Shown here: positions 1-64,000 of the stretch, piece after piece
How the letters are laid out: each line of letters begins with the position of its first letter
How positions within the stretch are numbered: the stretch's first letter is position 1
Source of the DNA: an uncultured virus (IMG/VR IMGVR_UViG_3300031241_000001)
Lineage: Duplodnaviria > Heunggongvirae > Uroviricota > Caudoviricetes
Virus record (IMG/VR): IMGVR_UViG_3300031241_000001
Direction: 5' to 3' (one strand)
DNA length: 64,000 nucleotides
Position numbers and translations under genes: made by a program
Notes under the pieces: model-generated
The model's database searches: none
What the model was told of the DNA's origin: nothing
What the model saw: the letters and a program-made list of their open reading frames with translations, nothing else

Positions 1-90
1 ATTTTAAGTTCACGTTCGAGTCGCGATGCCATTTGATGTCTCCCTGATCACGTTTGGGGTGTTAACCGGATAAGCATGGAACGAACGATC

Positions 91-2046
91 CTACGGCGTT
101 GCGGGGCTCGGCGCGAGCGGCTGCTGGTCCTTCCGCCGGTTCCGCCGCGCCGGGGCCTTCTTCTTCGTCGAAGGTGCCGGAACCTTGGGGTCGAGCGGCC
201 ACCCGCTCTCGCCGCGCGCGACGGCGCTCGCGGCGGCGAGCAGGTTTCGGCTCATCGTGATGTCCTGGTCCTCGGCGTGGCCGCAGTTCTCGCAGCGGAT
301 CACCCGCTGCACCCGGTCTTCCCGCGAGACGTCGCGGTGGTGACCGCAGGCCGCGCAGTCGAGCGTCCCACCGGCAGCGTCGACCTCCAGGTCGACGCTG
401 CCGTACTTCTTCGCGAAGTAGCCGACGCGGGCGCGGGCGCGCCCGGGCCCCAGGATGTTCACGCGGCGCGCCGTCTTCTTGCGCAGCTTCTGCTCGTCCT
501 CGTCGTGCTGGTCGTCCTTCTCGACGAGGCCGGTCACGTCGAAGTCGTCGCGGGCGACGACCCCGTAGCGCTTGGCCAGCTGGACCGCGACCGCGGTGAC
601 GCGGCCCTCGACCTGGCGCTGCATGCGCTCGAGGCTCGGCACCTCGCGGTGGAGCAGGTGGACGTCCTGCTTGCTCCACGCCTCCAGCGCCGCGAAGGCC
701 GGCTGGTCGCCGTGGATGCGCTGGTCTCGCCACTGCCGGTGCAGGCGGACGTACTTGCTGGGGGCCCGCCAGTTGTGCATGTGGCGGCTCTCTTCGCGGA
801 GCCACGACGTCGCCGGCAGCGACCGGGCGTAGGCGAGGATCATGTCGCGGAGCACGTCCTGGTTCTGGTCGCGGATCGAATGGATCGAGTCGGCCCAGGG
901 TTTCACACCGAGCACGTCCTCGGGGATCACGAGTTGCCCCCAGAGCGGGCTCGCGGGGTCGTTGGGGTCGAGTGGCGCGGTGGCGCTCCACGTGAGCAGG
1001 CGGATGCCCGCCTTCTTGCCCTCCTCGTCGAAGAGCTGACGCCAGCCGATGTGGACGGCGACCGCGTCGTGCGGGTGCGGGTGCGGGGTGGTCACGGCCA
1101 CGGAGCCCTCGACCTCAAGCGTGAGGTACCAGCGGTAGCGGAGCCCGGTGCGCTCGCGCCGGACCACGGCCCACTTGACGACGTCGTGCCCGAGCTGGAG
1201 GCGGTTCTTCGTGCGCGGGGACTGGTGCAGGAGCAGGTGCATCTGGGCCCAAATCGGGCGGATGGTGCCCGGCACAGTCCCGACGCGGATCGCGAGCGCG
1301 TGGAAGCGCTTGCCCTTCGTGGCGGCCTCTCCCGCGCGCGGCCCGATCTTGATGACGTCTCCCGGGTTCCCGGCGACGTCGATCGCGCGCCCCTCGGCGT
1401 CGACCGCGGCGGGTCGGAAGTGGTCGACCGGGGCACCCAGCGAGTACGCGACCGATCCGATGCGCAGCCAAGACCCTTCGCCGCCGATGAGATCGTCGGC
1501 GTAGACGGACTTCTTGGCGGGAAGTGTCTTGCCGGTCCGCGCGTCGATGCGCGCGTTCTGCCGCTGGAACTGGACGGCGATGCGGCCCACGTCCGGGGGG
1601 AAGTCCGTCCCCACGAACGTGGTCCGGCCGTTTTCGTCGATGAGCCCTGCCTTGTCGATCGTGCGCCGCGCGAAGTCGGCCGCGTCGTCCGCCTTGCCGA
1701 GCGTCCCCCACATGGCTCCCGCCTCGATCGTCGCGTCGCGCACGGCCTTGAGCGCGCGCTTCTTCCCCGCGAACACGCGCTCGCGGAGGGCCTTGAACTC
1801 GTCAGAGGCGTGCCACGCATCGCGGGCAGCTTTCCCAGCCTCCGACTTCCACCACGCGCCACGCGCTTCGACGGGTACGTCCCTGGCCGGGTAGTCGATG
1901 AGCGCGCGCCGGAGGAAGCGCTCGCGGTTCTCGATGAGCGCGATCTGTCGGCGGTAGCGCGCGCCGAGGCGCACCTGCTCGCGCAAGCAATGGTCGTCGG
2001 CGGCCGTCGCCGGGAGACAGAGGAACTTGTACACGCGCATCGTCAT
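91..2046 (-). CDS. Cas12m (type V-U1/V-M)-like / TnpB-derived RNA-guided protein, predicted nuclease-inactive, 651 aa
   Basis: N-terminus RVYKF...EQVRLGARYRRQIALIE typical of V-U1/TnpB-like proteins; RuvC-I AVAVHIGWR (H where active enzymes have D), RuvC-II VARDDFD (D where E is usual), CAAC..CENC Zn finger, RuvC-III DQDITMSRNLL. Confidence 0.8.
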   Translation of the reverse strand: MTMRVYKFLCLPATAADDHCLREQVRLGARYRRQIALIENRERFLRRALIDYPARDVPVEARGAWWKSEAGKAARDAWHASDEFKALRERVFAGKKRALKAVRDATIEAGAMWGTLGKADDAADFARRTIDKAGLIDENGRTTFVGTDFPPDVGRIAVQFQRQNARIDARTGKTLPAKKSVYADDLIGGEGSWLRIGSVAYSLGAPVDHFRPAAVDAEGRAIDVAGNPGDVIKIGPRAGEAATKGKRFHALAIRVGTVPGTIRPIWAQMHLLLHQSPRTKNRLQLGHDVVKWAVVRRERTGLRYRWYLTLEVEGSVAVTTPHPHPHDAVAVHIGWRQLFDEEGKKAGIRLLTWSATAPLDPNDPASPLWGQLVIPEDVLGVKPWADSIHSIRDQNQDVLRDMILAYARSLPATSWLREESRHMHNWRAPSKYVRLHRQWRDQRIHGDQPAFAALEAWSKQDVHLLHREVPSLERMQRQVEGRVTAVAVQLAKRYGVVARDDFDVTGLVEKDDQHDEDEQKLRKKTARRVNILGPGRARARVGYFAKKYGSVDLEVDAAGGTLDCAACGHHRDVSREDRVQRVIRCENCGHAEDQDITMSRNLLAAASAVARGESGWPLDPKVPAPSTKKKAPARRNRRKDQQPLAPSPATP

Positions 2047-2079
2047 TGTTGGGCGCCCCGCTGTCGCACGTGCTGTTGT

Positions 2080-2115
2080 TGCATTGACGAACAGCTAACA
2101 GGATGATAGACGTTT
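2080..2115. promoter_or_regulatory. 36-bp element, copy 1 (identical to 6183-6218); overlapping divergent sigma70-like promoters
   Basis: TGCATTGACGAACAGCTAACAGGATGATAGACGTTT; + strand TTGACG-N17-TAGACG with TGn; - strand TTGCAA(2120-2115)-N17-TAGCTG with TGn, facing the Cas12m-like gene. Confidence 0.7.
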
Positions 2116-2126
2116 TGCAAGACGCA

Positions 2127-2300
2127 ATGTTCGAGCCGAAGCAACAAGCCGCGGAGAAACTCAGCCACTACATCGGTGCGCGCGTCACCGACACCGAAGA
2201 GTCGTGGCTCCGCGCCGAGATGAAGCGCAGAAAGATCACGATGAGTGACTTGATGCGCCTCGCGCTCGGCAAGCTCTTCGTTTCCAAGAAGACGGGGTGA
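2127..2300 (+). CDS. Ribbon-helix-helix (CopG/Arc-like) DNA-binding protein
   Basis: 57 aa; beta strand HYIGARVT followed by helix and TMSDLMRLAL helix. Confidence 0.6.
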   Translation: MFEPKQQAAEKLSHYIGARVTDTEESWLRAEMKRRKITMSDLMRLALGKLFVSKKTG

Positions 2301-2665
2301 CCTTGGCGATCGAGTGCAAGGAGATGCACGAGTGGGCGTCGTGGCGTGACGAGTACACCCTCGCCGACGTCGAGAAGGCGCTCGCGTTCGCCGGCCTCAA
2401 GGGGTGGAAGTTCGACCACTGGTCCGACGGGGACGCGCAGTTCATGCACCCCGGGCCGGTGACGTTCGACGACCTCGCCAAGCTGCGGGTCACGTTCACG
2501 CCCCGGAGCATGGTCGTCGAGGCGGTCGTCGACCAGGACGCGGAGGACGAGCGGTTGGTCGCGTGGGAGCGCGCGGGGGCTAACCCGCTCGACCGTGGCG
2601 CCACGGCCTTGATGGTGCTGGTGACGATGAGCTGGAACGAAGTCTCCGACGCGGGGGCCGCCTGA
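2297..2665 (+). CDS. Hypothetical protein
   Basis: GTGA overlap with upstream stop; GC3-biased codons. Confidence 0.6.
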   Translation: MTLAIECKEMHEWASWRDEYTLADVEKALAFAGLKGWKFDHWSDGDAQFMHPGPVTFDDLAKLRVTFTPRSMVVEAVVDQDAEDERLVAWERAGANPLDRGATALMVLVTMSWNEVSDAGAA

Positions 2666-3267
2666 TGGCCGACGCGTGCGATCACAAGCGTCGGATCGGG
2701 AACCACCGAAGCTCGGCCCTCACGGTCTGCCACGTGTGCCGCGACTTCCTGTGCTCGACCTGCGGCGCCACGATCGACTGGTACGAGGGGCTCTGCTGCG
2801 CCAACCCCGGCGCGCAGTGGCGCTACTGCACGAAGCCCGCGTGCGTTGAGGTGGAGGCCGCGTACCACGGGTTGGACCTCGACGAGATGGTCCGCTGTCG
2901 GGAGGCGCTGCGGGAGAAGCGCGTGCTCAGGCACCTCCAGGATCGAGGGGGCCACGCGGCGTTTGACGCTTTTGGTCCGCGCAGTCGTGTGGTCGAGGGG
3001 TCGTCTTCCGCGACGTCCGTGACGGGCCAGGGCACCGCGACGAGTCGTCCGCCGAACCAACGCTTCATCGAGCCCGTCGCCTTCGTGCTCGACCCCGGCG
3101 AGGCGTGCTGGTGCAACCTCGGTAAGGATTGCGACGGCAGTCACCAGGTCTGGATCGAGGAGCCCACGAACATCTGCGGTTTCTGCGGCGAGGAGTTCCA
3201 GATCTCCGCGACGGACCCCCACTTCTTGAGTGGCCGCGGACCCCGCTGCCCGACGAGGGCGGCATGA
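2665..3267 (+). CDS. Cys-rich hypothetical protein (Zn-binding)
   Basis: Several CxxC pairs; coupled to neighbours. Confidence 0.55.
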   Translation: MADACDHKRRIGNHRSSALTVCHVCRDFLCSTCGATIDWYEGLCCANPGAQWRYCTKPACVEVEAAYHGLDLDEMVRCREALREKRVLRHLQDRGGHAAFDAFGPRSRVVEGSSSATSVTGQGTATSRPPNQRFIEPVAFVLDPGEACWCNLGKDCDGSHQVWIEEPTNICGFCGEEFQISATDPHFLSGRGPRCPTRAA

Positions 3268-3657
3268 CGGCTGATCCGGAATACCGGATCGCCTACGACG
3301 TCGAGCGTCACAAGGTCGGCTGCGGCTTGGTCCAGGCCGCGCTCGGCGGTGACGTTCCGAAGGTGCTGTTCCACGATTACTTCGGCGACGGGCGTGCTTG
3401 GACGGTGGCGGCGGGTGATTGTCAGGTCTACACGATCCGGCGGAGCCAGCTGCCGGCGCTCGCCGCGCGCACGCTTCTCGGACGCGAGGAGACGAGGGAA
3501 TGACCGACGAGGCGCAGCTCGAAGGTGAGCGGCTGAAGGAGCAGATTCTCCGACTGTTCCCAGTTTCCGGGAGGCTGCGCAGGATCTGTGACTGTGTCGG
3601 GAGGTGCGCTAGCGAGGGCGCCGCGCTGGTGTCCCGAGAGGCGGGGGCAGCGCAGCG

Positions 3658-5061
3658 GTGACGGTGACGATGCGGCTCGAGGAGCGTCCGTACGAGGCGA
3701 AGGCCGTCCGAGACCTCCGCGTCGAGCTGCCGGCGTACAAGCGGGTGCTCGCCGTCGCGCCCACCGGCGCGGGCAAGACGGTGATCGCGACGCTCTTGCT
3801 CGCGGTCGAGAAGCGCTGGCGTCGGGTGCTGTGGCTCGCGCACCGCGCCGAGCTGGTCGGACAGGCGCGGGAGAGCCTCTTTTCCCTCGGCGTCCCGTGC
3901 GGCGTGCGGTGTGCGTCGTACGAGGCGCTGCATCCCGACCACGTCGATCGCGAGGCCCGTGTGCAGGTCGGCAGCGTCCAGACCGTGTCGCGGCAGGAGG
4001 TCTTCGACGTCGACTTGATCGTGGTTGACGAGGCCCATCGCGCGATGGCCGACTCGTACCAGGCGATCGCGCGACTCCGGCCCCGCGCGGAGGTCCTCGG
4101 TCTCACCGCGACGCCGCTTCGGATGGACGGGCGCGAGCTGGGAGACTTCTTCCAGTCGCTGCTCGTCCTCGCCAAACCGAGTGAGCTCTACGCGGAGGGT
4201 TACCTCGCGGAGCCGGTCACCTACGCGGCCGGCCCGGAGACGCGGGCGTTGCTTGCGCAGCGTCTTCGATCGGTCCGCGTCAAGGGTGGTGACTTTCAGT
4301 TGGACGCGCTCGGTCGTGCCGTGAACACGACAGACCTCGTGGGCGACGTGGTCAGCGAGACTCGTCGCCTGGCGCCTGGTGTGCCCAAGGTCGTGTTCGC
4401 GGCGACGGTCGCGCACTCGAGAGAGATTGCGGAGCGCTTCTCGGGAGTCGGGGTCCGCGCCGCGCACATCGACGCGGACACGCCTACGGACGATCGGTCG
4501 CGCGCCTTGGCGATGCTCGCGTCCGGGGAGCTGGAGGTCGTCTGCAACGTCGAGATCTTGACCGAGGGTTGGGACCTCCCCGTCCTCGGTGCCGTCGTGG
4601 TGGCCAGGCCCACGTGGAGCCTCGGGCGCTTCATGCAGATGGTCGGTCGTGTGCAGCGGCCCGGCAGCGGCCCTCCGAAGTTGGTCCTCGACCATGGCGG
4701 AAACGCCGACCGGCTCCAACACTTCCCTGGCGAGGACGTTGACTGGAAGCTCGCACGAGGCTCTCGAAAGTTGAAGAGGAGAGCACCCCCGAGCGTGCGT
4801 CTCTGCGTCGCGTGCTGCGCCGTCCTACGGGAGACTTGCGAGGTGTGCCTCCACTGCGGCACGGCGCAGCCCCGGAGCACGAAGCGCCTCGTCGAGGAGC
4901 ACGAGGCCGAGCTGGTCGAACTCGATCGTGCACGCATCGAAGCGCTGCGGAGGGGCGTGCGTCAGCGTGCAGAGGAGGTGGCGCGGAGAGTCGGAGCACC
5001 TGCGAGCTGGGTGGACACCGTGGTTGAAGCTGTGGTCCTGCGCGGTGGGAGAGGGCGCTGA
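3658..5061 (+). CDS. Superfamily 2 DEAH helicase (RadD/UvsW/ResIII-like) with C-terminal Zn finger
   Basis: APTGAGKT, VDEAH, LTATP, LTEGWD, QMVGR motifs; CVAC..CLHC. Confidence 0.9.
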   Translation: MTVTMRLEERPYEAKAVRDLRVELPAYKRVLAVAPTGAGKTVIATLLLAVEKRWRRVLWLAHRAELVGQARESLFSLGVPCGVRCASYEALHPDHVDREARVQVGSVQTVSRQEVFDVDLIVVDEAHRAMADSYQAIARLRPRAEVLGLTATPLRMDGRELGDFFQSLLVLAKPSELYAEGYLAEPVTYAAGPETRALLAQRLRSVRVKGGDFQLDALGRAVNTTDLVGDVVSETRRLAPGVPKVVFAATVAHSREIAERFSGVGVRAAHIDADTPTDDRSRALAMLASGELEVVCNVEILTEGWDLPVLGAVVVARPTWSLGRFMQMVGRVQRPGSGPPKLVLDHGGNADRLQHFPGEDVDWKLARGSRKLKRRAPPSVRLCVACCAVLRETCEVCLHCGTAQPRSTKRLVEEHEAELVELDRARIEALRRGVRQRAEEVARRVGAPASWVDTVVEAVVLRGGRGR

Positions 5062-5066
5062 CGTTG

Positions 5067-6155
5067 ATGGGGAGCCTGAAGTTTGAGTTGCCGACTAAGC
5101 AGTGTCAAAACTGCGAGCGCCTATTCGAGCGGCGTGTTGATGAAGCAGCTACCAACTACAGGCGCAGAAAGACGTGCAGCTGGGAGTGTCGGAATGCATT
5201 GTTAGCTTCGTTGAGGGAAGTGCCTGGCGTCCCAGTCCCCGCCTTCCGAAGATGCGCTGAGTGTGGCGAAGACTTCGCGCGTGGTCCTGACGAGAAGGCG
5301 TCAGAATTCTTGCGGCGGGCGACGTGTAGTCGTGTTTGTGGGAGACGTCAGGCGGCCAAGACGAACTCGAAGCATAGCAGGGAGTTGTCGAAGGCGTGCC
5401 GTAACTGTGGGGACGTCTTCTTCCGGCAGCCCGGGATTTCGCCGGCAGCCTTCGCGCGACGTCGTGTCTGTAGTCCCGCGTGCCATCAAGCGAGCTTTCG
5501 GCTAGCGACAACGGCTGATGATCTTGAGCGTACTTGCGTCGTGTGTGCGGCGGTGCTCGTGCAGCGTCCCAAAGAGAGCACCCGCGAATTCTTGGAGCGA
5601 CTGACCTGCGGAGTCCGTTGTGGCAGCGGTTTGCGCAAGGCACGCCTTCCCAAGAAGCTTGTCGACTATTATGGCGTGACGTTGGCCTTCACAGAGGTTG
5701 TTGAGATAGAAGGGAAGAGCAAGTGGGCTGTAGAGCGCGCGATCGATCGCGGCAGGATCCCAGGCGTCGGCTGGATTGCGAGCGCGCCGGTCGCAGCACC
5801 CAAGAAAAAGTATTCCGGCCCGTTGGTCAAGACGTGCAGTGTTTGCGGTATCCCGTTTCCGCGTACGCCGAAGAATGCCAGTAACTTCGCGGTGCAGACG
5901 GTGTGTGGCGCGACTTGCCAGGGCGTTCGCAATCGGCTGGTCGTCGATCCCAACAGGCGTTGTCTGGCGTGCGCCAAGTTGCTGGTATGTCGCGCGCTGG
6001 AGCCGAATAACGACTTCGCCAAGAGGCTTACGTGCAATCGTGCCTGCACGCTGGTGCTCAAGAAACGGGGCGCGGCGACCCTGGGGCCCAAGGCGCGGAT
6101 GACCAGCGCTGGCGAGGCGCGTGTGCTCGGCTCTTTGCCCCCAGCGTCGGATTGA
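5067..6155 (+). CDS. Protein with six tandem CxxC...(T/V)C[SGN]xxC Zn-binding modules and a central HTH-like segment
   Basis: CQNC..TCSWEC, CAEC..TCSRVC, CRNC..VCSPAC, CVVC..TCGVRC, CSVC..VCGATC, CLAC..TCNRAC; visibly less GC3-biased than flanking genes. Confidence 0.7.
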   Translation: MGSLKFELPTKQCQNCERLFERRVDEAATNYRRRKTCSWECRNALLASLREVPGVPVPAFRRCAECGEDFARGPDEKASEFLRRATCSRVCGRRQAAKTNSKHSRELSKACRNCGDVFFRQPGISPAAFARRRVCSPACHQASFRLATTADDLERTCVVCAAVLVQRPKESTREFLERLTCGVRCGSGLRKARLPKKLVDYYGVTLAFTEVVEIEGKSKWAVERAIDRGRIPGVGWIASAPVAAPKKKYSGPLVKTCSVCGIPFPRTPKNASNFAVQTVCGATCQGVRNRLVVDPNRRCLACAKLLVCRALEPNNDFAKRLTCNRACTLVLKKRGAATLGPKARMTSAGEARVLGSLPPASD

Positions 6156-6182
6156 GGACGTTCCTGTTGACGTCTCCACGGC

Positions 6183-6218
6183 TGCATTGACGAACAGCTA
6201 ACAGGATGATAGACGTTT
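6183..6218 (+). promoter_or_regulatory. 36-bp element, copy 2; putative promoter of the RAMP operon
   Basis: Exact copy of 2080-2115, ending 46 bp upstream of the ATG at 6265. Confidence 0.7.
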
Positions 6219-6264
6219 GGCCGGCGCACTCGGTTTTACGAGCGCTCTACAAAGGACGACACGC

Positions 6265-7092
6265 ATGGCGAAGCAACAATCCGACTCCACCGAAGTGCAC
6301 ATCGTCAACGTCGAGCGCGGCAGGGTCACCTTCCACCTCATCGGCACCGCGCCCCTACTGCACAACTGCCTTAACAACAAGGCCCGGCAAGAGTTGCTCC
6401 TGCCGTCGGGTCGCAAGACCGAGGCCGAGCGCAAGACGACGCTGAAGCACCAGCCCCTCGAGGAGTTTCGCTCCTCGATCTACTTCAATCATCGGCCCGA
6501 GGGTCCGACGCTCGTGCAGCACCTGTCGAGCGCGTTCCGCGGAGCGATGCGCTCAGCCGCGCTCGACTTGCCCGGCGTCACGAAGGCCGAGATCGGGCGC
6601 CTGCTCTGGGTGGATGGAGACCGCGTCGACATCTACGGCCACCCACAGATCGACATGCGGATTGTCCGCCAGGCCGGCATGAACCGCACGCCCGACGTGC
6701 GCACGCGCTGCATCATGCCCGAGTGGGCGTGCGCGATCACGGTGTCGTTCACCAAGCCCCAGCTCAAAGAGCAAGCCGTGGCGAACTTGATCACGGCTGC
6801 CGGCCTCTACATCGGAATCGGCGACTATCGGAACGAGAAGGGGGCCGGCAACTACGGGTTGTTCCGCGTCTGCGCGGACAAGGATCCGGACTACGTGCGG
6901 ATCCGGAAGGCCGGTCGTAAGGTGCAGGAGGCCGCGATGAAGACGCCCGAACCATTCAACGAGGAAACGGCCGAGCTCCTGACGTGGTTTGAGGGTGCGG
7001 TGGCGGAACACCGATCCTTCGCGCCGCTCACGTCGGCGTCGGCGTCGGCGAAGGGCAAGAGGCGCGGCAAATCGAGCGAGGCGCCGTCGTGA
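6265..7092 (+). CDS. Stand-alone RAMP-superfamily (Cas7/Csm3-like) protein, candidate effector of the GGY-NN array (Vipr-like)
   Basis: AAAGGA RBS; first strand FHLIGTAPLLHN, helix SSAFRGAMRSAA (compare RAMP SSxKGxxR), C-terminal Gly-rich loop GIGDYRNEKGAGNYGLF; no cas1/cas2/cas3/cas10 nearby. Confidence 0.7.
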   Translation: MAKQQSDSTEVHIVNVERGRVTFHLIGTAPLLHNCLNNKARQELLLPSGRKTEAERKTTLKHQPLEEFRSSIYFNHRPEGPTLVQHLSSAFRGAMRSAALDLPGVTKAEIGRLLWVDGDRVDIYGHPQIDMRIVRQAGMNRTPDVRTRCIMPEWACAITVSFTKPQLKEQAVANLITAAGLYIGIGDYRNEKGAGNYGLFRVCADKDPDYVRIRKAGRKVQEAAMKTPEPFNEETAELLTWFEGAVAEHRSFAPLTSASASAKGKRRGKSSEAPS

Positions 7093-7559
7093 CGAGCGCG
7101 GAGCGGCGGGCGATCGCGCAGAGGTTGGAAAAACTGACCGCTCGCGGCGGCGGCACGCTCACGGCGGCGGCCGTGGTCGAGGACGCGCGAAATTCGACGA
7201 GCCCCCTGCACGCGAGGATCTTCGGGCTGTCCGACGCCGAGGCAGCCCACGAGCACCGCCTCGACCTCGCCCGCCAACTCATCCGATCCGTCCGCGTGAC
7301 GGTCACCGTTGACCAGCGTCCACTGTCGGTCGTCGCGTACGTCCACGCCTCAGGTGGCAGCAGCAGCTACGTGCCCACGGCGCATGTCGTCGACGTGCGC
7401 ACGCGTGGAGTGGAGACGCTCCGCGTGGAGTTCGAGCGCGTCAAGGCGGCGATCGAGCGCGCGCGCGACCTCGCCGACGCGCTCGGGCTTCGCGCCGAGT
7501 TTGGCGAGATGCTTGCTGACGTGAAGGCGCTCCTCGTGCCGCTGCGGCGGGTGGCGTGA
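7089..7559 (+). CDS. Conserved phage protein coupled to the RAMP gene (accessory factor)
   Basis: GTGA overlap; motif LTAAAVVEDAR...SPLH...DAEAAHEHRLDLARQLIRSV. Confidence 0.7.
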   Translation: MTSAERRAIAQRLEKLTARGGGTLTAAAVVEDARNSTSPLHARIFGLSDAEAAHEHRLDLARQLIRSVRVTVTVDQRPLSVVAYVHASGGSSSYVPTAHVVDVRTRGVETLRVEFERVKAAIERARDLADALGLRAEFGEMLADVKALLVPLRRVA

Positions 7560-7594
7560 CCGTGACCGCATGACGACAGGTCCTCGGTAGATAA

Positions 7595-7901
7595 GGCGCG
7601 GCTTGGTTGGGCATGGCGAGGTAAGGCCTGGCGAGGTAAGGCTGGCATGGGGCAGGGCGAGGCCCGGCTTGGCGGGGCAGGGCTCGGCACGGTTGGGCGA
7701 GGCGTGGCAGGCAAGGCGTGGCCGGGTAAGGTCTGGTTAGGCAAGGCAAGACAGGGCTTGGCAGGCGTGTCAAGGCTAGGCAAGGCTCGGCTCGGCTCGG
7801 CTCGGCTCGGCTGGGCACGGCAGGCACGGTGCGGCGCGGCAAGGTTCGGCACGGCAGGCGCGGTTCGGCGCGGTTCGGCGCGGCATGGCAAGGCTGGGCC
7901 T
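7595..7901 (+). repeat. Array of about 57 GGY-NN pentamers in six segments delimited by 4-nt GGCA/GGCT units; putative guide ncRNA
   Basis: Parsed by hand: GGCGC GGCTT GGTTG GGCAT GGCGA GGTAA ...; only two units deviate from GGY (GACAG 7750, GTCAA 7769) plus one extra GG at 7649; tetramer breaks at 7640, 7706, 7760, 7819, 7853. Confidence 0.9.
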
Positions 7902-8184
7902 GTATTCTTCGCGGTCCGTCAGATCATTAGCGAGATCACTCTACGGTTCGCAGCTTGGCGCCTGGAGGCTTGCAACCTCTGCTAGGGTCGCGGCATGTGC
8001 GACGAGCGGCATGGTCCTTACTGAAGGCGCGCGCTTCGTCACGCCCCGCGTGCGATCGCGCCTCCCGCTGAAGCGTTCACTTGCGGCGGTGGGTGTGGCT
8101 ACGCGGCGACCGCTACGTCTCACGGTTCGAGGACTCGCACCAAGAGCCTTGGCTTCGCAGCAGCCGGCCAAGGGTGCCTCCGAA

Positions 8185-9597
8185 ATGGAGATTGCAGTCG
8201 TCGGTCGTCGACCGACTGATGATCGAGACGGTAAGTCTGTCGCTTCACCTGTTTCAACTCCTGCACATGCAGTGCTTGAAGACGCAGTAACGCTTGGGCG
8301 CCAGCGCAGCGCCGCGGCCAGGGGATCGAAGGTCGAAGGCCGCCGTGTGAAGGGGGCTGTGAAAGGAGTTGCTGTGAAGGGCTCTCCTCAAGTGAGCCCT
8401 TTCGTGGCCGAGAGTATTGCGCCCTCGGTACTGGTCCCCCCGGCACCGCTCCAACTTCAATCGCGGTCGTCGCTTGAGACTGCGAAGCCCCCCGCGGTTG
8501 CGGCGGCGACTGACCCGCGTGTCCAGCAGGCGGCAAGCTGCCTCGATCGCGTGTCGTCGAAAGGGGTGCTCTCGCCCGACGAGGTGAACGACCTGCACCA
8601 GTCGATCGAGGTGCTGGAGGTCGAGACTTGGCGCCTGGCGCTGGGTTCCGAGGAGTCATCGACCGCGACACGTCGTGTGATCGATCGGTACGTCGCCGCA
8701 CAGGCGTCTTCCAGTCATCCGTCTCCGCACATCATCGCGCTGCGCTCGATCTTGGCAGCCCACGACGGCCACGGGATGACCTGCGCCTCCTTACGCGCGG
8801 CCGACCTGGACCTCGAGCTGATGATGCTGGTGGTCGTCGAGCTTGAGAGGCTGCGTCAGGTTGTCGAGCCCCTGCGCCGAGCGCACGACGCCGCGCAGCG
8901 GCTGCGCGCACGGTTCGTCGCCGCGAACATGGGCCTCGTCCACAGCATCGCCCGCAAGTACGCCTGGTCAGCCACGCCGTTCGCGGACCTCATACAGGAC
9001 GGCACGCTCGGGCTCATGCACGCGATTCCGCGCTTCGACCGTGCGAAGGGCTTCCGTTTCTCGACGTACGCGTTGAATTGGATCCGTCAGGGGATCGTGC
9101 GGCAACTCCACGATTGTGGAGAGAACGTGCGTATCCCCGTCCACGCGCACGAGAGCTTGTACAAGATCAACAAAGCTCGTTCGCATCTTCGCGCGCAGCA
9201 CGGGCACGATCCATCGGACGCCGAACTCAGTGCAGCGACGGGCATCAAGGTCGACGTGATCCAGAAGCTCGGCAAGGGGATCGTCGGGGAAGCACGCATG
9301 TCGCCCGAGGTGACCGATCGCCTGTTCGGCAAGCTGCCCGACGCGGCAGAGTCCGCGGTGGATGTGTTAATCGCGGGCCAAGACCGTGCGGTCTTGCACG
9401 CCGCGATCGCCAAGCTGGCCCCACGCGAGCGCCTCGTGGTCGAGCGGCTGTACGGGTTTGTTGATGACGGCGAGGGGTGCACGCTCAGGGAGGTTGGCGA
9501 GGACGAGGGTGTGTCACGCGAGCGCATTCGACAGATCCAGGCGGCGGCGATCGCGAAACTGCGCAAGTTCCTGCTAGCGTCGGGAGCACGCGGATGA
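8185..9597 (+). CDS. RpoD/sigma70-family RNA polymerase sigma factor (start codon uncertain)
   Basis: Region 2 ANMGLVHSIARKY..DLIQDGTLGL..FD..KGFRFSTYA.NWIRQ, region 3 VRIPVH, region 4 TLREVG...VSRERIRQI. Confidence 0.9.
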   Translation: MEIAVVGRRPTDDRDGKSVASPVSTPAHAVLEDAVTLGRQRSAAARGSKVEGRRVKGAVKGVAVKGSPQVSPFVAESIAPSVLVPPAPLQLQSRSSLETAKPPAVAAATDPRVQQAASCLDRVSSKGVLSPDEVNDLHQSIEVLEVETWRLALGSEESSTATRRVIDRYVAAQASSSHPSPHIIALRSILAAHDGHGMTCASLRAADLDLELMMLVVVELERLRQVVEPLRRAHDAAQRLRARFVAANMGLVHSIARKYAWSATPFADLIQDGTLGLMHAIPRFDRAKGFRFSTYALNWIRQGIVRQLHDCGENVRIPVHAHESLYKINKARSHLRAQHGHDPSDAELSAATGIKVDVIQKLGKGIVGEARMSPEVTDRLFGKLPDAAESAVDVLIAGQDRAVLHAAIAKLAPRERLVVERLYGFVDDGEGCTLREVGEDEGVSRERIRQIQAAAIAKLRKFLLASGARG

Positions 9598-10265
9598 GGT
9601 CCGTCGTCGTCACTGGCTACGTCGAGATCCCAGACCACCCTCGTGGTCGGGAGGAGTACGAGGGCCTCGGCGCGCGGCTCGCTGACCTGCGCGCCGCGCC
9701 GGTGAGCCTCGCCCGGTGCGCGCTCGACGAGTGCTGGCTGGACGTGCACGCCCGCGGCGTGGGCGTCCGGGCCGCCGACGGGGGCGACCCCGCGAAGAAC
9801 TCGCTCGCCTACCACAGCGTCCAGCACCAGAAGACGGCTTGGTTGGCGGAGGCCGCGGAGGCGTACCCGTGGGCGGAGGTCATGGTCTGGGTTGACTACG
9901 GGATCTTCCACCAGCCCGGCATCACCGTGGAGGTCCTCGACGCCTTCCTGCGCCGCGTCCGTCCCGATGAAGAGGTCGCGATCCCCGGCGCGTGGGAGCG
10001 CGCGGACGTCGCTGCCTCCGTCTCCGCCTCCGCAGAGTACCCGGACTGGCGCTTCCTGGGGTCGTCCCTCGTCGTCGCGCGCCAGCTCGCCGAGCCGTTC
10101 CACGACGCCGTCCGCGCGGTGACGCTCGCGCGGCTCTCCCGCGATCGCCTGGTGACGTGGGAGGTGAACGACTGGGCGGAGGTCGAGCGGCGGGGGACCG
10201 TGCCCATCCGGTGGTACCAGGCCGACCATGACCACACGCAGTTCACGAGCTACCCAGACGCATGA
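9594..10265 (+). CDS. HtrL/YibB-like putative glycosyltransferase
   Basis: VVTGY, VQHQKTAWL, VWVDYGIFH, WRFLG, WEVNDW motifs; ATGA overlap with the sigma gene. Confidence 0.5.
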   Translation: MRSVVVTGYVEIPDHPRGREEYEGLGARLADLRAAPVSLARCALDECWLDVHARGVGVRAADGGDPAKNSLAYHSVQHQKTAWLAEAAEAYPWAEVMVWVDYGIFHQPGITVEVLDAFLRRVRPDEEVAIPGAWERADVAASVSASAEYPDWRFLGSSLVVARQLAEPFHDAVRAVTLARLSRDRLVTWEVNDWAEVERRGTVPIRWYQADHDHTQFTSYPDA

Positions 10266-10912
10266 AGGTCGCGGTCTACACGGCGATCACTGCGGGCAGG
10301 GACTCCGTCAAGGATCCGCCGGTCCACGAGGGCGTCGACCGGATCTTGTTCACCGACCGACCGCGCGACCAGCTCGGGCCCACCGTCTGGGACGCGCGGC
10401 CGGCGTGCGCGCTCTTCACCGACCCGCGGCGGAACTCGCGGGCGCACAAGATCCTCGCGCATCAGTACCTCGACGAGTACGACTACTCGCTGTGGATCGA
10501 CGGATCGGTCTGGCTCCGCGCGTCGCCGCGCACGCTCGTCGCCGCGCACCTGCTCGACGCGGACGTGGCGATGTTCAGGCACCCGGCGCGCAGCTGCCTC
10601 TACGTGGAGGCGGCTGGTCTCGCGGGCGCGGGGTACGACGCCGCCGAGACGTTCGCCGACCAGGTCGCGAAGTACCGTCGAGTCGGTTACCCGGCCGACA
10701 ACGGCCTCAACGAGTGCGCGGTGATCCTCCGGCGGCACAACGCGCGTACGGCCGCGTTCAACGACGCCTGGTGGTCGGAGTATTGCCGGCACTCCTGCCG
10801 CGACCAGGTGAGCGTGAACTACGTCGCTCGATCGACCGGCGTTCGCCTGGCGCTCTTGCCGGGCACCGTCCAGGACAACCCGGGGATCGTCTACTACGAG
10901 GGGCACCTGTGA
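10262..10912 (+). CDS. DUF616 (TOD1/MUCI70-like) putative glycosyltransferase
   Basis: VYTAI..G.D, LFTD, KILAH.YL..YDYSLWIDG, HP.R.CLY.EA, RDQVS motifs. Confidence 0.75.
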   Translation: MKVAVYTAITAGRDSVKDPPVHEGVDRILFTDRPRDQLGPTVWDARPACALFTDPRRNSRAHKILAHQYLDEYDYSLWIDGSVWLRASPRTLVAAHLLDADVAMFRHPARSCLYVEAAGLAGAGYDAAETFADQVAKYRRVGYPADNGLNECAVILRRHNARTAAFNDAWWSEYCRHSCRDQVSVNYVARSTGVRLALLPGTVQDNPGIVYYEGHL

Positions 10913-11172
10913 TCAAACCGTGGCGCTGGATCGATCGGACGGGCGGCTTCTCGATCCGTGGTGGCCGGTGGGAGCTGGTCGACGGGCGCGGACGCGATCG
11001 GGCAACGATCTGGGAGAATGCGGCCGACCGCTTCACGTGGCACACGTGGGACGAGCAGGGTACCGGTGGCGAGAACGACGTGGCCGTGTCGCTCGACGAC
11101 GCCAAGCGCCACTGCGTCGCGGCGATCGTGCTCCAGGGCTGGGCGCCGGGTGGCTGGGAGGTGAGGTGGTGA
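10909..11172 (+). CDS. Trp-rich hypothetical protein
   Basis: GTGA overlap with the DUF616 gene. Confidence 0.5.
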   Translation: MIKPWRWIDRTGGFSIRGGRWELVDGRGRDRATIWENAADRFTWHTWDEQGTGGENDVAVSLDDAKRHCVAAIVLQGWAPGGWEVRW

Positions 11173-11232
11173 CGTGGTGAAGGGCCTAGAAACGGCGTGC
11201 CCCCGTCGTGGCACGCGCTACGGTACGCACTC

Positions 11233-11379
11233 GTGACGCAGCTCGCGGTCATCACCGACGTCCACGCGGACGCGCACGCCCTGCGCGAAGCGTTCGCTAT
11301 TGTCGACGTCATGCTGCGCGAGGTGCCCGTGCGTCGTGCGAAGGTCGTCCCGCTGCGCAGCCGCGCGCGCTCCGCCTAA
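11233..11379 (+). pseudogene. N-terminal fragment resembling a metallophosphoesterase
   Basis: LAVITDVHADAHAL matches the first DxH motif, but the ORF stops after 48 aa. Confidence 0.35.
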
Positions 11380-12153
11380 TTGACTGTCAGACCCGCCGTG
11401 ATCCGGGCGTCTCACGGGCATGCAGGCCAGAGAATTCATCATCGCGCTCGTGCACGTCGACATGGAGCACGGTTACGCAGGAGACCTCATCGAGGGCGTG
11501 GGAGCGCGTGGCTCCGTCGTCACGCGCTGTGCTGGAGCGCGGCGCTTCAAGTCGCTCAAGCGGGCGCTCGACGCGGCGCAGGGCTGGACCTGGTACGCGG
11601 ACATCGTCCGGGTCATGGCCGTTGAAGGTTGAAGCGCACGGGAAGCGCGGATCTTTCTTCTTTCTTGACCGTCAAACCCCCTCACGCGAAACTGAGGTCG
11701 TGCCACGAGTCTCGAATTTTGTGCGGGAATTCAAGGGCATGCGGGGATTCAAGGACGGCTGGTACTACAGGTTGACTGAGGGATATCCCTGGATCGGACC
11801 CTTCGTGACAGAGCGCATTGCGGGTCACGCGAGAGCGCATGTGACCAGTAACGTCAGAGACGTCTGGTCTGAACCACCGCAGTGGCTCAAGATCTCCACG
11901 TCCGTCGCCCTTGGTCGTCTCTCCCTGATACCGCCCCGCGGCGCCCCCGCATTTAAGATCCCTGCGACGAGCCTGCACACGGTCCCGGTCCCGGCATCAG
12001 CGCCACTTCAATCAAACGGCTACCAAGCGCGACCACGACACGCATTGTCCGCCCGTCAAGAAGCCCCCGTAGGGCGCGATAAGAGCGCTGCTCCAGAAGC
12101 GGTCATGGTCCCGCGTCGGCGCGGTTCACGAACAGTCTGATGCGGGTCTAGCT

Positions 12154-12178
12154 GTTGCCCGTTTATCGAAAGGGCAAC
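12154..12178. terminator. Hairpin at the convergence of + and - gene blocks
   Basis: GTTGCCC-N11-GGGCAAC; no U-tract. Confidence 0.3.
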
Positions 12179-12200
12179 GTCGTGCGCTCAGCGCTCAGCC

Positions 12201-12716
12201 TCAGCCTTCCTTCGTGTACTTCGTCCCGCGCGGCATGCGGTCCACGGGGGGTAGACCGTCGTGGCCCCGCGTCGAGTTGTAGTCCCACAGAGCGTCACGT
12301 CGAGCGTTGGGCAGGGGGCCGCGCACTCGCGTCGTGTAGCTGCCCACCTCCGCTGTCGGAGGGACCGTGACGACGTAGAGCTTCTTCATGGTCGCGTGCG
12401 CACGGGGGTTCTCCGCGCCACCAGCGTGCGCGGTGATCTTCGCGCGGGCGCGCGCACGGGAGGGAAACGTGCCGAGATCGACCTCGTTGCTCGGTCCCCA
12501 GGACTTGTAGTCGACGCGGTGCCCGGTCGGCACCGTGACGATCCAGTAGGCGCCGTCCTTCGTCCGCACGTCCGCCGTGCCGAGGGCGTGGCTGCCGACG
12601 ACGGGGCCCCACACGCTCCGAGGTGTCGAACGTTTGGTCGCGTGGCTCGTGGGCTTTCCCGCGAGAGCTTCGTTGATCTCGCGTTGGAGCTGGGCGTGCG
12701 TCTTCTTGGCCGTCAT
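12201..12716 (-). CDS. Hypothetical protein with N-terminal QLxxEIxxAL tag
   Basis: MTAKKTHAQLQREINEALAG. Confidence 0.75.
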   Translation of the reverse strand: MTAKKTHAQLQREINEALAGKPTSHATKRSTPRSVWGPVVGSHALGTADVRTKDGAYWIVTVPTGHRVDYKSWGPSNEVDLGTFPSRARARAKITAHAGGAENPRAHATMKKLYVVTVPPTAEVGSYTTRVRGPLPNARRDALWDYNSTRGHDGLPPVDRMPRGTKYTKEG

Positions 12717-12768
12717 TGGTTATCCCGTCGAGTCTATCGAAGGCGGTAACAAAGCGCACATTTTTTGC

Positions 12769-13116
12769 TCACGAAGCGACCCGCGCCTTCGCCGCGCGTT
12801 CGGCGTCGGCGTCACGGGGCGCGGGCGCGATCGAAGCGTCAGCCTCCGTGAGGTGCGCGTGCGCCGGGCAGAAGTCGCGTCCTCCCCGGTCCTCGCAGCG
12901 CCAGCCGTCCTTGTTCTCCGCGATGCACCGGATCAGGACGGCGTCGCGGTGTAGCGAGAAGGCCGTCTCGCAGCGACGGTCGAACAGCATCGTGCCGCCA
13001 CAGAGCCGGCAGGCGACGCCGGTCACCGCAGAGGAGGTCGCGACCTCCGCCTGGCAGTCCGTGCAGTGCAGGAGCGCCGCGTCGCACGAGATCGTTGTCA
13101 CCACCACGACGCTCAC
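12769..13116 (-). CDS. Small Zn-finger protein
   Basis: CTDC, CRLC, C..C..CPAH. Confidence 0.5.
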   Translation of the reverse strand: MSVVVVTTISCDAALLHCTDCQAEVATSSAVTGVACRLCGGTMLFDRRCETAFSLHRDAVLIRCIAENKDGWRCEDRGGRDFCPAHAHLTEADASIAPAPRDADAERAAKARVAS

Positions 13117-13153
13117 CCTACCGAGGCTCCGATCCTGATCGCAAGGTCCAAGA

Positions 13154-13798
13154 TCACGCGCGGACCTCGACGCGCATGTGCACCATCGTCACGCCGTCGA
13201 GCAGGGCTGCGGGCACGTCGAGCCGCACGCCGAGGGCTTTTGCCGCGAGCACGAACACCAGTGGGATCGGGCCGCCGGTCAGCGAGCCGAAGGCTTGGGC
13301 GCCCGCGAGCGCGGTCGCGTGCTCGATCTTCCGCAGGTCGACCAGCGCGATCGGCTTGGGCTCCGCGCCCGGGCCGAGCTCGCAGTTCTCTGGGGGTGAG
13401 ACCACCATGTGGTAGCGGCAGACCGTGGGGCGGACCGCGTAGACCTCGCAGCGTCGGTCCGGTGTCAGGAACATGCACGGGAGCTGGCGCTGGAAGAAGG
13501 CCACGCGCTCGCGCTCGTCGAGGACGTTGACGCCGGCGAACGCGGTGAGCTGCTTGACCAGCTCGCGCTCGAGCGCGGGGCGCCGCTGCTCCCAATCGCA
13601 GCGACTCGTGAGGTACTCGACGACCGGGACCATCTCCGGGATGGTCGCGGTCGCGGGCAGCGTGCAGCAGTGGGCGCAGCCCTCCTTGCAGGTCACGCCC
13701 ATCGTGGCCACGGCCTCTGCGACGAGCGGCGCGTGCTCGCGGTAGAGCTGGAGCACCACCTTGCTGGCACGCTTCGCGCGGCGACCCTCTTGGCTCAC
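13154..13798 (-). CDS. YkgJ-family Fe-S/Zn cysteine-cluster protein
   Basis: CKEGCAHCC ... CMFL ... CEVYAVRPTVCR. Confidence 0.8.
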   Translation of the reverse strand: MSQEGRRAKRASKVVLQLYREHAPLVAEAVATMGVTCKEGCAHCCTLPATATIPEMVPVVEYLTSRCDWEQRRPALERELVKQLTAFAGVNVLDERERVAFFQRQLPCMFLTPDRRCEVYAVRPTVCRYHMVVSPPENCELGPGAEPKPIALVDLRKIEHATALAGAQAFGSLTGGPIPLVFVLAAKALGVRLDVPAALLDGVTMVHMRVEVRA

Positions 13799-14982
13799 GG
13801 GCGGCCCTCGGCGTCCCAGCGCTTCATCGCGGCGCGTTCGGTGGGACGATGGGCGGCGAAGGTCTCGGCGGAGATCGCGCGCCGCGTCGCCTCCTCGATC
13901 GCTTGCTCTCGAGGCAGTCCGGCGCCGCTGGCGCGCCGCCACTCGCGCGAGCCGTCGTCGTAGAAGCGCAGCTGGTAGACGTAGAAACTGCGGCAGTCGT
14001 CGCTCTGCGGGCAGCCCGGGAGCCCGCAGCGAGCGGTGCAATGGGGGATGCGCAGCACGCGCACGCCGGATCGGAACTGCACGACCAGGCACCCTTCCAT
14101 CCAGTAGTCCGGTCTCGTCACGAGCCACGAGCGTCTCGGTGGCCGTGCCGACCGCGTCGGGGTGAGTGGTAGTCGCGGAGCCGGCGGCAGGCAGCCGACG
14201 CAGAAGCAGTGCGCCCACACTCGGGAGTCCGCGCGCGGGCCGATGACGGGCACACCGCAGCGCTCGCACGCGCCGCGCGGCGTGCTTTGACGTGGAGAGG
14301 ACATCAGGACCCTTGGCAATGCTCGTGCTCGTAGTACGGGTTCGACACGTACGGCCTGTGGGACTTGCTGGGAGCGCGAGCGCTCGCCACGAGCTGGGCT
14401 CCGAGGATCCCCAGGGTTCCGAAGCCGATAAGGATGCCGAACATCTCGACGAGCACGTCGGGCTTCTTCGCGGAGTGCCCTTGCGGGTCCTCCACGACCT
14501 GACCGGCCTGAGTGGCGCCGTAGTACCCGCGTGCGTTCATTTTTTCATACTAGCGTTGGGTCGAGAGGATGTGTCGAAGTTTCATCGACGGAAACTGCAC
14601 GACCAAGTCCCCTTCCATTCAGTAGTTCGGTTTCGTGGTCACGTCGGCGCCTTCGCTCCGCGCGGCTTCTTCTGGCCGCGGGCCACCTCGTGGGCCGCGA
14701 GGCGGGCGATCGTTTCGCTCGTGTTGTCGCCGATCCGGCACACGTAACACGTTGGAGGCGGTGGTCGCGGCGACCCGTCCCCACCGTCGACGCCCCAACC
14801 CGCCGTCGCCGGTCCGCCGCAGCTCGTGCAGACGGAGTCGTGCGATCGGAGCAGCCACCCGTTGCCGTGGCCGACGACGGGGACGACGTCGCGACTGGAG
14901 TCATCGAAGCCGAAGCACCACGGGCAGCGGTTGGACGGACAGCGCGTGAAGTAGCCGTGGGGGCACTTCTCCGCTGAGAGGC

Positions 14983-16101
14983 TCACCTCCGGGACCTCTT
15001 CTTACGCGGTCGATCGTCGCCGAGCGCCACGAACTCGCGCAGGAGATCCTCCTGCTTGGGGGACAGCTTCCGCGGCACTTCGACGATGAAGCGGACCACG
15101 TGGTCACCACGCTCTCCTCCGCCGACGCTCGGGATGCCCTGGCCGCGACGATGCAACTCGTCGCCCGGCTGCGTGCCGGGACGCAACTCCAGGATCGCGG
15201 TCCCCGTGCAGTCGTCGTCGAGCGTGTCGACCTCGACCTCGCCGCCGAGCGCTGCTTGGGCGAAGCTGATCGTCACCTCGCTGGTGACGTCGCTGCCGTC
15301 GCGCGTGAAGCGCTCGTCTTCTTGGACGTGGAGGACGACGTGGAGGTCGCCGGAGGCGCCGCCGGGCACGCTCTCGCCCCTGCCGGAGACGCGGAGCGTT
15401 TGGCCGTCGTCGACGCCGGCTGGGACCGTCAAGGACAGCGTGGACTTCTCGGTCCGCGTGCCTCGCCCGCGGCAGTCCGGGCACGGGTCCTTGATCGTCT
15501 TCCCCGCGCCCTGGCAGTGCGGACACGTCGTCTGCACCATGAAGAAGCCTTGTGCGTGAGTGACCTGACCCTTGCCCTGGCACGCACGGCAAGGCTCGGG
15601 TTGCGCTGCGCCGCGCACGCCGGTCGCGCGACACGCCGCGCACCCCGCGGCGCGCGTGACCTCGACGTCCTTGCGCACGCCCCACACGGCCTCGCGGAAG
15701 GTGAGCCTCAGGTCGAGGCGCAGGTCGGCACCGCGCGTCGGTCGGCGCGAGTTGCGACCAAAGAAGTCGCCGAACAAGTCGCCGAACGCCGAGAAGATGT
15801 CGTCGACGTTGTTGAAGCCGCCGCTGAACCCCGCCCCTGGTCCGTCGCCGGGGGCAGCGCCGCCGCGGCGGATCCCGTCGAAGCCGTGGCGGTCGTACGC
15901 AGCACGCTTGTCGGTGTCGGACAGGACCTGGTAGGCGTTCGCGGCCTCCTTGAACTTCTCCTCGGCGGTCTTGTCTCCCGGGCACTTGTCGGGGTGGTAC
16001 AGCTGCGCGAGGCGGCGGTAGGCTTTCTTGAGGTCGGCTGGCGTCGCCGCGCGCGGGACGCCGAGCACCTCGTAGAGGTCGCGAGGCGCAGACGTGCTCA
16101 C
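14983..16101 (-). CDS. dnaJ: Chaperone DnaJ (class A)
   Basis: J-domain with HPD, G/F-rich region, CxxCxGxG repeats, C-terminal domain; GTG start overlaps upstream stop. Confidence 0.93.
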
Positions 16102-16636
16102 GCCGTGCCTCCGGGAGCCTGCGGCTGGCGGAGGACCGCTCCCGCCTCGAGCTTGGGGATCGCCAACTCGCACGAGCGCAGCTCGATGAGGAGGTTCTGC
16201 GGCACGACCTGCGCCTTGCTCAGGACCTCGTCGACGAGGCGGCGGGGTTCCACGACGGCGGTCCGGAGCTTCGCCAGCTCAGTGTCTCGCTCGGCGCTTC
16301 GCGGTGGTGTCGCGGCGGTGATGAGCATGCAGGTTTTGGCCCACGCGACCTCGTCGATCAGGCGATCGATCAGCTCGCGCGACGGGCGGTTTGGGGGGTC
16401 GGAGCAGGCGGGCATTTGCTGGGGAGTCTACTCGGTGGAGGGTGGGAACCTGACACAGATCCGCGCCTCACCGCCATCGTTTCGATCCTGGGCCTTGCCA
16501 TCACACCGAGTGCACGTTTGGAGGCGCCCTGCGCCCTGGCGCCTGGCGCCTCGGAGGTCAGCGGTCAGCGGGGTGCCGCGTGATCGCGTATAAGCGACCT
16601 TGAGCCGGCGCGGTGCTGGCCGACGAGGAGCAGGAG

Positions 16637-17950
16637 ATGCCGGAGCAGATCGAACAGCTCGACGCGACCCGAAGTGTCGCAGATCACCACGCTTGGTTCG
16701 TTGGAGAGCTGGACCGGCTCGCCAGCGCCGTCAAGCTGGACCCGACCCACGTACCGTCTGGGCTGCTCGAGATCATCGCGAACGCACGCGCGCACTCGGA
16801 GGCGCTCGTCGCGAACCCGCTGCACCGCGAGCCGATCGCGGTCGTCGGTGTTGACCCACGGACCGCGGGCATGATCGAGATGCACGCCGCGCTCGTCCAG
16901 TCGGCGCACGCCGAAGCGGCGCTCGCCGCGCCGAACAACGTCCCCCCGAAGCCCGACAGCTGGTTGCAGCGACTTCGTGACCGCATCTTCGGGCATGCCG
17001 AACCCAACGCTCAGCGCTACGGTGACTTCGACGTCCACTGGCTTGAAGCACTCGCCGAGCGCCTCACCGCGAAGAAGGCCGCCTTTTCGACGGCTCCTCC
17101 CGCCGACCTCGCGATCGGCGCGGGCAAGGTGCGGCTCGCGATCGTCGGTGACTGGGGAACCGGTCTGCCGGAGTCCGACCTGATCGGCACGCACATGCTC
17201 GCGACCGATCCCGACTACACGATCCACCTCGGCGACGTCTACTACGCCGGGACGGTCCCCGAGGAGGAGCGCTACGTCGAGTTGTGGCCAGGCGCGCCCG
17301 GCAAGTCACTGTCGCTCAACTCCAACCACGAGATGTACAGCGGGGGTCACGGCTACTTCGAGGCGACTCTCGGGAGCGCGAAGTTCGCGCTCCAGCAGCA
17401 CGCGAGTTACTTCGTGATGCGCCACGAGCACTTCCTGATCATCGGGCTCGACTCGGCGTACTACGCTGACGACTTCCTGTACCAGCAAGGCAACCTCGAC
17501 GACGTCCAGCTGCGGTTCGTCCGCGAGCTCGCCGCGGCAAACCCAACCCGCAACATCGTCATCCTGACGCACCACCACGGGCTCGACCTCGATAACGCGC
17601 CGACGCGGATGTGGAGCCAGGTGCTCGGCGCCGTCGGCCGGCCGTTCCTGTGGGTGTGGGGACACATCCACGCCGGCGTGGCGCACGAACCGCGGCCGTT
17701 CCCGTTCCCGGTGTTCGCACGCTGCGTCGGCCACGGAGGTGTGCCGCATTCGCCGTTCACTGCGGCCGAGGCGGCGACGTATGCTTGGGCGGAAACGCGC
17801 CTCGCCGATGATCGCGACGAGGCGAAGCGCGCGCTCAACGGGTTCTACACGCTCGAGATCGACGGCGCCACGCTGACCGAGCGGTTCATCGACGAGCGCG
17901 GTGACGAGACGTACTCGTCGGTGGTGTTCCGCGGACCGCCGACGCGCTGA
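16637..17950 (+). CDS. Calcineurin-like metallophosphoesterase
   Basis: GDWG, HLGDVYY, NSNHE, THH, WGHIH; GGAG RBS; isolated + strand gene inside the minus-strand run. Confidence 0.85.
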   Translation: MPEQIEQLDATRSVADHHAWFVGELDRLASAVKLDPTHVPSGLLEIIANARAHSEALVANPLHREPIAVVGVDPRTAGMIEMHAALVQSAHAEAALAAPNNVPPKPDSWLQRLRDRIFGHAEPNAQRYGDFDVHWLEALAERLTAKKAAFSTAPPADLAIGAGKVRLAIVGDWGTGLPESDLIGTHMLATDPDYTIHLGDVYYAGTVPEEERYVELWPGAPGKSLSLNSNHEMYSGGHGYFEATLGSAKFALQQHASYFVMRHEHFLIIGLDSAYYADDFLYQQGNLDDVQLRFVRELAAANPTRNIVILTHHHGLDLDNAPTRMWSQVLGAVGRPFLWVWGHIHAGVAHEPRPFPFPVFARCVGHGGVPHSPFTAAEAATYAWAETRLADDRDEAKRALNGFYTLEIDGATLTERFIDERGDETYSSVVFRGPPTR

Positions 17951-17958
17951 CGGGGGGC

Positions 17959-18306
17959 TCACCGCTTCGGTTCGTAGCAGCGCCCTCCGGCTCCGAGCGA
18001 CGACCCGAGTTGCCCGCGGCGCCGCATCGATTCGAGCACCGAGCGCGTCCAGGTGCGCTGCCGCTCCTTGGTGGCCCAGCGGAAGTCCTCTGGCATGTGC
18101 GCCTGGCGCAGGTAGTCGGCGACGAGACCGACCGTCACGCATGGTTCTTTGCCCCCGACGGTCGCGTGTCGTCTGTACGCGCCCTCGATGATCTCCGTCG
18201 CGCCGGCCTCGATTGCCGTGCGCACGGCGTCGGGGATCCGCTTTCGTGCAGCGTGCCTCGTGAGGGCTGCGGCAATCTCGGCGTCGAGTTGGGAAGTCTT
18301 GGTCAC
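17959..18306 (-). CDS. Tagged hypothetical protein
   Basis: Starts (V)TKTSQLDAEIAAAL; GTGA overlap. Confidence 0.7.
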   Translation of the reverse strand: MTKTSQLDAEIAAALTRHAARKRIPDAVRTAIEAGATEIIEGAYRRHATVGGKEPCVTVGLVADYLRQAHMPEDFRWATKERQRTWTRSVLESMRRRGQLGSSLGAGGRCYEPKR

Positions 18307-18752
18307 CGCTGCTTGCTCTTCGGTCGGACCCACAGGACGTCCACCTCCTCGACACCGTGGTCGGCGAGAACTGACAGCCGGTGGTTCCCGTCGATCACTC
18401 CACCGTGCTGGTCGATGACGATCGGCCAGGGTTCTTGGTGCTGGTAGACGATCAGCCCTTCGACTTGATCGTACCGCCTGAGGTTCTGGCGGACCTCCTT
18501 GGCGTCGCTGTCGGGATCCACCTCGTAGTCGAACCTCGACCCGGGGTCCAGGTCGTGGATCGGTACGCCGCGAACGAGGTCCCACGTGTACTTAGACGGG
18601 GATTTGAACTCGGGGAACTTGACGGCCTTCTTGATCAGGGCGCCGTAGGACTTTGGGTCGACGCGCTCTCTGTGGAGGGAGACCAGCCACTCCGGGGCGC
18701 TCAGGGCTTCGTCGATCTCGGCGTCGAGTTGCGAGGGCTTCTTGGGTGTCAT
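18303..18752 (-). CDS. Tagged ParB/Srx N-terminal-domain protein
   Basis: MTPKKPSQLDAEIDEAL; PIVID..GGVIDGNHRL. Confidence 0.75.
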   Translation of the reverse strand: MTPKKPSQLDAEIDEALSAPEWLVSLHRERVDPKSYGALIKKAVKFPEFKSPSKYTWDLVRGVPIHDLDPGSRFDYEVDPDSDAKEVRQNLRRYDQVEGLIVYQHQEPWPIVIDQHGGVIDGNHRLSVLADHGVEEVDVLWVRPKSKQR

Positions 18753-19084
18753 CGGTCTTCTGCTTCGGACGCGATCCATTCCTGCATGTCCGCCTTCACA
18801 GCGCTCTCCGCGCAACTCTGCCAGGCATCACGCCACGCTCTGTAAGCGGCTCTCAGCTCGAGACCGCTCTTGAGGATCCCGTCAACGTCGGCTTGAGAGA
18901 GCCACTGATCGTACTGGTCCTCGTCGTTACCCCACGCTTCGCGCACGATCTTCTTGGCAGCTCCGCTGCCTTGCGGTTTGCCGAGGCGTTCCCAAGCGTC
19001 GTTGTGGTCGCTCGTGTTGAATACGTTGGCGCAGTCCTGGTAGCCGGTTCGGGCGAAGTCCCCGTAGTTTAGTCTGTCCCGCAT
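18749..19084 (-). CDS. Hypothetical protein
   Basis: ORF coupled to neighbours. Confidence 0.6.
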   Translation of the reverse strand: MRDRLNYGDFARTGYQDCANVFNTSDHNDAWERLGKPQGSGAAKKIVREAWGNDEDQYDQWLSQADVDGILKSGLELRAAYRAWRDAWQSCAESAVKADMQEWIASEAEDR

Positions 19085-19386
19085 TTGGATCTCCTAAGAG
19101 CCTCGGCGATCTCGGCGTCGAGGCGGGCCCGCGTCCTCTTCACCGGGGGCACCGGGGTCCGTGGCACGGTTTCCAGCGTCGCGTACTTCGGGTTCATGCG
19201 CATCTCGACGGTCTTCGCGACGCGCCCGCGGTCGACGATGCGCAGTCGTCGGTGGGCACCGGGGGGCTCGACCTCGTCGCCCTCGGCGTTGACCTCGACG
19301 CCGCGGATGAAGAGCACAGAGTCGCTGGTGACGCGTAGGATGAAGCGCGTGCCGTCGTCGAGCGTGACCTTCAGGTAGCGGATCAC
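19069..19386 (-). CDS. Hypothetical protein with C-terminal tag
   Basis: KRTRARLDAEIAEAL near the C-terminus. Confidence 0.7.
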   Translation of the reverse strand: MIRYLKVTLDDGTRFILRVTSDSVLFIRGVEVNAEGDEVEPPGAHRRLRIVDRGRVAKTVEMRMNPKYATLETVPRTPVPPVKRTRARLDAEIAEALRRSKCGTD

Positions 19387-19799
19387 GTGAGCCCCTGGGC
19401 CGCGAGGAGCTGCTGGACCTCGGCGCGCAGCGCGCCCACCTCGCGGTGCAGCTGTGACCGGGGCGTGTGAGGAAACATCGGGGAGCCCAGGTTGGCGTCG
19501 AGGCCCGGGACCTCGACGTTGTCGACTTGGTCGTTCACGACCTTCGTGAGGCCGCCGAGCGCTCTCAGGCGATCGGCGGTCGGGGAGGGACCGACGGCCT
19601 CGACGGAGGCGCGGACGACCTCCAGCCGCCCTAGGCGGTACGCCTCGGAGGCGCGGACGCGGTCCGTCACGACCTCCGCCGCCGTGGACAGGGGGTCGCG
19701 GCGGTCGGTGTAGGACACCCTGCCTGCGCCGGACTCCTGCGCGGCGCGCGTCACGGCGATCTCGCGGTCGAGCTGGGCGGATTTCCGACGATCAGACAT
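19383..19799 (-). CDS. Tagged hypothetical protein
   Basis: MSDRRKSAQLDREIA. Confidence 0.65.
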   Translation of the reverse strand: MSDRRKSAQLDREIAVTRAAQESGAGRVSYTDRRDPLSTAAEVVTDRVRASEAYRLGRLEVVRASVEAVGPSPTADRLRALGGLTKVVNDQVDNVEVPGLDANLGSPMFPHTPRSQLHREVGALRAEVQQLLAAQGLT

Positions 19800-20091
19800 C
19801 GGACCAGCCTTCCTTGCTCGCGAGGCCCTGCATGTAGCGACCGCCACGCCAGCGGTGCCACACCTCGACACGCGAGTGCTCCCCCTGACGCACGAGCTTC
19901 ATTGCGGCGCGCTTCGCCGCAAGACGAGACCGAAATTCCGGTTCCAGCGGCTGCTCCTTGGTGTCGGTGAGGTAGAAGACTCTTTCGTCGTCGCTGTCAT
20001 CGTCAGACGTAGACGTGGACGCGGATCCCGCGAGCGCTGCGGCGATTTCGCGGCTGAGCTGTGTAGCGGACGTTTTCGAGCGCCTGTTCAT
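19792..20091 (-). CDS. Tagged hypothetical protein
   Basis: MNRRSKTSATQLSREIAAAL followed by a Ser/Asp linker. Confidence 0.7.
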   Translation of the reverse strand: MNRRSKTSATQLSREIAAALAGSASTSTSDDDSDDERVFYLTDTKEQPLEPEFRSRLAAKRAAMKLVRQGEHSRVEVWHRWRGGRYMQGLASKEGWSDV

Positions 20092-20093
20092 TG

Positions 20094-20801
20094 TCAGCTT
20101 CTCCCAGGGACAATCTTGATCCGCTTTGGATCGAAGATCACCCAGTCGTCGTCCAGATGGATGCTGTCGTAACCGAGGCTCTCCAACTCATCGAGGCTAT
20201 GCCGGTCGTACTCGTCCCAACCCGCGGTCTTGTCAACGTGCAGAAGTGCCTTGATCAGATGCTTCGTGCTCACGGCACCGCTTTCGCCGCGTAAGATCTT
20301 GTCCTTGTCCGTGCTAAACCAGAACACGCCCTGCGCTGAATAGCGCGGATCGAAGCGTCGGATCTGCACGTCGCTGCCGTGATACGCGGTGATGACGCGG
20401 GGATGTGATCTAACGAGGACTTTGGTCTCGCGCTTGAGCGTTGTTTCCGATGGCTGCCCCGTGAGTGCGGCGGCGACCTCGCGGTCAAGTTGGGAGGACG
20501 TCTTCTTCCTCAGCGAACTGTGCGATCTGGAAGATTCGGAGGCCCTACGGTACCACGCCGCGTCGACGACGTTGCCTTCGACGGCGATCGCGTGCAGCGG
20601 GCCGTGCTGACTGTTGGCCTCGGCGACGGCGTCGCGCTTCGTCGCGAAATCGTCGCCCGCCTCGTCAGCGTACGTCGTGATCTTGCCGGACGGGTAGAAC
20701 ACGTCGTAGTCCCACCGGCCGTTCAAGCGTCGGTGCACGCGCACCCGCAGCGAGTCGTGCCTGTCGCGGTAGACGTAGTCGGCGTGCTTGCGCGCGGTCA
20801 T
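20094..20801 (-). CDS. Two-domain protein: internal tag followed by an ART-PolyVal-like ADP-ribosyltransferase domain
   Basis: KKTSSQLDREVAAAL then AYHGS..RFD..GVFWFS..LGYDSI..VIFDPKRIK. Confidence 0.6.
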   Translation of the reverse strand: MTARKHADYVYRDRHDSLRVRVHRRLNGRWDYDVFYPSGKITTYADEAGDDFATKRDAVAEANSQHGPLHAIAVEGNVVDAAWYRRASESSRSHSSLRKKTSSQLDREVAAALTGQPSETTLKRETKVLVRSHPRVITAYHGSDVQIRRFDPRYSAQGVFWFSTDKDKILRGESGAVSTKHLIKALLHVDKTAGWDEYDRHSLDELESLGYDSIHLDDDWVIFDPKRIKIVPGRS

Positions 20802-21133
20802 CTTCCGCCGGGAACGTCGAGTGCGACCTCACGCCCCATCGCACGGTAGTGAAGACGGCGTTCGTCGATGTTGTCTTGCACGTCCGGCGTGGGCGTCTCC
20901 TCGGCGTCGTCGAACTCGCCGCCGTTGTCCGAGATCGTGTAGCGCTCCTCGTCGTCCTCGTCCTCGTCCTCGTCGTCCTCGTCGTCGTCCTCGTCGTCGT
21001 CCTCGTCGTCGTCCTCGTCGTCGTCTTCGTCGTTGTCCGCATGCACCGAAACCGAGATCGTCACTGGCTGCTTCGCGGCGAGCGCGGCAGCGATCTCACG
21101 ATCGAGTTGGGCGGCGGTCTTCTTACGCTTCAC
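20798..21133 (-). CDS. Tagged, highly acidic small protein
   Basis: KKTAAQLDREIAAAL followed by a (DDDE)n tract. Confidence 0.75.
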   Translation of the reverse strand: MKRKKTAAQLDREIAAALAAKQPVTISVSVHADNDEDDDEDDDEDDDEDDDEDDEDEDEDDEERYTISDNGGEFDDAEETPTPDVQDNIDERRLHYRAMGREVALDVPGGR

Positions 21134-21543
21134 GGCGTCACGCTACCAGCACGGTAAGGCGGTGCTTACGTCTAGGGTTTCAGGATCAGGTCCACGAGTG
21201 TCCTGATATTGTCGTCGGTCGCTCCATTGAGGCGTGCCGCTACAATCGCCAGCCCCATCAAGTGTCCGGACAAACCGAAGAGGTCGTAGCAAGGGGCTGC
21301 GTCGCTGCGGGCCTCGCATTCATCGGTGCTGATCACGCACAGCCTGTGCAGCGTAGTCAGTTGGCTTTCGAGCAGTGCACGGGTGTGATCGATGCTTTCG
21401 AGGCACTCTTCGATCTCGATCGCGGGTTCGGCGCTCATTGGCGTAGTGTCCTGGCAGGCGCTTCGATCCTCGATGAATCAAGTGGCTTCCGATTCATGTT
21501 TTCACCTCGCTATGTATTCGAGCCTGAGAAGCGTGATCGGTGA

Positions 21544-22020
21544 TCAGCGCGGTCGCACCTCGGAGCGCTTCTTCCAGATCTCGTGGCGACGCGGCGGTTC
21601 GCCAGTCCTCCTGGCCTCTTCGAGGTCGTACTTGAACGAATACTCGACGCGCACGCGCTTCGGTGTCGCGCGCACGACGACTCCGGGCCGGTAGCCGTGG
21701 GCGCTCTTCCCCGAGTAGCTCGGCGATTTGAACGAGACCTTGTCGCCAGGCTGGTAGTCGCGCTCGGTGCTCTTCAGGTGCGGGATGAGGGCTGGCGAGG
21801 GGTTCGCGGCGGAGTAGCCGGCACCGAGCGAGAGGCCCTGGTTCTCGACGTAGCCCTTCCAGTGCACGAGCAGGCGCTCGGCGCTCGACACGGAGGCGCT
21901 GAGCGCGTGGGCGCCCCACTTGCCGCCGTCCATCACGATCTGATCGCCCTTGCGGTAGAGCTGGAGGCCGCCGGGCTTGGGGAGTGTTGCGATCAGGTTG
22001 TCGGCTTCGGTGTTGGTCAT
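21544..22020 (-). CDS. Hypothetical protein (SH3/KOW-like C-terminus)
   Basis: YQPGDKVSF..GVVVRATPKRVRVEY. Confidence 0.55.
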   Translation of the reverse strand: MTNTEADNLIATLPKPGGLQLYRKGDQIVMDGGKWGAHALSASVSSAERLLVHWKGYVENQGLSLGAGYSAANPSPALIPHLKSTERDYQPGDKVSFKSPSYSGKSAHGYRPGVVVRATPKRVRVEYSFKYDLEEARRTGEPPRRHEIWKKRSEVRPR

Positions 22021-22276
22021 GACCTAGTTACCCCAGTCGAGGGCGTCGTAGTTCGTCGAGTAGGCCGCCGTCGCGCCGACCGAGGTCGACGTACCGCGTC
22101 GGATCCCGACGGCGCCGTCGTCCTCGACCCAGGTGGCGTGACTTTCTGGATCGATCTGCGCGTGGTTCTGCGGCTCGGTTTCGTCGGCACCGTAGTAGAA
22201 GCGCGCCCTGGCGGCGCTGCCGTCACGGTAGTTGAGGAAGCCCGTCTTGGCTCGAAGCGCGCCCATCGGGGGGATC

Positions 22277-22852
22277 TTACCGCGGAGGCCGGGCCAGGTC
22301 TCTTTTTGGATCAGGCGGCTGGGCGACCTCCGCGAGGGAGAGCGCGACGCGCCGGAGCAGCCCCGCGGTCTCGACCCGCGCGCCGGACCACTTGCTCTCG
22401 CGGGGCCCGGCGATGAGCAGCCTTGTCGGGATGGGGTTGAGAGGTGCCCCGAGCAGAGGCAACGGCAGCGTCTTCGTCATCATCATCAGGTCGCTCCAGA
22501 TCCAGCGCGCGACCCGCGCCGGATCGCACGTCGGGTCGACGATCAGGCGGGGGAGGTGACGTCCGGCTGCGAGGTCGATCGTCTTGGCGGTGCCGGGTGT
22601 CACCCGTGGGTCGTCGGCGTCGTGGACCACGATCAGCGCAGCGCTCGCCCTCTGTACGTTGGCCTCGGTGCGCGCGGCGTAGCTGGTCTTGTCGTGCAGC
22701 GTGAGGAACCGCGCGACGGCCTCCGGGATCTTGCCGCGCTCGTCGCGGCCGTCGCGCGGCATGTAGCCCGTGACGAGCCAGCCGTTGTCGAGGGCGGCCT
22801 CGTGCGCGCCGCGGTCGACACCCGTCTGTCCGCCATGCACGACTGTGATCAT
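22277..22852 (-). CDS. SLOG-superfamily (YpsA/MoCo-carrier-like) protein
   Basis: HGGQTGVDRGA, GYMP, Y..RT..NV, GT..T, IAGPRES. Confidence 0.8.
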   Translation of the reverse strand: MITVVHGGQTGVDRGAHEAALDNGWLVTGYMPRDGRDERGKIPEAVARFLTLHDKTSYAARTEANVQRASAALIVVHDADDPRVTPGTAKTIDLAAGRHLPRLIVDPTCDPARVARWIWSDLMMMTKTLPLPLLGAPLNPIPTRLLIAGPRESKWSGARVETAGLLRRVALSLAEVAQPPDPKRDLARPPR

Positions 22853-24790
22853 GGGGTCTTCGCCTCCGCCACTGCCTCGACGCTCCTCGTCGTCGTCGTG
22901 TCCTTCGCCTGGTAGCCGATCGCGCAGAGGACCTCGGCCTCGGCAGCCCGGTGCGCTTGCTCCGCCACGGCAAGAGTGGTCTTCGCGTCCTCGATCGCGC
23001 GTGCTGTCGACTGGAGACGTTGGAGCGCCGTGGCGGGCAGCCTCCGCGCGCGCAGGTCCAGCTCGGCGAGTGCCGTCAGGATGTCACGGCACGCGAGGTG
23101 CCCGAGGCCGTCGCGATCTAGGGCGCCGACTTGGCGCGTGGCGTTCGCGAGGGCTTCGGCAACCTGGCCCCTCGTGACGAGGACGAGCGCGTGGTCCGGG
23201 TCGATCAGTAGCCTCAGCGCCTCGGCGGGCGGGAATCGTGAGCGCTCGCCGACAGCGCGCTGGCGCGGACTCCTGGAGCACGTCGTCCGGTTGTGCCCGT
23301 CCTCGCGGCAGAGGGCGCACTTCATGGCAGGGCCCTGCCCAGGTCGCGCTCGAGTCGCGCGCGCTTCGCCGCGCGGTCGTCCTCGTCGCCCGTGTCGCTG
23401 TTGACGTGGATTGTCGGTGCGACGTGCAGCTCGACGCGGCAGAGCGCCCCGCCGACGTTCGCCAGGCACAACCAGCGCCCGTCGAACGTCTTCAGCGCCT
23501 TGCCGACGTAGCGGATGCCAGTTGACTCGTCGACGACGCCGTCGACGTCGATCTCGGTCGCGTCGGCGTTCGTAGTGACTTCCACCATCAGCGCTTCTCC
23601 TTGATGATCACGAGGCACGCGTCCCTGATCGGGAGGGCAGTGTCCAGCCGTTCACGAGGTACGTGCGCGGCGTGTCATCCCGCAGCGGTGGCAGCGTCTC
23701 AGCGGGCTCGCCGTCGTAGTGCCGCTGTATGGCGCCGCAGGCAGGGCACCACAGGATCGCGAGCCCGGTGAGCGGCTCGGGTGGGACGGTGTCGAGGGAG
23801 AACGTGCCTGCGATCCAGCTCGGGCGGTCGTGGGCACAGAGGTCCTTGATCCGGTTGTCACCCATCGCTTTTGCTCCATGGGCGGAGGCGTTCATCGCAG
23901 CACAACTTTGATCACGTCCGTCTTCGCGTTCATTGACGATTCGATGCCGCTGCCGCTGTTCGCAGTCAGTTCTCCGGTCTTCACGAACAAGCGCTGTGCG
24001 CCGAGGTAACCGCCATGGCCTGCGTTGTCGCCCGACACAGGCCAATAGATGAAGTGTTCCCCACGCGCCAGGGCGCCAAACTTGAGCTTCTGGTCTGACA
24101 TCGTTTGCACCGCGGGTTTTTGATCGGGCTCGTCGTCGAGGACTTCTCCGATGTCCCAGGGCGTAACTTGCTCCTCGGGTCCGTCGGCATAGCGCACGCG
24201 GTCGTCTTCGCCGTCGGGCGTGACCTTGGTGACGACGGCGATTCGCCCGTCGCGCATGCGGACGCGCGTCCCGGGACTCGGCATGAAGCTCATGGCTCGA
24301 CGCTCCTGGTGGCGATCGCCCGCTGGTACGCCTCGGGCGCGTGTTCGACGCCCCAGTGCGCGCGCGTCACCCACTCGATGAACTGAGATGCGAGGCTCTT
24401 GCCCGCGCCGGTCGCGGCGTCGATCGCGGCGTTGATCGGCACTGTCACGGCGCAGATCTCGAGGCCGGTCGCGGCGGTGAACTGCTCGCGCATCTGCGGC
24501 TCGTTCCACGCCCACAGGACGAAGTCCCGCCAACCGATCGCGTTCAGGTCGTCGAGGGTCACTTTTTGGTCTCACGGCCGGCCCCGCGCAGGAAGCTCTC
24601 CTGTCGGAGTCGGAGCTGCTGCTCCTCGTCGTGACCTTCGCGCAGGAGAGCACGCCGCTCGCGCTGCTTCTCCTCGTTCGCGAGGCGCGCGCGCTGCGCG
24701 CGCCTCGCGCCGTCGGCCCTGGTCGCGGACACGAGCTGCGTTGCGCGCAGGGCTTCTTGCAGGGATGACAAGCGTGGTTCTCCTTGAGGG

Positions 24791-25360
24791 TTACGTGAAG
24801 CGGCGGAGTGATCCGTCCGCTGCGCGCTCGAGACGGATCTTCTCGTCATTGTACAGCGTGCGTGCCTCGACGCTCTTGCCGTGGTCCCAGGTCACGATCG
24901 CCGTGCCCTCGTACGAACTCCCGATCGTGAAGTTCGTGTACTTGACCTTGTCGCCTGGTCGGAGCGTACGGGCCACCTTGGGCGCAGGTTCGACGCGGGT
25001 GGTGGGTATGGGCTCTTGGTGTGCGTGCTTTGGGATCGGTGGCGATCCTGGGGGCAGGGTCACCGTGATCGAGACCCACTCGTCGACGACCTCGGTGCGG
25101 GCCTTCGCGCCAGGTACCGCCGCTTCGATCTCCTTGGCCTTCGTCCTAGCGAACTGGACCGTCCCGGGGTCGGCACGTCCTTCGACGATGTCGCCTTCGT
25201 CGCGAGACGTGAAGTGAAGTTGGTTGTCCGCATCGTCGTAAGCTTCTTCCTCGTCGAAGCCCGTCGATCGCATGAGGCGGCGGACCACCTCAAGCGCGCT
25301 CGGGCCGCTGGGACCGGCAGGTGGATTCTTCTTGCGCGTGCGTGCTTGCGTGGTGCTCAT
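24791..25360 (-). CDS. Hypothetical protein
   Basis: GAGGAG RBS; typical codon bias. Confidence 0.6.
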   Translation of the reverse strand: MSTTQARTRKKNPPAGPSGPSALEVVRRLMRSTGFDEEEAYDDADNQLHFTSRDEGDIVEGRADPGTVQFARTKAKEIEAAVPGAKARTEVVDEWVSITVTLPPGSPPIPKHAHQEPIPTTRVEPAPKVARTLRPGDKVKYTNFTIGSSYEGTAIVTWDHGKSVEARTLYNDEKIRLERAADGSLRRFT

Positions 25361-26154
25361 GGTGACTCCTCGGCGATCCTGCGTTCGACAAGCCCTCGGC
25401 GGAGGACCGCCCACCCCTCGCGGTCCGCCTTGGTGAGGGCGCGCCGCGCCGCGGCGGCCCATGTCTCGTGGCCGCGCGTCGTGTAGAGGACCACGCCGGT
25501 CTCGATGTTGCGATCGTCGACCTCGTAGAGGCGCGCGTCACGTTCGCCCGATCGAAAGGGGACGCGCGACGTCCGCTGGTGCACGCGCAGCTCGACGCGC
25601 TTCACGCGGGCCTCCCCGTCGCGGCTCCAACGGCGTCGCGCAGCTCGCTCGCCGTGAGGTCCCTCGTGCCCTCGTTCAGGACGAACTCGGTCTTACCGCC
25701 GCGCGCGAAGTAGATGTTGGTCGTGCGTGGGCCGACGGTGACGCGCAGGTCGGTGCTCGGCAGCGCGTAGCGCGCTCGCCCCCCGAGTGTCCGGTGCTCA
25801 CCGCCGGTTCCGCCGTAGATCGGCGACCGCCTCGTCGGGATCCGCACGACCTCCTCGCGTGTCGCGCCCGCCGGAGTGAAGCCCAGCTCCAGGAGCGTCG
25901 TGACGACCTCGTCGACGGTCACGGCTCGTCCCTGAGCTTGCAAGCGGCGCCACGGACCTCCGTGGCGACGTCGGCCGCGCGCTCGGCGTCGGCCGTCCCC
26001 GCGATGTAGGCCGTCAGCTTCTTGGGAGGAAACCAGTCGCGGAACATCATGGTGACCTGGTGGGGCTCGTAACCGGCAGCGTACATGCGTACGCGGAGCG
26101 TGTCCCTGTAGGCGCGCGCCGTGTCGGGGTGGTTGAAGCGCAAGAACGCGGCCT

Positions 26155-26493
26155 TCATCGGGGAGACTCCTCGCCGAGCGCCTCGGCGATCTCGGCGTCG
26201 AGTTGCGCGGGGGTCTTCGTCTCAGTGGCCTGGGGCGCCTTCCTCGCGCGCCACCAAGCGTTCAGCGCTGACTGGAGGGAGGGGAACGTCGATGGGAACG
26301 CCCGGTCGGTGTGCGGCGCGAGCCACTTCTCGATCCGGTAGCGCCTGCCCTTCGGGCCCAGCCAGGCGTGGCCGACGTGCTGGAACAGGTCGTTGTCGGG
26401 CGTCCACCAGAACCCGGGCAAGACGCTGTGGAGGACGATCGGGTGCGTGGCGCCGCGGGGACCGACGTGGAATGTCCGGCGCTGCTCGGCCAT
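26155..26493 (-). CDS. Hypothetical protein with C-terminal tag
   Basis: TKTPAQLDAEIAEAL at the C-terminus. Confidence 0.7.
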   Translation of the reverse strand: MAEQRRTFHVGPRGATHPIVLHSVLPGFWWTPDNDLFQHVGHAWLGPKGRRYRIEKWLAPHTDRAFPSTFPSLQSALNAWWRARKAPQATETKTPAQLDAEIAEALGEESPR

Positions 26494-27913
26494 GGTCAGT
26501 GTCCCTTCTTCATCGGGTGAAGCTCCTCGCTGACGGCCAGCCAGACGCGACGGAGGTCGCCGCCCAGCGACGAGCTGTTCGCGTTGTGGACGTGGTAGGT
26601 GTCCGAGACAGCCTGTAGTGCCGCTGCGGCTTTACCGGTACCCGCTGAGTGCAGGCTCCGCGCTCTGTACCCTTCCTCGGGCTCTTCACAGCTTTGCACG
26701 GAGCGCGCGGATCTGCCGGCCGAACGGCGTGTTCCCGACGGAGAAGCCCCGCGACTGCGCCATGTGCCCGAAGTCTTCTTCGACGCTATCGACGAGGATG
26801 GACTTCAGGAAGTCGAAGTCTTCCCAGCCCCAGCCGTGCACGTTGAACAGGTACCCGCCGCGGTGGGGGGCTGCGTTCTGGAGGGACACCTTGATCTTGG
26901 CGGCGCGCGCCTTGTCTTCGCCTTCCCACCCGAGCGCGTCGATGGACTCGATCAGCGCGTCGCGCAGCATGTTGCCGACGTAGTAGTAGTCCTCCTTGCT
27001 ATTGCGCTTGCTCGTCGCCATGGCACTTCCTAGGGGATCTTCTGCATCCCGTGCGGGTACGGGCACGGGCACGGGGCGGGAGGCTCTTCCCCGACGAGTG
27101 GGAGCGGTGATCCCGACAAGCACTGCCCCGTGTGGTCGTGGCAGTGCCGGTGGCCGCAGTGGTCGCACGCGCCGTCGCAGAGGCTGCCGTCATACGCGCG
27201 TGTCGCCGGGCGCTGGTCGAGTGCGAGGGGCATGGGTGATCCTACCGCGGAACGCCTTCACGGTGACGGGTGGACAGCCTCGTCCACAGCGCGGTCGTCT
27301 CCTCGACGTGGTGCGCGCGCAGGTCCTTGTACGCGCGGCGCAGGTCGTCGAGCGTCGCGTGCTCGAGAGCGTCGTCGTCGAGCTCGTGGAAGCGCGCGAG
27401 CCTCGCGGGGCGGTAGCCGTCGCAGCCGTGGCAGCTCATCTTGCCGGCGATGCACGGGCCGCCGCGGTGCGCGTGCCTCTGGCACCCGCACGCGCAGGTT
27501 GGGTGGGCAGGGCAGTAGTCGCCGTCCTGATCGCAGGTGCAGATCTGGCTCGGCGGAGCTTCTTGGTTAGCGCCCAAGGCGCTCCCTCATGTCGAGGATG
27601 AGCCCTTGATGGGCTCTGTCGAGGTCGTTCAGGATCTGCGTTGTCTGAAGTTGCATGGAGGCGTAGCCCGTCAGGAACGCGCACACGCTCTGCCGGGTCC
27701 CGACGTACTGGACGTCGTACTGGAGGGGTCCTGCGAAGCGTCCAGCGGTTAGGGTCCACTCGTCTGTGCCAGGCGCACGATCAAAGACGACTTGGAAACC
27801 GCAAGCCTCTGCCAGTGCAGTGAGCACTTCGGTGGGTAGGTTGTCTTCGATCTTACTCATTGGGTCTCAACCGGATCTGGACAGGTCTCTCGTCGGAACG
27901 TCGGAACGGCCTC

Positions 27914-28507
27914 TCACATTGACGTAGCTGGGGAGTGCGCGTCGGCGGCTACCCGCGGCTGATCCACATGTGCCGCGTGAGGCTCCTGCCGTGGGCGATC
28001 GCGCAGCGCGAGACTCCTGCCGCGGGCGATCATGGCGTGGACCTCGGCCAATCGATCGTTGCTGAGGGAGAGGCGCTGCTCTTCTGCGATGCGCTCCAGG
28101 GCATCACACAACTCGAGGATCACCGCATCGCGCGGCTCGACGCGCACGCGGCGCACGCGGTCTTTCGGCTCCACGTACTGAAGGATCGCCACCTCGTGGT
28201 TGGTCACGTAACAGCGGCGATCGTCGATCTTCTTGAGCACGCCCTCGTTCGTTAGTTCAGCGACACGTGCGCGCCACAGGTTCAGGTTCTCGCTGAGACC
28301 TGCGGCTCGTAGCACCTCGGTAGCTGAGCCGGGGCTGAACTTCCGAAAAGCCTGGATGACGATGTCGCGCTTGCGCTGGAGCCGCCCACTGTCTTCCTCG
28401 ATGTGGAAGGCGTCGATGCTGGTGGGCGGATGGGCCCTGTCGAACGCACTGACGTAGGTGACGTTGTCGAGTGACGGTGTCGCGTTGGAGTCGTTGTTGT
28501 CGGGCAC
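27914..28507 (-). CDS. Winged-HTH-like protein
   Basis: GAGGAG RBS; SATEVL..NLWRARVAEL..GVL. Confidence 0.5.
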   Translation of the reverse strand: MPDNNDSNATPSLDNVTYVSAFDRAHPPTSIDAFHIEEDSGRLQRKRDIVIQAFRKFSPGSATEVLRAAGLSENLNLWRARVAELTNEGVLKKIDDRRCYVTNHEVAILQYVEPKDRVRRVRVEPRDAVILELCDALERIAEEQRLSLSNDRLAEVHAMIARGRSLALRDRPRQEPHAAHVDQPRVAADAHSPATSM

Positions 28508-28560
28508 GTCTCCTCGTAGCACGTGGGTCTGATGAGCTGATGAGTAAGACGTATGCACGC

Positions 28561-29358
28561 TCAACGACTTCCCGGGGTGAGGATGCGCGTCGCGCCGATC
28601 GCGAGCTTCTCCTTCTGGCTGAGGTTGTCGACCAGGCCGCACTTGTTGCACTCCATGGCGAGGAGCGCGCGGGTAACGTCCTCGGCGCTGGAGTGCACGT
28701 TGCCGATCGGGAAGCAGTTCGAGGTCTCGCCGGCGACGATCGTGCCGTCGCTCGAGATGCTGGGCGCGCAGTTGCCGGACATCCCAACCGCGGCCCGGGC
28801 GCGTATCACGAACAGCGCCTCGCGGACGTCGCCGAATGACCGGGTCAACGACCGTATGTTGAACGACGTGGGGGCCCGGTGGATCGGCGGCGAGGGTGGC
28901 AGCCGCGATCGCTTGAGCCGACCGAGCGTGACGAGCCGGGTCAGAGCCGGCTCGAACACGACGCGCGGGTCGTCCATAGGTACGGCCTTGGGCGCTCGCG
29001 GGTAGAACCTGGGGTCGTTGGTCACCTGGACCATCAGGTCAGGCCAGTCGGGGCGGAGGATCCTCGCGCGCAGCTCGGGGTCGTCGAGCCACAGGCCGTT
29101 GGTGATCAGGATGACCTGGTGAGCGTGGGCGAGCGCGGTCTCCAGGAACCACGCGACGTCGGGGTGCTCCGTCGCCTCGCCGCCGCTCAGGAGGAGCACC
29201 CGCGGGACCCCGCACGACCACGCGAGGCCCTCAAGCCGCGCGGTGAGAGCGAGCGCGGTGGTGAACGTCTCGCGGGTCATGTGCTGACCGGTGACGGTCG
29301 AGTCTTCCATGCAGTGCGAGCAGCCCATGGAGCAGTAGTTGGTGATCTTGATCAGCAC
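28561..29358 (-). CDS. Radical SAM protein
   Basis: TNYCSMGCSHC (CxxxCxxC), SGGE, ITNG, C-terminal Cys cluster. Confidence 0.88.
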   Translation of the reverse strand: MLIKITNYCSMGCSHCMEDSTVTGQHMTRETFTTALALTARLEGLAWSCGVPRVLLLSGGEATEHPDVAWFLETALAHAHQVILITNGLWLDDPELRARILRPDWPDLMVQVTNDPRFYPRAPKAVPMDDPRVVFEPALTRLVTLGRLKRSRLPPSPPIHRAPTSFNIRSLTRSFGDVREALFVIRARAAVGMSGNCAPSISSDGTIVAGETSNCFPIGNVHSSAEDVTRALLAMECNKCGLVDNLSQKEKLAIGATRILTPGSR

Positions 29359-29377
29359 GCGACCTCCTCGCTAGATG

Positions 29378-30226
29378 CTAGATGCGACCAGCGGTTGGCT
29401 TCTTCCAAGCGTCGCGGTCGACGTACGCCGCGAACACGATCTTGTCCGCGTCCTTGGGGGCGCCGTTGCGGTTGATAGCGACGATGAAGGGCCCGTCGAT
29501 CTTGACCGTGCGGACCGTACGGACGCCCCTGGTCACCGCGATCTCCGCAGCGGCACTCGCGCGCCCGCCGACCTCGTTCAGCTCCAGGCGGAGCTGCTCG
29601 ACCGCCTGCGTGACCACGTTCGTGCCCGCGCGGAGGCCACGCATGTACTTGGCGTCGTCGCGGACGAGCAGGTCGACCATCGGGAAGTCGAGTCGGACTT
29701 CTTCGCGCGCCGAACGACAGACCATAGCCAGCGCGCGTTCAGCTAGCTCGGCGGCGTGCACGGGTGCCGTGTCCGCCTGCTGGAAGCAGAAGCTGAAGCT
29801 CGCGTGCTGAGTGACGACCTCCACCACGGGATGCTCGCGGGGGGCTGAAGTGGACGTGTACGCGCCCTTCTTTAAGAGGACGCGGTCGACCTCGCGTTCC
29901 CGGTACGCTTGTCCGATCGCGCGCCACTTGGCGATGATGTTCAGCGTGCTCGCGAGGAAGATGTCGTTGGGGGTGCCCTGCGTGACCTGGGCTTCCCAAC
30001 CTTCGCTCTTCAACCACGCGACGTGCTGCTCGGCGGAGGCGGTGGCGTTGCGGTGGACCTCGGGCATCGTGGCGGCCAGCTCGGCGCGTCGCCGGAAGCT
30101 GCTGAGCCACGCTGCTTGGTCAGCTCGGTCAGGGCTCCCCAGCCACGTCGGGCTGCCCAGGAGATCGTCGGCCGCGGCGAGGGCTGCGGGCATCGTGAAA
30201 GGAGAAACAGCGAGGCACTTCGTCAT
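29378..30226 (-). CDS. Serpin-like protein (shortened)
   Basis: LELNEVGGRASAAA hinge-like motif, KIDGPFIVAI (compare DRPFxFxI), IFLASTLNIIAKW (compare s3A). Confidence 0.55.
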   Translation of the reverse strand: MTKCLAVSPFTMPAALAAADDLLGSPTWLGSPDRADQAAWLSSFRRRAELAATMPEVHRNATASAEQHVAWLKSEGWEAQVTQGTPNDIFLASTLNIIAKWRAIGQAYREREVDRVLLKKGAYTSTSAPREHPVVEVVTQHASFSFCFQQADTAPVHAAELAERALAMVCRSAREEVRLDFPMVDLLVRDDAKYMRGLRAGTNVVTQAVEQLRLELNEVGGRASAAAEIAVTRGVRTVRTVKIDGPFIVAINRNGAPKDADKIVFAAYVDRDAWKKPTAGRI

Positions 30227-30444
30227 TCAACAGGACCTTTCGACAGGGGACAGGTTAGCGCCCATGCTTCGCAGCCGCGCGGTCTCCAGGAGCATCGGCG
30301 ATGGCGGGACACAGCTTCCGGCACGCGACTTCGCTTCGCCTTCCGCCGTGTAGTACGTCAGCTGGCCTGTTCGGCCGCCGCCATAGCCGCTGCGAACAGT
30401 TCCGCAGTTGGCGCAAGCGTCGTTTTCGTTCCAGCGGTGGCGCG

Positions 30445-31098
30445 TCATGAGTTGATCAGTGCCTCGGCCTCGTCGGGTGTGCAGCGCGCCTTCACCTTGT
30501 CGACCCACGCGCGGGTCTTGGCCTTGGCCATGACGAGGTCGTGCGTCTTGCCGTGGCCCGCTTTGCCGACGACGCCCTCGAAGGTCACACCCTCGACGTC
30601 GCCGTTCCAGACGCGGTCGACGAACCCGCGCGTCCAGTTGAGGCGCCCAAGGAACCGCGCCATCGGCAGCCCCTCGAATAGTTTCAGGTACGCGGCGGGA
30701 CCGAGCAGTCCCTGCTTGTACGGCGCGACGTCGATCAGGGCGACGCGCATCTGGTCGTCAGGATCGAGGGGCTGGTTCTGGGCGTCGTGGTGGCAGCCCG
30801 CGAAGCTGCTGGGTCCCCAGTGCTCGGCGAACGCGACGACGTGCTCCCAGCGCTGGTCGACGGCGACCTTCGCCACAGGCTCCGAGAGCGTGTCCATGAA
30901 GATCTTGATCGCGCGCCCGAACTGCCAGTCGCTCGCGTCGAAGAGGCGCGTCCGCGTGCCGGACTTCGTCCACTGCTTGCGCTTGCGGCTCCACTCGAAG
31001 CGAAGGTTCGATCCGTCGAGCTTGTCGAAGACGTAAGCGTCTGGGATCTCCTGGAAGGTCATCCCTGTGGCGCGTGAGATCGAGGGGTAGGTCTTCAT
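30445..31098 (-). CDS. ATP-dependent RNA ligase-like nucleotidyltransferase
   Basis: KLDGSN motif I, AEHWG, EGVV, KAK. Confidence 0.75.
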   Translation of the reverse strand: MKTYPSISRATGMTFQEIPDAYVFDKLDGSNLRFEWSRKRKQWTKSGTRTRLFDASDWQFGRAIKIFMDTLSEPVAKVAVDQRWEHVVAFAEHWGPSSFAGCHHDAQNQPLDPDDQMRVALIDVAPYKQGLLGPAAYLKLFEGLPMARFLGRLNWTRGFVDRVWNGDVEGVTFEGVVGKAGHGKTHDLVMAKAKTRAWVDKVKARCTPDEAEALINS

Positions 31099-31288
31099 CG
31101 CGCTCCTTTGGAGCGTTCGGTCAGCGCTCTTGATTGTTGGTGTGACAGCAGGCGCCGGCCCAGCGCGGCGGTGAGTTTGAGGATCTCCTCATTGATGAAT
31201 TCGATCTGAGACCCGTCCTGGTCCGCCTCAACAGCGCGTATCGCCGCAGCGTCGAGCGCGAGCCGTACTTCCCTGAGGGTTTGTTTCT

Positions 31289-31819
31289 TCACGGCGCGCG
31301 CCCCCTCTGAACAGCATCGTTTGCGCTCTTCGCTCGACCCTCCGCGGCGTGTCGCGAGGGGTAGGTCTTCGTCCCGACCTCGCGCGCCTTGCGCGCGAGC
31401 ACGCGCGCCAAGCTCTCAGGCGTGGTCGGCAACCGCGTGATCCGGTGGGTGCGCAGCAACTCGCTGACGGAGCGCTTGCACCAGCGCTCGAACGAGCACT
31501 CGATCGTGTCTTCGTCGGTGAACTGGATCTCCTCGTCGGCGAGCTTGCCGTGCCCTGACCGGCGGAGCAGTCGCTGCGAGACCGAGATCGCGGCGATCTC
31601 CCTGGAGACGGCATAGTGGTAGCGACGCCCGATGCGCGGACTCGTGATGTCGAGCCCAAACATGAACTGCCGACACTCAGCCCGCGTGGCGACGAGGAAG
31701 TGTCCGATCTCGTGCGCGGGCCACCACGATCGCGGGCCTTCCATGTAGAGGCGCTCGTCTGCCGCGGCTCCCGGGACGAAGCGGTAGGCGAGGTCCCTGA
31801 TCTCGGAGAGCTTCATCAT
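31289..31819 (-). CDS. HExxH metallopeptidase-like protein
   Basis: AHEIGH plus a downstream E. Confidence 0.45.
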   Translation of the reverse strand: MMKLSEIRDLAYRFVPGAAADERLYMEGPRSWWPAHEIGHFLVATRAECRQFMFGLDITSPRIGRRYHYAVSREIAAISVSQRLLRRSGHGKLADEEIQFTDEDTIECSFERWCKRSVSELLRTHRITRLPTTPESLARVLARKAREVGTKTYPSRHAAEGRAKSANDAVQRGRAP

Positions 31820-32348
31820 CGGGATCCCTCCCCGAGCCGCGGCGCAACCTTCTTGGCCACGATGTCGAGGCCGACCGCGACGGCGACCGTGCCCGGCGGC
31901 GCGTCGCCGCGGTGGGCCAGGTAGCCGTCCCACCGCGCGCCGATCGGGTCCGACGGGTCGTGCTTCAAGTACCAGAGCAGCCGTCGGTCGACGTAGGCGT
32001 AGTGCGTCGCGCCGCCGAAGCTCGCGGGGTACATGATGCGGCGGAGCGTGATCGGTCCCTCGTGGACCACCACGTCGCGCCTCCACGCCTCCGCGAGACG
32101 GGGGTCGACGCGCTCGAAGTGGAGGAGGACCGCGCGCGCGTCCTTGAGGGTGATGCCGGGCAGGTCACCGGTGAGCGGATCGATCGGAGGCTTGACGCGC
32201 TCCTCGCTCGTCGTCGGGCGATCGATGGGGCGGACCTCGCGGGCCGGCGGTGACCGCGTGAGCGCTCGCTCCGCGGGCTCGCGTGGAGTAGCGGCGGCGC
32301 GGGTACGCTTGGGAGAGGGCTTCTTTCGAGGGACACGCGGCTTCTTCG

Positions 32349-32954
32349 TCATCGCCTGGCACCCTCCTCCGCGATGACCCACGGCGGCGAGAGCCGCCGC
32401 TCCAGCGCCTCGAGCGCGTCAGCGTCGAGGTCGGCAGCGCGCTCGGGTCGGAGGTCGGCGACCGGCTCGGTGATGACCTCGCGCTGCGTGCGCAGCGACC
32501 ACTCGACCTGGCGCTTTCCCTCCTCGCCCATGTGCGGGTGGATCAGGGCGAAACACGCGAGCCCCTCGAGCGCGCTCGCCCAGCTGTGGTGGAACAGCAC
32601 GCGCGATGGCGGTGCGGGGAGAGTCGCGACGTAGCCATGCAGTCGCGGGTTGAGGCGCGCGAGCGGCTCGCTGACCACGGATCGAGCGCACGCGAACCAC
32701 GCGGCGACGTCGGGGTCCTCGCTCCACGACAGGAACGTGAGCTCGGGGTCGACGACGAATGGCACGTCGGGATCGAGCAACATGCCGCGGTAGAGCGGCG
32801 CGGGGTCGATCGGGAAGGTCGCGACGAGGTCGTCGGCGACTCGACGGACGGCGTCGCCCGCGAAGCGCATGATCGTGTCTGCCTCGCCGAGCTTGCCGTA
32901 GACCGCGTGCAGCGCGAAGTTGACGTAGAAGTTGAGGTCGTCTCGGTTGCTCAC
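32349..32954 (-). CDS. R-S-E-type ADP-ribosyltransferase-like protein
   Basis: LYRG ... LSWS ... QREVI triad. Confidence 0.5.
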   Translation of the reverse strand: MSNRDDLNFYVNFALHAVYGKLGEADTIMRFAGDAVRRVADDLVATFPIDPAPLYRGMLLDPDVPFVVDPELTFLSWSEDPDVAAWFACARSVVSEPLARLNPRLHGYVATLPAPPSRVLFHHSWASALEGLACFALIHPHMGEEGKRQVEWSLRTQREVITEPVADLRPERAADLDADALEALERRLSPPWVIAEEGARR

Positions 32955-33667
32955 GGCGACTCCGTTGTCGCGCGTGACCACAGCAGCACTGCGTCGCTGA
33001 AAGGCGCCTCGTTGTAGTGGAGGCCGACGACGCGCGTGCCGACCTCGTGTTGACGGCTGTAGTGTGTGTGCCAGTGCCCGTGGATGTGCAGCGTCGGGCG
33101 GTGCTTCTTGATGAGTGCGTCGACCCGCTCCATCGACAGCGCTTGGTCGCGCTGGTAGTCGGGGGATCCCTTGGGGAGGAAGCCTGGCGGAAGATCAGGG
33201 GCGTCGTGCGTGACGAGCACGTGGACGGGGCCGGTGGCCGACAGCGCACGGTCGAACTCGGCTGCCGTGATGCTCTCCTCGGGCCACCATGCCTGACCCT
33301 CGGTGAGGAGATCTCGGTCGATCGACGGGGCGCCACCCAAGAACAGGAAGCGGGTGCCGTCCTCGTCCTCGTGGACGGAGCCTCGTGGCTGGTAGATAAC
33401 GGCCGGTGCGATCAGGGTCGCGGTGCAGGCGACCACGTGTTTCCTCAGCCGTGGGTGCTGGTCGTGGTTGCCGTCGACGAAGCGCATGGTGACGCCGTGG
33501 GAGACGAGCGCTTTCGAGAGCGCCTTGACCCGCGAGTCGCCCGGCCAGTAGTAGCCCCAGTCACCCAGCTGCACGATCTCGGCTCCGTGTTGCTGCGCGC
33601 AGTTGACGGCCTGCATGGCGAACGCGATGTCGCCGTGCGTGTCGCCGACGAACAAGTAGGTCTTCAT
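32951..33667 (-). CDS. Calcineurin-like metallophosphoesterase
   Basis: GDTHG, GDWG, GNHD, THD, HGHWH. Confidence 0.9.
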   Translation of the reverse strand: MKTYLFVGDTHGDIAFAMQAVNCAQQHGAEIVQLGDWGYYWPGDSRVKALSKALVSHGVTMRFVDGNHDQHPRLRKHVVACTATLIAPAVIYQPRGSVHEDEDGTRFLFLGGAPSIDRDLLTEGQAWWPEESITAAEFDRALSATGPVHVLVTHDAPDLPPGFLPKGSPDYQRDQALSMERVDALIKKHRPTLHIHGHWHTHYSRQHEVGTRVVGLHYNEAPFSDAVLLWSRATTESP

Positions 33668-35430
33668 GGGGCTGACACGTGATCGTCAATCGCGACGACC
33701 GTCCACTGGTCGAAGCTCGTCCAGCCGCAGAAGCCGCCCTCGTCGGTGGCGACCCAGAAGTCGCGGCCGTTGGCGTTCACGACGTCGATCGTGCCGAGCT
33801 GGCCCACGGGGAACGCCCAGTGGGGCACCGTGCGACGCACGCGCTGCCCGATCCGCGGTCCGTTGGGGCTCACCACCGGTGCCGCTCCTCGACGGGGTCC
33901 GGCGACGGGACCTCCTCGACGGTGTGCACGTCCCACGTCTTCCCCGCGTTGAGCGCCGCAGCGACGGCCTCCGCCTCGCGCTCGTCGAAGTGCCAGGACC
34001 GGAGCGCGCGGTCGTTGTTACGGTCGATTACGACGTAGATCTTCGGCCCTTTCACGTGAGCCTCCGTGCGAAGAAGAGCGTCGAGAGGCCGGCGACGACG
34101 AGCGTGACGATCGGGATGCCGAGCAGGGCCTCGCTCCCGAACGTCCACCCGACCACCCATGCGGTGAACGCGACCGCTTCGCGCGCGTTCTGATGAGCGC
34201 GAGAGCAGTGCGGCGTCATGCACGCGAGCACGTGCTTCACGTCGCCTCCGTCGTCTCGATGACCGATCGGATCAACGCGTAGGTCTGAGGGGCCGTCGCG
34301 CCGACCGCCATCTCCTCACGGAGCTTGGCGACGAGCGTGGGCCACGCGACGGCGAAGCGCGCCCAGCGGGGGCTCACGGTCGCCATCTCGCCGATCCGCG
34401 CCTCGAACTCCGGGACCGCGTCGGTCAAAAGGACGCAGCGGCGGAGGTCGTCCGCGTCCCACGGGTGGGCCTTTTTGTCGCGATCGCTCAGGCCCATCGT
34501 GCTGCCACCGAGGTGGTGGGCGATCGCGTTGCTCGAGGACCCGCGCTCACCGTGGTTGACCCACCACTGGAGGCGCTCCGCGGTCGACGCGCCCTCGCGG
34601 ACCGGTTCTGGGCGGTTGGCTGGCGTCGGCACGCAGCGCGCGTGGTCCTTCCGGAACGCCTCGCCAGCCGCGATGAGCACGTTGATCGAGATCGGCATCG
34701 CGAGCGCCTGACGGACGCCGCAGTTCACGCAGCGGAACTCGTCGTTGCCGATGACGACATGCGGTGACTTCGACACGCTCACTTCGTCACCGCCTTCGCG
34801 CGCTTCTTCCCGGGTTTCTTTACCTTCGACGGCGGGTCGATCTCCGCGTGCTTCGACCCGAAGTGGGGAGCGACGCAGCAGCACCCGACACCCGAGCCGT
34901 TCGGGTCTGGCGCGTGGGTCTCCACGTTGATCCGCGGGTGGACGACATGCCGGTGCGTCGCGCACCCCTCGGTCCAACCCGTGTGCCGCGTCGTGCAGCG
35001 GAACACGTCGCGGTCGCAGCACGGGCAGTACCCGACGGGCTCGATGCTCCACGTCTCAGGCCGGTAGTGGTCAGGGTCGCGGTCGATCTCCGCGCGCACG
35101 GCGTCGGCCATCATGCCTGTCCCGATCACGACCCAGCCTTTTGGTGCGCTCACTCGCTGGCCCCGCACGTCGGGCAGGGATTCATCCACGAGCCATCACG
35201 CTCGTTGTGGCCACGCTTTGCGCCGTCGTGCTTGCAGCGCGCTTGCACGATCTCGAGCAAACCGCGCACCAGTGTCTCGACGCGGTCGTGGTGCGTCTGC
35301 CATTCGTGAAGGAGCGCGCGAAGTGCGTCCGTGCTCTGCTTGATGTCTGCACTCTCGTTGGAGATCGTGAACGCTGTTTGCGCCGAGGTGAGTGCCTGCC
35401 CGAGGGCCGCTGCGAGGAAGTCTGTGCTCA

Positions 35431-36294
35431 TCACGTCTCCTTGATCTTCTTCAGGGATGCCCGCGCTGTCTTGACTGCTTCCTTGGAGGTTTTTTGCGGT
35501 TTCTCCTCGGGCCACGTCTTGAGGATCTCCAGTACACCCTCGGATCCGGCCAGGTAGCGCGGGGATAGCTCGACGTAGTGGGCGCCGGGGATCTTGAGCG
35601 CGAACAGCGAGTGAGACGCGACGATGAACTGGACCTGGTCGGCGTAGGCGCGCAGGAAGCGCCAGATTCCGACCTGCGCGTTTAGGTCGTAGCTGCGCTC
35701 GGGCTCGTCGAGGAGGATCGTCGGCTGGCCCCTGGTGCTGGTGCCCTTGAGGAAGCGCTCGGCGAGCTCTGCGCGCTCGCGCCAGACGCCGTTGACGTTG
35801 GCGCGTGAGAACTTCCACGCGACCTCCGGCACCTCTCCCGCGACGATCTCGTGCGCGAGGCGCTCGAACCGGAACATCGTCGTCTGGCCGGCGGACCCCT
35901 TGAACATTGCGTTGGCGACGCCTTCCATTCCGAAGGCCCAGTCGAACCCCGCACCACCACCGACCAGGCCGACGGCGTGACTGGGGTCGAAGTGGCGCAC
36001 GCCCTGCCCGTCGTGCGTGATCGCAAGGCCCTTCTTGAGGTCGACGGGCTCGTGGCCGCCGCCGACCAGCTCGGTGAGCGACTCCTGGGTCACGATCGGG
36101 TGGTTGCCCTGCTCGCAGTGGAAGAGGCGCGCGAGCACCTTGGTCAGCGACGTCTTGCCGGACCCGTTGCGCCCCCACAGGACGTTGAGCCCGGGCTTGA
36201 ACTCGAACGACCTGGGCTTCGCGAGCGCGTCGACGCGAGCGAGCCACTTCACGGGGGTCTTGGTCGGGTCGAGGATGTCGAGCTTGTGGATCAC
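35431..36294 (-). CDS. ABC-type ATPase (soluble, no permease partner seen)
   Basis: GRNGSGKT, SAGQ signature, LLDEPE, SH. Confidence 0.85.
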   Translation of the reverse strand: MIHKLDILDPTKTPVKWLARVDALAKPRSFEFKPGLNVLWGRNGSGKTSLTKVLARLFHCEQGNHPIVTQESLTELVGGGHEPVDLKKGLAITHDGQGVRHFDPSHAVGLVGGGAGFDWAFGMEGVANAMFKGSAGQTTMFRFERLAHEIVAGEVPEVAWKFSRANVNGVWRERAELAERFLKGTSTRGQPTILLDEPERSYDLNAQVGIWRFLRAYADQVQFIVASHSLFALKIPGAHYVELSPRYLAGSEGVLEILKTWPEEKPQKTSKEAVKTARASLKKIKET

Positions 36295-37202
36295 CGGGCC
36301 CCTTGCTCATTCGCCCGTGCGCGCGCGGGCATCGACAGTTCGGCCACTGAGTGGTGCGGGTCGAAGAGGCGCACGCCCCGGAAGAGGAAGGCTTCCATCA
36401 GCTCGTGGCGCACGATCAACTCGGCGAGCAGCCAGCACGTCTTCACCACGGCTGTCTCGCTCGCGCCGCGCTCGACCAGTTCCTTGCGGCCGGTGCCGAC
36501 GCCGACCTCGCCGGTGCGCGTGTCGGGGCGGCGGAACGTGGTGTTGACGAGCCACCCGCGCACTTCGCCTCCGGCGAGGCGCAACTCCTCGACCTGCCAC
36601 TGCCACTGCATGTTCACGCAGGACGGCGCGAACGAGACCTGGTCGAGCACCGCGTGCAGGTCGGCCTCGGTCATGATGTTCGGATTTTTGACGGTCACGG
36701 TGCGGGTCTCTCCGCCAACGGGGCCGACCCGAACGTCTCGACCTCGCAGGCGACCTCTGACTCCTTGGGCGCGACGCAGCGGAAGTGCTGGTTTCCCGCC
36801 TGGCACGTGACGAGGTCGGAAGACGACTTGGCTGGTTCGTCGCATGCGACCGGCGTGAGCCCGCGGGCGCGGAGGTAGGCCGCGGCGTGCTGCGCCGACT
36901 CGTTGCACGGGGGCAGGACCGCGGCGAACACGACAGCGGCGAACAGCACCGCGTTCGCTAGGGTCAAGCGCACGGTACGACCTCCAACTCTTCCGGGTCG
37001 TAGAAGGCGCGGCCTCCCTCGAACTCCACGCCGTAGCAGAGGCCGTGGGAGTCGTGGTGCTCGCGCACGACGCCGACTTCACCGTCGTGCCGGACCCTCG
37101 CGGCGATCGCGTCGCCCGTGTAGTCGCCCGTGCCCACGCGGCGCACGAGCGCCCTGACGTGCGTGCCGTTCTTGATCGGTGGGTAGGTCGTGGTCACGAG
37201 GT

Positions 37203-38105
37203 TCACTTGACCTGGATCATCGGGATCGAGCCGCCCGTGACCGTGGGCAGGTACCCCGACCACTTCTGCGCCTTGACGTACTCGATGAGCTGCGGTGTCA
37301 CCGAGTCGGATAGCTCCTTGTTCGCCTTCGCCTGCGCGTCGGCGACGGTCTGGATCGCCGCGGCGTCGCCCTCGGCCTGCGCCTTCTTCGCGTCGGCCTG
37401 CCCCTTCGCGACGGCCACAGCCTGCGCGGCTTCCGCCTGCTTCTTGCGGACCTCCTGCTCGCTCTGCTGCGCCTGCTGGACCATCGCGACCTTCGCGTTG
37501 ATCGCGTTGATGACCTGCTGCGGGGGCTCGATGCGGTTGATGGTGAACTGAGAGATCACGAACCCCAGCGGGCCGAGCGCCTTCTCCAGGAGCGTCTGCA
37601 CCTCGGCGCGCGCGGTCTCCTTCTTGGTGGAGTACAGCTCCTCGGCCGTGTACTTCGCGAACGTGTTCTGTAGCTCCTCGCGGATGGTCTGGCGGATGTA
37701 CTTGTGCGAAATGTTCTCGATGTCGTCGCGCCACTTCGCGTAGATCTGCGGCACCTTCTTCGGGTCGAGCGTGAAGTTGAGCGCGACGTCGCACTCGATG
37801 CCGAGGCCCTCGGACGAGGTCACGATGATCGACTGGTCCTCCTTGGCGCCCTCGTGCAGGCTCTTCGTGAGGATGAGGGACTGCATCGAGATCGGGTACT
37901 CCTCGACCTCCTCGCAGAACAGATCGCGCCAGTAGTAGCCGGTCGGGATGGGGTCGTCGGAGACGCCCCCGCCGCCGCACTTCTTGACGGAGACGCCCAC
38001 GTAGCCGGGGCGGATCTTCTCCATCTTGGCTCGCAACACGGCCCCGGTGATGATGGCTGCCAGGCCGACGAGGCTGATGACGGTGATGACGACGAATTTT
38101 TTCAT
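37203..38105 (-). CDS. SPFH/prohibitin (band 7) membrane protein
   Basis: N-terminal TM, PGYVGV, SPFH core, Ala/Glu/Gln coiled coil, KW.G.LP tail. Confidence 0.88.
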   Translation of the reverse strand: MKKFVVITVISLVGLAAIITGAVLRAKMEKIRPGYVGVSVKKCGGGGVSDDPIPTGYYWRDLFCEEVEEYPISMQSLILTKSLHEGAKEDQSIIVTSSEGLGIECDVALNFTLDPKKVPQIYAKWRDDIENISHKYIRQTIREELQNTFAKYTAEELYSTKKETARAEVQTLLEKALGPLGFVISQFTINRIEPPQQVINAINAKVAMVQQAQQSEQEVRKKQAEAAQAVAVAKGQADAKKAQAEGDAAAIQTVADAQAKANKELSDSVTPQLIEYVKAQKWSGYLPTVTGGSIPMIQVK

Positions 38106-38474
38106 GGTGTCCCTTCGTTCCTGTTGCAGCCCCGGTGGTACCAGTACGGGTTGATGAAGAGGTCGACGGCGGGGTCCGTCGGCTTCTTGCAGAAGTGGCA
38201 GCATCGCGCCCGCTCGGCCGCCTCGGCTCGCGCGTTCTCTTCGCCGCGCACCTCGGGCTTGGTCTTGCGCCAGTAAGCGCGCAGCCCGAGCAGCGTGCCG
38301 AGCCCCAGCGCCACCGCGCCGACCACCACGGCGACGTCTATCGCGAGCACGTCACCCCCGTAGGTACGGTCGCGACGGCCGTCAACCGAAAGTTGTTTTC
38401 GTGATGGAACTCAACTGCTTTGGAGGCGCAGCGCCTTGGCACGCAGTGGGGTGATCGCACGGTTCGTGGGCACG

Positions 38475-39242
38475 TCACGTCGACCAGCCCTTCTGAGCGT
38501 CTAGCCAGCGCTGAATCACGGCAACGCGCGCTTCCTCGCGCGCTTTCTCTCGCGTCTCTTCGCGGACCTGTTTCTCGCCGGTCAGTTCGGCAATCGCGTC
38601 GTGCAGAAGCGTCTGGAAGATGGGGCCATGCTGCTCATAGTTTGGTGCGGCGAGGTGTGCCAACTCGTGGATGAGCGTCGCCAGATCGTCGCCAGCGTTC
38701 GCGCCGGTCGTAACAACCAGGCGCTGCAAGCCAACCCGCGCGTGACCGCTAGCGCGCTGTCGGCCACGCTGGATCATGACCTCGTCAAGCCCCTCAAAGG
38801 CGCAAGAGCCGGGATTCGCGTGCAGGAAAGCCTCGGCGTTCTCGCGCGGGACGATCGTGCAGAGCGTGTTGCCCTGGCGGATCACGATCGTCGGCGCCCA
38901 GAGCCCGTAGCCCTGCGTGACCAGGTGCCAACGGCAGTGCTTGCAGCGCAGGGAAGCGCCGATCGGATCGGGGACGAGGCCGGCATCGCACGAGGGGCAG
39001 TAGCGCTGGCCAGCCGGATGGTTCTCGGCAAAGGCACGCCGGAGCGAGGAGAGTCGAACGATTCTCGGCACCCACGCGCGGAGCCAGTTGGCTGCGTCGG
39101 GGATCGCGCGGTTGAATGATGTCGCGAGCGCCGCGTGCATGACCTCGGTGGACGTCTGCTGGTCCTGGTGCTTCGACCAAGGACGCCGAGACCTCAGGAT
39201 CCGCGCGACCACTTCGTCGACCACTTCGTCGTTATTATTCAA
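38475..39242 (-). CDS. SprT-like zincin domain protein
   Basis: IHELAH...HGPIF; CxxC pairs; codon usage less GC-biased than neighbours. Confidence 0.55.
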   Translation of the reverse strand: MNNNDEVVDEVVARILRSRRPWSKHQDQQTSTEVMHAALATSFNRAIPDAANWLRAWVPRIVRLSSLRRAFAENHPAGQRYCPSCDAGLVPDPIGASLRCKHCRWHLVTQGYGLWAPTIVIRQGNTLCTIVPRENAEAFLHANPGSCAFEGLDEVMIQRGRQRASGHARVGLQRLVVTTGANAGDDLATLIHELAHLAAPNYEQHGPIFQTLLHDAIAELTGEKQVREETREKAREEARVAVIQRWLDAQKGWST

Positions 39243-40722
39243 GCGTAACTCCTTGAGCAGGCGTTAACTGGATTCGTTCCGGTTGTTACCCGCGGCGTCT
39301 TGCGGTGAGGCACTTCAACGCGGCCATCTTCGCTGCGTACGCGATCGTCTGCATCTCGGCTTCCGTGAAACCAGGCTCGACGGCCTCGTCAAGGCCGAGG
39401 TTGGCCACCACCTTGTCACGCTGCATGAGGTGTCCCCTGCCGCCGTCGCGTGCGTCACGTGCGTCGCGGTACCCCGACCAGTAGACGTGGATCATGGTCT
39501 CCGCGTGCGGGGGCCCGGCGTCGAGGGAGGAGAAGGCGCGCGGGTTGATCGTCTTGGTCCACGCGGGGGCACGCTTCGTCTTCGTCTTCGTTTTCGTTTC
39601 ACGCTTTGCGGTCACGCGCGTTCTCCTTCGTGGCTGTTGTAGATCATTCTCCGCGTCCCCATGCACTCGCGGCGAGTGCAATTTCGATCTCGTTGTGGAA
39701 CGGCCCGCGTTCGGGATCGGACAGGTCACCGCCGCTGGCCAACCAGGCGGACTTCGTGGCGTCCATCCGACCTGCGACATTCGCCCGTGGACGCGCACTC
39801 CACGATGACGGGGCGGTCGTCGTAGGGGTTCACGTCGTGGCCCATCCTCGCGACGACGTCGCTGATGAGTTGCTTGGTCATCACTGTGGGGACTGGGCGC
39901 TCGAAGAGCCAGATGAGGAAGTGGCGCAGCGCGCCTGCGCGGTCCTCGTGGGTGCGCGGACCGTCGCAGCCCTCGCCGGGTCGCGCGTGGCACTTCTCGC
40001 AGGCGACGTCGCTCGGTCTGAACGGCAGGAGACCCATCACCGCGAGCGCCGCGCTCTCGCGGAGGCCGATCGCCGGGCACCGCTCGCGGGCGCGCGCGAT
40101 CAAGTCGGCGCCGTCCTTCACGTTCGCGTCGATCAGCGCGTCTATCGAGGGGTGCTCCACGGACATGATCGTCGTGCGCGTCGTCGTAGACTCCACGTAG
40201 ACGACGTCGCCACGACACGAGCCGTCCGGTCGATCGTAGACGTCCATCGCCAGGAAGTGCCCGGAGAGCCCGACGGTGCCGCGCTTGGTCTCACTCATCG
40301 TACGCCGCCCCCAGCAGCCGCCATCGCGCGCAGGAGCCGCCGCTCGAGGATCATCAGCAAGTGCCGCGCCTGGTTGTCGGTGAGCTTGAACGGTCTGGTC
40401 ATTTGACGTCCTCCTTCTGGCGCTTCACGCGCTCGACGAGGGCTCGCCGCTCTGGTTCGTGACGCTCGGCGTCGTTGGGTCTGTCGACCGTGTAGTAGTC
40501 GGTGACGACGTACACCGGGCAGCCACTGCGGTCTGCGGTCGACGTGGCGCCGGTTCGCGCCGCTGCGCCCGACGACCCCGAGCACGGCCCCCACGAGCAG
40601 GCGGAGCTTGCGCTCGTTCGTTGCGCGGATCGGCTTGAGGTCGAGCGCGTGCTTGCCGCCGAGCATGAACGCGCGCGCCCCCAACTCGACCAGGAGCTTC
40701 CAGGACCTCTCCTCGTGGACGT

Positions 40723-41544
40723 TCACGCGGCCACCGCTTCTTCGTCGACCTTCTTGGGGTAGGCGACCGGGTCGCCGTTCGCGTCGACGATCGCGAGCCG
40801 CGCGACGTCCTTGCGCAGCCGCCGGTCCAAGGCCCAGAGGTAGCGGTAGTTGCCGCGGTGACGCATGCGGCGGGCGACGCCCGGGAGCTGCGCAGTCAGC
40901 CACGCTCCGAGGTCCTGCCCGAGGTCGAGCGGGGGCACCGCGCCGTGCTCGACGAGCTTGTTGATCGCGGCCCGGTAGCCGCGGGCGCGCGCGGGGATCT
41001 TGGACAGCGTGCGATCGGAGAGCACGGTGCCGTCGGGGAGGAGCCAGATCTTCCGCGCCTGGGTTCGGCCGCCGTAGACCGCGTTCGTGGCCTGGTAGAT
41101 GTTCCCGACGTGACCGGGCAGCACCAGGGTGCCGTCGGACGCGCGGCGGGGGCACGGGTCGCTGTGGCTGACGAGCGCCTCGATACCCTTGGCGCGCAGG
41201 CGATCGAAGCAGCGCGCGAGGAACCAACTCTCGCCGTTGCCGGCCACGCTCGAGAGCAGCACGAAGCGCCCCAGCTCGATGCCGGCCATGCGCTCGCAGG
41301 GCAGCCGTCGCAGTACAGCCTCGTTGGGTGGGTGCGAGAACACCGCGACGCCGACGAGCAGCGCTCCCTGGTAGAGGCCGAAGCGCGCGCGGGCGGCGGG
41401 GTAGCTGCCGCTGTAGTGGTGCTCCTCGACGAAGGTCCTGGGCGTGGTGTCGTCGAGCAGCTCGACGACCTCGTGGGCCCGCGTGTCGATGATCTCGCTC
41501 GGGTCGCGCCAGGTGCCGAGGCGCTGGTACCAGCGCTGGTTCAC
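40723..41544 (-). CDS. Mom-family (GNAT-fold) adenine-modification enzyme
   Basis: FVEEHHYSG, LVGVAVF, ELGRFVL, NGESWFL, SHSDP, GHVGNIYQATN. Confidence 0.8.
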   Translation of the reverse strand: MNQRWYQRLGTWRDPSEIIDTRAHEVVELLDDTTPRTFVEEHHYSGSYPAARARFGLYQGALLVGVAVFSHPPNEAVLRRLPCERMAGIELGRFVLLSSVAGNGESWFLARCFDRLRAKGIEALVSHSDPCPRRASDGTLVLPGHVGNIYQATNAVYGGRTQARKIWLLPDGTVLSDRTLSKIPARARGYRAAINKLVEHGAVPPLDLGQDLGAWLTAQLPGVARRMRHRGNYRYLWALDRRLRKDVARLAIVDANGDPVAYPKKVDEEAVAA

Positions 41545-41990
41545 GGGGTGTCTCTCTCGACGGTGGCGGCGAGTTGTTGCTTCAACCACTGGAGGCGCTG
41601 GCCGACCTGCATCTTGGCGAGCGGTTCGTGGAACGTCGCTTGGTGGAATCCCGCGCTCCGGATCGGCTGCGCGTAGTCTTTCCCGGCGTAGACGTGGATC
41701 TGACGATCTACGCCCTGGTGACGGTTCACGATTGAACCCCACACGCGGAGACCCCAGATCACGCGCCATTCCTTGGCGATGTTGCCCATCGTGAGGTCGT
41801 ACGGCGCGACCACCTGGTCGAGAGCTACCAACTCGTGCTTGGCGCTGATGACGTAGACGACGTCGTGACGGCGCTCCGCGAGCTCCAGCGTCGATCGAAA
41901 CAGCTGCGACGTGTAGAACTGCCGCGCGGGCGCGGGGTGCTTGAGCTTGGGCCCCGAGCAGCCCACGAGCGCGATGGAGACGGAGGTCAC
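41541..41990 (-). CDS. DUF6884-like protein
   Basis: LVGCS..K...APARQFY.S.LF, ISAKH, PYD motifs. Confidence 0.65.
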   Translation of the reverse strand: MTSVSIALVGCSGPKLKHPAPARQFYTSQLFRSTLELAERRHDVVYVISAKHELVALDQVVAPYDLTMGNIAKEWRVIWGLRVWGSIVNRHQGVDRQIHVYAGKDYAQPIRSAGFHQATFHEPLAKMQVGQRLQWLKQQLAATVERDTP

Positions 41991-42595
41991 GACGGCCCTC
42001 GCTTGCATGCACTTGCCGCGGTTGGCAGCGGCAGCATCAACTCGTTGGCGTCATAGACGCAGCCATGCGCCTTGGTCATGGCCTCTCGGATCTTGGGGAC
42101 CGCCCCGGTGCCTGACGCCTTGTCGACGTCCTCGACCCAGGTCACCACGAGGATCGTGTGGGGAGCGTAGCGGGGGTGCGTTGACGGGTAGACGGGGGCC
42201 ATGCAGATCGTCATCAGCGCTTTGGCGTGCAATGCGAGGTGGGGACGGATCTCGGAGGAGCGGAGGGTGGATCGGACGACCCGCTCTACGTAGTGCTCGA
42301 TCTCTACGACCGGGACGGTCGGCTCGCTGACCCGCGCGCAACAGATCGCCAGTTCCAGGAATGACTCGGCTGCCCAGGCGGCCGTGGAGGTGAAGCCCTT
42401 GTCGGCCTTCGCCAAGAGGACGATCGCGTTGCCGCGCGCTGCGGCGAAGGCCGTGACGCTGCGGAGAATGCCCGCGCGATCCGCGCGAGGGTTCGCTACT
42501 GACACCGCGGCTAGCTCCAAGGGGCACGCCTTGGCGAATGGGCAGACGCTCTTGCCCGCTTGAAGGTATTTTTTGACGGCAGCCGCTCTGTCCAT
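41987..42595 (-). CDS. Hypothetical protein with CPFA motif
   Basis: VCPFAK ... PRYAP. Confidence 0.5.
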   Translation of the reverse strand: MDRAAAVKKYLQAGKSVCPFAKACPLELAAVSVANPRADRAGILRSVTAFAAARGNAIVLLAKADKGFTSTAAWAAESFLELAICCARVSEPTVPVVEIEHYVERVVRSTLRSSEIRPHLALHAKALMTICMAPVYPSTHPRYAPHTILVVTWVEDVDKASGTGAVPKIREAMTKAHGCVYDANELMLPLPTAASACKRGPS

Positions 42596-43023
42596 CACAG
42601 CCTCCGCCGCAGGCCCCTGGCCAACTTCTTGTACGCGGGCAACTCGCGCCCGCACCAGTTGATCATGATGTCATCGATCGCGTCGGCACCGTCTGCTGTC
42701 TCGATGTAGCGGGCGCCCTCGTCGAAGCGCACCACGTGCACGGCCTTGTTGCTCCGGTCGAACTGCGTCGCGGTGGCGTCGACGATCAGCGCGCCGACGC
42801 GGCACCAGGCGTGTCGGTTCGGGAAGCGCCCGCGCTTGCCGAGGAACAACTCGTGCTTCATGTAGAAGCCGGTGCGCAGGGCGCGGGGGTCGTCGATCGC
42901 GGTGGCCACGCGCATCGCGGCGAGGCCGCACTCGCCCGCGAGGTTGCGCGGCGTCTTGGCGTCGCGCAGCAGCTCGGCGCGGACGTCGCGCGCAACGAGG
43001 GTCGTCCGCTCGACCAGGGTCAC
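42595..43023 (-). CDS. Transglutaminase/papain-fold-like protein
   Basis: GECGLAA, HAW, IVDATATQF (Cys-His-Asp). Confidence 0.5.
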   Translation of the reverse strand: MTLVERTTLVARDVRAELLRDAKTPRNLAGECGLAAMRVATAIDDPRALRTGFYMKHELFLGKRGRFPNRHAWCRVGALIVDATATQFDRSNKAVHVVRFDEGARYIETADGADAIDDIMINWCGRELPAYKKLARGLRRRL

Positions 43024-45313
43024 GTTTCACCGCCATTGTCAGTGCCATAGACGGCCCCTTGACGACCGATCTCTTGCGCCGCGCGTTCCCCCGCCGATGT
43101 CCGTCGGTACTCCCAGGCGGAGCGTGTGTGACCCCCGCGCGCCCGGCGCTCGGCCAAACCTTTGCGGACGAGCTGCGCCAGCGTCGCGCTGTGGTGCGAC
43201 CCGTCGGTGCCGCCGAGGAAGCGAGGCGTGCACCAGAAATCGTCGGACAGCTGGTGGTACAGCAGGTCACGCTGCCTGGGAGTCAGCGTGCGCGCGTTGA
43301 GGATCTCGGCGATTCGTGCGCGGGCCTCCGCACGCGCCCGCTTCGTGTTACCGAGCGCGAAGCCGCATGTGTTTAGCAACGTGACGTCGCCGTCGTCGGC
43401 GCGGCGGCCCGCTTCCGCGAACAGGTCCTTGATCTGCTCGTCGGTGATCGTGGCGGCGGTCAGCATCGAGGCTCCTTCGTTTCGATCCCGAGCGTGCGGC
43501 GGAAGCAGCTCAGGTGCCACGGGCGGTACGCGGTGCCGCTCTCATCCGCGTGCTCCATCGAGACGCCGCAGTCGTCGGCCTCGATGGGCTGGGAGCACGC
43601 GAGGCAGTGCTCACCGACGGGGACGGGCACCTCCGCGATCTCACGGAGGCGCGGACGCCACGTGCCGTTCGTGAAGAACCGCATCACGGGAGCACCAGGG
43701 GACTGGGGTTGTTGGGATTCGGCGCGGGGAGCGCAGGGCCGCAGGCGGGGATCTGGTTGCCTGCGAAGCGGTCCGGGTACACCGGGCGGTATGCCCGTTC
43801 CATGGTCGCGAGTACGAAGTGTGCGGCTTCGGCGTCCGCTCGTTGCTCGAAGGCGACGCCGACGATCGTCGCGTTGCACGCGCAGGCGGCGTTCCACAGA
43901 CCGTCCTCGCGCTGGTGCCAGACGAGGCGCATCACTTCGTCTCCGGGCGTGCGCGTATTTTGCGGTAGCTCCAGACGATCGCGTTAGCCATGCCGATAGA
44001 GGTGCGCACGCCATTGTCGTGCGCGTAGACCGTGTATCCGTCGCGCGGCGGCGGGCGCGGACCGTATTCTTCCTCTGCAAGCCACTCCAATAGCGCGGTT
44101 CGCAGTTGGCGCTTGGTCGAGAGGACGCCGCTGATCGGCTCGCCCCCAGGCAGTCGCTTGATCCGCCATCGCCCGGGACCGGCGATGCCGCTGAGAGGCT
44201 CGATGCGCACGAACCCGCGTGATCCACGCGCCGCTCCCCGCGCTTCGGGCGGCGGCGACGTCACGCCGTACGGCCCCGCCTCGTACGTGAAGCGGTTCAG
44301 GGCGGCGCAGGCGTCCGTGATGTCCTTCATCGTGAGTGTCACGGCGTAGCAACCTCGCCGCCTGGCTGGCGCCCCTCGGCCGCGAGCGCCTTGTCGGTCG
44401 CGTCCGTGAGCGCGTCGTACACCTCGCGCCACGCGGCGTGCGCGGTGAGGACTTCGTCGTCGGACACGAGCCCTTCCCCGGGCTGCGGTTCGCCGTCGAG
44501 GTCGCGCCAGCGGCGCAGCAGGTCGACCAGTTCGTCGCGCGTTGGCGGCTCGGGCGGAGGCGGGGTCTCGGACGGGGGGACGTGCCGTGCGTTCGTCCTT
44601 CTGAGCTGATGACACGCGCAGCGGCAGTCGGCGATCACACAGTAGGCGTTCAGCTCCACGCCCGCTGCCGCGTCGAGCAAGGTCGCTGGCCCCTTACCGG
44701 CGCAGGCGCTGCACGGGCTCGGGCAGCGGCGGCAGGGGATGTACCGGTTGAGGGCCGGGAACCACACGCGATGGCTGTCACCGCAGGTCACGCAACGGGG
44801 GCTCACGATTTGGGCTCCTCGCGGGTCAGCGGACATCGGCCCCGGTACCATGGGTGTCCGGATAACGCGCGGGTGTAGAGGACCTCAGGATCCAGTGTTT
44901 GATCGACCGTGGGCTGCTGCACCCAGTAGCCGTCGAAGTCGCTGCGGCTGGAGTTGACGACCTTCCGTGCGCGCTCCTTGTTGGGGGCGATCACGAGACC
45001 CTGGCGCGATCCGTCGAGGTTCCCGACCCACATCTTGAGCTTCACGGGCATCGCGGTTTCTCCGTGCCGTCAGGCCAGATGCTTCCGAGCACAGCTTCGT
45101 ACGACGTCCTGACTTCATAGCTCCAGCGACGCTTCGTCGGGAACCACTCCGCGGTGACGATGCGCTGCTCGCCGTCCTTGTCCTTGAAGACGGAGACCAC
45201 GTGCAGGAGCGCGTCCACCTGCTTGACGCGACCGCCGCCAGCGCCGTGCCGCGTGGCGTGGCGGAGCGTGGTGCCGACCTTCGGCGGCCACCATGTGGGC
45301 GTCTCGCTGCGCT

Positions 45314-46309
45314 TCACGGCGTCACCTCGTAGTCCGACACGACGAAGCCTTCCTCCTCGGAGCCCGCGAGCGTCGGCCCCCAGTACCAGACGTCCTTGTA
45401 GCGCCCGAACAGCCCTTTGCCGGCACGGTAGTCCTTCATGTGCCCGCGCTTTCGGTGGCGCCGCGGCGTCGAGCCGTCACCGGGTAGCCCCTCGGACGCG
45501 ATCGTGCGGGGCGTCTTGTCGAGGTCGACGCGCACCGTGTGGTACGACACGAGCGGCTTCTTGCCACTCTTCACGCGGGACTTCTGAAAAGCGTCCGGTG
45601 CCCGGTGCTCGATCGTGTCGATGTTGGCGCAGTTCATCATCGCGAGCGTCGTCCAGCCGACGAGTGACGCAGCGCCGACCTGCACCGACTCGTCCTGGGA
45701 CAGGATCGATCCGTGGCTCATCCAGAAGTTCAGAAGCGTGCCGTCAGCGGCGACGGAGATCGTGCCGACATGGTAGGGACCGCGCAGCCCCGAGATGTGC
45801 GCGCCGTCGTTCTTGTGGGCGAACTCCAGGAAGTCCAGCGTCAGGTAGATCCACCGGCAGCGAACGTCGCGCGAGAACTCGACGATCTTTGTCGGGGTCG
45901 CCTGCGCGCCGTCGCCGATGATCGTTCTCGCGATCTCCTCTGCCTGTGCGGGCGCGCAGGCCACGAACAGCATGCCCATCCGCTTGGCGGTCGGGAGGCG
46001 GGGATGGTCCCACTCGACGAAGAACTTCGTGTGCGGGGGCACGAGGCACTTGAGGTCGCTCCAGAAAGCGGCGTGGGCCTCCTTGGCGCTCTTGCTGGAG
46101 CCGTCGCCGCTCAGGTAGTTGGCGTCGAAGAAGCGCGCGACGTTCGTCGCTTCGACGCACACCGCCCCGCCGAGGATCTGGCGCATCCCCGCGTTGTGCT
46201 GGAACACCATCTCCTGGTCCAGCGCGACGTCCGTGGCCGGCAGTGGCGGCACGATGATGCCGGACAAGAGCGCGTCGAGCAGGCGCGCGCGGACAGGCTG
46301 CTTGCTCAT
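45314..46309 (-). CDS. Conserved phage hypothetical protein
   Basis: C-terminal PRRHRKRGH..WYWGP motif. Confidence 0.6.
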   Translation of the reverse strand: MSKQPVRARLLDALLSGIIVPPLPATDVALDQEMVFQHNAGMRQILGGAVCVEATNVARFFDANYLSGDGSSKSAKEAHAAFWSDLKCLVPPHTKFFVEWDHPRLPTAKRMGMLFVACAPAQAEEIARTIIGDGAQATPTKIVEFSRDVRCRWIYLTLDFLEFAHKNDGAHISGLRGPYHVGTISVAADGTLLNFWMSHGSILSQDESVQVGAASLVGWTTLAMMNCANIDTIEHRAPDAFQKSRVKSGKKPLVSYHTVRVDLDKTPRTIASEGLPGDGSTPRRHRKRGHMKDYRAGKGLFGRYKDVWYWGPTLAGSEEEGFVVSDYEVTP

Positions 46310-47608
46310 GGGCGCCTCGGGTCGCCGATCAGCAGCTTCGCCATGCACGTGAAGCAGACCCACAGGCCGCCGCCGAGGTAGTGGGCGCGCTGGGATCGAT
46401 CTCCGTGGCCGCAGAGCTGCGCGCCGGGGTCGAACGTTTCGACCTTTGGTGACGGCGACGTGCTCATTCGGAGGGCTCCGGTTGAGGTTGAGGCTTACGC
46501 TGGAGCCACCAGCCCCACTGCTCGTGCTGCTTGCCGTCCGCTTCCCACGCCTCGCGTTGGGGCGCTCCGAGGAGTTCCCAGCCGTCCGCCAGCATCTCCA
46601 GGAGGCAGGTGTAGCGAGGGATGTTCTTGGGCGCAGGTGTGTAGCCGATGAAGATCTTCCCTGCGTACTCGTCCCCGGGGCGCGACTTCTTCACGAGCAA
46701 GCTCGCGTCCTCGAACGTCCAGCCGTCGATCTCGCTCCGCAGTGACGGGCTGACTGTGCAGACGCTCGCGACCTGTATCACGTGGTCTCCTGGTCGTGAG
46801 GGGATTCCGACCCCGGCAGCTTCATGCACTCTTTGTGCTGGCGCTCGATCGCGCGCATCGTCTCGCGCAGCCACGAGCGGATCGTGCGGATGAGCGCGTG
46901 GTCGTGCGTGTGGTATTCGAGCTGCTCGGCGACCTTGGTGGTGATGTTGAGGTCCGTGTGGGATACCGGGTAGAAGCTCGGCCACTCGGTGCCGCGGGCC
47001 GTGTTGAACAGACCGTTGATCACGCCGTGGTCCCCCAGTGCACGGCACCGGGCGTCGTAGTGATGCTTGCTGGCTTCCTTGAGCAGCTGCGCCCACGCGA
47101 TCGGGATCGACACGTTCAGGCGCACTTCGTACGTGAAGCTGTCCTGGACCGGGGCGGTGGGATCTTGCGACGTCACGACGACGCCTCCTCGGAGGTCATG
47201 GGCTTGGTCTCCTGTCGGCCCAGCGTCATCAAACGAACGTGGTCGTAGCCGGACGCAGCGTCCGTGCAACCCCGCCGCGCGGCGCCACGGGCCATCGTCG
47301 AGAGCAGGGAGGGCGGCGCGCCTGCCGCGAGCAGCGCCAGCGCGTGCTCGACCGCTGCGAAGAAGTGATCCGGGTGGGCAGACCGGGTGTTCATTGGAGG
47401 GGGAGTCCCTTCCGAGCGCAGACGTCCTGGACGAAGGGGAGGGGCAGCTCGGCGATCGTCGCGATCCGGTCGGCGGTGCACACGGCCTCGCCCTCGTGGT
47501 AGGCGACGGTGCGCCATGCGCGCGCGACGGCGGCCTCTCGCGCGAGGATCCTCGCGGCTTCGTTCGCCGAGCTGTCGCCGGTCTCCTGCGCGACCTGGTT
47601 GATCGACT

Positions 47609-48250
47609 TCACGAGTACGCCTCCTCGGAGACGATCTCGGCGTCGACGGCGTCGTCCACCGGGCTCCACCAGGTCGGCGCCTTGACCAAGGCGGTGCCGG
47701 CCGAGCGGGCCTGCGTCGGGCGGGTCTGCGTCGGGGCGGGGGCGCGGGTCGTCGTGCTGCGGGGCGTGCGACGCCGCGCGCGGGTCGCGGCGCGGCGGGC
47801 GTCCGCCTCGCGGCGACGGCACGCGGCGTCGCGGGCGAGCGCGATCGTCGCCCCGTTGCCGACCGCGTTGATGAGGATCAAGACGGCGAGCGCGACGGCG
47901 CTCGTGGCACCGTGGGCCACCAGCATGACGCCCTCGATCGCGAGGACGAACCCCAGGGCCTTGCGCGCGTCGCCGAACACGGAGCAGCCAAACTTGTAGA
48001 CGGTCAGCCCTGAGAAGCACGCGCAGCCGAGCACGACCGCGATCATGACCAGGGCGAGCCCGTGGTTGCCGGCGAACCAGGTCGTCGGGATCTCCGCGTG
48101 CGCCAGCGTGCGCGCGAACCACGGGACGAGCCCGCCGACGAGCGCGCCGATCAGGGTCGCCTGCGGGCGGCGGATCGCGCACTCCAGCTGCGAGACGATG
48201 TCGACGGTGGCCGCGCGGTCGGCCTCGTGCCGGGAGTGTTTGCGGGTCAT
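47609..48250 (-). CDS. Membrane protein
   Basis: Several hydrophobic segments; directly downstream of a sigma54-like promoter. Confidence 0.65.
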   Translation of the reverse strand: MTRKHSRHEADRAATVDIVSQLECAIRRPQATLIGALVGGLVPWFARTLAHAEIPTTWFAGNHGLALVMIAVVLGCACFSGLTVYKFGCSVFGDARKALGFVLAIEGVMLVAHGATSAVALAVLILINAVGNGATIALARDAACRRREADARRAATRARRRTPRSTTTRAPAPTQTRPTQARSAGTALVKAPTWWSPVDDAVDAEIVSEEAYS

Positions 48251-48260
48251 GCCCCGAGGT

Positions 48261-48331
48261 AGAGCAGGTAGCGTGCCTGGCGTGGCGCGCCCGCAAGTGG
48301 TCGTCGAGACGCCGTGAGTAGGCGCGCACCC
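48261..48331 (-). promoter_or_regulatory. sigma54-like promoter with upstream box (copy 1)
   Basis: - strand AGGCACG-CTAC-CTGCTCT 10 nt before ATG 48250; box GGGTGCGCGCCTACTCA at 48315-48331. Confidence 0.6.
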
Positions 48332-48959
48332 TGTCTCCGCGGGGTCACGCGCGAGGTGCCGAGGACACGGGTAGCGCATCACCCGGCCAGGGGGCCGTGC
48401 CCCGGCTTGCAGGTGTCGAGCTTGGTTGGCCAGACGACCTCGCACGTCAACTCGTGGCCGTAACGGTTCTGCCGCATCGGCATCGGCAGAATGAACACGT
48501 GCCACGACTTGAACAGGTCGTTCGGCTCTATGCCGTAGTCGTGACCGGTTAGGTTCGCCTTCTCCTGCGCGTCCTTCTTAGCGGCGCTGTACGCCGCCAT
48601 GCCTGCGCTGGAGTGGCGCCATGCTGCGCGGTCGACCCGCGGCTTCCGCGCGTGCTTTGATCGCGTCATCTTCGTTGCGCTCCTTCGTGGGTGAGTCACG
48701 AGTCACGAGAGACAGCGGGCCGCGAGCGCCGTGACGATGACGACGGGCCAGACGAGCCCGGCGAGGACGCGCCGCCACGGGGGCATGAAAGGAATGCTGT
48801 CGAGGCGAAAGGGCAGCGCCATCGAAAACCAGACCGCGACACCGAGGTACACGCAATACGCGATATGCGATATGCAATCCCGGTGTCGTCGGCGCGATGC
48901 AGTCGAGCGCTTGGTCGACGAGCCCGACCGCTGCACCGAGCCCCATGCCGATCAACAAG

Positions 48960-51026
48960 TCACGCTTGAGAAACATCTTGAGCGTCTTTCCTGGGTGTGC
49001 GTGAGAGGCCGTGCTCCTTGCGCAGCCGCTTGAAGGCTCGATTCGAGAGCGCGATCGTGATGCCTAGCTCGAGGTGTCGCCAGGGGTCGTCGAGTCGCGA
49101 GTCCTGCGGGTCGATGCGCGCGAGGATGCTGTTGCCGGTGTACGGCTCGCGCGTGGTCCAGTGCTGGAGCGGCCACGGCAGCCGCTTCTCGGGGATGCCC
49201 ATGAGCAGCGCGAGCGCGCGCGGGTTGTCCGGTTGGATGATCGTGAACACACTCGCGCGTAGCGTGGGATCGATCGCGCACGTGCGCACACCACGCTTCG
49301 TGTCCCAGGTCCCGAGTTCGATCCCGATGCCCCGAGGCACTCCTTTGAAGGCGTCGTACCAGGAGCGCCCCTGGCGCTGCTTGAGGATGCCGGCCTCCTT
49401 CCAGCGCAGCTCGTCGTGCGCCGGGAAGCCGTGGTCCTCGTGGCTCTTCCACGTCGTCACGGGCGCGACGAGCTCGCCGCACGCGACGGCCTTCCAGATG
49501 AAAGGCATGTTGCGCGCGATGCGCTTGCCGTACCACGACAGGATCATCGCTTGCTTCGCGGCGAACTCGGCGGTCGCCAGGCGCTGGACGCCCAGGATGA
49601 GGTTGTTGCGCGCGTACCACGCGCGCGTGCGCTCGACGGCCTTCGCCGTCCCGAAGTAACTCGGGTCGAGCGCGCCGGGCTCGATCGGATCTGTGCGGTG
49701 GTCGGGGCCCCAGCCGATGACGTTCGGCTGCTTGCGGACGCGCGGCAGGCGCGAGGTCTCGACCTCGCCGGGCAGGAGCTTGGCAGCCTCCTTTCCGACG
49801 GCGAGCGCCTGGCGCTCCCCGACGACGTCGAGCAGGACCTCCGGCACGCGGTCGCGGTAGCGCTCCTCCAGCCAAGCGTTGTGTCCGACGGGCGTGTGGT
49901 TGTCGGCCAGTTCCGGCGTCGTGGTGGCGACGGTGAGCCTCGGCAGGACGAGCGGCTGGTACTGCCCCGTGAGCACGAGCGCGCTCTGCGCGTCCACGAG
50001 CGCGTGCGGCGCGACGACCATCTCGCCCGTGTACGACAGCTCGGGCGTCTTGTAGTCGTCGTGGTCGAACTTCTTGGCGACGAGGTCGAACAAGAGGGTG
50101 AGCCAGACGAACTCGGAGGGCTCCAGGTTCGGGACCTCCTCGATCGGGACGGCCTTCGCGTCGATCGGGATGAGCGCGGTCTTGTTCTTGCCCCGCAGGT
50201 GCTTGTGTTTGACCGGATCTTCGTCGAGGAGGCGGTACGGGAACCAGTGCATGCGGGCGCGCTCTTTGAGGCGCCGGTCGGGGCGCCTCGTCATGTTGTG
50301 GTACTCGGGGTGCGCGCCCTCCTGGAAGTCGGTGAGGACCGTGGTCGTCTCGCCGTTGCGAAGCCCGAGCACGAAGTAGGCTTGGCAGACGTCCTCGGGG
50401 CGGACCAGCGCCAGCGTGATGCCCGAGACCATTTGACGCCGCAACGCGTGGACGAAGGAGTTGATGCTCGAGAACTCGAAGATCTGCCGGTTGTACTGGA
50501 GGGGCTTTGGATCGCGCGCGCCCTGCGTGAACTGGTGCGTCGCGAGCCTGTCAAGGCTCCGTGACGCCGCGAGGCGCAGCTGCCCGAGGGCTCGCTCGTC
50601 CGCGAGGTGCTCCTTGAGCTTGCCGAGGTCGTAGCCGTAGTGCACGGCCGCGGCGCGAAGCGCCTCCTTGAAGGAGGTGACGGCGTCCTCGCAGGGGGCC
50701 TGCGTGACGAGCGCGTGGAACGTGCGGAGCTTGGCGAACGCCTTCTCGACCGTGGCCGGAGCGTAGAGGAGGGCGTGGGCCCCGAACGACTTCTCAGCGA
50801 CGTACGCCTCGAACAACCCGCGCAGGAGTAGGATCGCCGTCGTGCCCGACATGTCGAGCGCGCGCGCGTCGTTCAGCTCTTCGACGTACTTCTGGAGGTC
50901 GTGGCTCTGGAACTCGGAGTTGCTGCCGATCGTGAACGTGAACTTGTTCGTGCCGAGCTTGGTGCCCGTCAGCGCCGCCCACGCAGGGACGGCCTCGTTC
51001 AGGATCTCGTTCAGGTCAGCCACCAT
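48960..51026 (-). CDS. Large hypothetical protein (688 aa)
   Basis: Long ORF with strong GC3 bias; no motif recognised. Confidence 0.75.
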   Translation of the reverse strand: MVADLNEILNEAVPAWAALTGTKLGTNKFTFTIGSNSEFQSHDLQKYVEELNDARALDMSGTTAILLLRGLFEAYVAEKSFGAHALLYAPATVEKAFAKLRTFHALVTQAPCEDAVTSFKEALRAAAVHYGYDLGKLKEHLADERALGQLRLAASRSLDRLATHQFTQGARDPKPLQYNRQIFEFSSINSFVHALRRQMVSGITLALVRPEDVCQAYFVLGLRNGETTTVLTDFQEGAHPEYHNMTRRPDRRLKERARMHWFPYRLLDEDPVKHKHLRGKNKTALIPIDAKAVPIEEVPNLEPSEFVWLTLLFDLVAKKFDHDDYKTPELSYTGEMVVAPHALVDAQSALVLTGQYQPLVLPRLTVATTTPELADNHTPVGHNAWLEERYRDRVPEVLLDVVGERQALAVGKEAAKLLPGEVETSRLPRVRKQPNVIGWGPDHRTDPIEPGALDPSYFGTAKAVERTRAWYARNNLILGVQRLATAEFAAKQAMILSWYGKRIARNMPFIWKAVACGELVAPVTTWKSHEDHGFPAHDELRWKEAGILKQRQGRSWYDAFKGVPRGIGIELGTWDTKRGVRTCAIDPTLRASVFTIIQPDNPRALALLMGIPEKRLPWPLQHWTTREPYTGNSILARIDPQDSRLDDPWRHLELGITIALSNRAFKRLRKEHGLSRTPRKDAQDVSQA

Positions 51027-53701
51027 GGTTACCGTGGGACCTCGGCGAGCGTCGCGTACGCGCCGCTTGAGGCATCAGTGCCCCAGGAGGCTTGGTGCTT
51101 CACGTCCTCGGCCTGTGCGATCTGCACCAGCGTGCGCGCGAAGCGCAGGTGCTGGTCCCACTCGGGGTACGAGGGCCCCGTGCTGGCGGCAGGTTTCCAC
51201 AGCACGCCGATGCCCGCGATCGTGTGTCGGACCGCAGTCAGCTCGGCGATCGTGTCGATCAGAGCCCGCGGCACCTCAAGCTTGTCCGCGAGGCACATCG
51301 AGAGGTGGTCCGAGTACCTGTTGTAGGGCGAGGCTGTCAGGAGCAAGCACCGCACGGGGGTCCCGCCAGAGATGGCGAGGCCGGAGAGGCTGCACGTCAT
51401 CGAGAAGTCACCCATCCGTTGGCTCCTTGCTCGACAGCTCCTCGTGGAGGCGGTCGGCGTCTTCTTTGCACTCGCGCTGCGTCGAACCAGATCCGACGAC
51501 GCACCAGGCGTTGGGCAGTCTCTTGAATTGCAACTCGTAGGATTCCGGGCGCATGAGCCCGCCGTAGACCGGCGTGATCCACCAGCGTCCGCAGTGCGAC
51601 TCCACGAAGTCGCCCGTCGCGCGTTTCCATCGGATCTTGTGCGCCTCGTCCGTCATCGTGGCTCGTCGGCGTCGGCGCTCGTGACCTCTGTGACCGTCAT
51701 GCTCGCGTACGCCTGGTCCACGATCGCCTCGTGCACGCGCGGCGCCGTGATCACCTCGTCCGGTGACGACAGCTCCAGCTCGAGCACGATCGAGACGCGG
51801 AGCTTCTTCCAGACCTTGGTGACGGAGCCCGACTGCGGCCTCATCGCGTCTCCGTCACGCATGTTCGCTTCGAGGCATACCAGTCCGCCTGCTCGCAGGC
51901 GGGGCCGGGCGAGGCACCGACAACCTCGCGCGTGACGAGGTCACCGGCCTCTTCGCGTCGCCACGCCCACTCCTTGGCGACCTCGCTGTCGGGCTTGCTG
52001 TGGAACATCGTCCAGCCGGTGCACGTCGGGCAGCGCGCCACGACGCACTCGTCGACGGGGTCGGCGGGCGCAGGGGCGCGCGTCCCGCAGTCATCGCACT
52101 CCACCTCGGGCGGGTCCTCGACGTCCCGCGTGTTGCGGGCCTTGCGCGACCACGAGGCGTGCGTGCACATCCGCGGCGGGCGACGGCCACTCACGTTCGG
52201 GGTCCAGGCGTCGGACGGCGCTCCCTGATCGCAGCCGCACGAGGCGTAGCCGAGCCGATGCGCCTCGCACAGCGCTGCTGCCGTGGCGAGGTTCGCGACG
52301 AGCGTGCGGAGTCCGCGGGGGTCAACGGTCACGGCGTCCCTCGCAACGTGCGCAGGAAGCCGCGGCCTGTCGTCGTGATCTCCCACACCGACGACCCCTC
52401 GCTGTGCTGGGTCTGCACGTGCCCTTGCTTGCGCATACGCCCGAGCAGCATCTGCGCTGCGTAGTGGCCTCCGCCGGTCGACGGGATCCTGCACTTGCCG
52501 TCCGGCCACACCGCCTGGCCCACCTCCCACGCGGCCGACGGTTTTGCTTCGAGGCACTCGAGCGCGAGCTGCGTCGGCCCTTTCGCACGCGGCGTGGTGA
52601 TCTCTTTGACGCCGGTCATTCGCTCTCGTTTCCTGGTTCACCGTCCGCGTCACGCCCTGGCGCGTGGTGGTTGTTCGGATCGTGAGGAACCTCGACGAGC
52701 TTGCGGGCGACGCGGTCGGCGTGCAGGGCGGCGCCGCACACGCACAGCTTCTTGCCGGTGCCCGCGATCGACCAGAGGTAGATCACGATGGAGGCGCCGC
52801 AGAACGGGCACGCTGCGACCACCGAGCTCTTGCCCATCGTGCGCACGCGATCGTGCGCTGTGTAGGGGCGTGCTTCCACGCGCTTCTGGATCACTTCGTC
52901 TCCTTGCTCAGGCGTTCGATCGTCGCGCGTACGCGCAGCCACCGAGAGCGCTCAGCACTCCCCTCGGCGTGGTCCATCGCGTGCCAGTGCGCCATCTCCA
53001 TCGCGATGGCGGTGGACCTGTAGCGGCGTAGCATGCCGCGTGCGACCGTCTCCTCTTCGCCGGGTTCCGCGGTGGTCTCCATGCGGTTGATCGCGTCCCA
53101 TACGTCCGCCTGGAAAGCGTGGAGCGCGGCGACTCCGGGGCTCGGTGCTGGGTGTCCGGTGCTCGCCTGGTAGGCGTTGACGTGGGAGGTCACAGCGCTC
53201 AGTCCTGCGGGATCGACGGGGGGTAGTTGCTCGTCCAGGAACACACCGATCCAGTGCTCGCACTGCGCGTCGAGGTCGGAGGGCTCTTCGTTCGCCACCT
53301 TCTCCGCGGCGAAGCGGACGGCCTTGCGCGCGAGCTGGTCGCAGATCCGCTGGTACTCCTCGATCGTCACGGCTTCCTCCACTCGCCCTCGCGGACGCTC
53401 TGAGCGGACGCCTTGTAGACGAGCCAGCGCTCCTGCGTGGTAATGAGGTTGTTGCAACGTCCGGAGTTCAGTAGCTCACGCTCCTTGACGGCCTGCGCGT
53501 CGAACCATGCGGCGATTCGCTCCTCGTCTGTCGGGCCATCTAGCATGACAGCGACGGCCGCCTCAAGCAGCTTCGCCTCGTGGTTGAACCTCCAGTTGCG
53601 GAGGACCGTCGCGAGCATGCTGATGACGCGGGGTACCGAGGTCCCGGTGGCGACGATCGTTTCGACGACTGTGGCGAGGCGCTCGTGCGGGTCGTTGGGG
53701 C

Positions 53702-54466
53702 TCACGACGCGGTCTCCAGCGGCTTGAGGAAGCGCACGAAGCGGCCCTCTGCGACGTTCGTGTTGTCTGTGGTGTCCAGGCCCTCGGACGGTTCACCGAA
53801 GCCGACGACCCGGCCTTCGTCACGCTTCTTCGAGGCGGGGGGTGCCGCTTCGCGCTGGATGGGGATCGTGATCAGGCGCGTGAAGTCGTAGGTCTCCATC
53901 GAGTTGAAGAGGACTTCGACGGCCTTCGCGTCTTGGGTGAGGCCCTCCCGATTGGCCTTCTCGATGGCGGCCTTGTCCGTGAGATCGATGCAGCGCTGCC
54001 ATGCCTCGCACTGCATGATGCTGGCGAACGCTTCGACCTCTCCGCAGATCTTGCGCATCGTGGCGGCGATGACGTCCTTGGTGTCGAGCTGCGTGGCGCT
54101 CAAGAACGCGCGCGTCGTCCGCTTGTACGGGTCGTCGGCCCCGATGTCCTTGGCGAGCTTGATCATCGGCGGCAGGACGCCGCGGGTCTGCGGGTACACG
54201 TTCAACACCGCGTGGTAGAGCCGCTTCCAGTCCATCAGCAGGTCGACGACGAGCGTGGCGACCTTGTCGTCGTCCTGGTTGTCGAGCACGCAGGTTCGGG
54301 GGTCGATGATCTCGAGGCCCCAGCCGCCGCTCTCCAAGAGCTTGTCGACGTGCTTGTGCAGCGTGACGACGAAGCCGATGGGGTAGAGCCGCCCGCTCTC
54401 GCGCAGGATCGCCTTCCCCCCTTCGAGGAAGTGGTCCTGCATGCGCTTGAGGTCGTCTCCGGTCAC
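53702..54466 (-). CDS. Hypothetical protein
   Basis: GTGA-coupled; typical codon bias. Confidence 0.65.
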   Translation of the reverse strand: MTGDDLKRMQDHFLEGGKAILRESGRLYPIGFVVTLHKHVDKLLESGGWGLEIIDPRTCVLDNQDDDKVATLVVDLLMDWKRLYHAVLNVYPQTRGVLPPMIKLAKDIGADDPYKRTTRAFLSATQLDTKDVIAATMRKICGEVEAFASIMQCEAWQRCIDLTDKAAIEKANREGLTQDAKAVEVLFNSMETYDFTRLITIPIQREAAPPASKKRDEGRVVGFGEPSEGLDTTDNTNVAEGRFVRFLKPLETAS

Positions 54467-54858
54467 GCGCGCCTCGCAGCGTGTTGCTCGTTGTCGCGCT
54501 TGAGCCGCCGGACCCGCGCGCGCACGCGGCGGTCGTGCCGGGCCGCATCCCCGGTGTCCCGGGCAACCCGCGCGTGCCCGGCGGTGGTGAGCGAGAGCTC
54601 TGCGTCGACGCGGGCGTGCGTCAGGTGCTGGAGCATTCCGACGAGTTGCTCGATGAACTCCAGCGCGCAGGTCTCGCACAGGTGCAGGAGCGGGCGTGAC
54701 TTCACCTCGTAGGCGGACCCGTCGCGCTTGGTGCGCCGCATGACTTGGACGCGCGCGGAGTGGTCGCGGCAGTCCATGCACGGCCTGTTGCTGTCCGGCG
54801 TACCGACGATCCAGAGGAGACCACGGTTGACGCGGCGGAGCTTGCGAAGGGACATGGG

Positions 54859-55272
54859 TCAGGCTTCCTTCTTCTTGGGGAACAGGTCGTCGAAGATGTT
54901 GGGGACGTCGAGCGTCGCGAGCGCGGCGCGCCCGGCGGCGGTCAAGACCCGTCCGCTGGGGCCGCCGCGAAGGAGACCCTTGTGCTCCAGCGCGTGGCGC
55001 GTCTTGCCGTGGACCTGGACCGTGGCGTGCTGCTCGCGATTTCGGAAGTGACGGAGCGATCGGCGCTCGTTGTCGGTGAGGCGCACAAGCGTTCCGAGGA
55101 GGGCGGCCCGGCCTGCGGCGGTCAAGGACCACTGGTTGTAACGGTCGGGACCCCGGAGGAAGCCCTTGTGCTCAAGAGCGCGGCGCTCTTCGCGAGGTAC
55201 GCGGGCCGTCGCGATGGCGGCCTCGTCGCGGAACAGCTCTAGGGCGTCGTGCTCCTTCGTGGTGAGCCTCAT
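54859..55272 (-). CDS. Tandem duplicated winged-helix-like protein
   Basis: Two copies of RLT..E...L..FR...ALEHKG.LRG...LTAAGRAAL. Confidence 0.7.
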   Translation of the reverse strand: MRLTTKEHDALELFRDEAAIATARVPREERRALEHKGFLRGPDRYNQWSLTAAGRAALLGTLVRLTDNERRSLRHFRNREQHATVQVHGKTRHALEHKGLLRGGPSGRVLTAAGRAALATLDVPNIFDDLFPKKKEA

Positions 55273-56009
55273 GACCACTCGATCTTGTCGGCGAGCTTGC
55301 GAAGGAAGGCGCCTGCTTCAGCGCGGTCGTTGGTCTCCTCTTCGACGGACAGGCCGAGGTCGTCGGTGGTCACGACTGCCCCTTCCAGGGCCAGCGGCCC
55401 AGCTCGACCGACCAGTTCGGCGGCGGGAAGCGGTCGCCCGGCGCTCGCGGGCCGTCGTATTCGCGGTTGAAGCGCCACTCGCCGACGCCCGGCGCCCACG
55501 CGGCCTCGACCACGGCTTTCGCGGCGTGATCGCTGTCGGCGCGTACGAGCGCGACAACCGTGCAGTAGGCGTCCGCGCCGTTGCCGCCGCCCAGGCCCGT
55601 CTCCCAGAAGGCCAGGACTTCCGGCGGGGGCGGCCACGCGACGGGACGGCTGTCGGGCTCGTGCTCGGCGTTGCCGTGCTGCGCCCACGAGACCCAGCGG
55701 AGGTTGTCGGTTATTGGCGTCGTCATAGGCTGCTTCCTTCTTTGAACGGCAGGAGTTTGAATTCTGTTGGCAGCTGTCGGTACAGGCGCTCGAAGGTGCT
55801 CGACTGCGCGAGCACGCAGAACTCGGAACCTTGCGCGCACTGGATCGACAGGACAGTCCTCGCGCCACCGCGCCCCTCGATCGTGATCGTCCCGGTGGAG
55901 CGATCCACGATCTTCGGCAGCATGAAGGGGTAGTCGGCGTTCATGGACATGCCGTCAGGGAGGGCGTGCGTGGCCTCGGTGAACGTACGAACGTACTTGC
56001 CGACGAGCG

Positions 56010-56570
56010 TCATCGGTCCGCCTGTGACGCGCGTGGGAACGACAGCGGCAGGTCCAGGATGCTCTCCAGGAGGTCGCACTGGTCGTTCAGACTCTGGCAG
56101 CGCAGGCTCACGTTGCCGACGTAGGTCTTCTTGAGGTCGAAGATCTCGCTACGGATCGCCTGAAGCTTGGTGAGCAGGCGCTTCATCACAAGGCGCTCGT
56201 CCGCGGGGGCGGTCACGGGTGCCATCTCCGTGGCGCTGCCTTCCCCGCACGGGCCTCGCTTGATGAAGAGATCGTCGAGGGCACGCCCTAGCTTGAAGCG
56301 CAGGTATCCCTCGACCGCGAGCGCGACCCCGCGCGTGAGGACGTTGACCGGTGGATCCTCGTGAGGGGCTTCGCTGCTTGGCTTGTTCACGGGTGTGTAG
56401 AGACCGGCGACGAGGTCAGCGCCGACACACCAGCAACCGCGCAGAAACGACAGCTTCGGCCCCGGATCGAGGCGCCCGTTGGCGTCGTACCAGGTGATTC
56501 GCACCTCGCCGGACCAATCACCGTTGTGGCTGAGGATGATCCCGTTCGGCTTGTCGTCGATGCAGTGCAT
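56010..56570 (-). CDS. Hypothetical protein, paralog A
   Basis: HCIDD..IILSHNGDWSG..GADLVAG..TRGVALAVE. Confidence 0.7.
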   Translation of the reverse strand: MHCIDDKPNGIILSHNGDWSGEVRITWYDANGRLDPGPKLSFLRGCWCVGADLVAGLYTPVNKPSSEAPHEDPPVNVLTRGVALAVEGYLRFKLGRALDDLFIKRGPCGEGSATEMAPVTAPADERLVMKRLLTKLQAIRSEIFDLKKTYVGNVSLRCQSLNDQCDLLESILDLPLSFPRASQADR

Positions 56571-56885
56571 CTACTCCTCGATTCCACGCAGCGTGTCTTG
56601 GGCAGGAACGAGATCTTCGAGATCTTCGATGGCGCTCTCCAGCGTGCGACGTAGATACCTCTCGACGGCGAGCGCGACCGCGCGCGTGATGACGTCGATC
56701 GGCGGCTCAGCCCCGGCGGTGAGTGTGAAGCGGCCGGCGATGAGGTCCGCGCCGTCGCAATGACACTCGCGCCATGGCTGCGCCTTGTGCGTGCTGTCGC
56801 CCCACCAGGTAATAAGGACGTCACCACTCCAGTCGGAATTGTGGTTGAGAATGATCTTGTTCGCCGAATCGTCGATGGTGTGCAC
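56571..56885 (-). CDS. Hypothetical protein, paralog B
   Basis: HTIDD..IILNHNSDWSG..GADLIAG..TRAVALAVE. Confidence 0.7.
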   Translation of the reverse strand: MHTIDDSANKIILNHNSDWSGDVLITWWGDSTHKAQPWRECHCDGADLIAGRFTLTAGAEPPIDVITRAVALAVERYLRRTLESAIEDLEDLVPAQDTLRGIEE

Positions 56886-57802
56886 GGTCAGTCCCCCTCG
56901 CGGCTGCTGAACGCTGGGACGGACTTCGCCACGCGTGCCAACGCGCTTGCCGCGGAGATGATGGATTATCGCTCGTAGGTCGTCGATCGAGAGCTGGCTC
57001 AGTTCAGTGCGCCGAGCACTCATTTGCGCTGGTGTTGGCGCTTCGAGTTCGAGGATTGTGCGCGAGAGATCAGTGCGTAGTTTGCGCTCTAGATCTCTCA
57101 TACGCGGTGTCCTCTGACGCTCGTGACGATCTCCTTCATGACAGTCCCGACTCCTGCGTCTGCGTGAGCACGTAGACGACCGCGTACGCGAGGTACCGCG
57201 CATCGTTCTCCTGGCCAAGCTTGACGTTGATCGTCGCTAGGTTCGGCTCGATCACGAGGGCCTGGATCTTTGCCACGGCACGGTCGCCGTAGACCTTGAA
57301 CAGGTTGTCCGCCTCGTAGATCTGCGCCGCAGTCAGGAACTGCGGCAGCGCCATGGTCTTCACGACGAACCTCCGGTTGGGGTCTTCGGTACGCCCCCGT
57401 GCGCGACTGCTCCTTGCCTTTGTCCCAACACGTGGCGCCCTAGGGGCCCGGCGCTTCTTGCTGTCGCGGCGCTTCTTGCCGTCGCGGCGCATCAAGATTG
57501 TCGCGTCTGGATACGCCTTGAGAAGCTCACGCAGCACCTCGACTGGATTGCTGACTCCAAAGATGCCGATCAGACGCTCACCCGGATGCGCCGCGAACTG
57601 CTCTTCCGGCGTGGCGGAAAAACCGCCTGATGGGTTCGAGACCTCGAAGCTGACGAAGAGATCATCGTGGAAGCCGTATTCGATACGGCTCGGTAGGAGT
57701 CGCATGAGCCGTTCATTCAGCTTGAGCCCGAGCTTCGCTGTGACGTTCGCCGGCATGGCCTTCTCCCTGCGCTCGGTTCGTTCCTTCGTGCTTCGTGCTC
57801 GG

Positions 57803-58708
57803 TTACTTCAAGGCGTTGCGGATCTTCTTGATCGCGGCCCAGAGGTCGTCCTTGGTGGCGTTGGTGTTCTCGTCGAGCTTGTCGAGGATCTCGCCCACCT
57901 TCTTGACCCGGGTCGACGGCGTCGCGAGCGGCGCCTTGCCGCTCGCCTCGCGGATCTTGGCCTTCACGTCGCGCGTCGTCGGGGCCTTGCCGCCGCCTGC
58001 GGCCAGGAGCCCGGTGAGCTGCTTCTCCTGCTCGGCCTCCGACAGCGCCGCCAGCTCGATCCCGCCGGTCGGCTTGAGGTCGCCCGTCATGATGGCCTTC
58101 CGCGCGGCCGGCCCGAGGTCGAGCAGCTTGAGGATGTCCCGGAACTGGTAGACGCTGAGGCCCATGATGACGGCGGCCTCGTCATCGGGGTACTGCTGCT
58201 TCAGCTCGTACGCCTGCTGCGCGCGGGCGAGCGGGCTCTGCTCGCGGCGGTGCGAGTTCTCACCGAGCTTGAGCGCCAGCATCTGGCGCGCGTCGCCCTG
58301 GACGATGCTCACAGGCAGGAACCAGGGCGCCAAGCCGTCGGCGACGCGACGCTTGTTGGCCTCGCGCAGCTGCCGCGTGCGCCCGCGGCCCGCCACGATC
58401 ACGAGCTTGTCGCCGTCGCGCTTGGCGAGCACGTTCTGGATGATCCCGTACTTGTACGTGAACAGGACGTCCGCCTCCAGCACCGGAGCTTTGTTGCTCG
58501 CCTCGTCGTAGCCCCAGTGCGAAGGGCCGTCGTCGGTGTCGATGCCGATGATGAGGACCGCGTGCGGGTCGTACATCTTCACTTCTTTGCGGGGGGCGTT
58601 GTCGGCGCGCTTGCTGTGCGTCTTCGTCTTCGTCATGAGCGTTTCCTTGAGGGAGGTGACGAGAGCGGCGCTCTCGGCGAGGGGGGACGTTGCGGAGGTG
58701 TCGGTCAT
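57803..58708 (-). CDS. ParB/Spo0J-like protein
   Basis: GIIQNV, IVAGRGR, EN.HR..QSPL..A, HTH-like segment; alternative start at 58636. Confidence 0.7.
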   Translation of the reverse strand: MTDTSATSPLAESAALVTSLKETLMTKTKTHSKRADNAPRKEVKMYDPHAVLIIGIDTDDGPSHWGYDEASNKAPVLEADVLFTYKYGIIQNVLAKRDGDKLVIVAGRGRTRQLREANKRRVADGLAPWFLPVSIVQGDARQMLALKLGENSHRREQSPLARAQQAYELKQQYPDDEAAVIMGLSVYQFRDILKLLDLGPAARKAIMTGDLKPTGGIELAALSEAEQEKQLTGLLAAGGGKAPTTRDVKAKIREASGKAPLATPSTRVKKVGEILDKLDENTNATKDDLWAAIKKIRNALK

Positions 58709-58718
58709 GCTGGTTCTT

Positions 58719-58809
58719 AGAGCAGCTCTCGTGCCGACGCCGGCGACCTGTGGATTGGGACTGCACCGTCGTAAGCCTGCGGGCCCCAAGCCTGGGTGGG
58801 CGCGCACCC
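58719..58809 (-). promoter_or_regulatory. sigma54-like promoter with upstream box (copy 2)
   Basis: - strand CGGCACG-AGAG-CTGCTCT 10 nt before ATG 58708; box GGGTGCGCGCCCACCCA at 58793-58809. Confidence 0.65.
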
Positions 58810-59104
58810 GTGAGCTCGCGTTTCACACGTCGCGGTGCACGGGACACGGGTGCTGGGGTACCCGGAGATCACAAGGCCCTCCTCCCGCAGAGCGGCGTGT
58901 AGTCCCCCCTCGCGTATCGATCGCAGCGCTTGACCGCCTCGTAGGCTTCGAGACTGCCGCGCTCTCCGCGGAGGACGCGCTGGACGTCGTCGAGGACACC
59001 GGTGACGCAGGCGGGGACGTGGTCATCCGCGCTGCGCGAGACGTTGCACGGTGTGCACGCGCAGTGCCTCGTGAACAGGTCGCGCAGGTCTTGGTGAGTC
59101 CGGA

Positions 59105-60217
59105 TCACGCATCCTCCAGGAGCGCGGCACCCGCCGCCGAGACCTCGTAGTGGACGCTTCCTTGGTCGTTGGTCTCGTTCACGAGGCCACGGCGGACGAG
59201 GGCGAGCAGCGTGGCACGGTTGCCCCACAGACCCCACTGACGGCTCTTGATGCCCAGCAGCACGCGCCGCATCTCGTCGGTGATCTTGGGACGTGGTGGC
59301 GCGAGTTCCCTGAGACCCCGGCGGTAGCGGAAGGGCATTCTCGTGCGATCGACCTCGACAAGGTCTTCGTAATGGAGGTGCGACAGCGCGACAGAGACGG
59401 TGCTGGACTTGACCGGTATCCCGCGCTCGGCGGCGATCTGCACGATCGCGTTCGTTGTGAGCCACGGGAAGTCTCGCGGGTGGCTGATGATCTCCAGCAC
59501 GAGGGCCGTCGTTGTACCGGCACGCGGCGGTGGGCGACCAGGCTTGGGGTCCCGCCGCTGGGGGGCCGCCGTGAGCGCGGCCTTGTGCGCGATGTCTGCG
59601 GAAGCGTAGCGGCGGGGGTCGCCGTTCTGCCTCCGCAGCGGTTTGCCGTCGACGTACGCAAGCCACCGCTCTCCGTCGTGCCCCGCAGCGTCGTCGTAGA
59701 CTACGGCCACGCGGGCACAGGGTTCTTTGTAACCAGCAGGGGTCCAGTGGACACCCGCGTAGCGGCGATGCCCCTCATCACACAACGCGCAGCGGGTGGC
59801 TTCCGCGTCGTCGGAGTCGACCTGCGCGAGCGCCGCTTCGGCTGAGGCGAGCGCCGTCATGACGTTCTCGCCCGATACCTTCCACTCCGGTACGTGGTCG
59901 CACAGGTTGAGCCCGGGGGAGCCGCTGCGGTGGTCGAGGCTGTAGCCGTCAAGGCCGATGAGCGTGCCGAACCCGTAGCGTGCGGCGAACTGCCCGAGCC
60001 CGAGCGTGAAGTGGGGATCGCGCTCGTAGGTCGCGTCCCAGAACTCGATCAGCGGCTCTGCGCTGTCGTGTTCGATGTGAGCGTCACGCCCGTAGCGGTC
60101 GCCCTCACGCACGAGACGAACGTTGAAGGCGCGTCCGTCGTTGTTGATGACGCGCGTGATGATCACCGGAGCAAGGATCGCCACGATAGGAACTCCTTGG
60201 TGTGGGAGTGTGGACAT
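59105..60217 (-). CDS. Multidomain hypothetical protein with C-terminal winged-HTH-like domains
   Basis: TTNAIVQIA..STVSVALSHL...; LLALVRRGLV..SAAG. Confidence 0.55.
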   Translation of the reverse strand: MSTLPHQGVPIVAILAPVIITRVINNDGRAFNVRLVREGDRYGRDAHIEHDSAEPLIEFWDATYERDPHFTLGLGQFAARYGFGTLIGLDGYSLDHRSGSPGLNLCDHVPEWKVSGENVMTALASAEAALAQVDSDDAEATRCALCDEGHRRYAGVHWTPAGYKEPCARVAVVYDDAAGHDGERWLAYVDGKPLRRQNGDPRRYASADIAHKAALTAAPQRRDPKPGRPPPRAGTTTALVLEIISHPRDFPWLTTNAIVQIAAERGIPVKSSTVSVALSHLHYEDLVEVDRTRMPFRYRRGLRELAPPRPKITDEMRRVLLGIKSRQWGLWGNRATLLALVRRGLVNETNDQGSVHYEVSAAGAALLEDA

Positions 60218-62680
60218 TACGGACGCACCGTCTCGACGTAGTGCATCTCGGTAAAAACGGCGTGGTGACCGCCAACGCGCCAGCGCACGATGCCGTCGAC
60301 GATCGACCGCTTCGCCGCGGAGACGACCTGCCCGTGCCGTGAAGTCAGGTCGAAGTCCGCCGCGAGCGGTTCGAGGGCGCGCTCGAACAACGCTCGTGGG
60401 GCAGTCCAGTGACCGCCGGACGGTTCGTCCGACGGCTGCCAGCGGCAGGCGCGGAGCTTGCCCTCTTTGCACGAGGGATCGAGCACGATGGCGACCTTGA
60501 ACGTCTTGCACGCGCGGTCACGGCAGATTTGTCCTGGGGAGATCATGGGCGGTGGTCCTCGCGAGTCACAGGAGCTTGTACTTGTTGTTCCGCATCTCGA
60601 CCCAGCCGTGCAGGCTGGTTGAGAGGGCGTCGTGGACGTCGTAGATGGACGCTCCGATGTGGTGGGCGATCTCGCTGAGGGTGAGGGGCTGCTTCGCGCT
60701 CTTGAGCGCGCTCTTGATGCTGCGGCCGAGTTTGTTCAGCTCGTCGACGTCCATCACGAGCGGGGGCCCCCATGATTTGAGTCCTTCGCTCGCGCTTCCT
60801 TCGTGGCGCGGCGGCACGCCGCGCACGGCGGGTCCCCGACTGACTTGTAGACGTGGAAGAACTTGGACTTGAGGCGGTGTCGATCGCAGCGCTCGCGTGC
60901 TGTCTCACGCTTCGGGCGCTTGCGCTTGGGCCTGGTTGTCATGACGGGGTCACTCCGACGGGGTTGCGGATGAGGTCGATCACCTTGTGTGCACACTCCT
61001 CGACCATGGCGGTCAGCTCGCTCATGGGCTTCAGCGCGTCGTCGCGGTAGAGCGTGGTCGACTGCCATTTGCGGATCGGGGTGGTCCACCGGTCGTCATC
61101 GTCATCGCCCACGAGCTTGTACTCGCCGACGAAGAACTCGCCGTCCATCGCGGTGACCACGACCTCGCGATCGTCGGTCGTGAACACGAGGGCCGCGCAC
61201 ATGCCGCCGGTCTGCTCCAGCGCCCAGCCGAACGGACCTTCCCAGTCCATCTCGGACGCCTTGAAGCCGACCTGCTGGATCAGGGCGACGTCGTCGCGCA
61301 CCCAGCACTCGCGGTGGCAAGTGGCGCACACGCCAATCAAGTGCCCTTCGGGGCGCTCGACCTCGGCGGTGAGGTCCATCGCGGTGAGGGTCTGGAGGCG
61401 CTTGGCGTAGTGCTGCTCGCGGGGGCTGTCCTTGAGCGCCGCGTAGTCGCACTCGACGCAGAGCACCAGCGACCACGGCGTCCACACGCCATGGAGGGCC
61501 TTGCTGTTGTCGAGCGTCACCGGGCGCTCCGAACGAAGTCGCGGGCGTCACGGGCGGCCGGGTGGTCCCAGCCGAGCAGCCCTTCGATCGAGGCGACGAA
61601 GTGATCCCGACGGACATTCCGAAAGCTCGGGCCTCCACCGCAGTACGCCCAGTTGCAGCGCCCATCGGTGGTCAGGCACAGGATCGCTGCACCGCCGTGC
61701 CAGTTGATCCTCAGCACAGCGGCACCTCCGCCTTCTTCGCCATCTCGTCGCGCCAGGCGATCACCTGACAGGACACCTCGTCGAGCGATCCGCTGAACGG
61801 GTACGCCTCGCAGATGAGCTGGTTGATCTCCGAGTCCGCCGCCAACTCGCAGATTTCGTCCATGAGCCGCGCGATCTGGAGAGCCTTGAGGACGACGGCT
61901 TGAGCCTTTGTTTTGTCCATGTCCTTCGACATGAGCAACGCGCGTGCCGACTCCGCCTCGCAGTGCTCACGAAGCGCCGTCGCTGTGCGCTCAAAAAACG
62001 TCGATAACAACAAGCTCGGTAGGAGCGCCTTATCGGGCACTACCGTCTCTTTGAGCGATCTTTGGGCGTGCCGATTGCAGTGCGTGATCACGTAGCGCTG
62101 CCAGTGCGCGACCACGCGGTCGGCCGAGCTGCGCGTGGCGTTGATGCGTAACACGCCGTGGAAGCTGCCGTGAAACACGACGCATTTGCCACGTAGCTTG
62201 GCGGTGAGCGGTGAGTCCTCGTTAAACGTCCACACGAGGGCCTTCTCGTCGACGGTGATTACGCCGTCGTCACGGGTGCCAAGACGCGAGTCGCTGAAGG
62301 GGGACGCGGTCACGACGCGCCCCCGTACTTCTTCGCGTAGCGCTTGCCCTGCTGGACGAGTGCCTTGCGCGCGTGCGCGAGAGCCTCTTCGCGGGTCGCG
62401 TACCAGGTCTGAGCAGAGAATGCTCCGAACCCTTGACCGTCGCGGGTCGCGATGAGCTGGACGCTGAACGGTTTGGCGCTGAAGATCAGGCGCGCCGTGC
62501 CGTGATCGATCGTGCGCCCCAGCATGTGCGGGGGGACTTCCTCGACACACGCCCAACCGTGAACCTTGCGGCGCTTCTCGTCGACCAGCGGCGTCCACTC
62601 GGCGTCGAGGCGCTCGCGCTTGACCTCCCAGGTGTCGTGGCCGAAGCGGTGGACCGACGATCCGAGAGCGACGGGCTCCT

Positions 62681-62854
62681 TCATGCCTTGCTCCCCGCCA
62701 GCGTGATCCGACGCGCCGCTTCGTTGAGGCGGTTCCGCACGTCGGTCTCCTCGCCGCTGCCCAGCTCGCGAATGAAGGTGGCGACGTCGTCGAACCGCAG
62801 GTACCGCACGCCGTGGGCCACGACGATGCGGAACTTGAACTGGGGGTCGCTCAT
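62681..62854 (-). CDS. Small hypothetical protein, first gene of a minus-strand operon
   Basis: ATG directly downstream of sigma54-like promoter copy 3. Confidence 0.55.
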   Translation of the reverse strand: MSDPQFKFRIVVAHGVRYLRFDDVATFIRELGSGEETDVRNRLNEAARRITLAGSKA

Positions 62855-62865
62855 GTGTGGGGGTA

Positions 62866-62935
62866 AGAGCAGCTCGCGTGCCGTGAGCGGTGTTGCGCAA
62901 GTGGCTGAGGGCAAACCCTGGGTGGGAGCGCACCC
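62866..62935 (-). promoter_or_regulatory. sigma54-like promoter with upstream box (copy 3)
   Basis: - strand CGGCACG-CGAG-CTGCTCT 11 nt before ATG 62854; box GGGTGCGCTCCCACCCA at 62919-62935. Confidence 0.65.
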
Positions 62936-63119
62936 GTCTCCACGCGGTCGCGGATCGTGAGGACCGCGGGGTGCTCGAGACACGGGTAGGGGGTCACCCA
63001 GGACCTGCCGGATTGCCGACGAGCTTCGTCGATCGATCGGGTTATCGATGTAGATCAACACGGGGCGCACGCTCGCTCGGGTGCAAGTGATAGCAGAACG
63101 AGTGCAAGCGTGGGTAGGG

Positions 63120-63539
63120 CTATTCAGCTGCTTCGGCGGCCTTCATGGCGGCGAGGATGCGAGAGATCTGCTTCGCGTCGAGGGGGTGCCCCTTGCGGTT
63201 GACGAAGTTTCTCTCGAAGAGCGTGCGTGCGATGTCGCGGAGCCCCCGGCCCTCGGCGTGGAGCTTCTTGACCTCGGTGATCAAGCGTTGCTCGTACCGC
63301 GAGGGCTTGAGCTTCTTGGTGTCCTCGTCGGCGTCTAGTCCGTAGGGCAGGTTGCCGTTGAACTTGAGGCCCTTCGCACGTAGCCCTTCGACCGCGGCGA
63401 TCGTGCTCGTGCTGATCAGCTTACGCAGGGCTTGGTTCTCGGCGAGGAGCTCGCGGTAGGCGTCGCGCAGCTCGTCGGCGCTCGCGGCGGCGATCTCGCC
63501 TTCAGTGAGACCGAGCGGCTGCGGAGGCACGAAGGTCAT
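63120..63539 (-). CDS. Serine-recombinase DNA-binding (recombinase) domain without catalytic domain
   Basis: G...NGNLPYG...EQ.LI......G.GLRDIARTL......R.G......ISRIL; no N-terminal Y.R.S catalytic motif. Confidence 0.65.
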   Translation of the reverse strand: MTFVPPQPLGLTEGEIAAASADELRDAYRELLAENQALRKLISTSTIAAVEGLRAKGLKFNGNLPYGLDADEDTKKLKPSRYEQRLITEVKKLHAEGRGLRDIARTLFERNFVNRKGHPLDAKQISRILAAMKAAEAAE

Positions 63540-63704
63540 CCTAGCGAAGTGGAGGGGTCTCGACCACCTGTGGTGTGACAACACGGGGCCTGTTGTCACC
63601 AGCAATCAATAACTTGGGCTGCATGACGTCCTACAGCAAACCAGGACACTCAATTGAATCGGTATTCAAGTCACTGATGATTCTGGTAGGTTCTGCCGAT
63701 GCCG

Positions 63705-64000
63705 ATGGACTTGTTCGCCGGAATCAGGAGTTCGTCGACGCACTCTCGTCTCGAAGTACGGGAGGACGCGATTCGCCTGACGCCCCTTGAGATGGACGTG
63801 ATCGTCGCGCTCGAGGCGCGCGCCCGAGCAGCCCTGGAGGATCCGAACGGCTCCCCTACCAACGCCGAGTTCGTCGCAGCTGCCAGTCCGACCGTCGTCC
63901 TGGCGTTGATCGCGAAGGTGCGCGAGCTGAACGCTTCGCTCGTTGCGACGCGAGAGCACGCGGACGACGCTCCGCTGCCGGACTTCAGCGTCCGCGTCGC
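63705..64000 (+). CDS. Ead/Ea22-like phage protein (runs off the window end)
   Basis: Open frame from ATG 63705 containing NAEFVAAASPTVVLALIAKVREL; absent from the ORF track because it is truncated. Confidence 0.55.
   Translation, partial: MDLFAGIRSSSTHSRLEVREDAIRLTPLEMDVIVALEARARAALEDPNGSPTNAEFVAAASPTVVLALIAKVRELNASLVATREHADDAPLPDFSVRV

What the first reader, a model, noticed from the sequence alone, without database searches (positions are those of the whole stretch)
91..2046. Phage-borne Cas12m/TnpB-like protein with a degenerate RuvC (H-D-D): probable RNA-guided repressor
Seen: RuvC-I AVHIGWR, RuvC-II ARDDFD, RuvC-III DQD and an intact Zn finger; no transposase or cas1/cas2 in the window. 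Established: Cas12m and TldR proteins have altered RuvC sites and silence by DNA binding. Inference: a second RNA-guided DNA-binding system 4 kb from the RAMP locus. Its guide (CRISPR mini-array or omega-like RNA) may lie downstream, left of position 1, where only 90 bp are visible.
Basis: partly seen in the sequence, partly recalled or inferred. Interest (0 to 1): 0.75.

Follow-up and report, generated by a model that had tools for sequence, protein, structure and literature searches.

The report
Cas12m gene with giant CRISPR array
This gene encodes a Cas12m-type CRISPR protein that most likely silences DNA by binding rather than cutting it, and just past the window's edge lies its unusually large 93-repeat guide array and a second, different Cas12m gene.

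Summary
Window 91-2046 (-) is a real 651-aa gene with His332, Asp500 and Asp593 at the three RuvC positions and an intact CxxC...CxxC zinc ribbon. It is a Cas12m (type V-M, formerly V-U1) effector by profile (PADLOC Cas12u1 1.5e-38), by solved-structure sequences (2.9e-33) and by whole-length fold.

H-D-D is not decay. It is the published non-canonical triad of Cas12m2, which binds DNA and silences without cutting (PMC10442227). Here it arose independently: the seven H-D-D sequences nest among D-E-D relatives, and a tree joining them to Cas12m2-like proteins is rejected.

The predicted guide exists. In the matching 461-kb metagenome contig, a CRISPR array of 93 repeat units (7.9 kb) starts about 216 bp beyond window position 1. 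A 272-bp MITE-like insertion sits in its leader. A second, D-E-D Cas12m gene (25% identical) follows the array.

I found no adaptation genes, tracrRNA or spacer targets. The "RAMP locus" is unconfirmed, and "phage" is inferred only, because no virion gene was seen. This is a new member of a known kind, of moderate interest.

The parts
91..2046 (-). cas12m-A: Cas12m (type V-M) effector gene, 651-aa ORF including the stop at 91-93; likely start at 2038-2040 (649 aa)
   Evidence: PADLOC Cas12u1 1.5e-38; PDB Cas12m chains 2.9e-33 to 8e-19; Foldseek top 4 hits all Cas12m
1051..1053 (-). His332 codon, RuvC-I position (VAVHIGW)
   Evidence: aligned to D of 23vw and to the H of LHLGWRS in Cas12m2, the motif PMC10442227 assigns to His317
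547..549 (-). Asp500 codon, RuvC-II position (VARDDFD)
   Evidence: aligned to E of 23vw and to D of Cas12m2 and 8pm4
268..270 (-). Asp593 codon, RuvC-III position (EDQD)
283..357 (-). TNB zinc ribbon, CxxC...CxxC (Cys564, 567, 585, 588)
   Evidence: Pfam PF07282 Cas12f1-like TNB 6.7e-8 at residues 536-601; the four Cys are invariant in 40 sequences
2047..2102 (.). 56-bp divergent intergenic region upstream of cas12m-A (next gene starts at 2103 on +); presumed promoter, not tested
79..86 (-). 8-bp target-site duplication GTTCGTTC, left copy, of a MITE-like insertion between the cas12m stop and the array
   Evidence: second copy at L003 12241-12248
1..78 (-). Left part of the 272-bp MITE-like element (L003 11969-12240): 15-bp terminal inverted repeat at 64-78; small 69-aa ORF starting at 30-32 with a GGGAGA upstream, running off the window. 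The CRISPR array starts about 216 bp further left, outside the window

Best explanation
The gene encodes a Cas12m (CRISPR-Cas type V-M) effector of a rare clade. It lies on a 461-kb extrachromosomal-looking contig, probably a huge phage. It is most likely transcribed together with the 93-unit CRISPR array that follows it on the same strand. The pre-crRNA would be cut within the repeats. That would leave a 5' handle of about 24 nt made of the repeat's 3' hairpin (7-bp stem, 7-nt loop, then AC) followed by a roughly 36-nt spacer. The crRNA-protein complex would then find PAM-flanked matching double-stranded DNA and stay bound, blocking transcription or replication of the target instead of cutting it. 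The His332/Asp500/Asp593 site would hold the displaced strand through a single Mg2+, as described for Cas12m2. Shown here: family membership, the triad and its conservation, the array and its orientation, the conserved hairpin, and the independent origin of the triad. Inferred by homology: binding without cleavage, crRNA processing, and silencing. Unknown: the targets, which are presumably rival mobile elements or host genes.
For: Family: PADLOC Cas12u1 1.5e-38. Sequence hits to solved Cas12m chains: 23vw 1.3e-25 with the single protein; with the clade profile 23vw 2.9e-33, 8pm4 6.8e-21, Cas12m2 8e-19. AF2 model pLDDT 84.2, pTM 0.73. Its four best Foldseek hits are all Cas12m (8hhl E 8.1e-26, TM 0.61/0.67); the next is Cas12f at 5.7e-11, TM 0.37. 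Guide: window 1-500 is the reverse complement of L003 11547-12046. L003 carries 93 repeat cores at 12262-20156 on the gene's strand: 70 of 93 repeats have at most 2 mismatches to the 36-nt consensus, and 67 of 92 intervals are 29-50 nt with a mode of 36. Degenerate repeats cluster at the far end, so the leader is on the gene's side. Arrays co-occur with the gene family: the 70% orthologue (L002) has 52 units of a near-identical repeat 25 bp after its stop codon (29 bp after the last sense codon), and the 50% D-E-D relative (L004) has an array whose repeat has compensatory stem changes. All four repeats fold to the same 3' hairpin plus AC. Selection: H and D are kept in 7 of 7 clade members at 60-83% identity. 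Mechanism by homology: the H-D-D site of Cas12m2 binds one Mg2+ and the non-target strand and does not cut, and D-E-D, H-D-D and N-D-D Cas12m all bind but do not cleave (PMC10442227 and PMC11013384, passages read).
Against: No biochemical test was possible. No protospacer was found for any spacer, so neither a PAM nor a target class is known. The array is irregular: 9 of 93 units have lost the 5' part of the repeat, 6 intervals are under 29 nt and 19 are over 50 nt. A 272-bp element is inserted in the leader. The array is letter-for-letter identical in two samples (0 mismatches in 15,016 bp), which could mean it is no longer renewed. A second Cas12m gene at the other end of the array could be the array's user, or a co-user. 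Phage identity is not shown.
Confidence: 0.8

Rival explanations
1. The array belongs to, or is shared with, the second Cas12m (cas12m-B, D-E-D, 645 aa) that starts about 100 bp after the last repeat. cas12m-A would then be one half of a two-effector locus.
For: cas12m-B lies on the same strand directly after the array (L003 20260 onward). It is a strong Cas12m (Cas12u1 8.8e-89, 23vw 8.3e-65). Its family's repeat in an IMG/VR contig (L005) has the same architecture of a 3' hairpin plus GAC.
Against: In L005 the B-type gene has its own array downstream, not upstream. In the 333-kb relative, the B orthologue (P0178) is not within 10 kb of the A gene and its array. The repeat sequence tracks the A lineage: the L003 and L002 repeats share an identical hairpin stem and differ at only six positions, four in the 5' part and two in the loop. 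DNA downstream of cas12m-B could not be fetched, so a separate B array is not excluded.
Confidence: 0.15
2. The locus is a decaying relic. The effector and array are no longer functional, and the altered RuvC site is plain loss of function.
For: Truncated repeats, odd spacer lengths and duplicated spacers. A MITE-like insertion in the leader. No adaptation genes in the 74 kb seen. Identical arrays in two samples.
Against: Intact ORFs in all 7 clade members, with H, D, D and the four Cys conserved. GC3 of 0.93. 70 of 93 repeats are near-perfect. The same H+D pair arose in separate Cas12m lineages and is functional in Cas12m2 (PMC10442227). The two related elements share 0 spacers, so arrays have turned over.
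Confidence: 0.08
3. The protein is still a nuclease, cutting or nicking DNA or acting as an RNase with the H-D-D site.
For: Asp593 and an acidic residue at position II are kept. His can take part in metal or acid-base catalysis. Most relatives are D-E-D (109 of 142).
Against: In Cas12m2 the H-D-D site binds only one Mg2+ and does not cut. Even D-E-D Cas12m proteins did not cut in published assays, and pre-crRNA processing is RuvC-independent (PMC10442227, PMC11013384).
Confidence: 0.07
4. It is a transposon TnpB, or a TldR-like domesticated TnpB, guided by an omega-type RNA.
For: Weak hits to TnpB models (guided_TnpB 1.7e-10; PHROG 'transposase' 4.5e-12). The PF07282 domain is shared.
Against: Scores lie far below the family cut-offs (40.7 bits against 100; 18.9 against 425). 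Cas12m models and structures match far better. A CRISPR array, not IS ends or an omega RNA, follows the gene in three lineages. No TnpA is present.
Confidence: 0.02

Closest known systems
Cas12m2 / MmCas12m and GoCas12m (type V-M, H-D-D clade; PDB 8HHL, 8HIO, 8PM4)
   Same: Same family and whole-length fold. Same H-D-D residues on the same columns. crRNA-only system with a 36-nt repeat ending in a hairpin plus AC. No adaptation genes nearby. Expected to bind and silence without cutting.
   Different: Only about 19-20% identical in the structural alignment. The zinc ribbon is CCCC here; Cas12m2's is HCCC (PMC10442227). It is not in that clade: it nests among D-E-D proteins, and a joint clade is rejected. 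It is larger (649 against about 596 aa), has a far larger array, and sits on a giant phage-like element.
D-E-D Cas12m proteins (PDB 23vw 'CRISPR-associated DNA-binding protein Cas12m'; the Allomeiothermus silvanus plasmid protein, L038)
   Same: The closest solved relative by sequence (1.3e-25 single, 2.9e-33 profile). CCCC zinc ribbon. The nearest relatives of the clade (P0009, P0010 and others) are D-E-D.
   Different: Positions I and II are D and E there, H and D here.
MvCas12m of myxophage MV-1 (bioRxiv 10.64898/2026.09.14.751636)
   Same: A virus-encoded type V-M locus with an adjacent array, no cas1/2/4, no tracrRNA and no spacer targets found (passages read).
   Different: MvCas12m is 610 aa with D-E-D and eight spacers. 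This one is H-D-D with 93 repeat units, and a second Cas12m gene follows the array. I could not compare the sequences, because the preprint's sequence and supplements were not available.
Huge-phage CRISPR systems (Al-Shayeb et al. 2020, PMC7162821), including type V-U variants and CasPhi
   Same: A compact type V effector next to an array, with no acquisition genes, on a contig of several hundred kb that encodes its own sigma-70.
   Different: That paper gives a median of six repeats per phage array; this array has 93 units. CasPhi structures match the model only weakly (TM about 0.32).
TnpB (IS200/IS605) and TldR
   Same: Shared RuvC plus TNB core; TldR also has an inactivated RuvC and represses by binding (as described in the discussion of 10.64898/2026.03.26.714355).
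   Different: No IS ends, TnpA or omega RNA. A CRISPR array is present instead. TnpB models score far below their cut-offs.

Membership tests
Cas12m (CRISPR-Cas type V-M, formerly V-U1) | Sequence match to Cas12m / V-U1 profiles and to solved Cas12m chains | tested here: met
   PADLOC Cas12u1 1.5e-38; 23vw 1.3e-25; clade profile: 23vw 2.9e-33, 8pm4 6.8e-21, 8hhl 8.2e-19
Cas12m (CRISPR-Cas type V-M, formerly V-U1) | Whole-length bilobed fold (WED/REC plus RuvC with an inserted TNB zinc ribbon) | tested here: met
   AF2 model pLDDT 84.2. Foldseek ranks 1-4 are all Cas12m, aligned over 628-686 columns, TM 0.58-0.73; next is Cas12f, TM 0.37/0.54. The CCCC ribbon is invariant
Cas12m (CRISPR-Cas type V-M, formerly V-U1) | Adjacent CRISPR array on the same strand; about 36-nt repeat whose 3' part forms the crRNA hairpin | tested here: met
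   93 units at L003 12262-20156, 305 nt after the stop codon (25 nt without the insertion). Orthologous arrays in L002 and L004. Hairpin with compensatory stem changes
Cas12m (CRISPR-Cas type V-M, formerly V-U1) | No tracrRNA (crRNA-only guide) | tested here: inconclusive
   No reverse-strand copy of the repeat with up to 7 errors in L001-L004. The best anti-repeat-like match (17 of 18 nt, window 324-341) lies inside the coding sequence and is not kept in L002 (12/18) or L004 (13/18). No RNA data
Cas12m (CRISPR-Cas type V-M, formerly V-U1) | No adaptation module (cas1, cas2, cas4) at the locus | tested here: met
   0 of 87 window ORFs; L003 downstream holds only the array and cas12m-B. The other roughly 387 kb of the contig could not be read
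Cas12m (CRISPR-Cas type V-M, formerly V-U1) | PAM-dependent dsDNA binding without cleavage; silencing of targets | not testable with these tools
   Inferred from PMC10442227 and PMC11013384
Cas12m2 clade (the published H-D-D 'clade 2') | Common descent with MmCas12m and GoCas12m | tested here: not met
   The Cas12m2-like proteins of two Mycobacterium intracellulare plasmids (6e-193 to 8hhl) sit on a separate long branch. The window's clade is sister to D-E-D P0009 (SH-aLRT 100) inside a D-E-D group. AU test of a joint clade: p 8e-8
TnpB of IS200/IS605 | Score above the family cut-off; IS ends, a TnpA neighbour, and an omega RNA overlapping the 3' end | tested here: not met
   NF040570 40.7 bits against a cut-off of 100; NF038281 18.9 against 425. 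No TnpA. A CRISPR array follows the gene
TldR (TnpB-like nuclease-dead repressors) | A single omega-like guide RNA beside the gene, with no CRISPR array | tested here: not met
   An array of 93 units follows the gene. No TldR sequence was available for direct comparison
Huge phage (genome over 200 kb) | Virion and packaging genes (major capsid, portal, terminase, tail) | tested here: inconclusive
   0 of 88 window ORFs hit a PHROG of those categories. Atlas look-ups of two large ORFs stayed under 0.9. The contig is not in the held IMG/VR set. In favour: contig length 461,400 bp, mostly unknown small genes on one strand, and its own sigma-70, DnaJ, helicase and Mom-like genes

The most novel reading that the evidence does not exclude
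A giant phage-like element runs a two-effector Cas12m system. A convergently evolved H-D-D 'clamp' Cas12m and a divergent D-E-D Cas12m flank, and both draw guides from, one 93-spacer array that is maintained without any adaptation genes. The array would serve as a large fixed programme for silencing rival elements or host genes during takeover, rather than as an adaptive immune memory.
Probability: 0.15. Interest if true: 0.75.

Novelty: new member of a known kind. Interest (0 to 1): 0.5.

Why it matters
Three points reach beyond routine annotation.

(1) The H-D-D site, so far treated as the hallmark of one Cas12m clade, arose again in a separate lineage. His at position I was paired with Asp at position II in 10 of 10 H-bearing sequences. 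That argues the pair is an adaptive DNA-holding state, not decay. It also offers a natural D-E-D/H-D-D sister pair (P0009 and this clade) for testing what the switch does.

(2) An array of 93 units without acquisition genes lies far above the median of six repeats reported for phage arrays (PMC7162821). This raises the question of how such arrays grow and what they are for.

(3) Two Cas12m genes only 25% identical at the two ends of one array is an arrangement I did not see described in the papers I read. I ran no literature search aimed at that arrangement. Compact natural DNA binders of this family are also used as editing and repression scaffolds.

Tried and rejected
- **Spacer targets.** Spacers of L003 and L002 against the window and all loci gave nothing longer than 17-19 nt apart from array remnants.
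  - The whole L003 array against 'phages' and 'plasmids' gave a best E of 0.05-1.
  - The L002 array against 'phages' gave a best E of 0.1.
  - 5 genomes gave no match.
  - In 401 genomes of the phylum of a Myxococcota MAG, 20 had a match at E <= 1e-3. The best was 2.8e-5 at 81% identity, and none was a near-full-length match.
  - The first 24 nt of spacer 1 had 0 hits in viral contigs.
- **Reading the rest of the contig.** So self-targeting outside 74 kb, a possible array after cas12m-B, and virion genes remain open.
- **Same repeat elsewhere.** 0 hits in viral contigs. Solitary repeats in the window: 4 matches at 3 mismatches against 6.9 expected by chance.
- **Relatives of cas12m-A in IMG/VR.** None found.
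- **Host.** DnaJ relatives are 37-46% identical across many phyla, which is uninformative. The window has no tRNA genes.
- **tracrRNA.** The 17/18 anti-repeat-like match inside the gene is not conserved in orthologues and was rejected as chance.
- **Expression.** No RNA holder was listed.
- **AU test on 50 rows.** It did not finish. I replaced it with 28 rows under LG+G4.
- **Atlas look-ups of two large ORFs.** Scores were 0.84-0.85, which is a lead only.
- **Papers I could not see.** Wu et al. 2022 (Mol Cell) was not read and is known here only through citing papers. bioRxiv supplements were closed, so MvCas12m could not be compared.
Full report
**1. The observation**

Window 91-2046 on the minus strand is an open frame of 651 codons. 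Its GC at codon positions 1/2/3 is 0.72/0.48/0.93, the coding signature of this roughly 67% GC DNA. All close homologues begin at MRVYKF, so the true start is probably the ATG at 2038-2040.

- VAVHIGW, with His332 at 1051-1053
- VARDDFD, with Asp500 at 547-549
- HAEDQDI, with Asp593 at 268-270
- Cys564, 567, 585 and 588 at 283-357

**2. What the protein is**

Generic libraries see only the C-terminal TNB/TnpB-like part. Pfam PF07282 scores 6.7e-8. NCBIfam guided_TnpB scores 40.7 bits against a cut-off of 100.

More specific evidence points to Cas12m:
- PADLOC's Cas12u1 model (V-U1, the former name of V-M) matches at 1.5e-38.
- The best solved-structure sequence is 23vw, 'CRISPR-associated DNA-binding protein Cas12m', at 1.3e-25.
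- A profile of the clade hits three different Cas12m structures: 23vw at 2.9e-33, 8pm4 at 6.8e-21 and Cas12m2 (8hhl/8hio) at 8e-19.
- An AlphaFold2 model built from a 40-sequence alignment has mean pLDDT 84.2 and pTM 0.73.
- The model's four best Foldseek hits in the PDB are all Cas12m complexes aligned over the whole length. The best is 8hhl, with E 8.1e-26 and TM 0.61/0.67. The next hit is Cas12f at 5.7e-11 with TM 0.37.

In the HMMER alignments, His332 falls on the RuvC-I column, Asp500 on RuvC-II and Asp593 on RuvC-III.

**3. H-D-D is a known, functional state**

Omura et al. [quoted passage not shown] It binds only one Mg2+ and holds the non-target strand. It does not cut, and mutating Asp485 weakens binding and silencing.

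Bigelyte et al. (PMC11013384, passages read) show that Cas12m proteins with D-E-D, H-D-D and N-D-D sites all bind PAM-flanked DNA without cleaving it. These proteins protect E. coli from plasmids and phages. Their pre-crRNA processing is RuvC-independent, and there is no tracrRNA.

'Degenerate' is the wrong word for it.

**4. The triad arose independently here**

The protein's clade is tiny. Only 8 proteins were found in the 5.8-billion-cluster collection, one of them identical to the query. Seven sequences, the query and six others at 60-83% identity to it, have H-D-D. The eighth, P0009 at 51% identity, has D-E-D.

The exhaustive profile search found 2,804 relatives at E <= 1e-3. I aligned 142 of the 157 proteins then stored. 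The 15 dropped were under 450 aa or were the duplicate P0002. Of the 142, 109 are D-E-D, 8 are H-D-D (the seven plus P0103) and 25 are other combinations.

The trees agree with each other:
- In a FastTree of the 142 rows and in IQ-TREE trees of 44 and 50 rows, the seven H-D-D sequences form one group. That group is sister to P0009 (support 100) and nested in a D-E-D group.
- For the 50-row tree I added Cas12m2-like proteins from two Mycobacterium intracellulare plasmids. They match 8hhl at 6e-193. They are H-D-D and sit on a separate long branch.
- That tree needs 3 changes of the H-D-D label; its starred branches alone force at least 2.

AU tests reject both joint clades I tried:
- The window's clade joined with P0103: p 0.0002, 44 rows.
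- The window's clade joined with the Cas12m2-like pair: p 8e-8, 28 rows under LG+G4.

Both groups were named after the trees had been seen, so these p-values are only indicative.

In the two sets I tabulated, His at position I goes with Asp at position II in 10 of 10 H-bearing sequences. This fits the His-Asp hydrogen bond reported for Cas12m2.

**5. The guide**

The metagenome scan returned four loci:
- L003: from a 461,400-bp contig, 100% identical protein.
- L001: a 15-kb contig from another sample.
- L002: from a 332,853-bp contig, 70% identity.
- L004: 50% identity.

Window 1-500 is the exact reverse complement of L003 11547-12046. L003 therefore shows what lies left of window position 1.

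A CRISPR array starts at L003 12262, about 216 bp beyond the window, and runs to 20156. It is on the gene's strand and has these features:
- 93 units carrying the 22-nt repeat core.
- 70 units within 2 mismatches of the 36-nt consensus, 14 with 3-5 mismatches, and 9 that have lost the 5' part.
- 92 intervals: 67 of 29-50 nt (mode 36), 6 shorter than 29 nt and 19 longer than 50 nt.
- Worn repeats clustered at the far end, so the leader is at the gene.

L001 is identical to L003 over all 15,016 bases compared.

The related loci behave the same way. L002 has 52 units of a near-identical repeat starting 25 bp after its stop codon (29 bp after the last sense codon), and it shares 0 spacers with L003. 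L004 has its own array about 65 bp after the stop of its gene (the tblastn match ends earlier, at 4108; read from the sequence), and its repeat stem carries compensatory changes.

All four repeats, including that of L005, fold into a 7-bp stem with a 7-nt loop, followed by AC and then the spacer. That is the design described for the Cas12m2 crRNA handle.

I found no conserved anti-repeat and no solitary repeats in the window.

**6. Surroundings**

*The leader insertion.* Between the stop codon and the array, L003 carries a 272-bp element at 11969-12240. It has 15-bp terminal inverted repeats and an 8-bp direct duplication, GTTCGTTC. It also carries a 69-aa ORF preceded by GGGAGA. Without the element, the gene-to-array distance is 25 nt, against 25 nt in L002. 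Its left end is window 1-86.

*The second Cas12m gene.* Directly after the array lies another Cas12m gene, from L003 20260 to beyond the locus end. The full protein, P0159, has 645 aa.
- It is 25% identical to the first protein.
- It is D-E-D with a CCCC ribbon.
- It matches Cas12u1 at 8.8e-89 and 23vw at 8.3e-65.
- It falls in the other main branch of the family tree.
- Its family has 97 members at E <= 1e-3, of which 17 lie on contigs of 100 kb or more.
- One member, in a 95-kb IMG/VR contig (L005), has its own array downstream.
- The 333-kb relative also has an orthologue (P0178), but it is not next to that element's first array.

I could not read the DNA beyond L003, so whether cas12m-B has its own array is open.

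*Other genes in the window.* Of 87 window ORFs, none other than cas12m-A hit a CRISPR-Cas model. The 'RAMP locus' at 6217-7092 hit only phrog_4652, of unknown function.

The window encodes a helicase, a sigma-70, DnaJ, a glycosyltransferase, Mom-like and ParB-like proteins, and an integrase-like fragment. It encodes no recognisable virion protein: 0 of 88 ORFs. 'Huge phage' is thus a reasonable inference from size and gene content, but it is not a demonstrated fact.

**7. Targets**

I found no convincing protospacer in any of the following:
- the window and the loci held
- 50,697 phage records
- 72,556 plasmids
- 406 genomes
- IMG/VR, tested with one spacer

Mean spacer GC is 0.63, close to that of the element itself. 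This suggests high-GC targets.

**8. Comparison and novelty**

Virus-encoded type V-U variants were reported in huge phages in 2020, with a median of six repeats per array and almost no acquisition genes (PMC7162821). A September 2026 preprint reports 'the first Cas12m identified in a bacteriophage': D-E-D, 610 aa, eight spacers. Earlier notes of this scan also list several phage Cas12m loci, including eroded arrays that keep only the 3' part of the repeat.

The kind is therefore known. The new points here are:
- a rare clade with an independently evolved H-D-D site
- a 93-unit array
- a second Cas12m gene at the other end of that array
- a mobile-element insertion in the leader

**Verdict:** a new member of a known kind, of moderate interest.

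Noticed in passing
window 1-86 (continues to L003 12248): A 272-bp MITE-like element in the CRISPR leader. It has 15-bp terminal inverted repeats (CATGCTTATCCGGTT), an 8-bp target duplication (GTTCGTTC) and a 69-aa ORF with a GGGAGA ribosome-binding-like site. It is absent from the orthologous junction in L002, and no other copy lies in the window. The ORF has no PHROG hit.
   Followed up: partly
L003 20260-21953 and beyond (outside the window, about 8.2 kb left of position 1): A second Cas12m gene (P0159, 645 aa, D-E-D, 25% identical to the first) lies directly after the array on the same strand. Of 97 family members, 17 lie on contigs of 100 kb or more.
   Followed up: partly
L003 12249-12261; L002 12089-12101; L004 about 4213-4230: A conserved TCTGACAA / TTTGACAA motif lies 5-10 nt upstream of the first repeat in all three arrays. 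It may be a leader or promoter element.
   Followed up: no
window 324-341: A 17-of-18-nt match to the reverse complement of the repeat hairpin lies inside the cas12m coding sequence (codons for HHRDVSR). It is not conserved in L002 or L004, so it is probably chance.
   Followed up: yes
   Followed up: partly
window about 7614-7889 (L003 4158-4433): A dense run of GC-rich tandem repeats (periods 5, 10, 15, 25 and 34; GCCGA-type units) lies immediately upstream of the sigma-70 gene at 7885-9597.
   Followed up: no
L003 array; L002 array: Duplicated spacers occur within the arrays (1 pair in L003, 2 pairs in L002). Units with only the 3' 22-nt core of the repeat are retained. Both point to internal duplication and deletion rather than ordered acquisition.
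   Followed up: partly
window 63123-63605: A 161-aa ORF gives a weak integrase-family hit (phrog_95, 7.2e-10). It is the only recombinase-like signal in the window.
   Followed up: no
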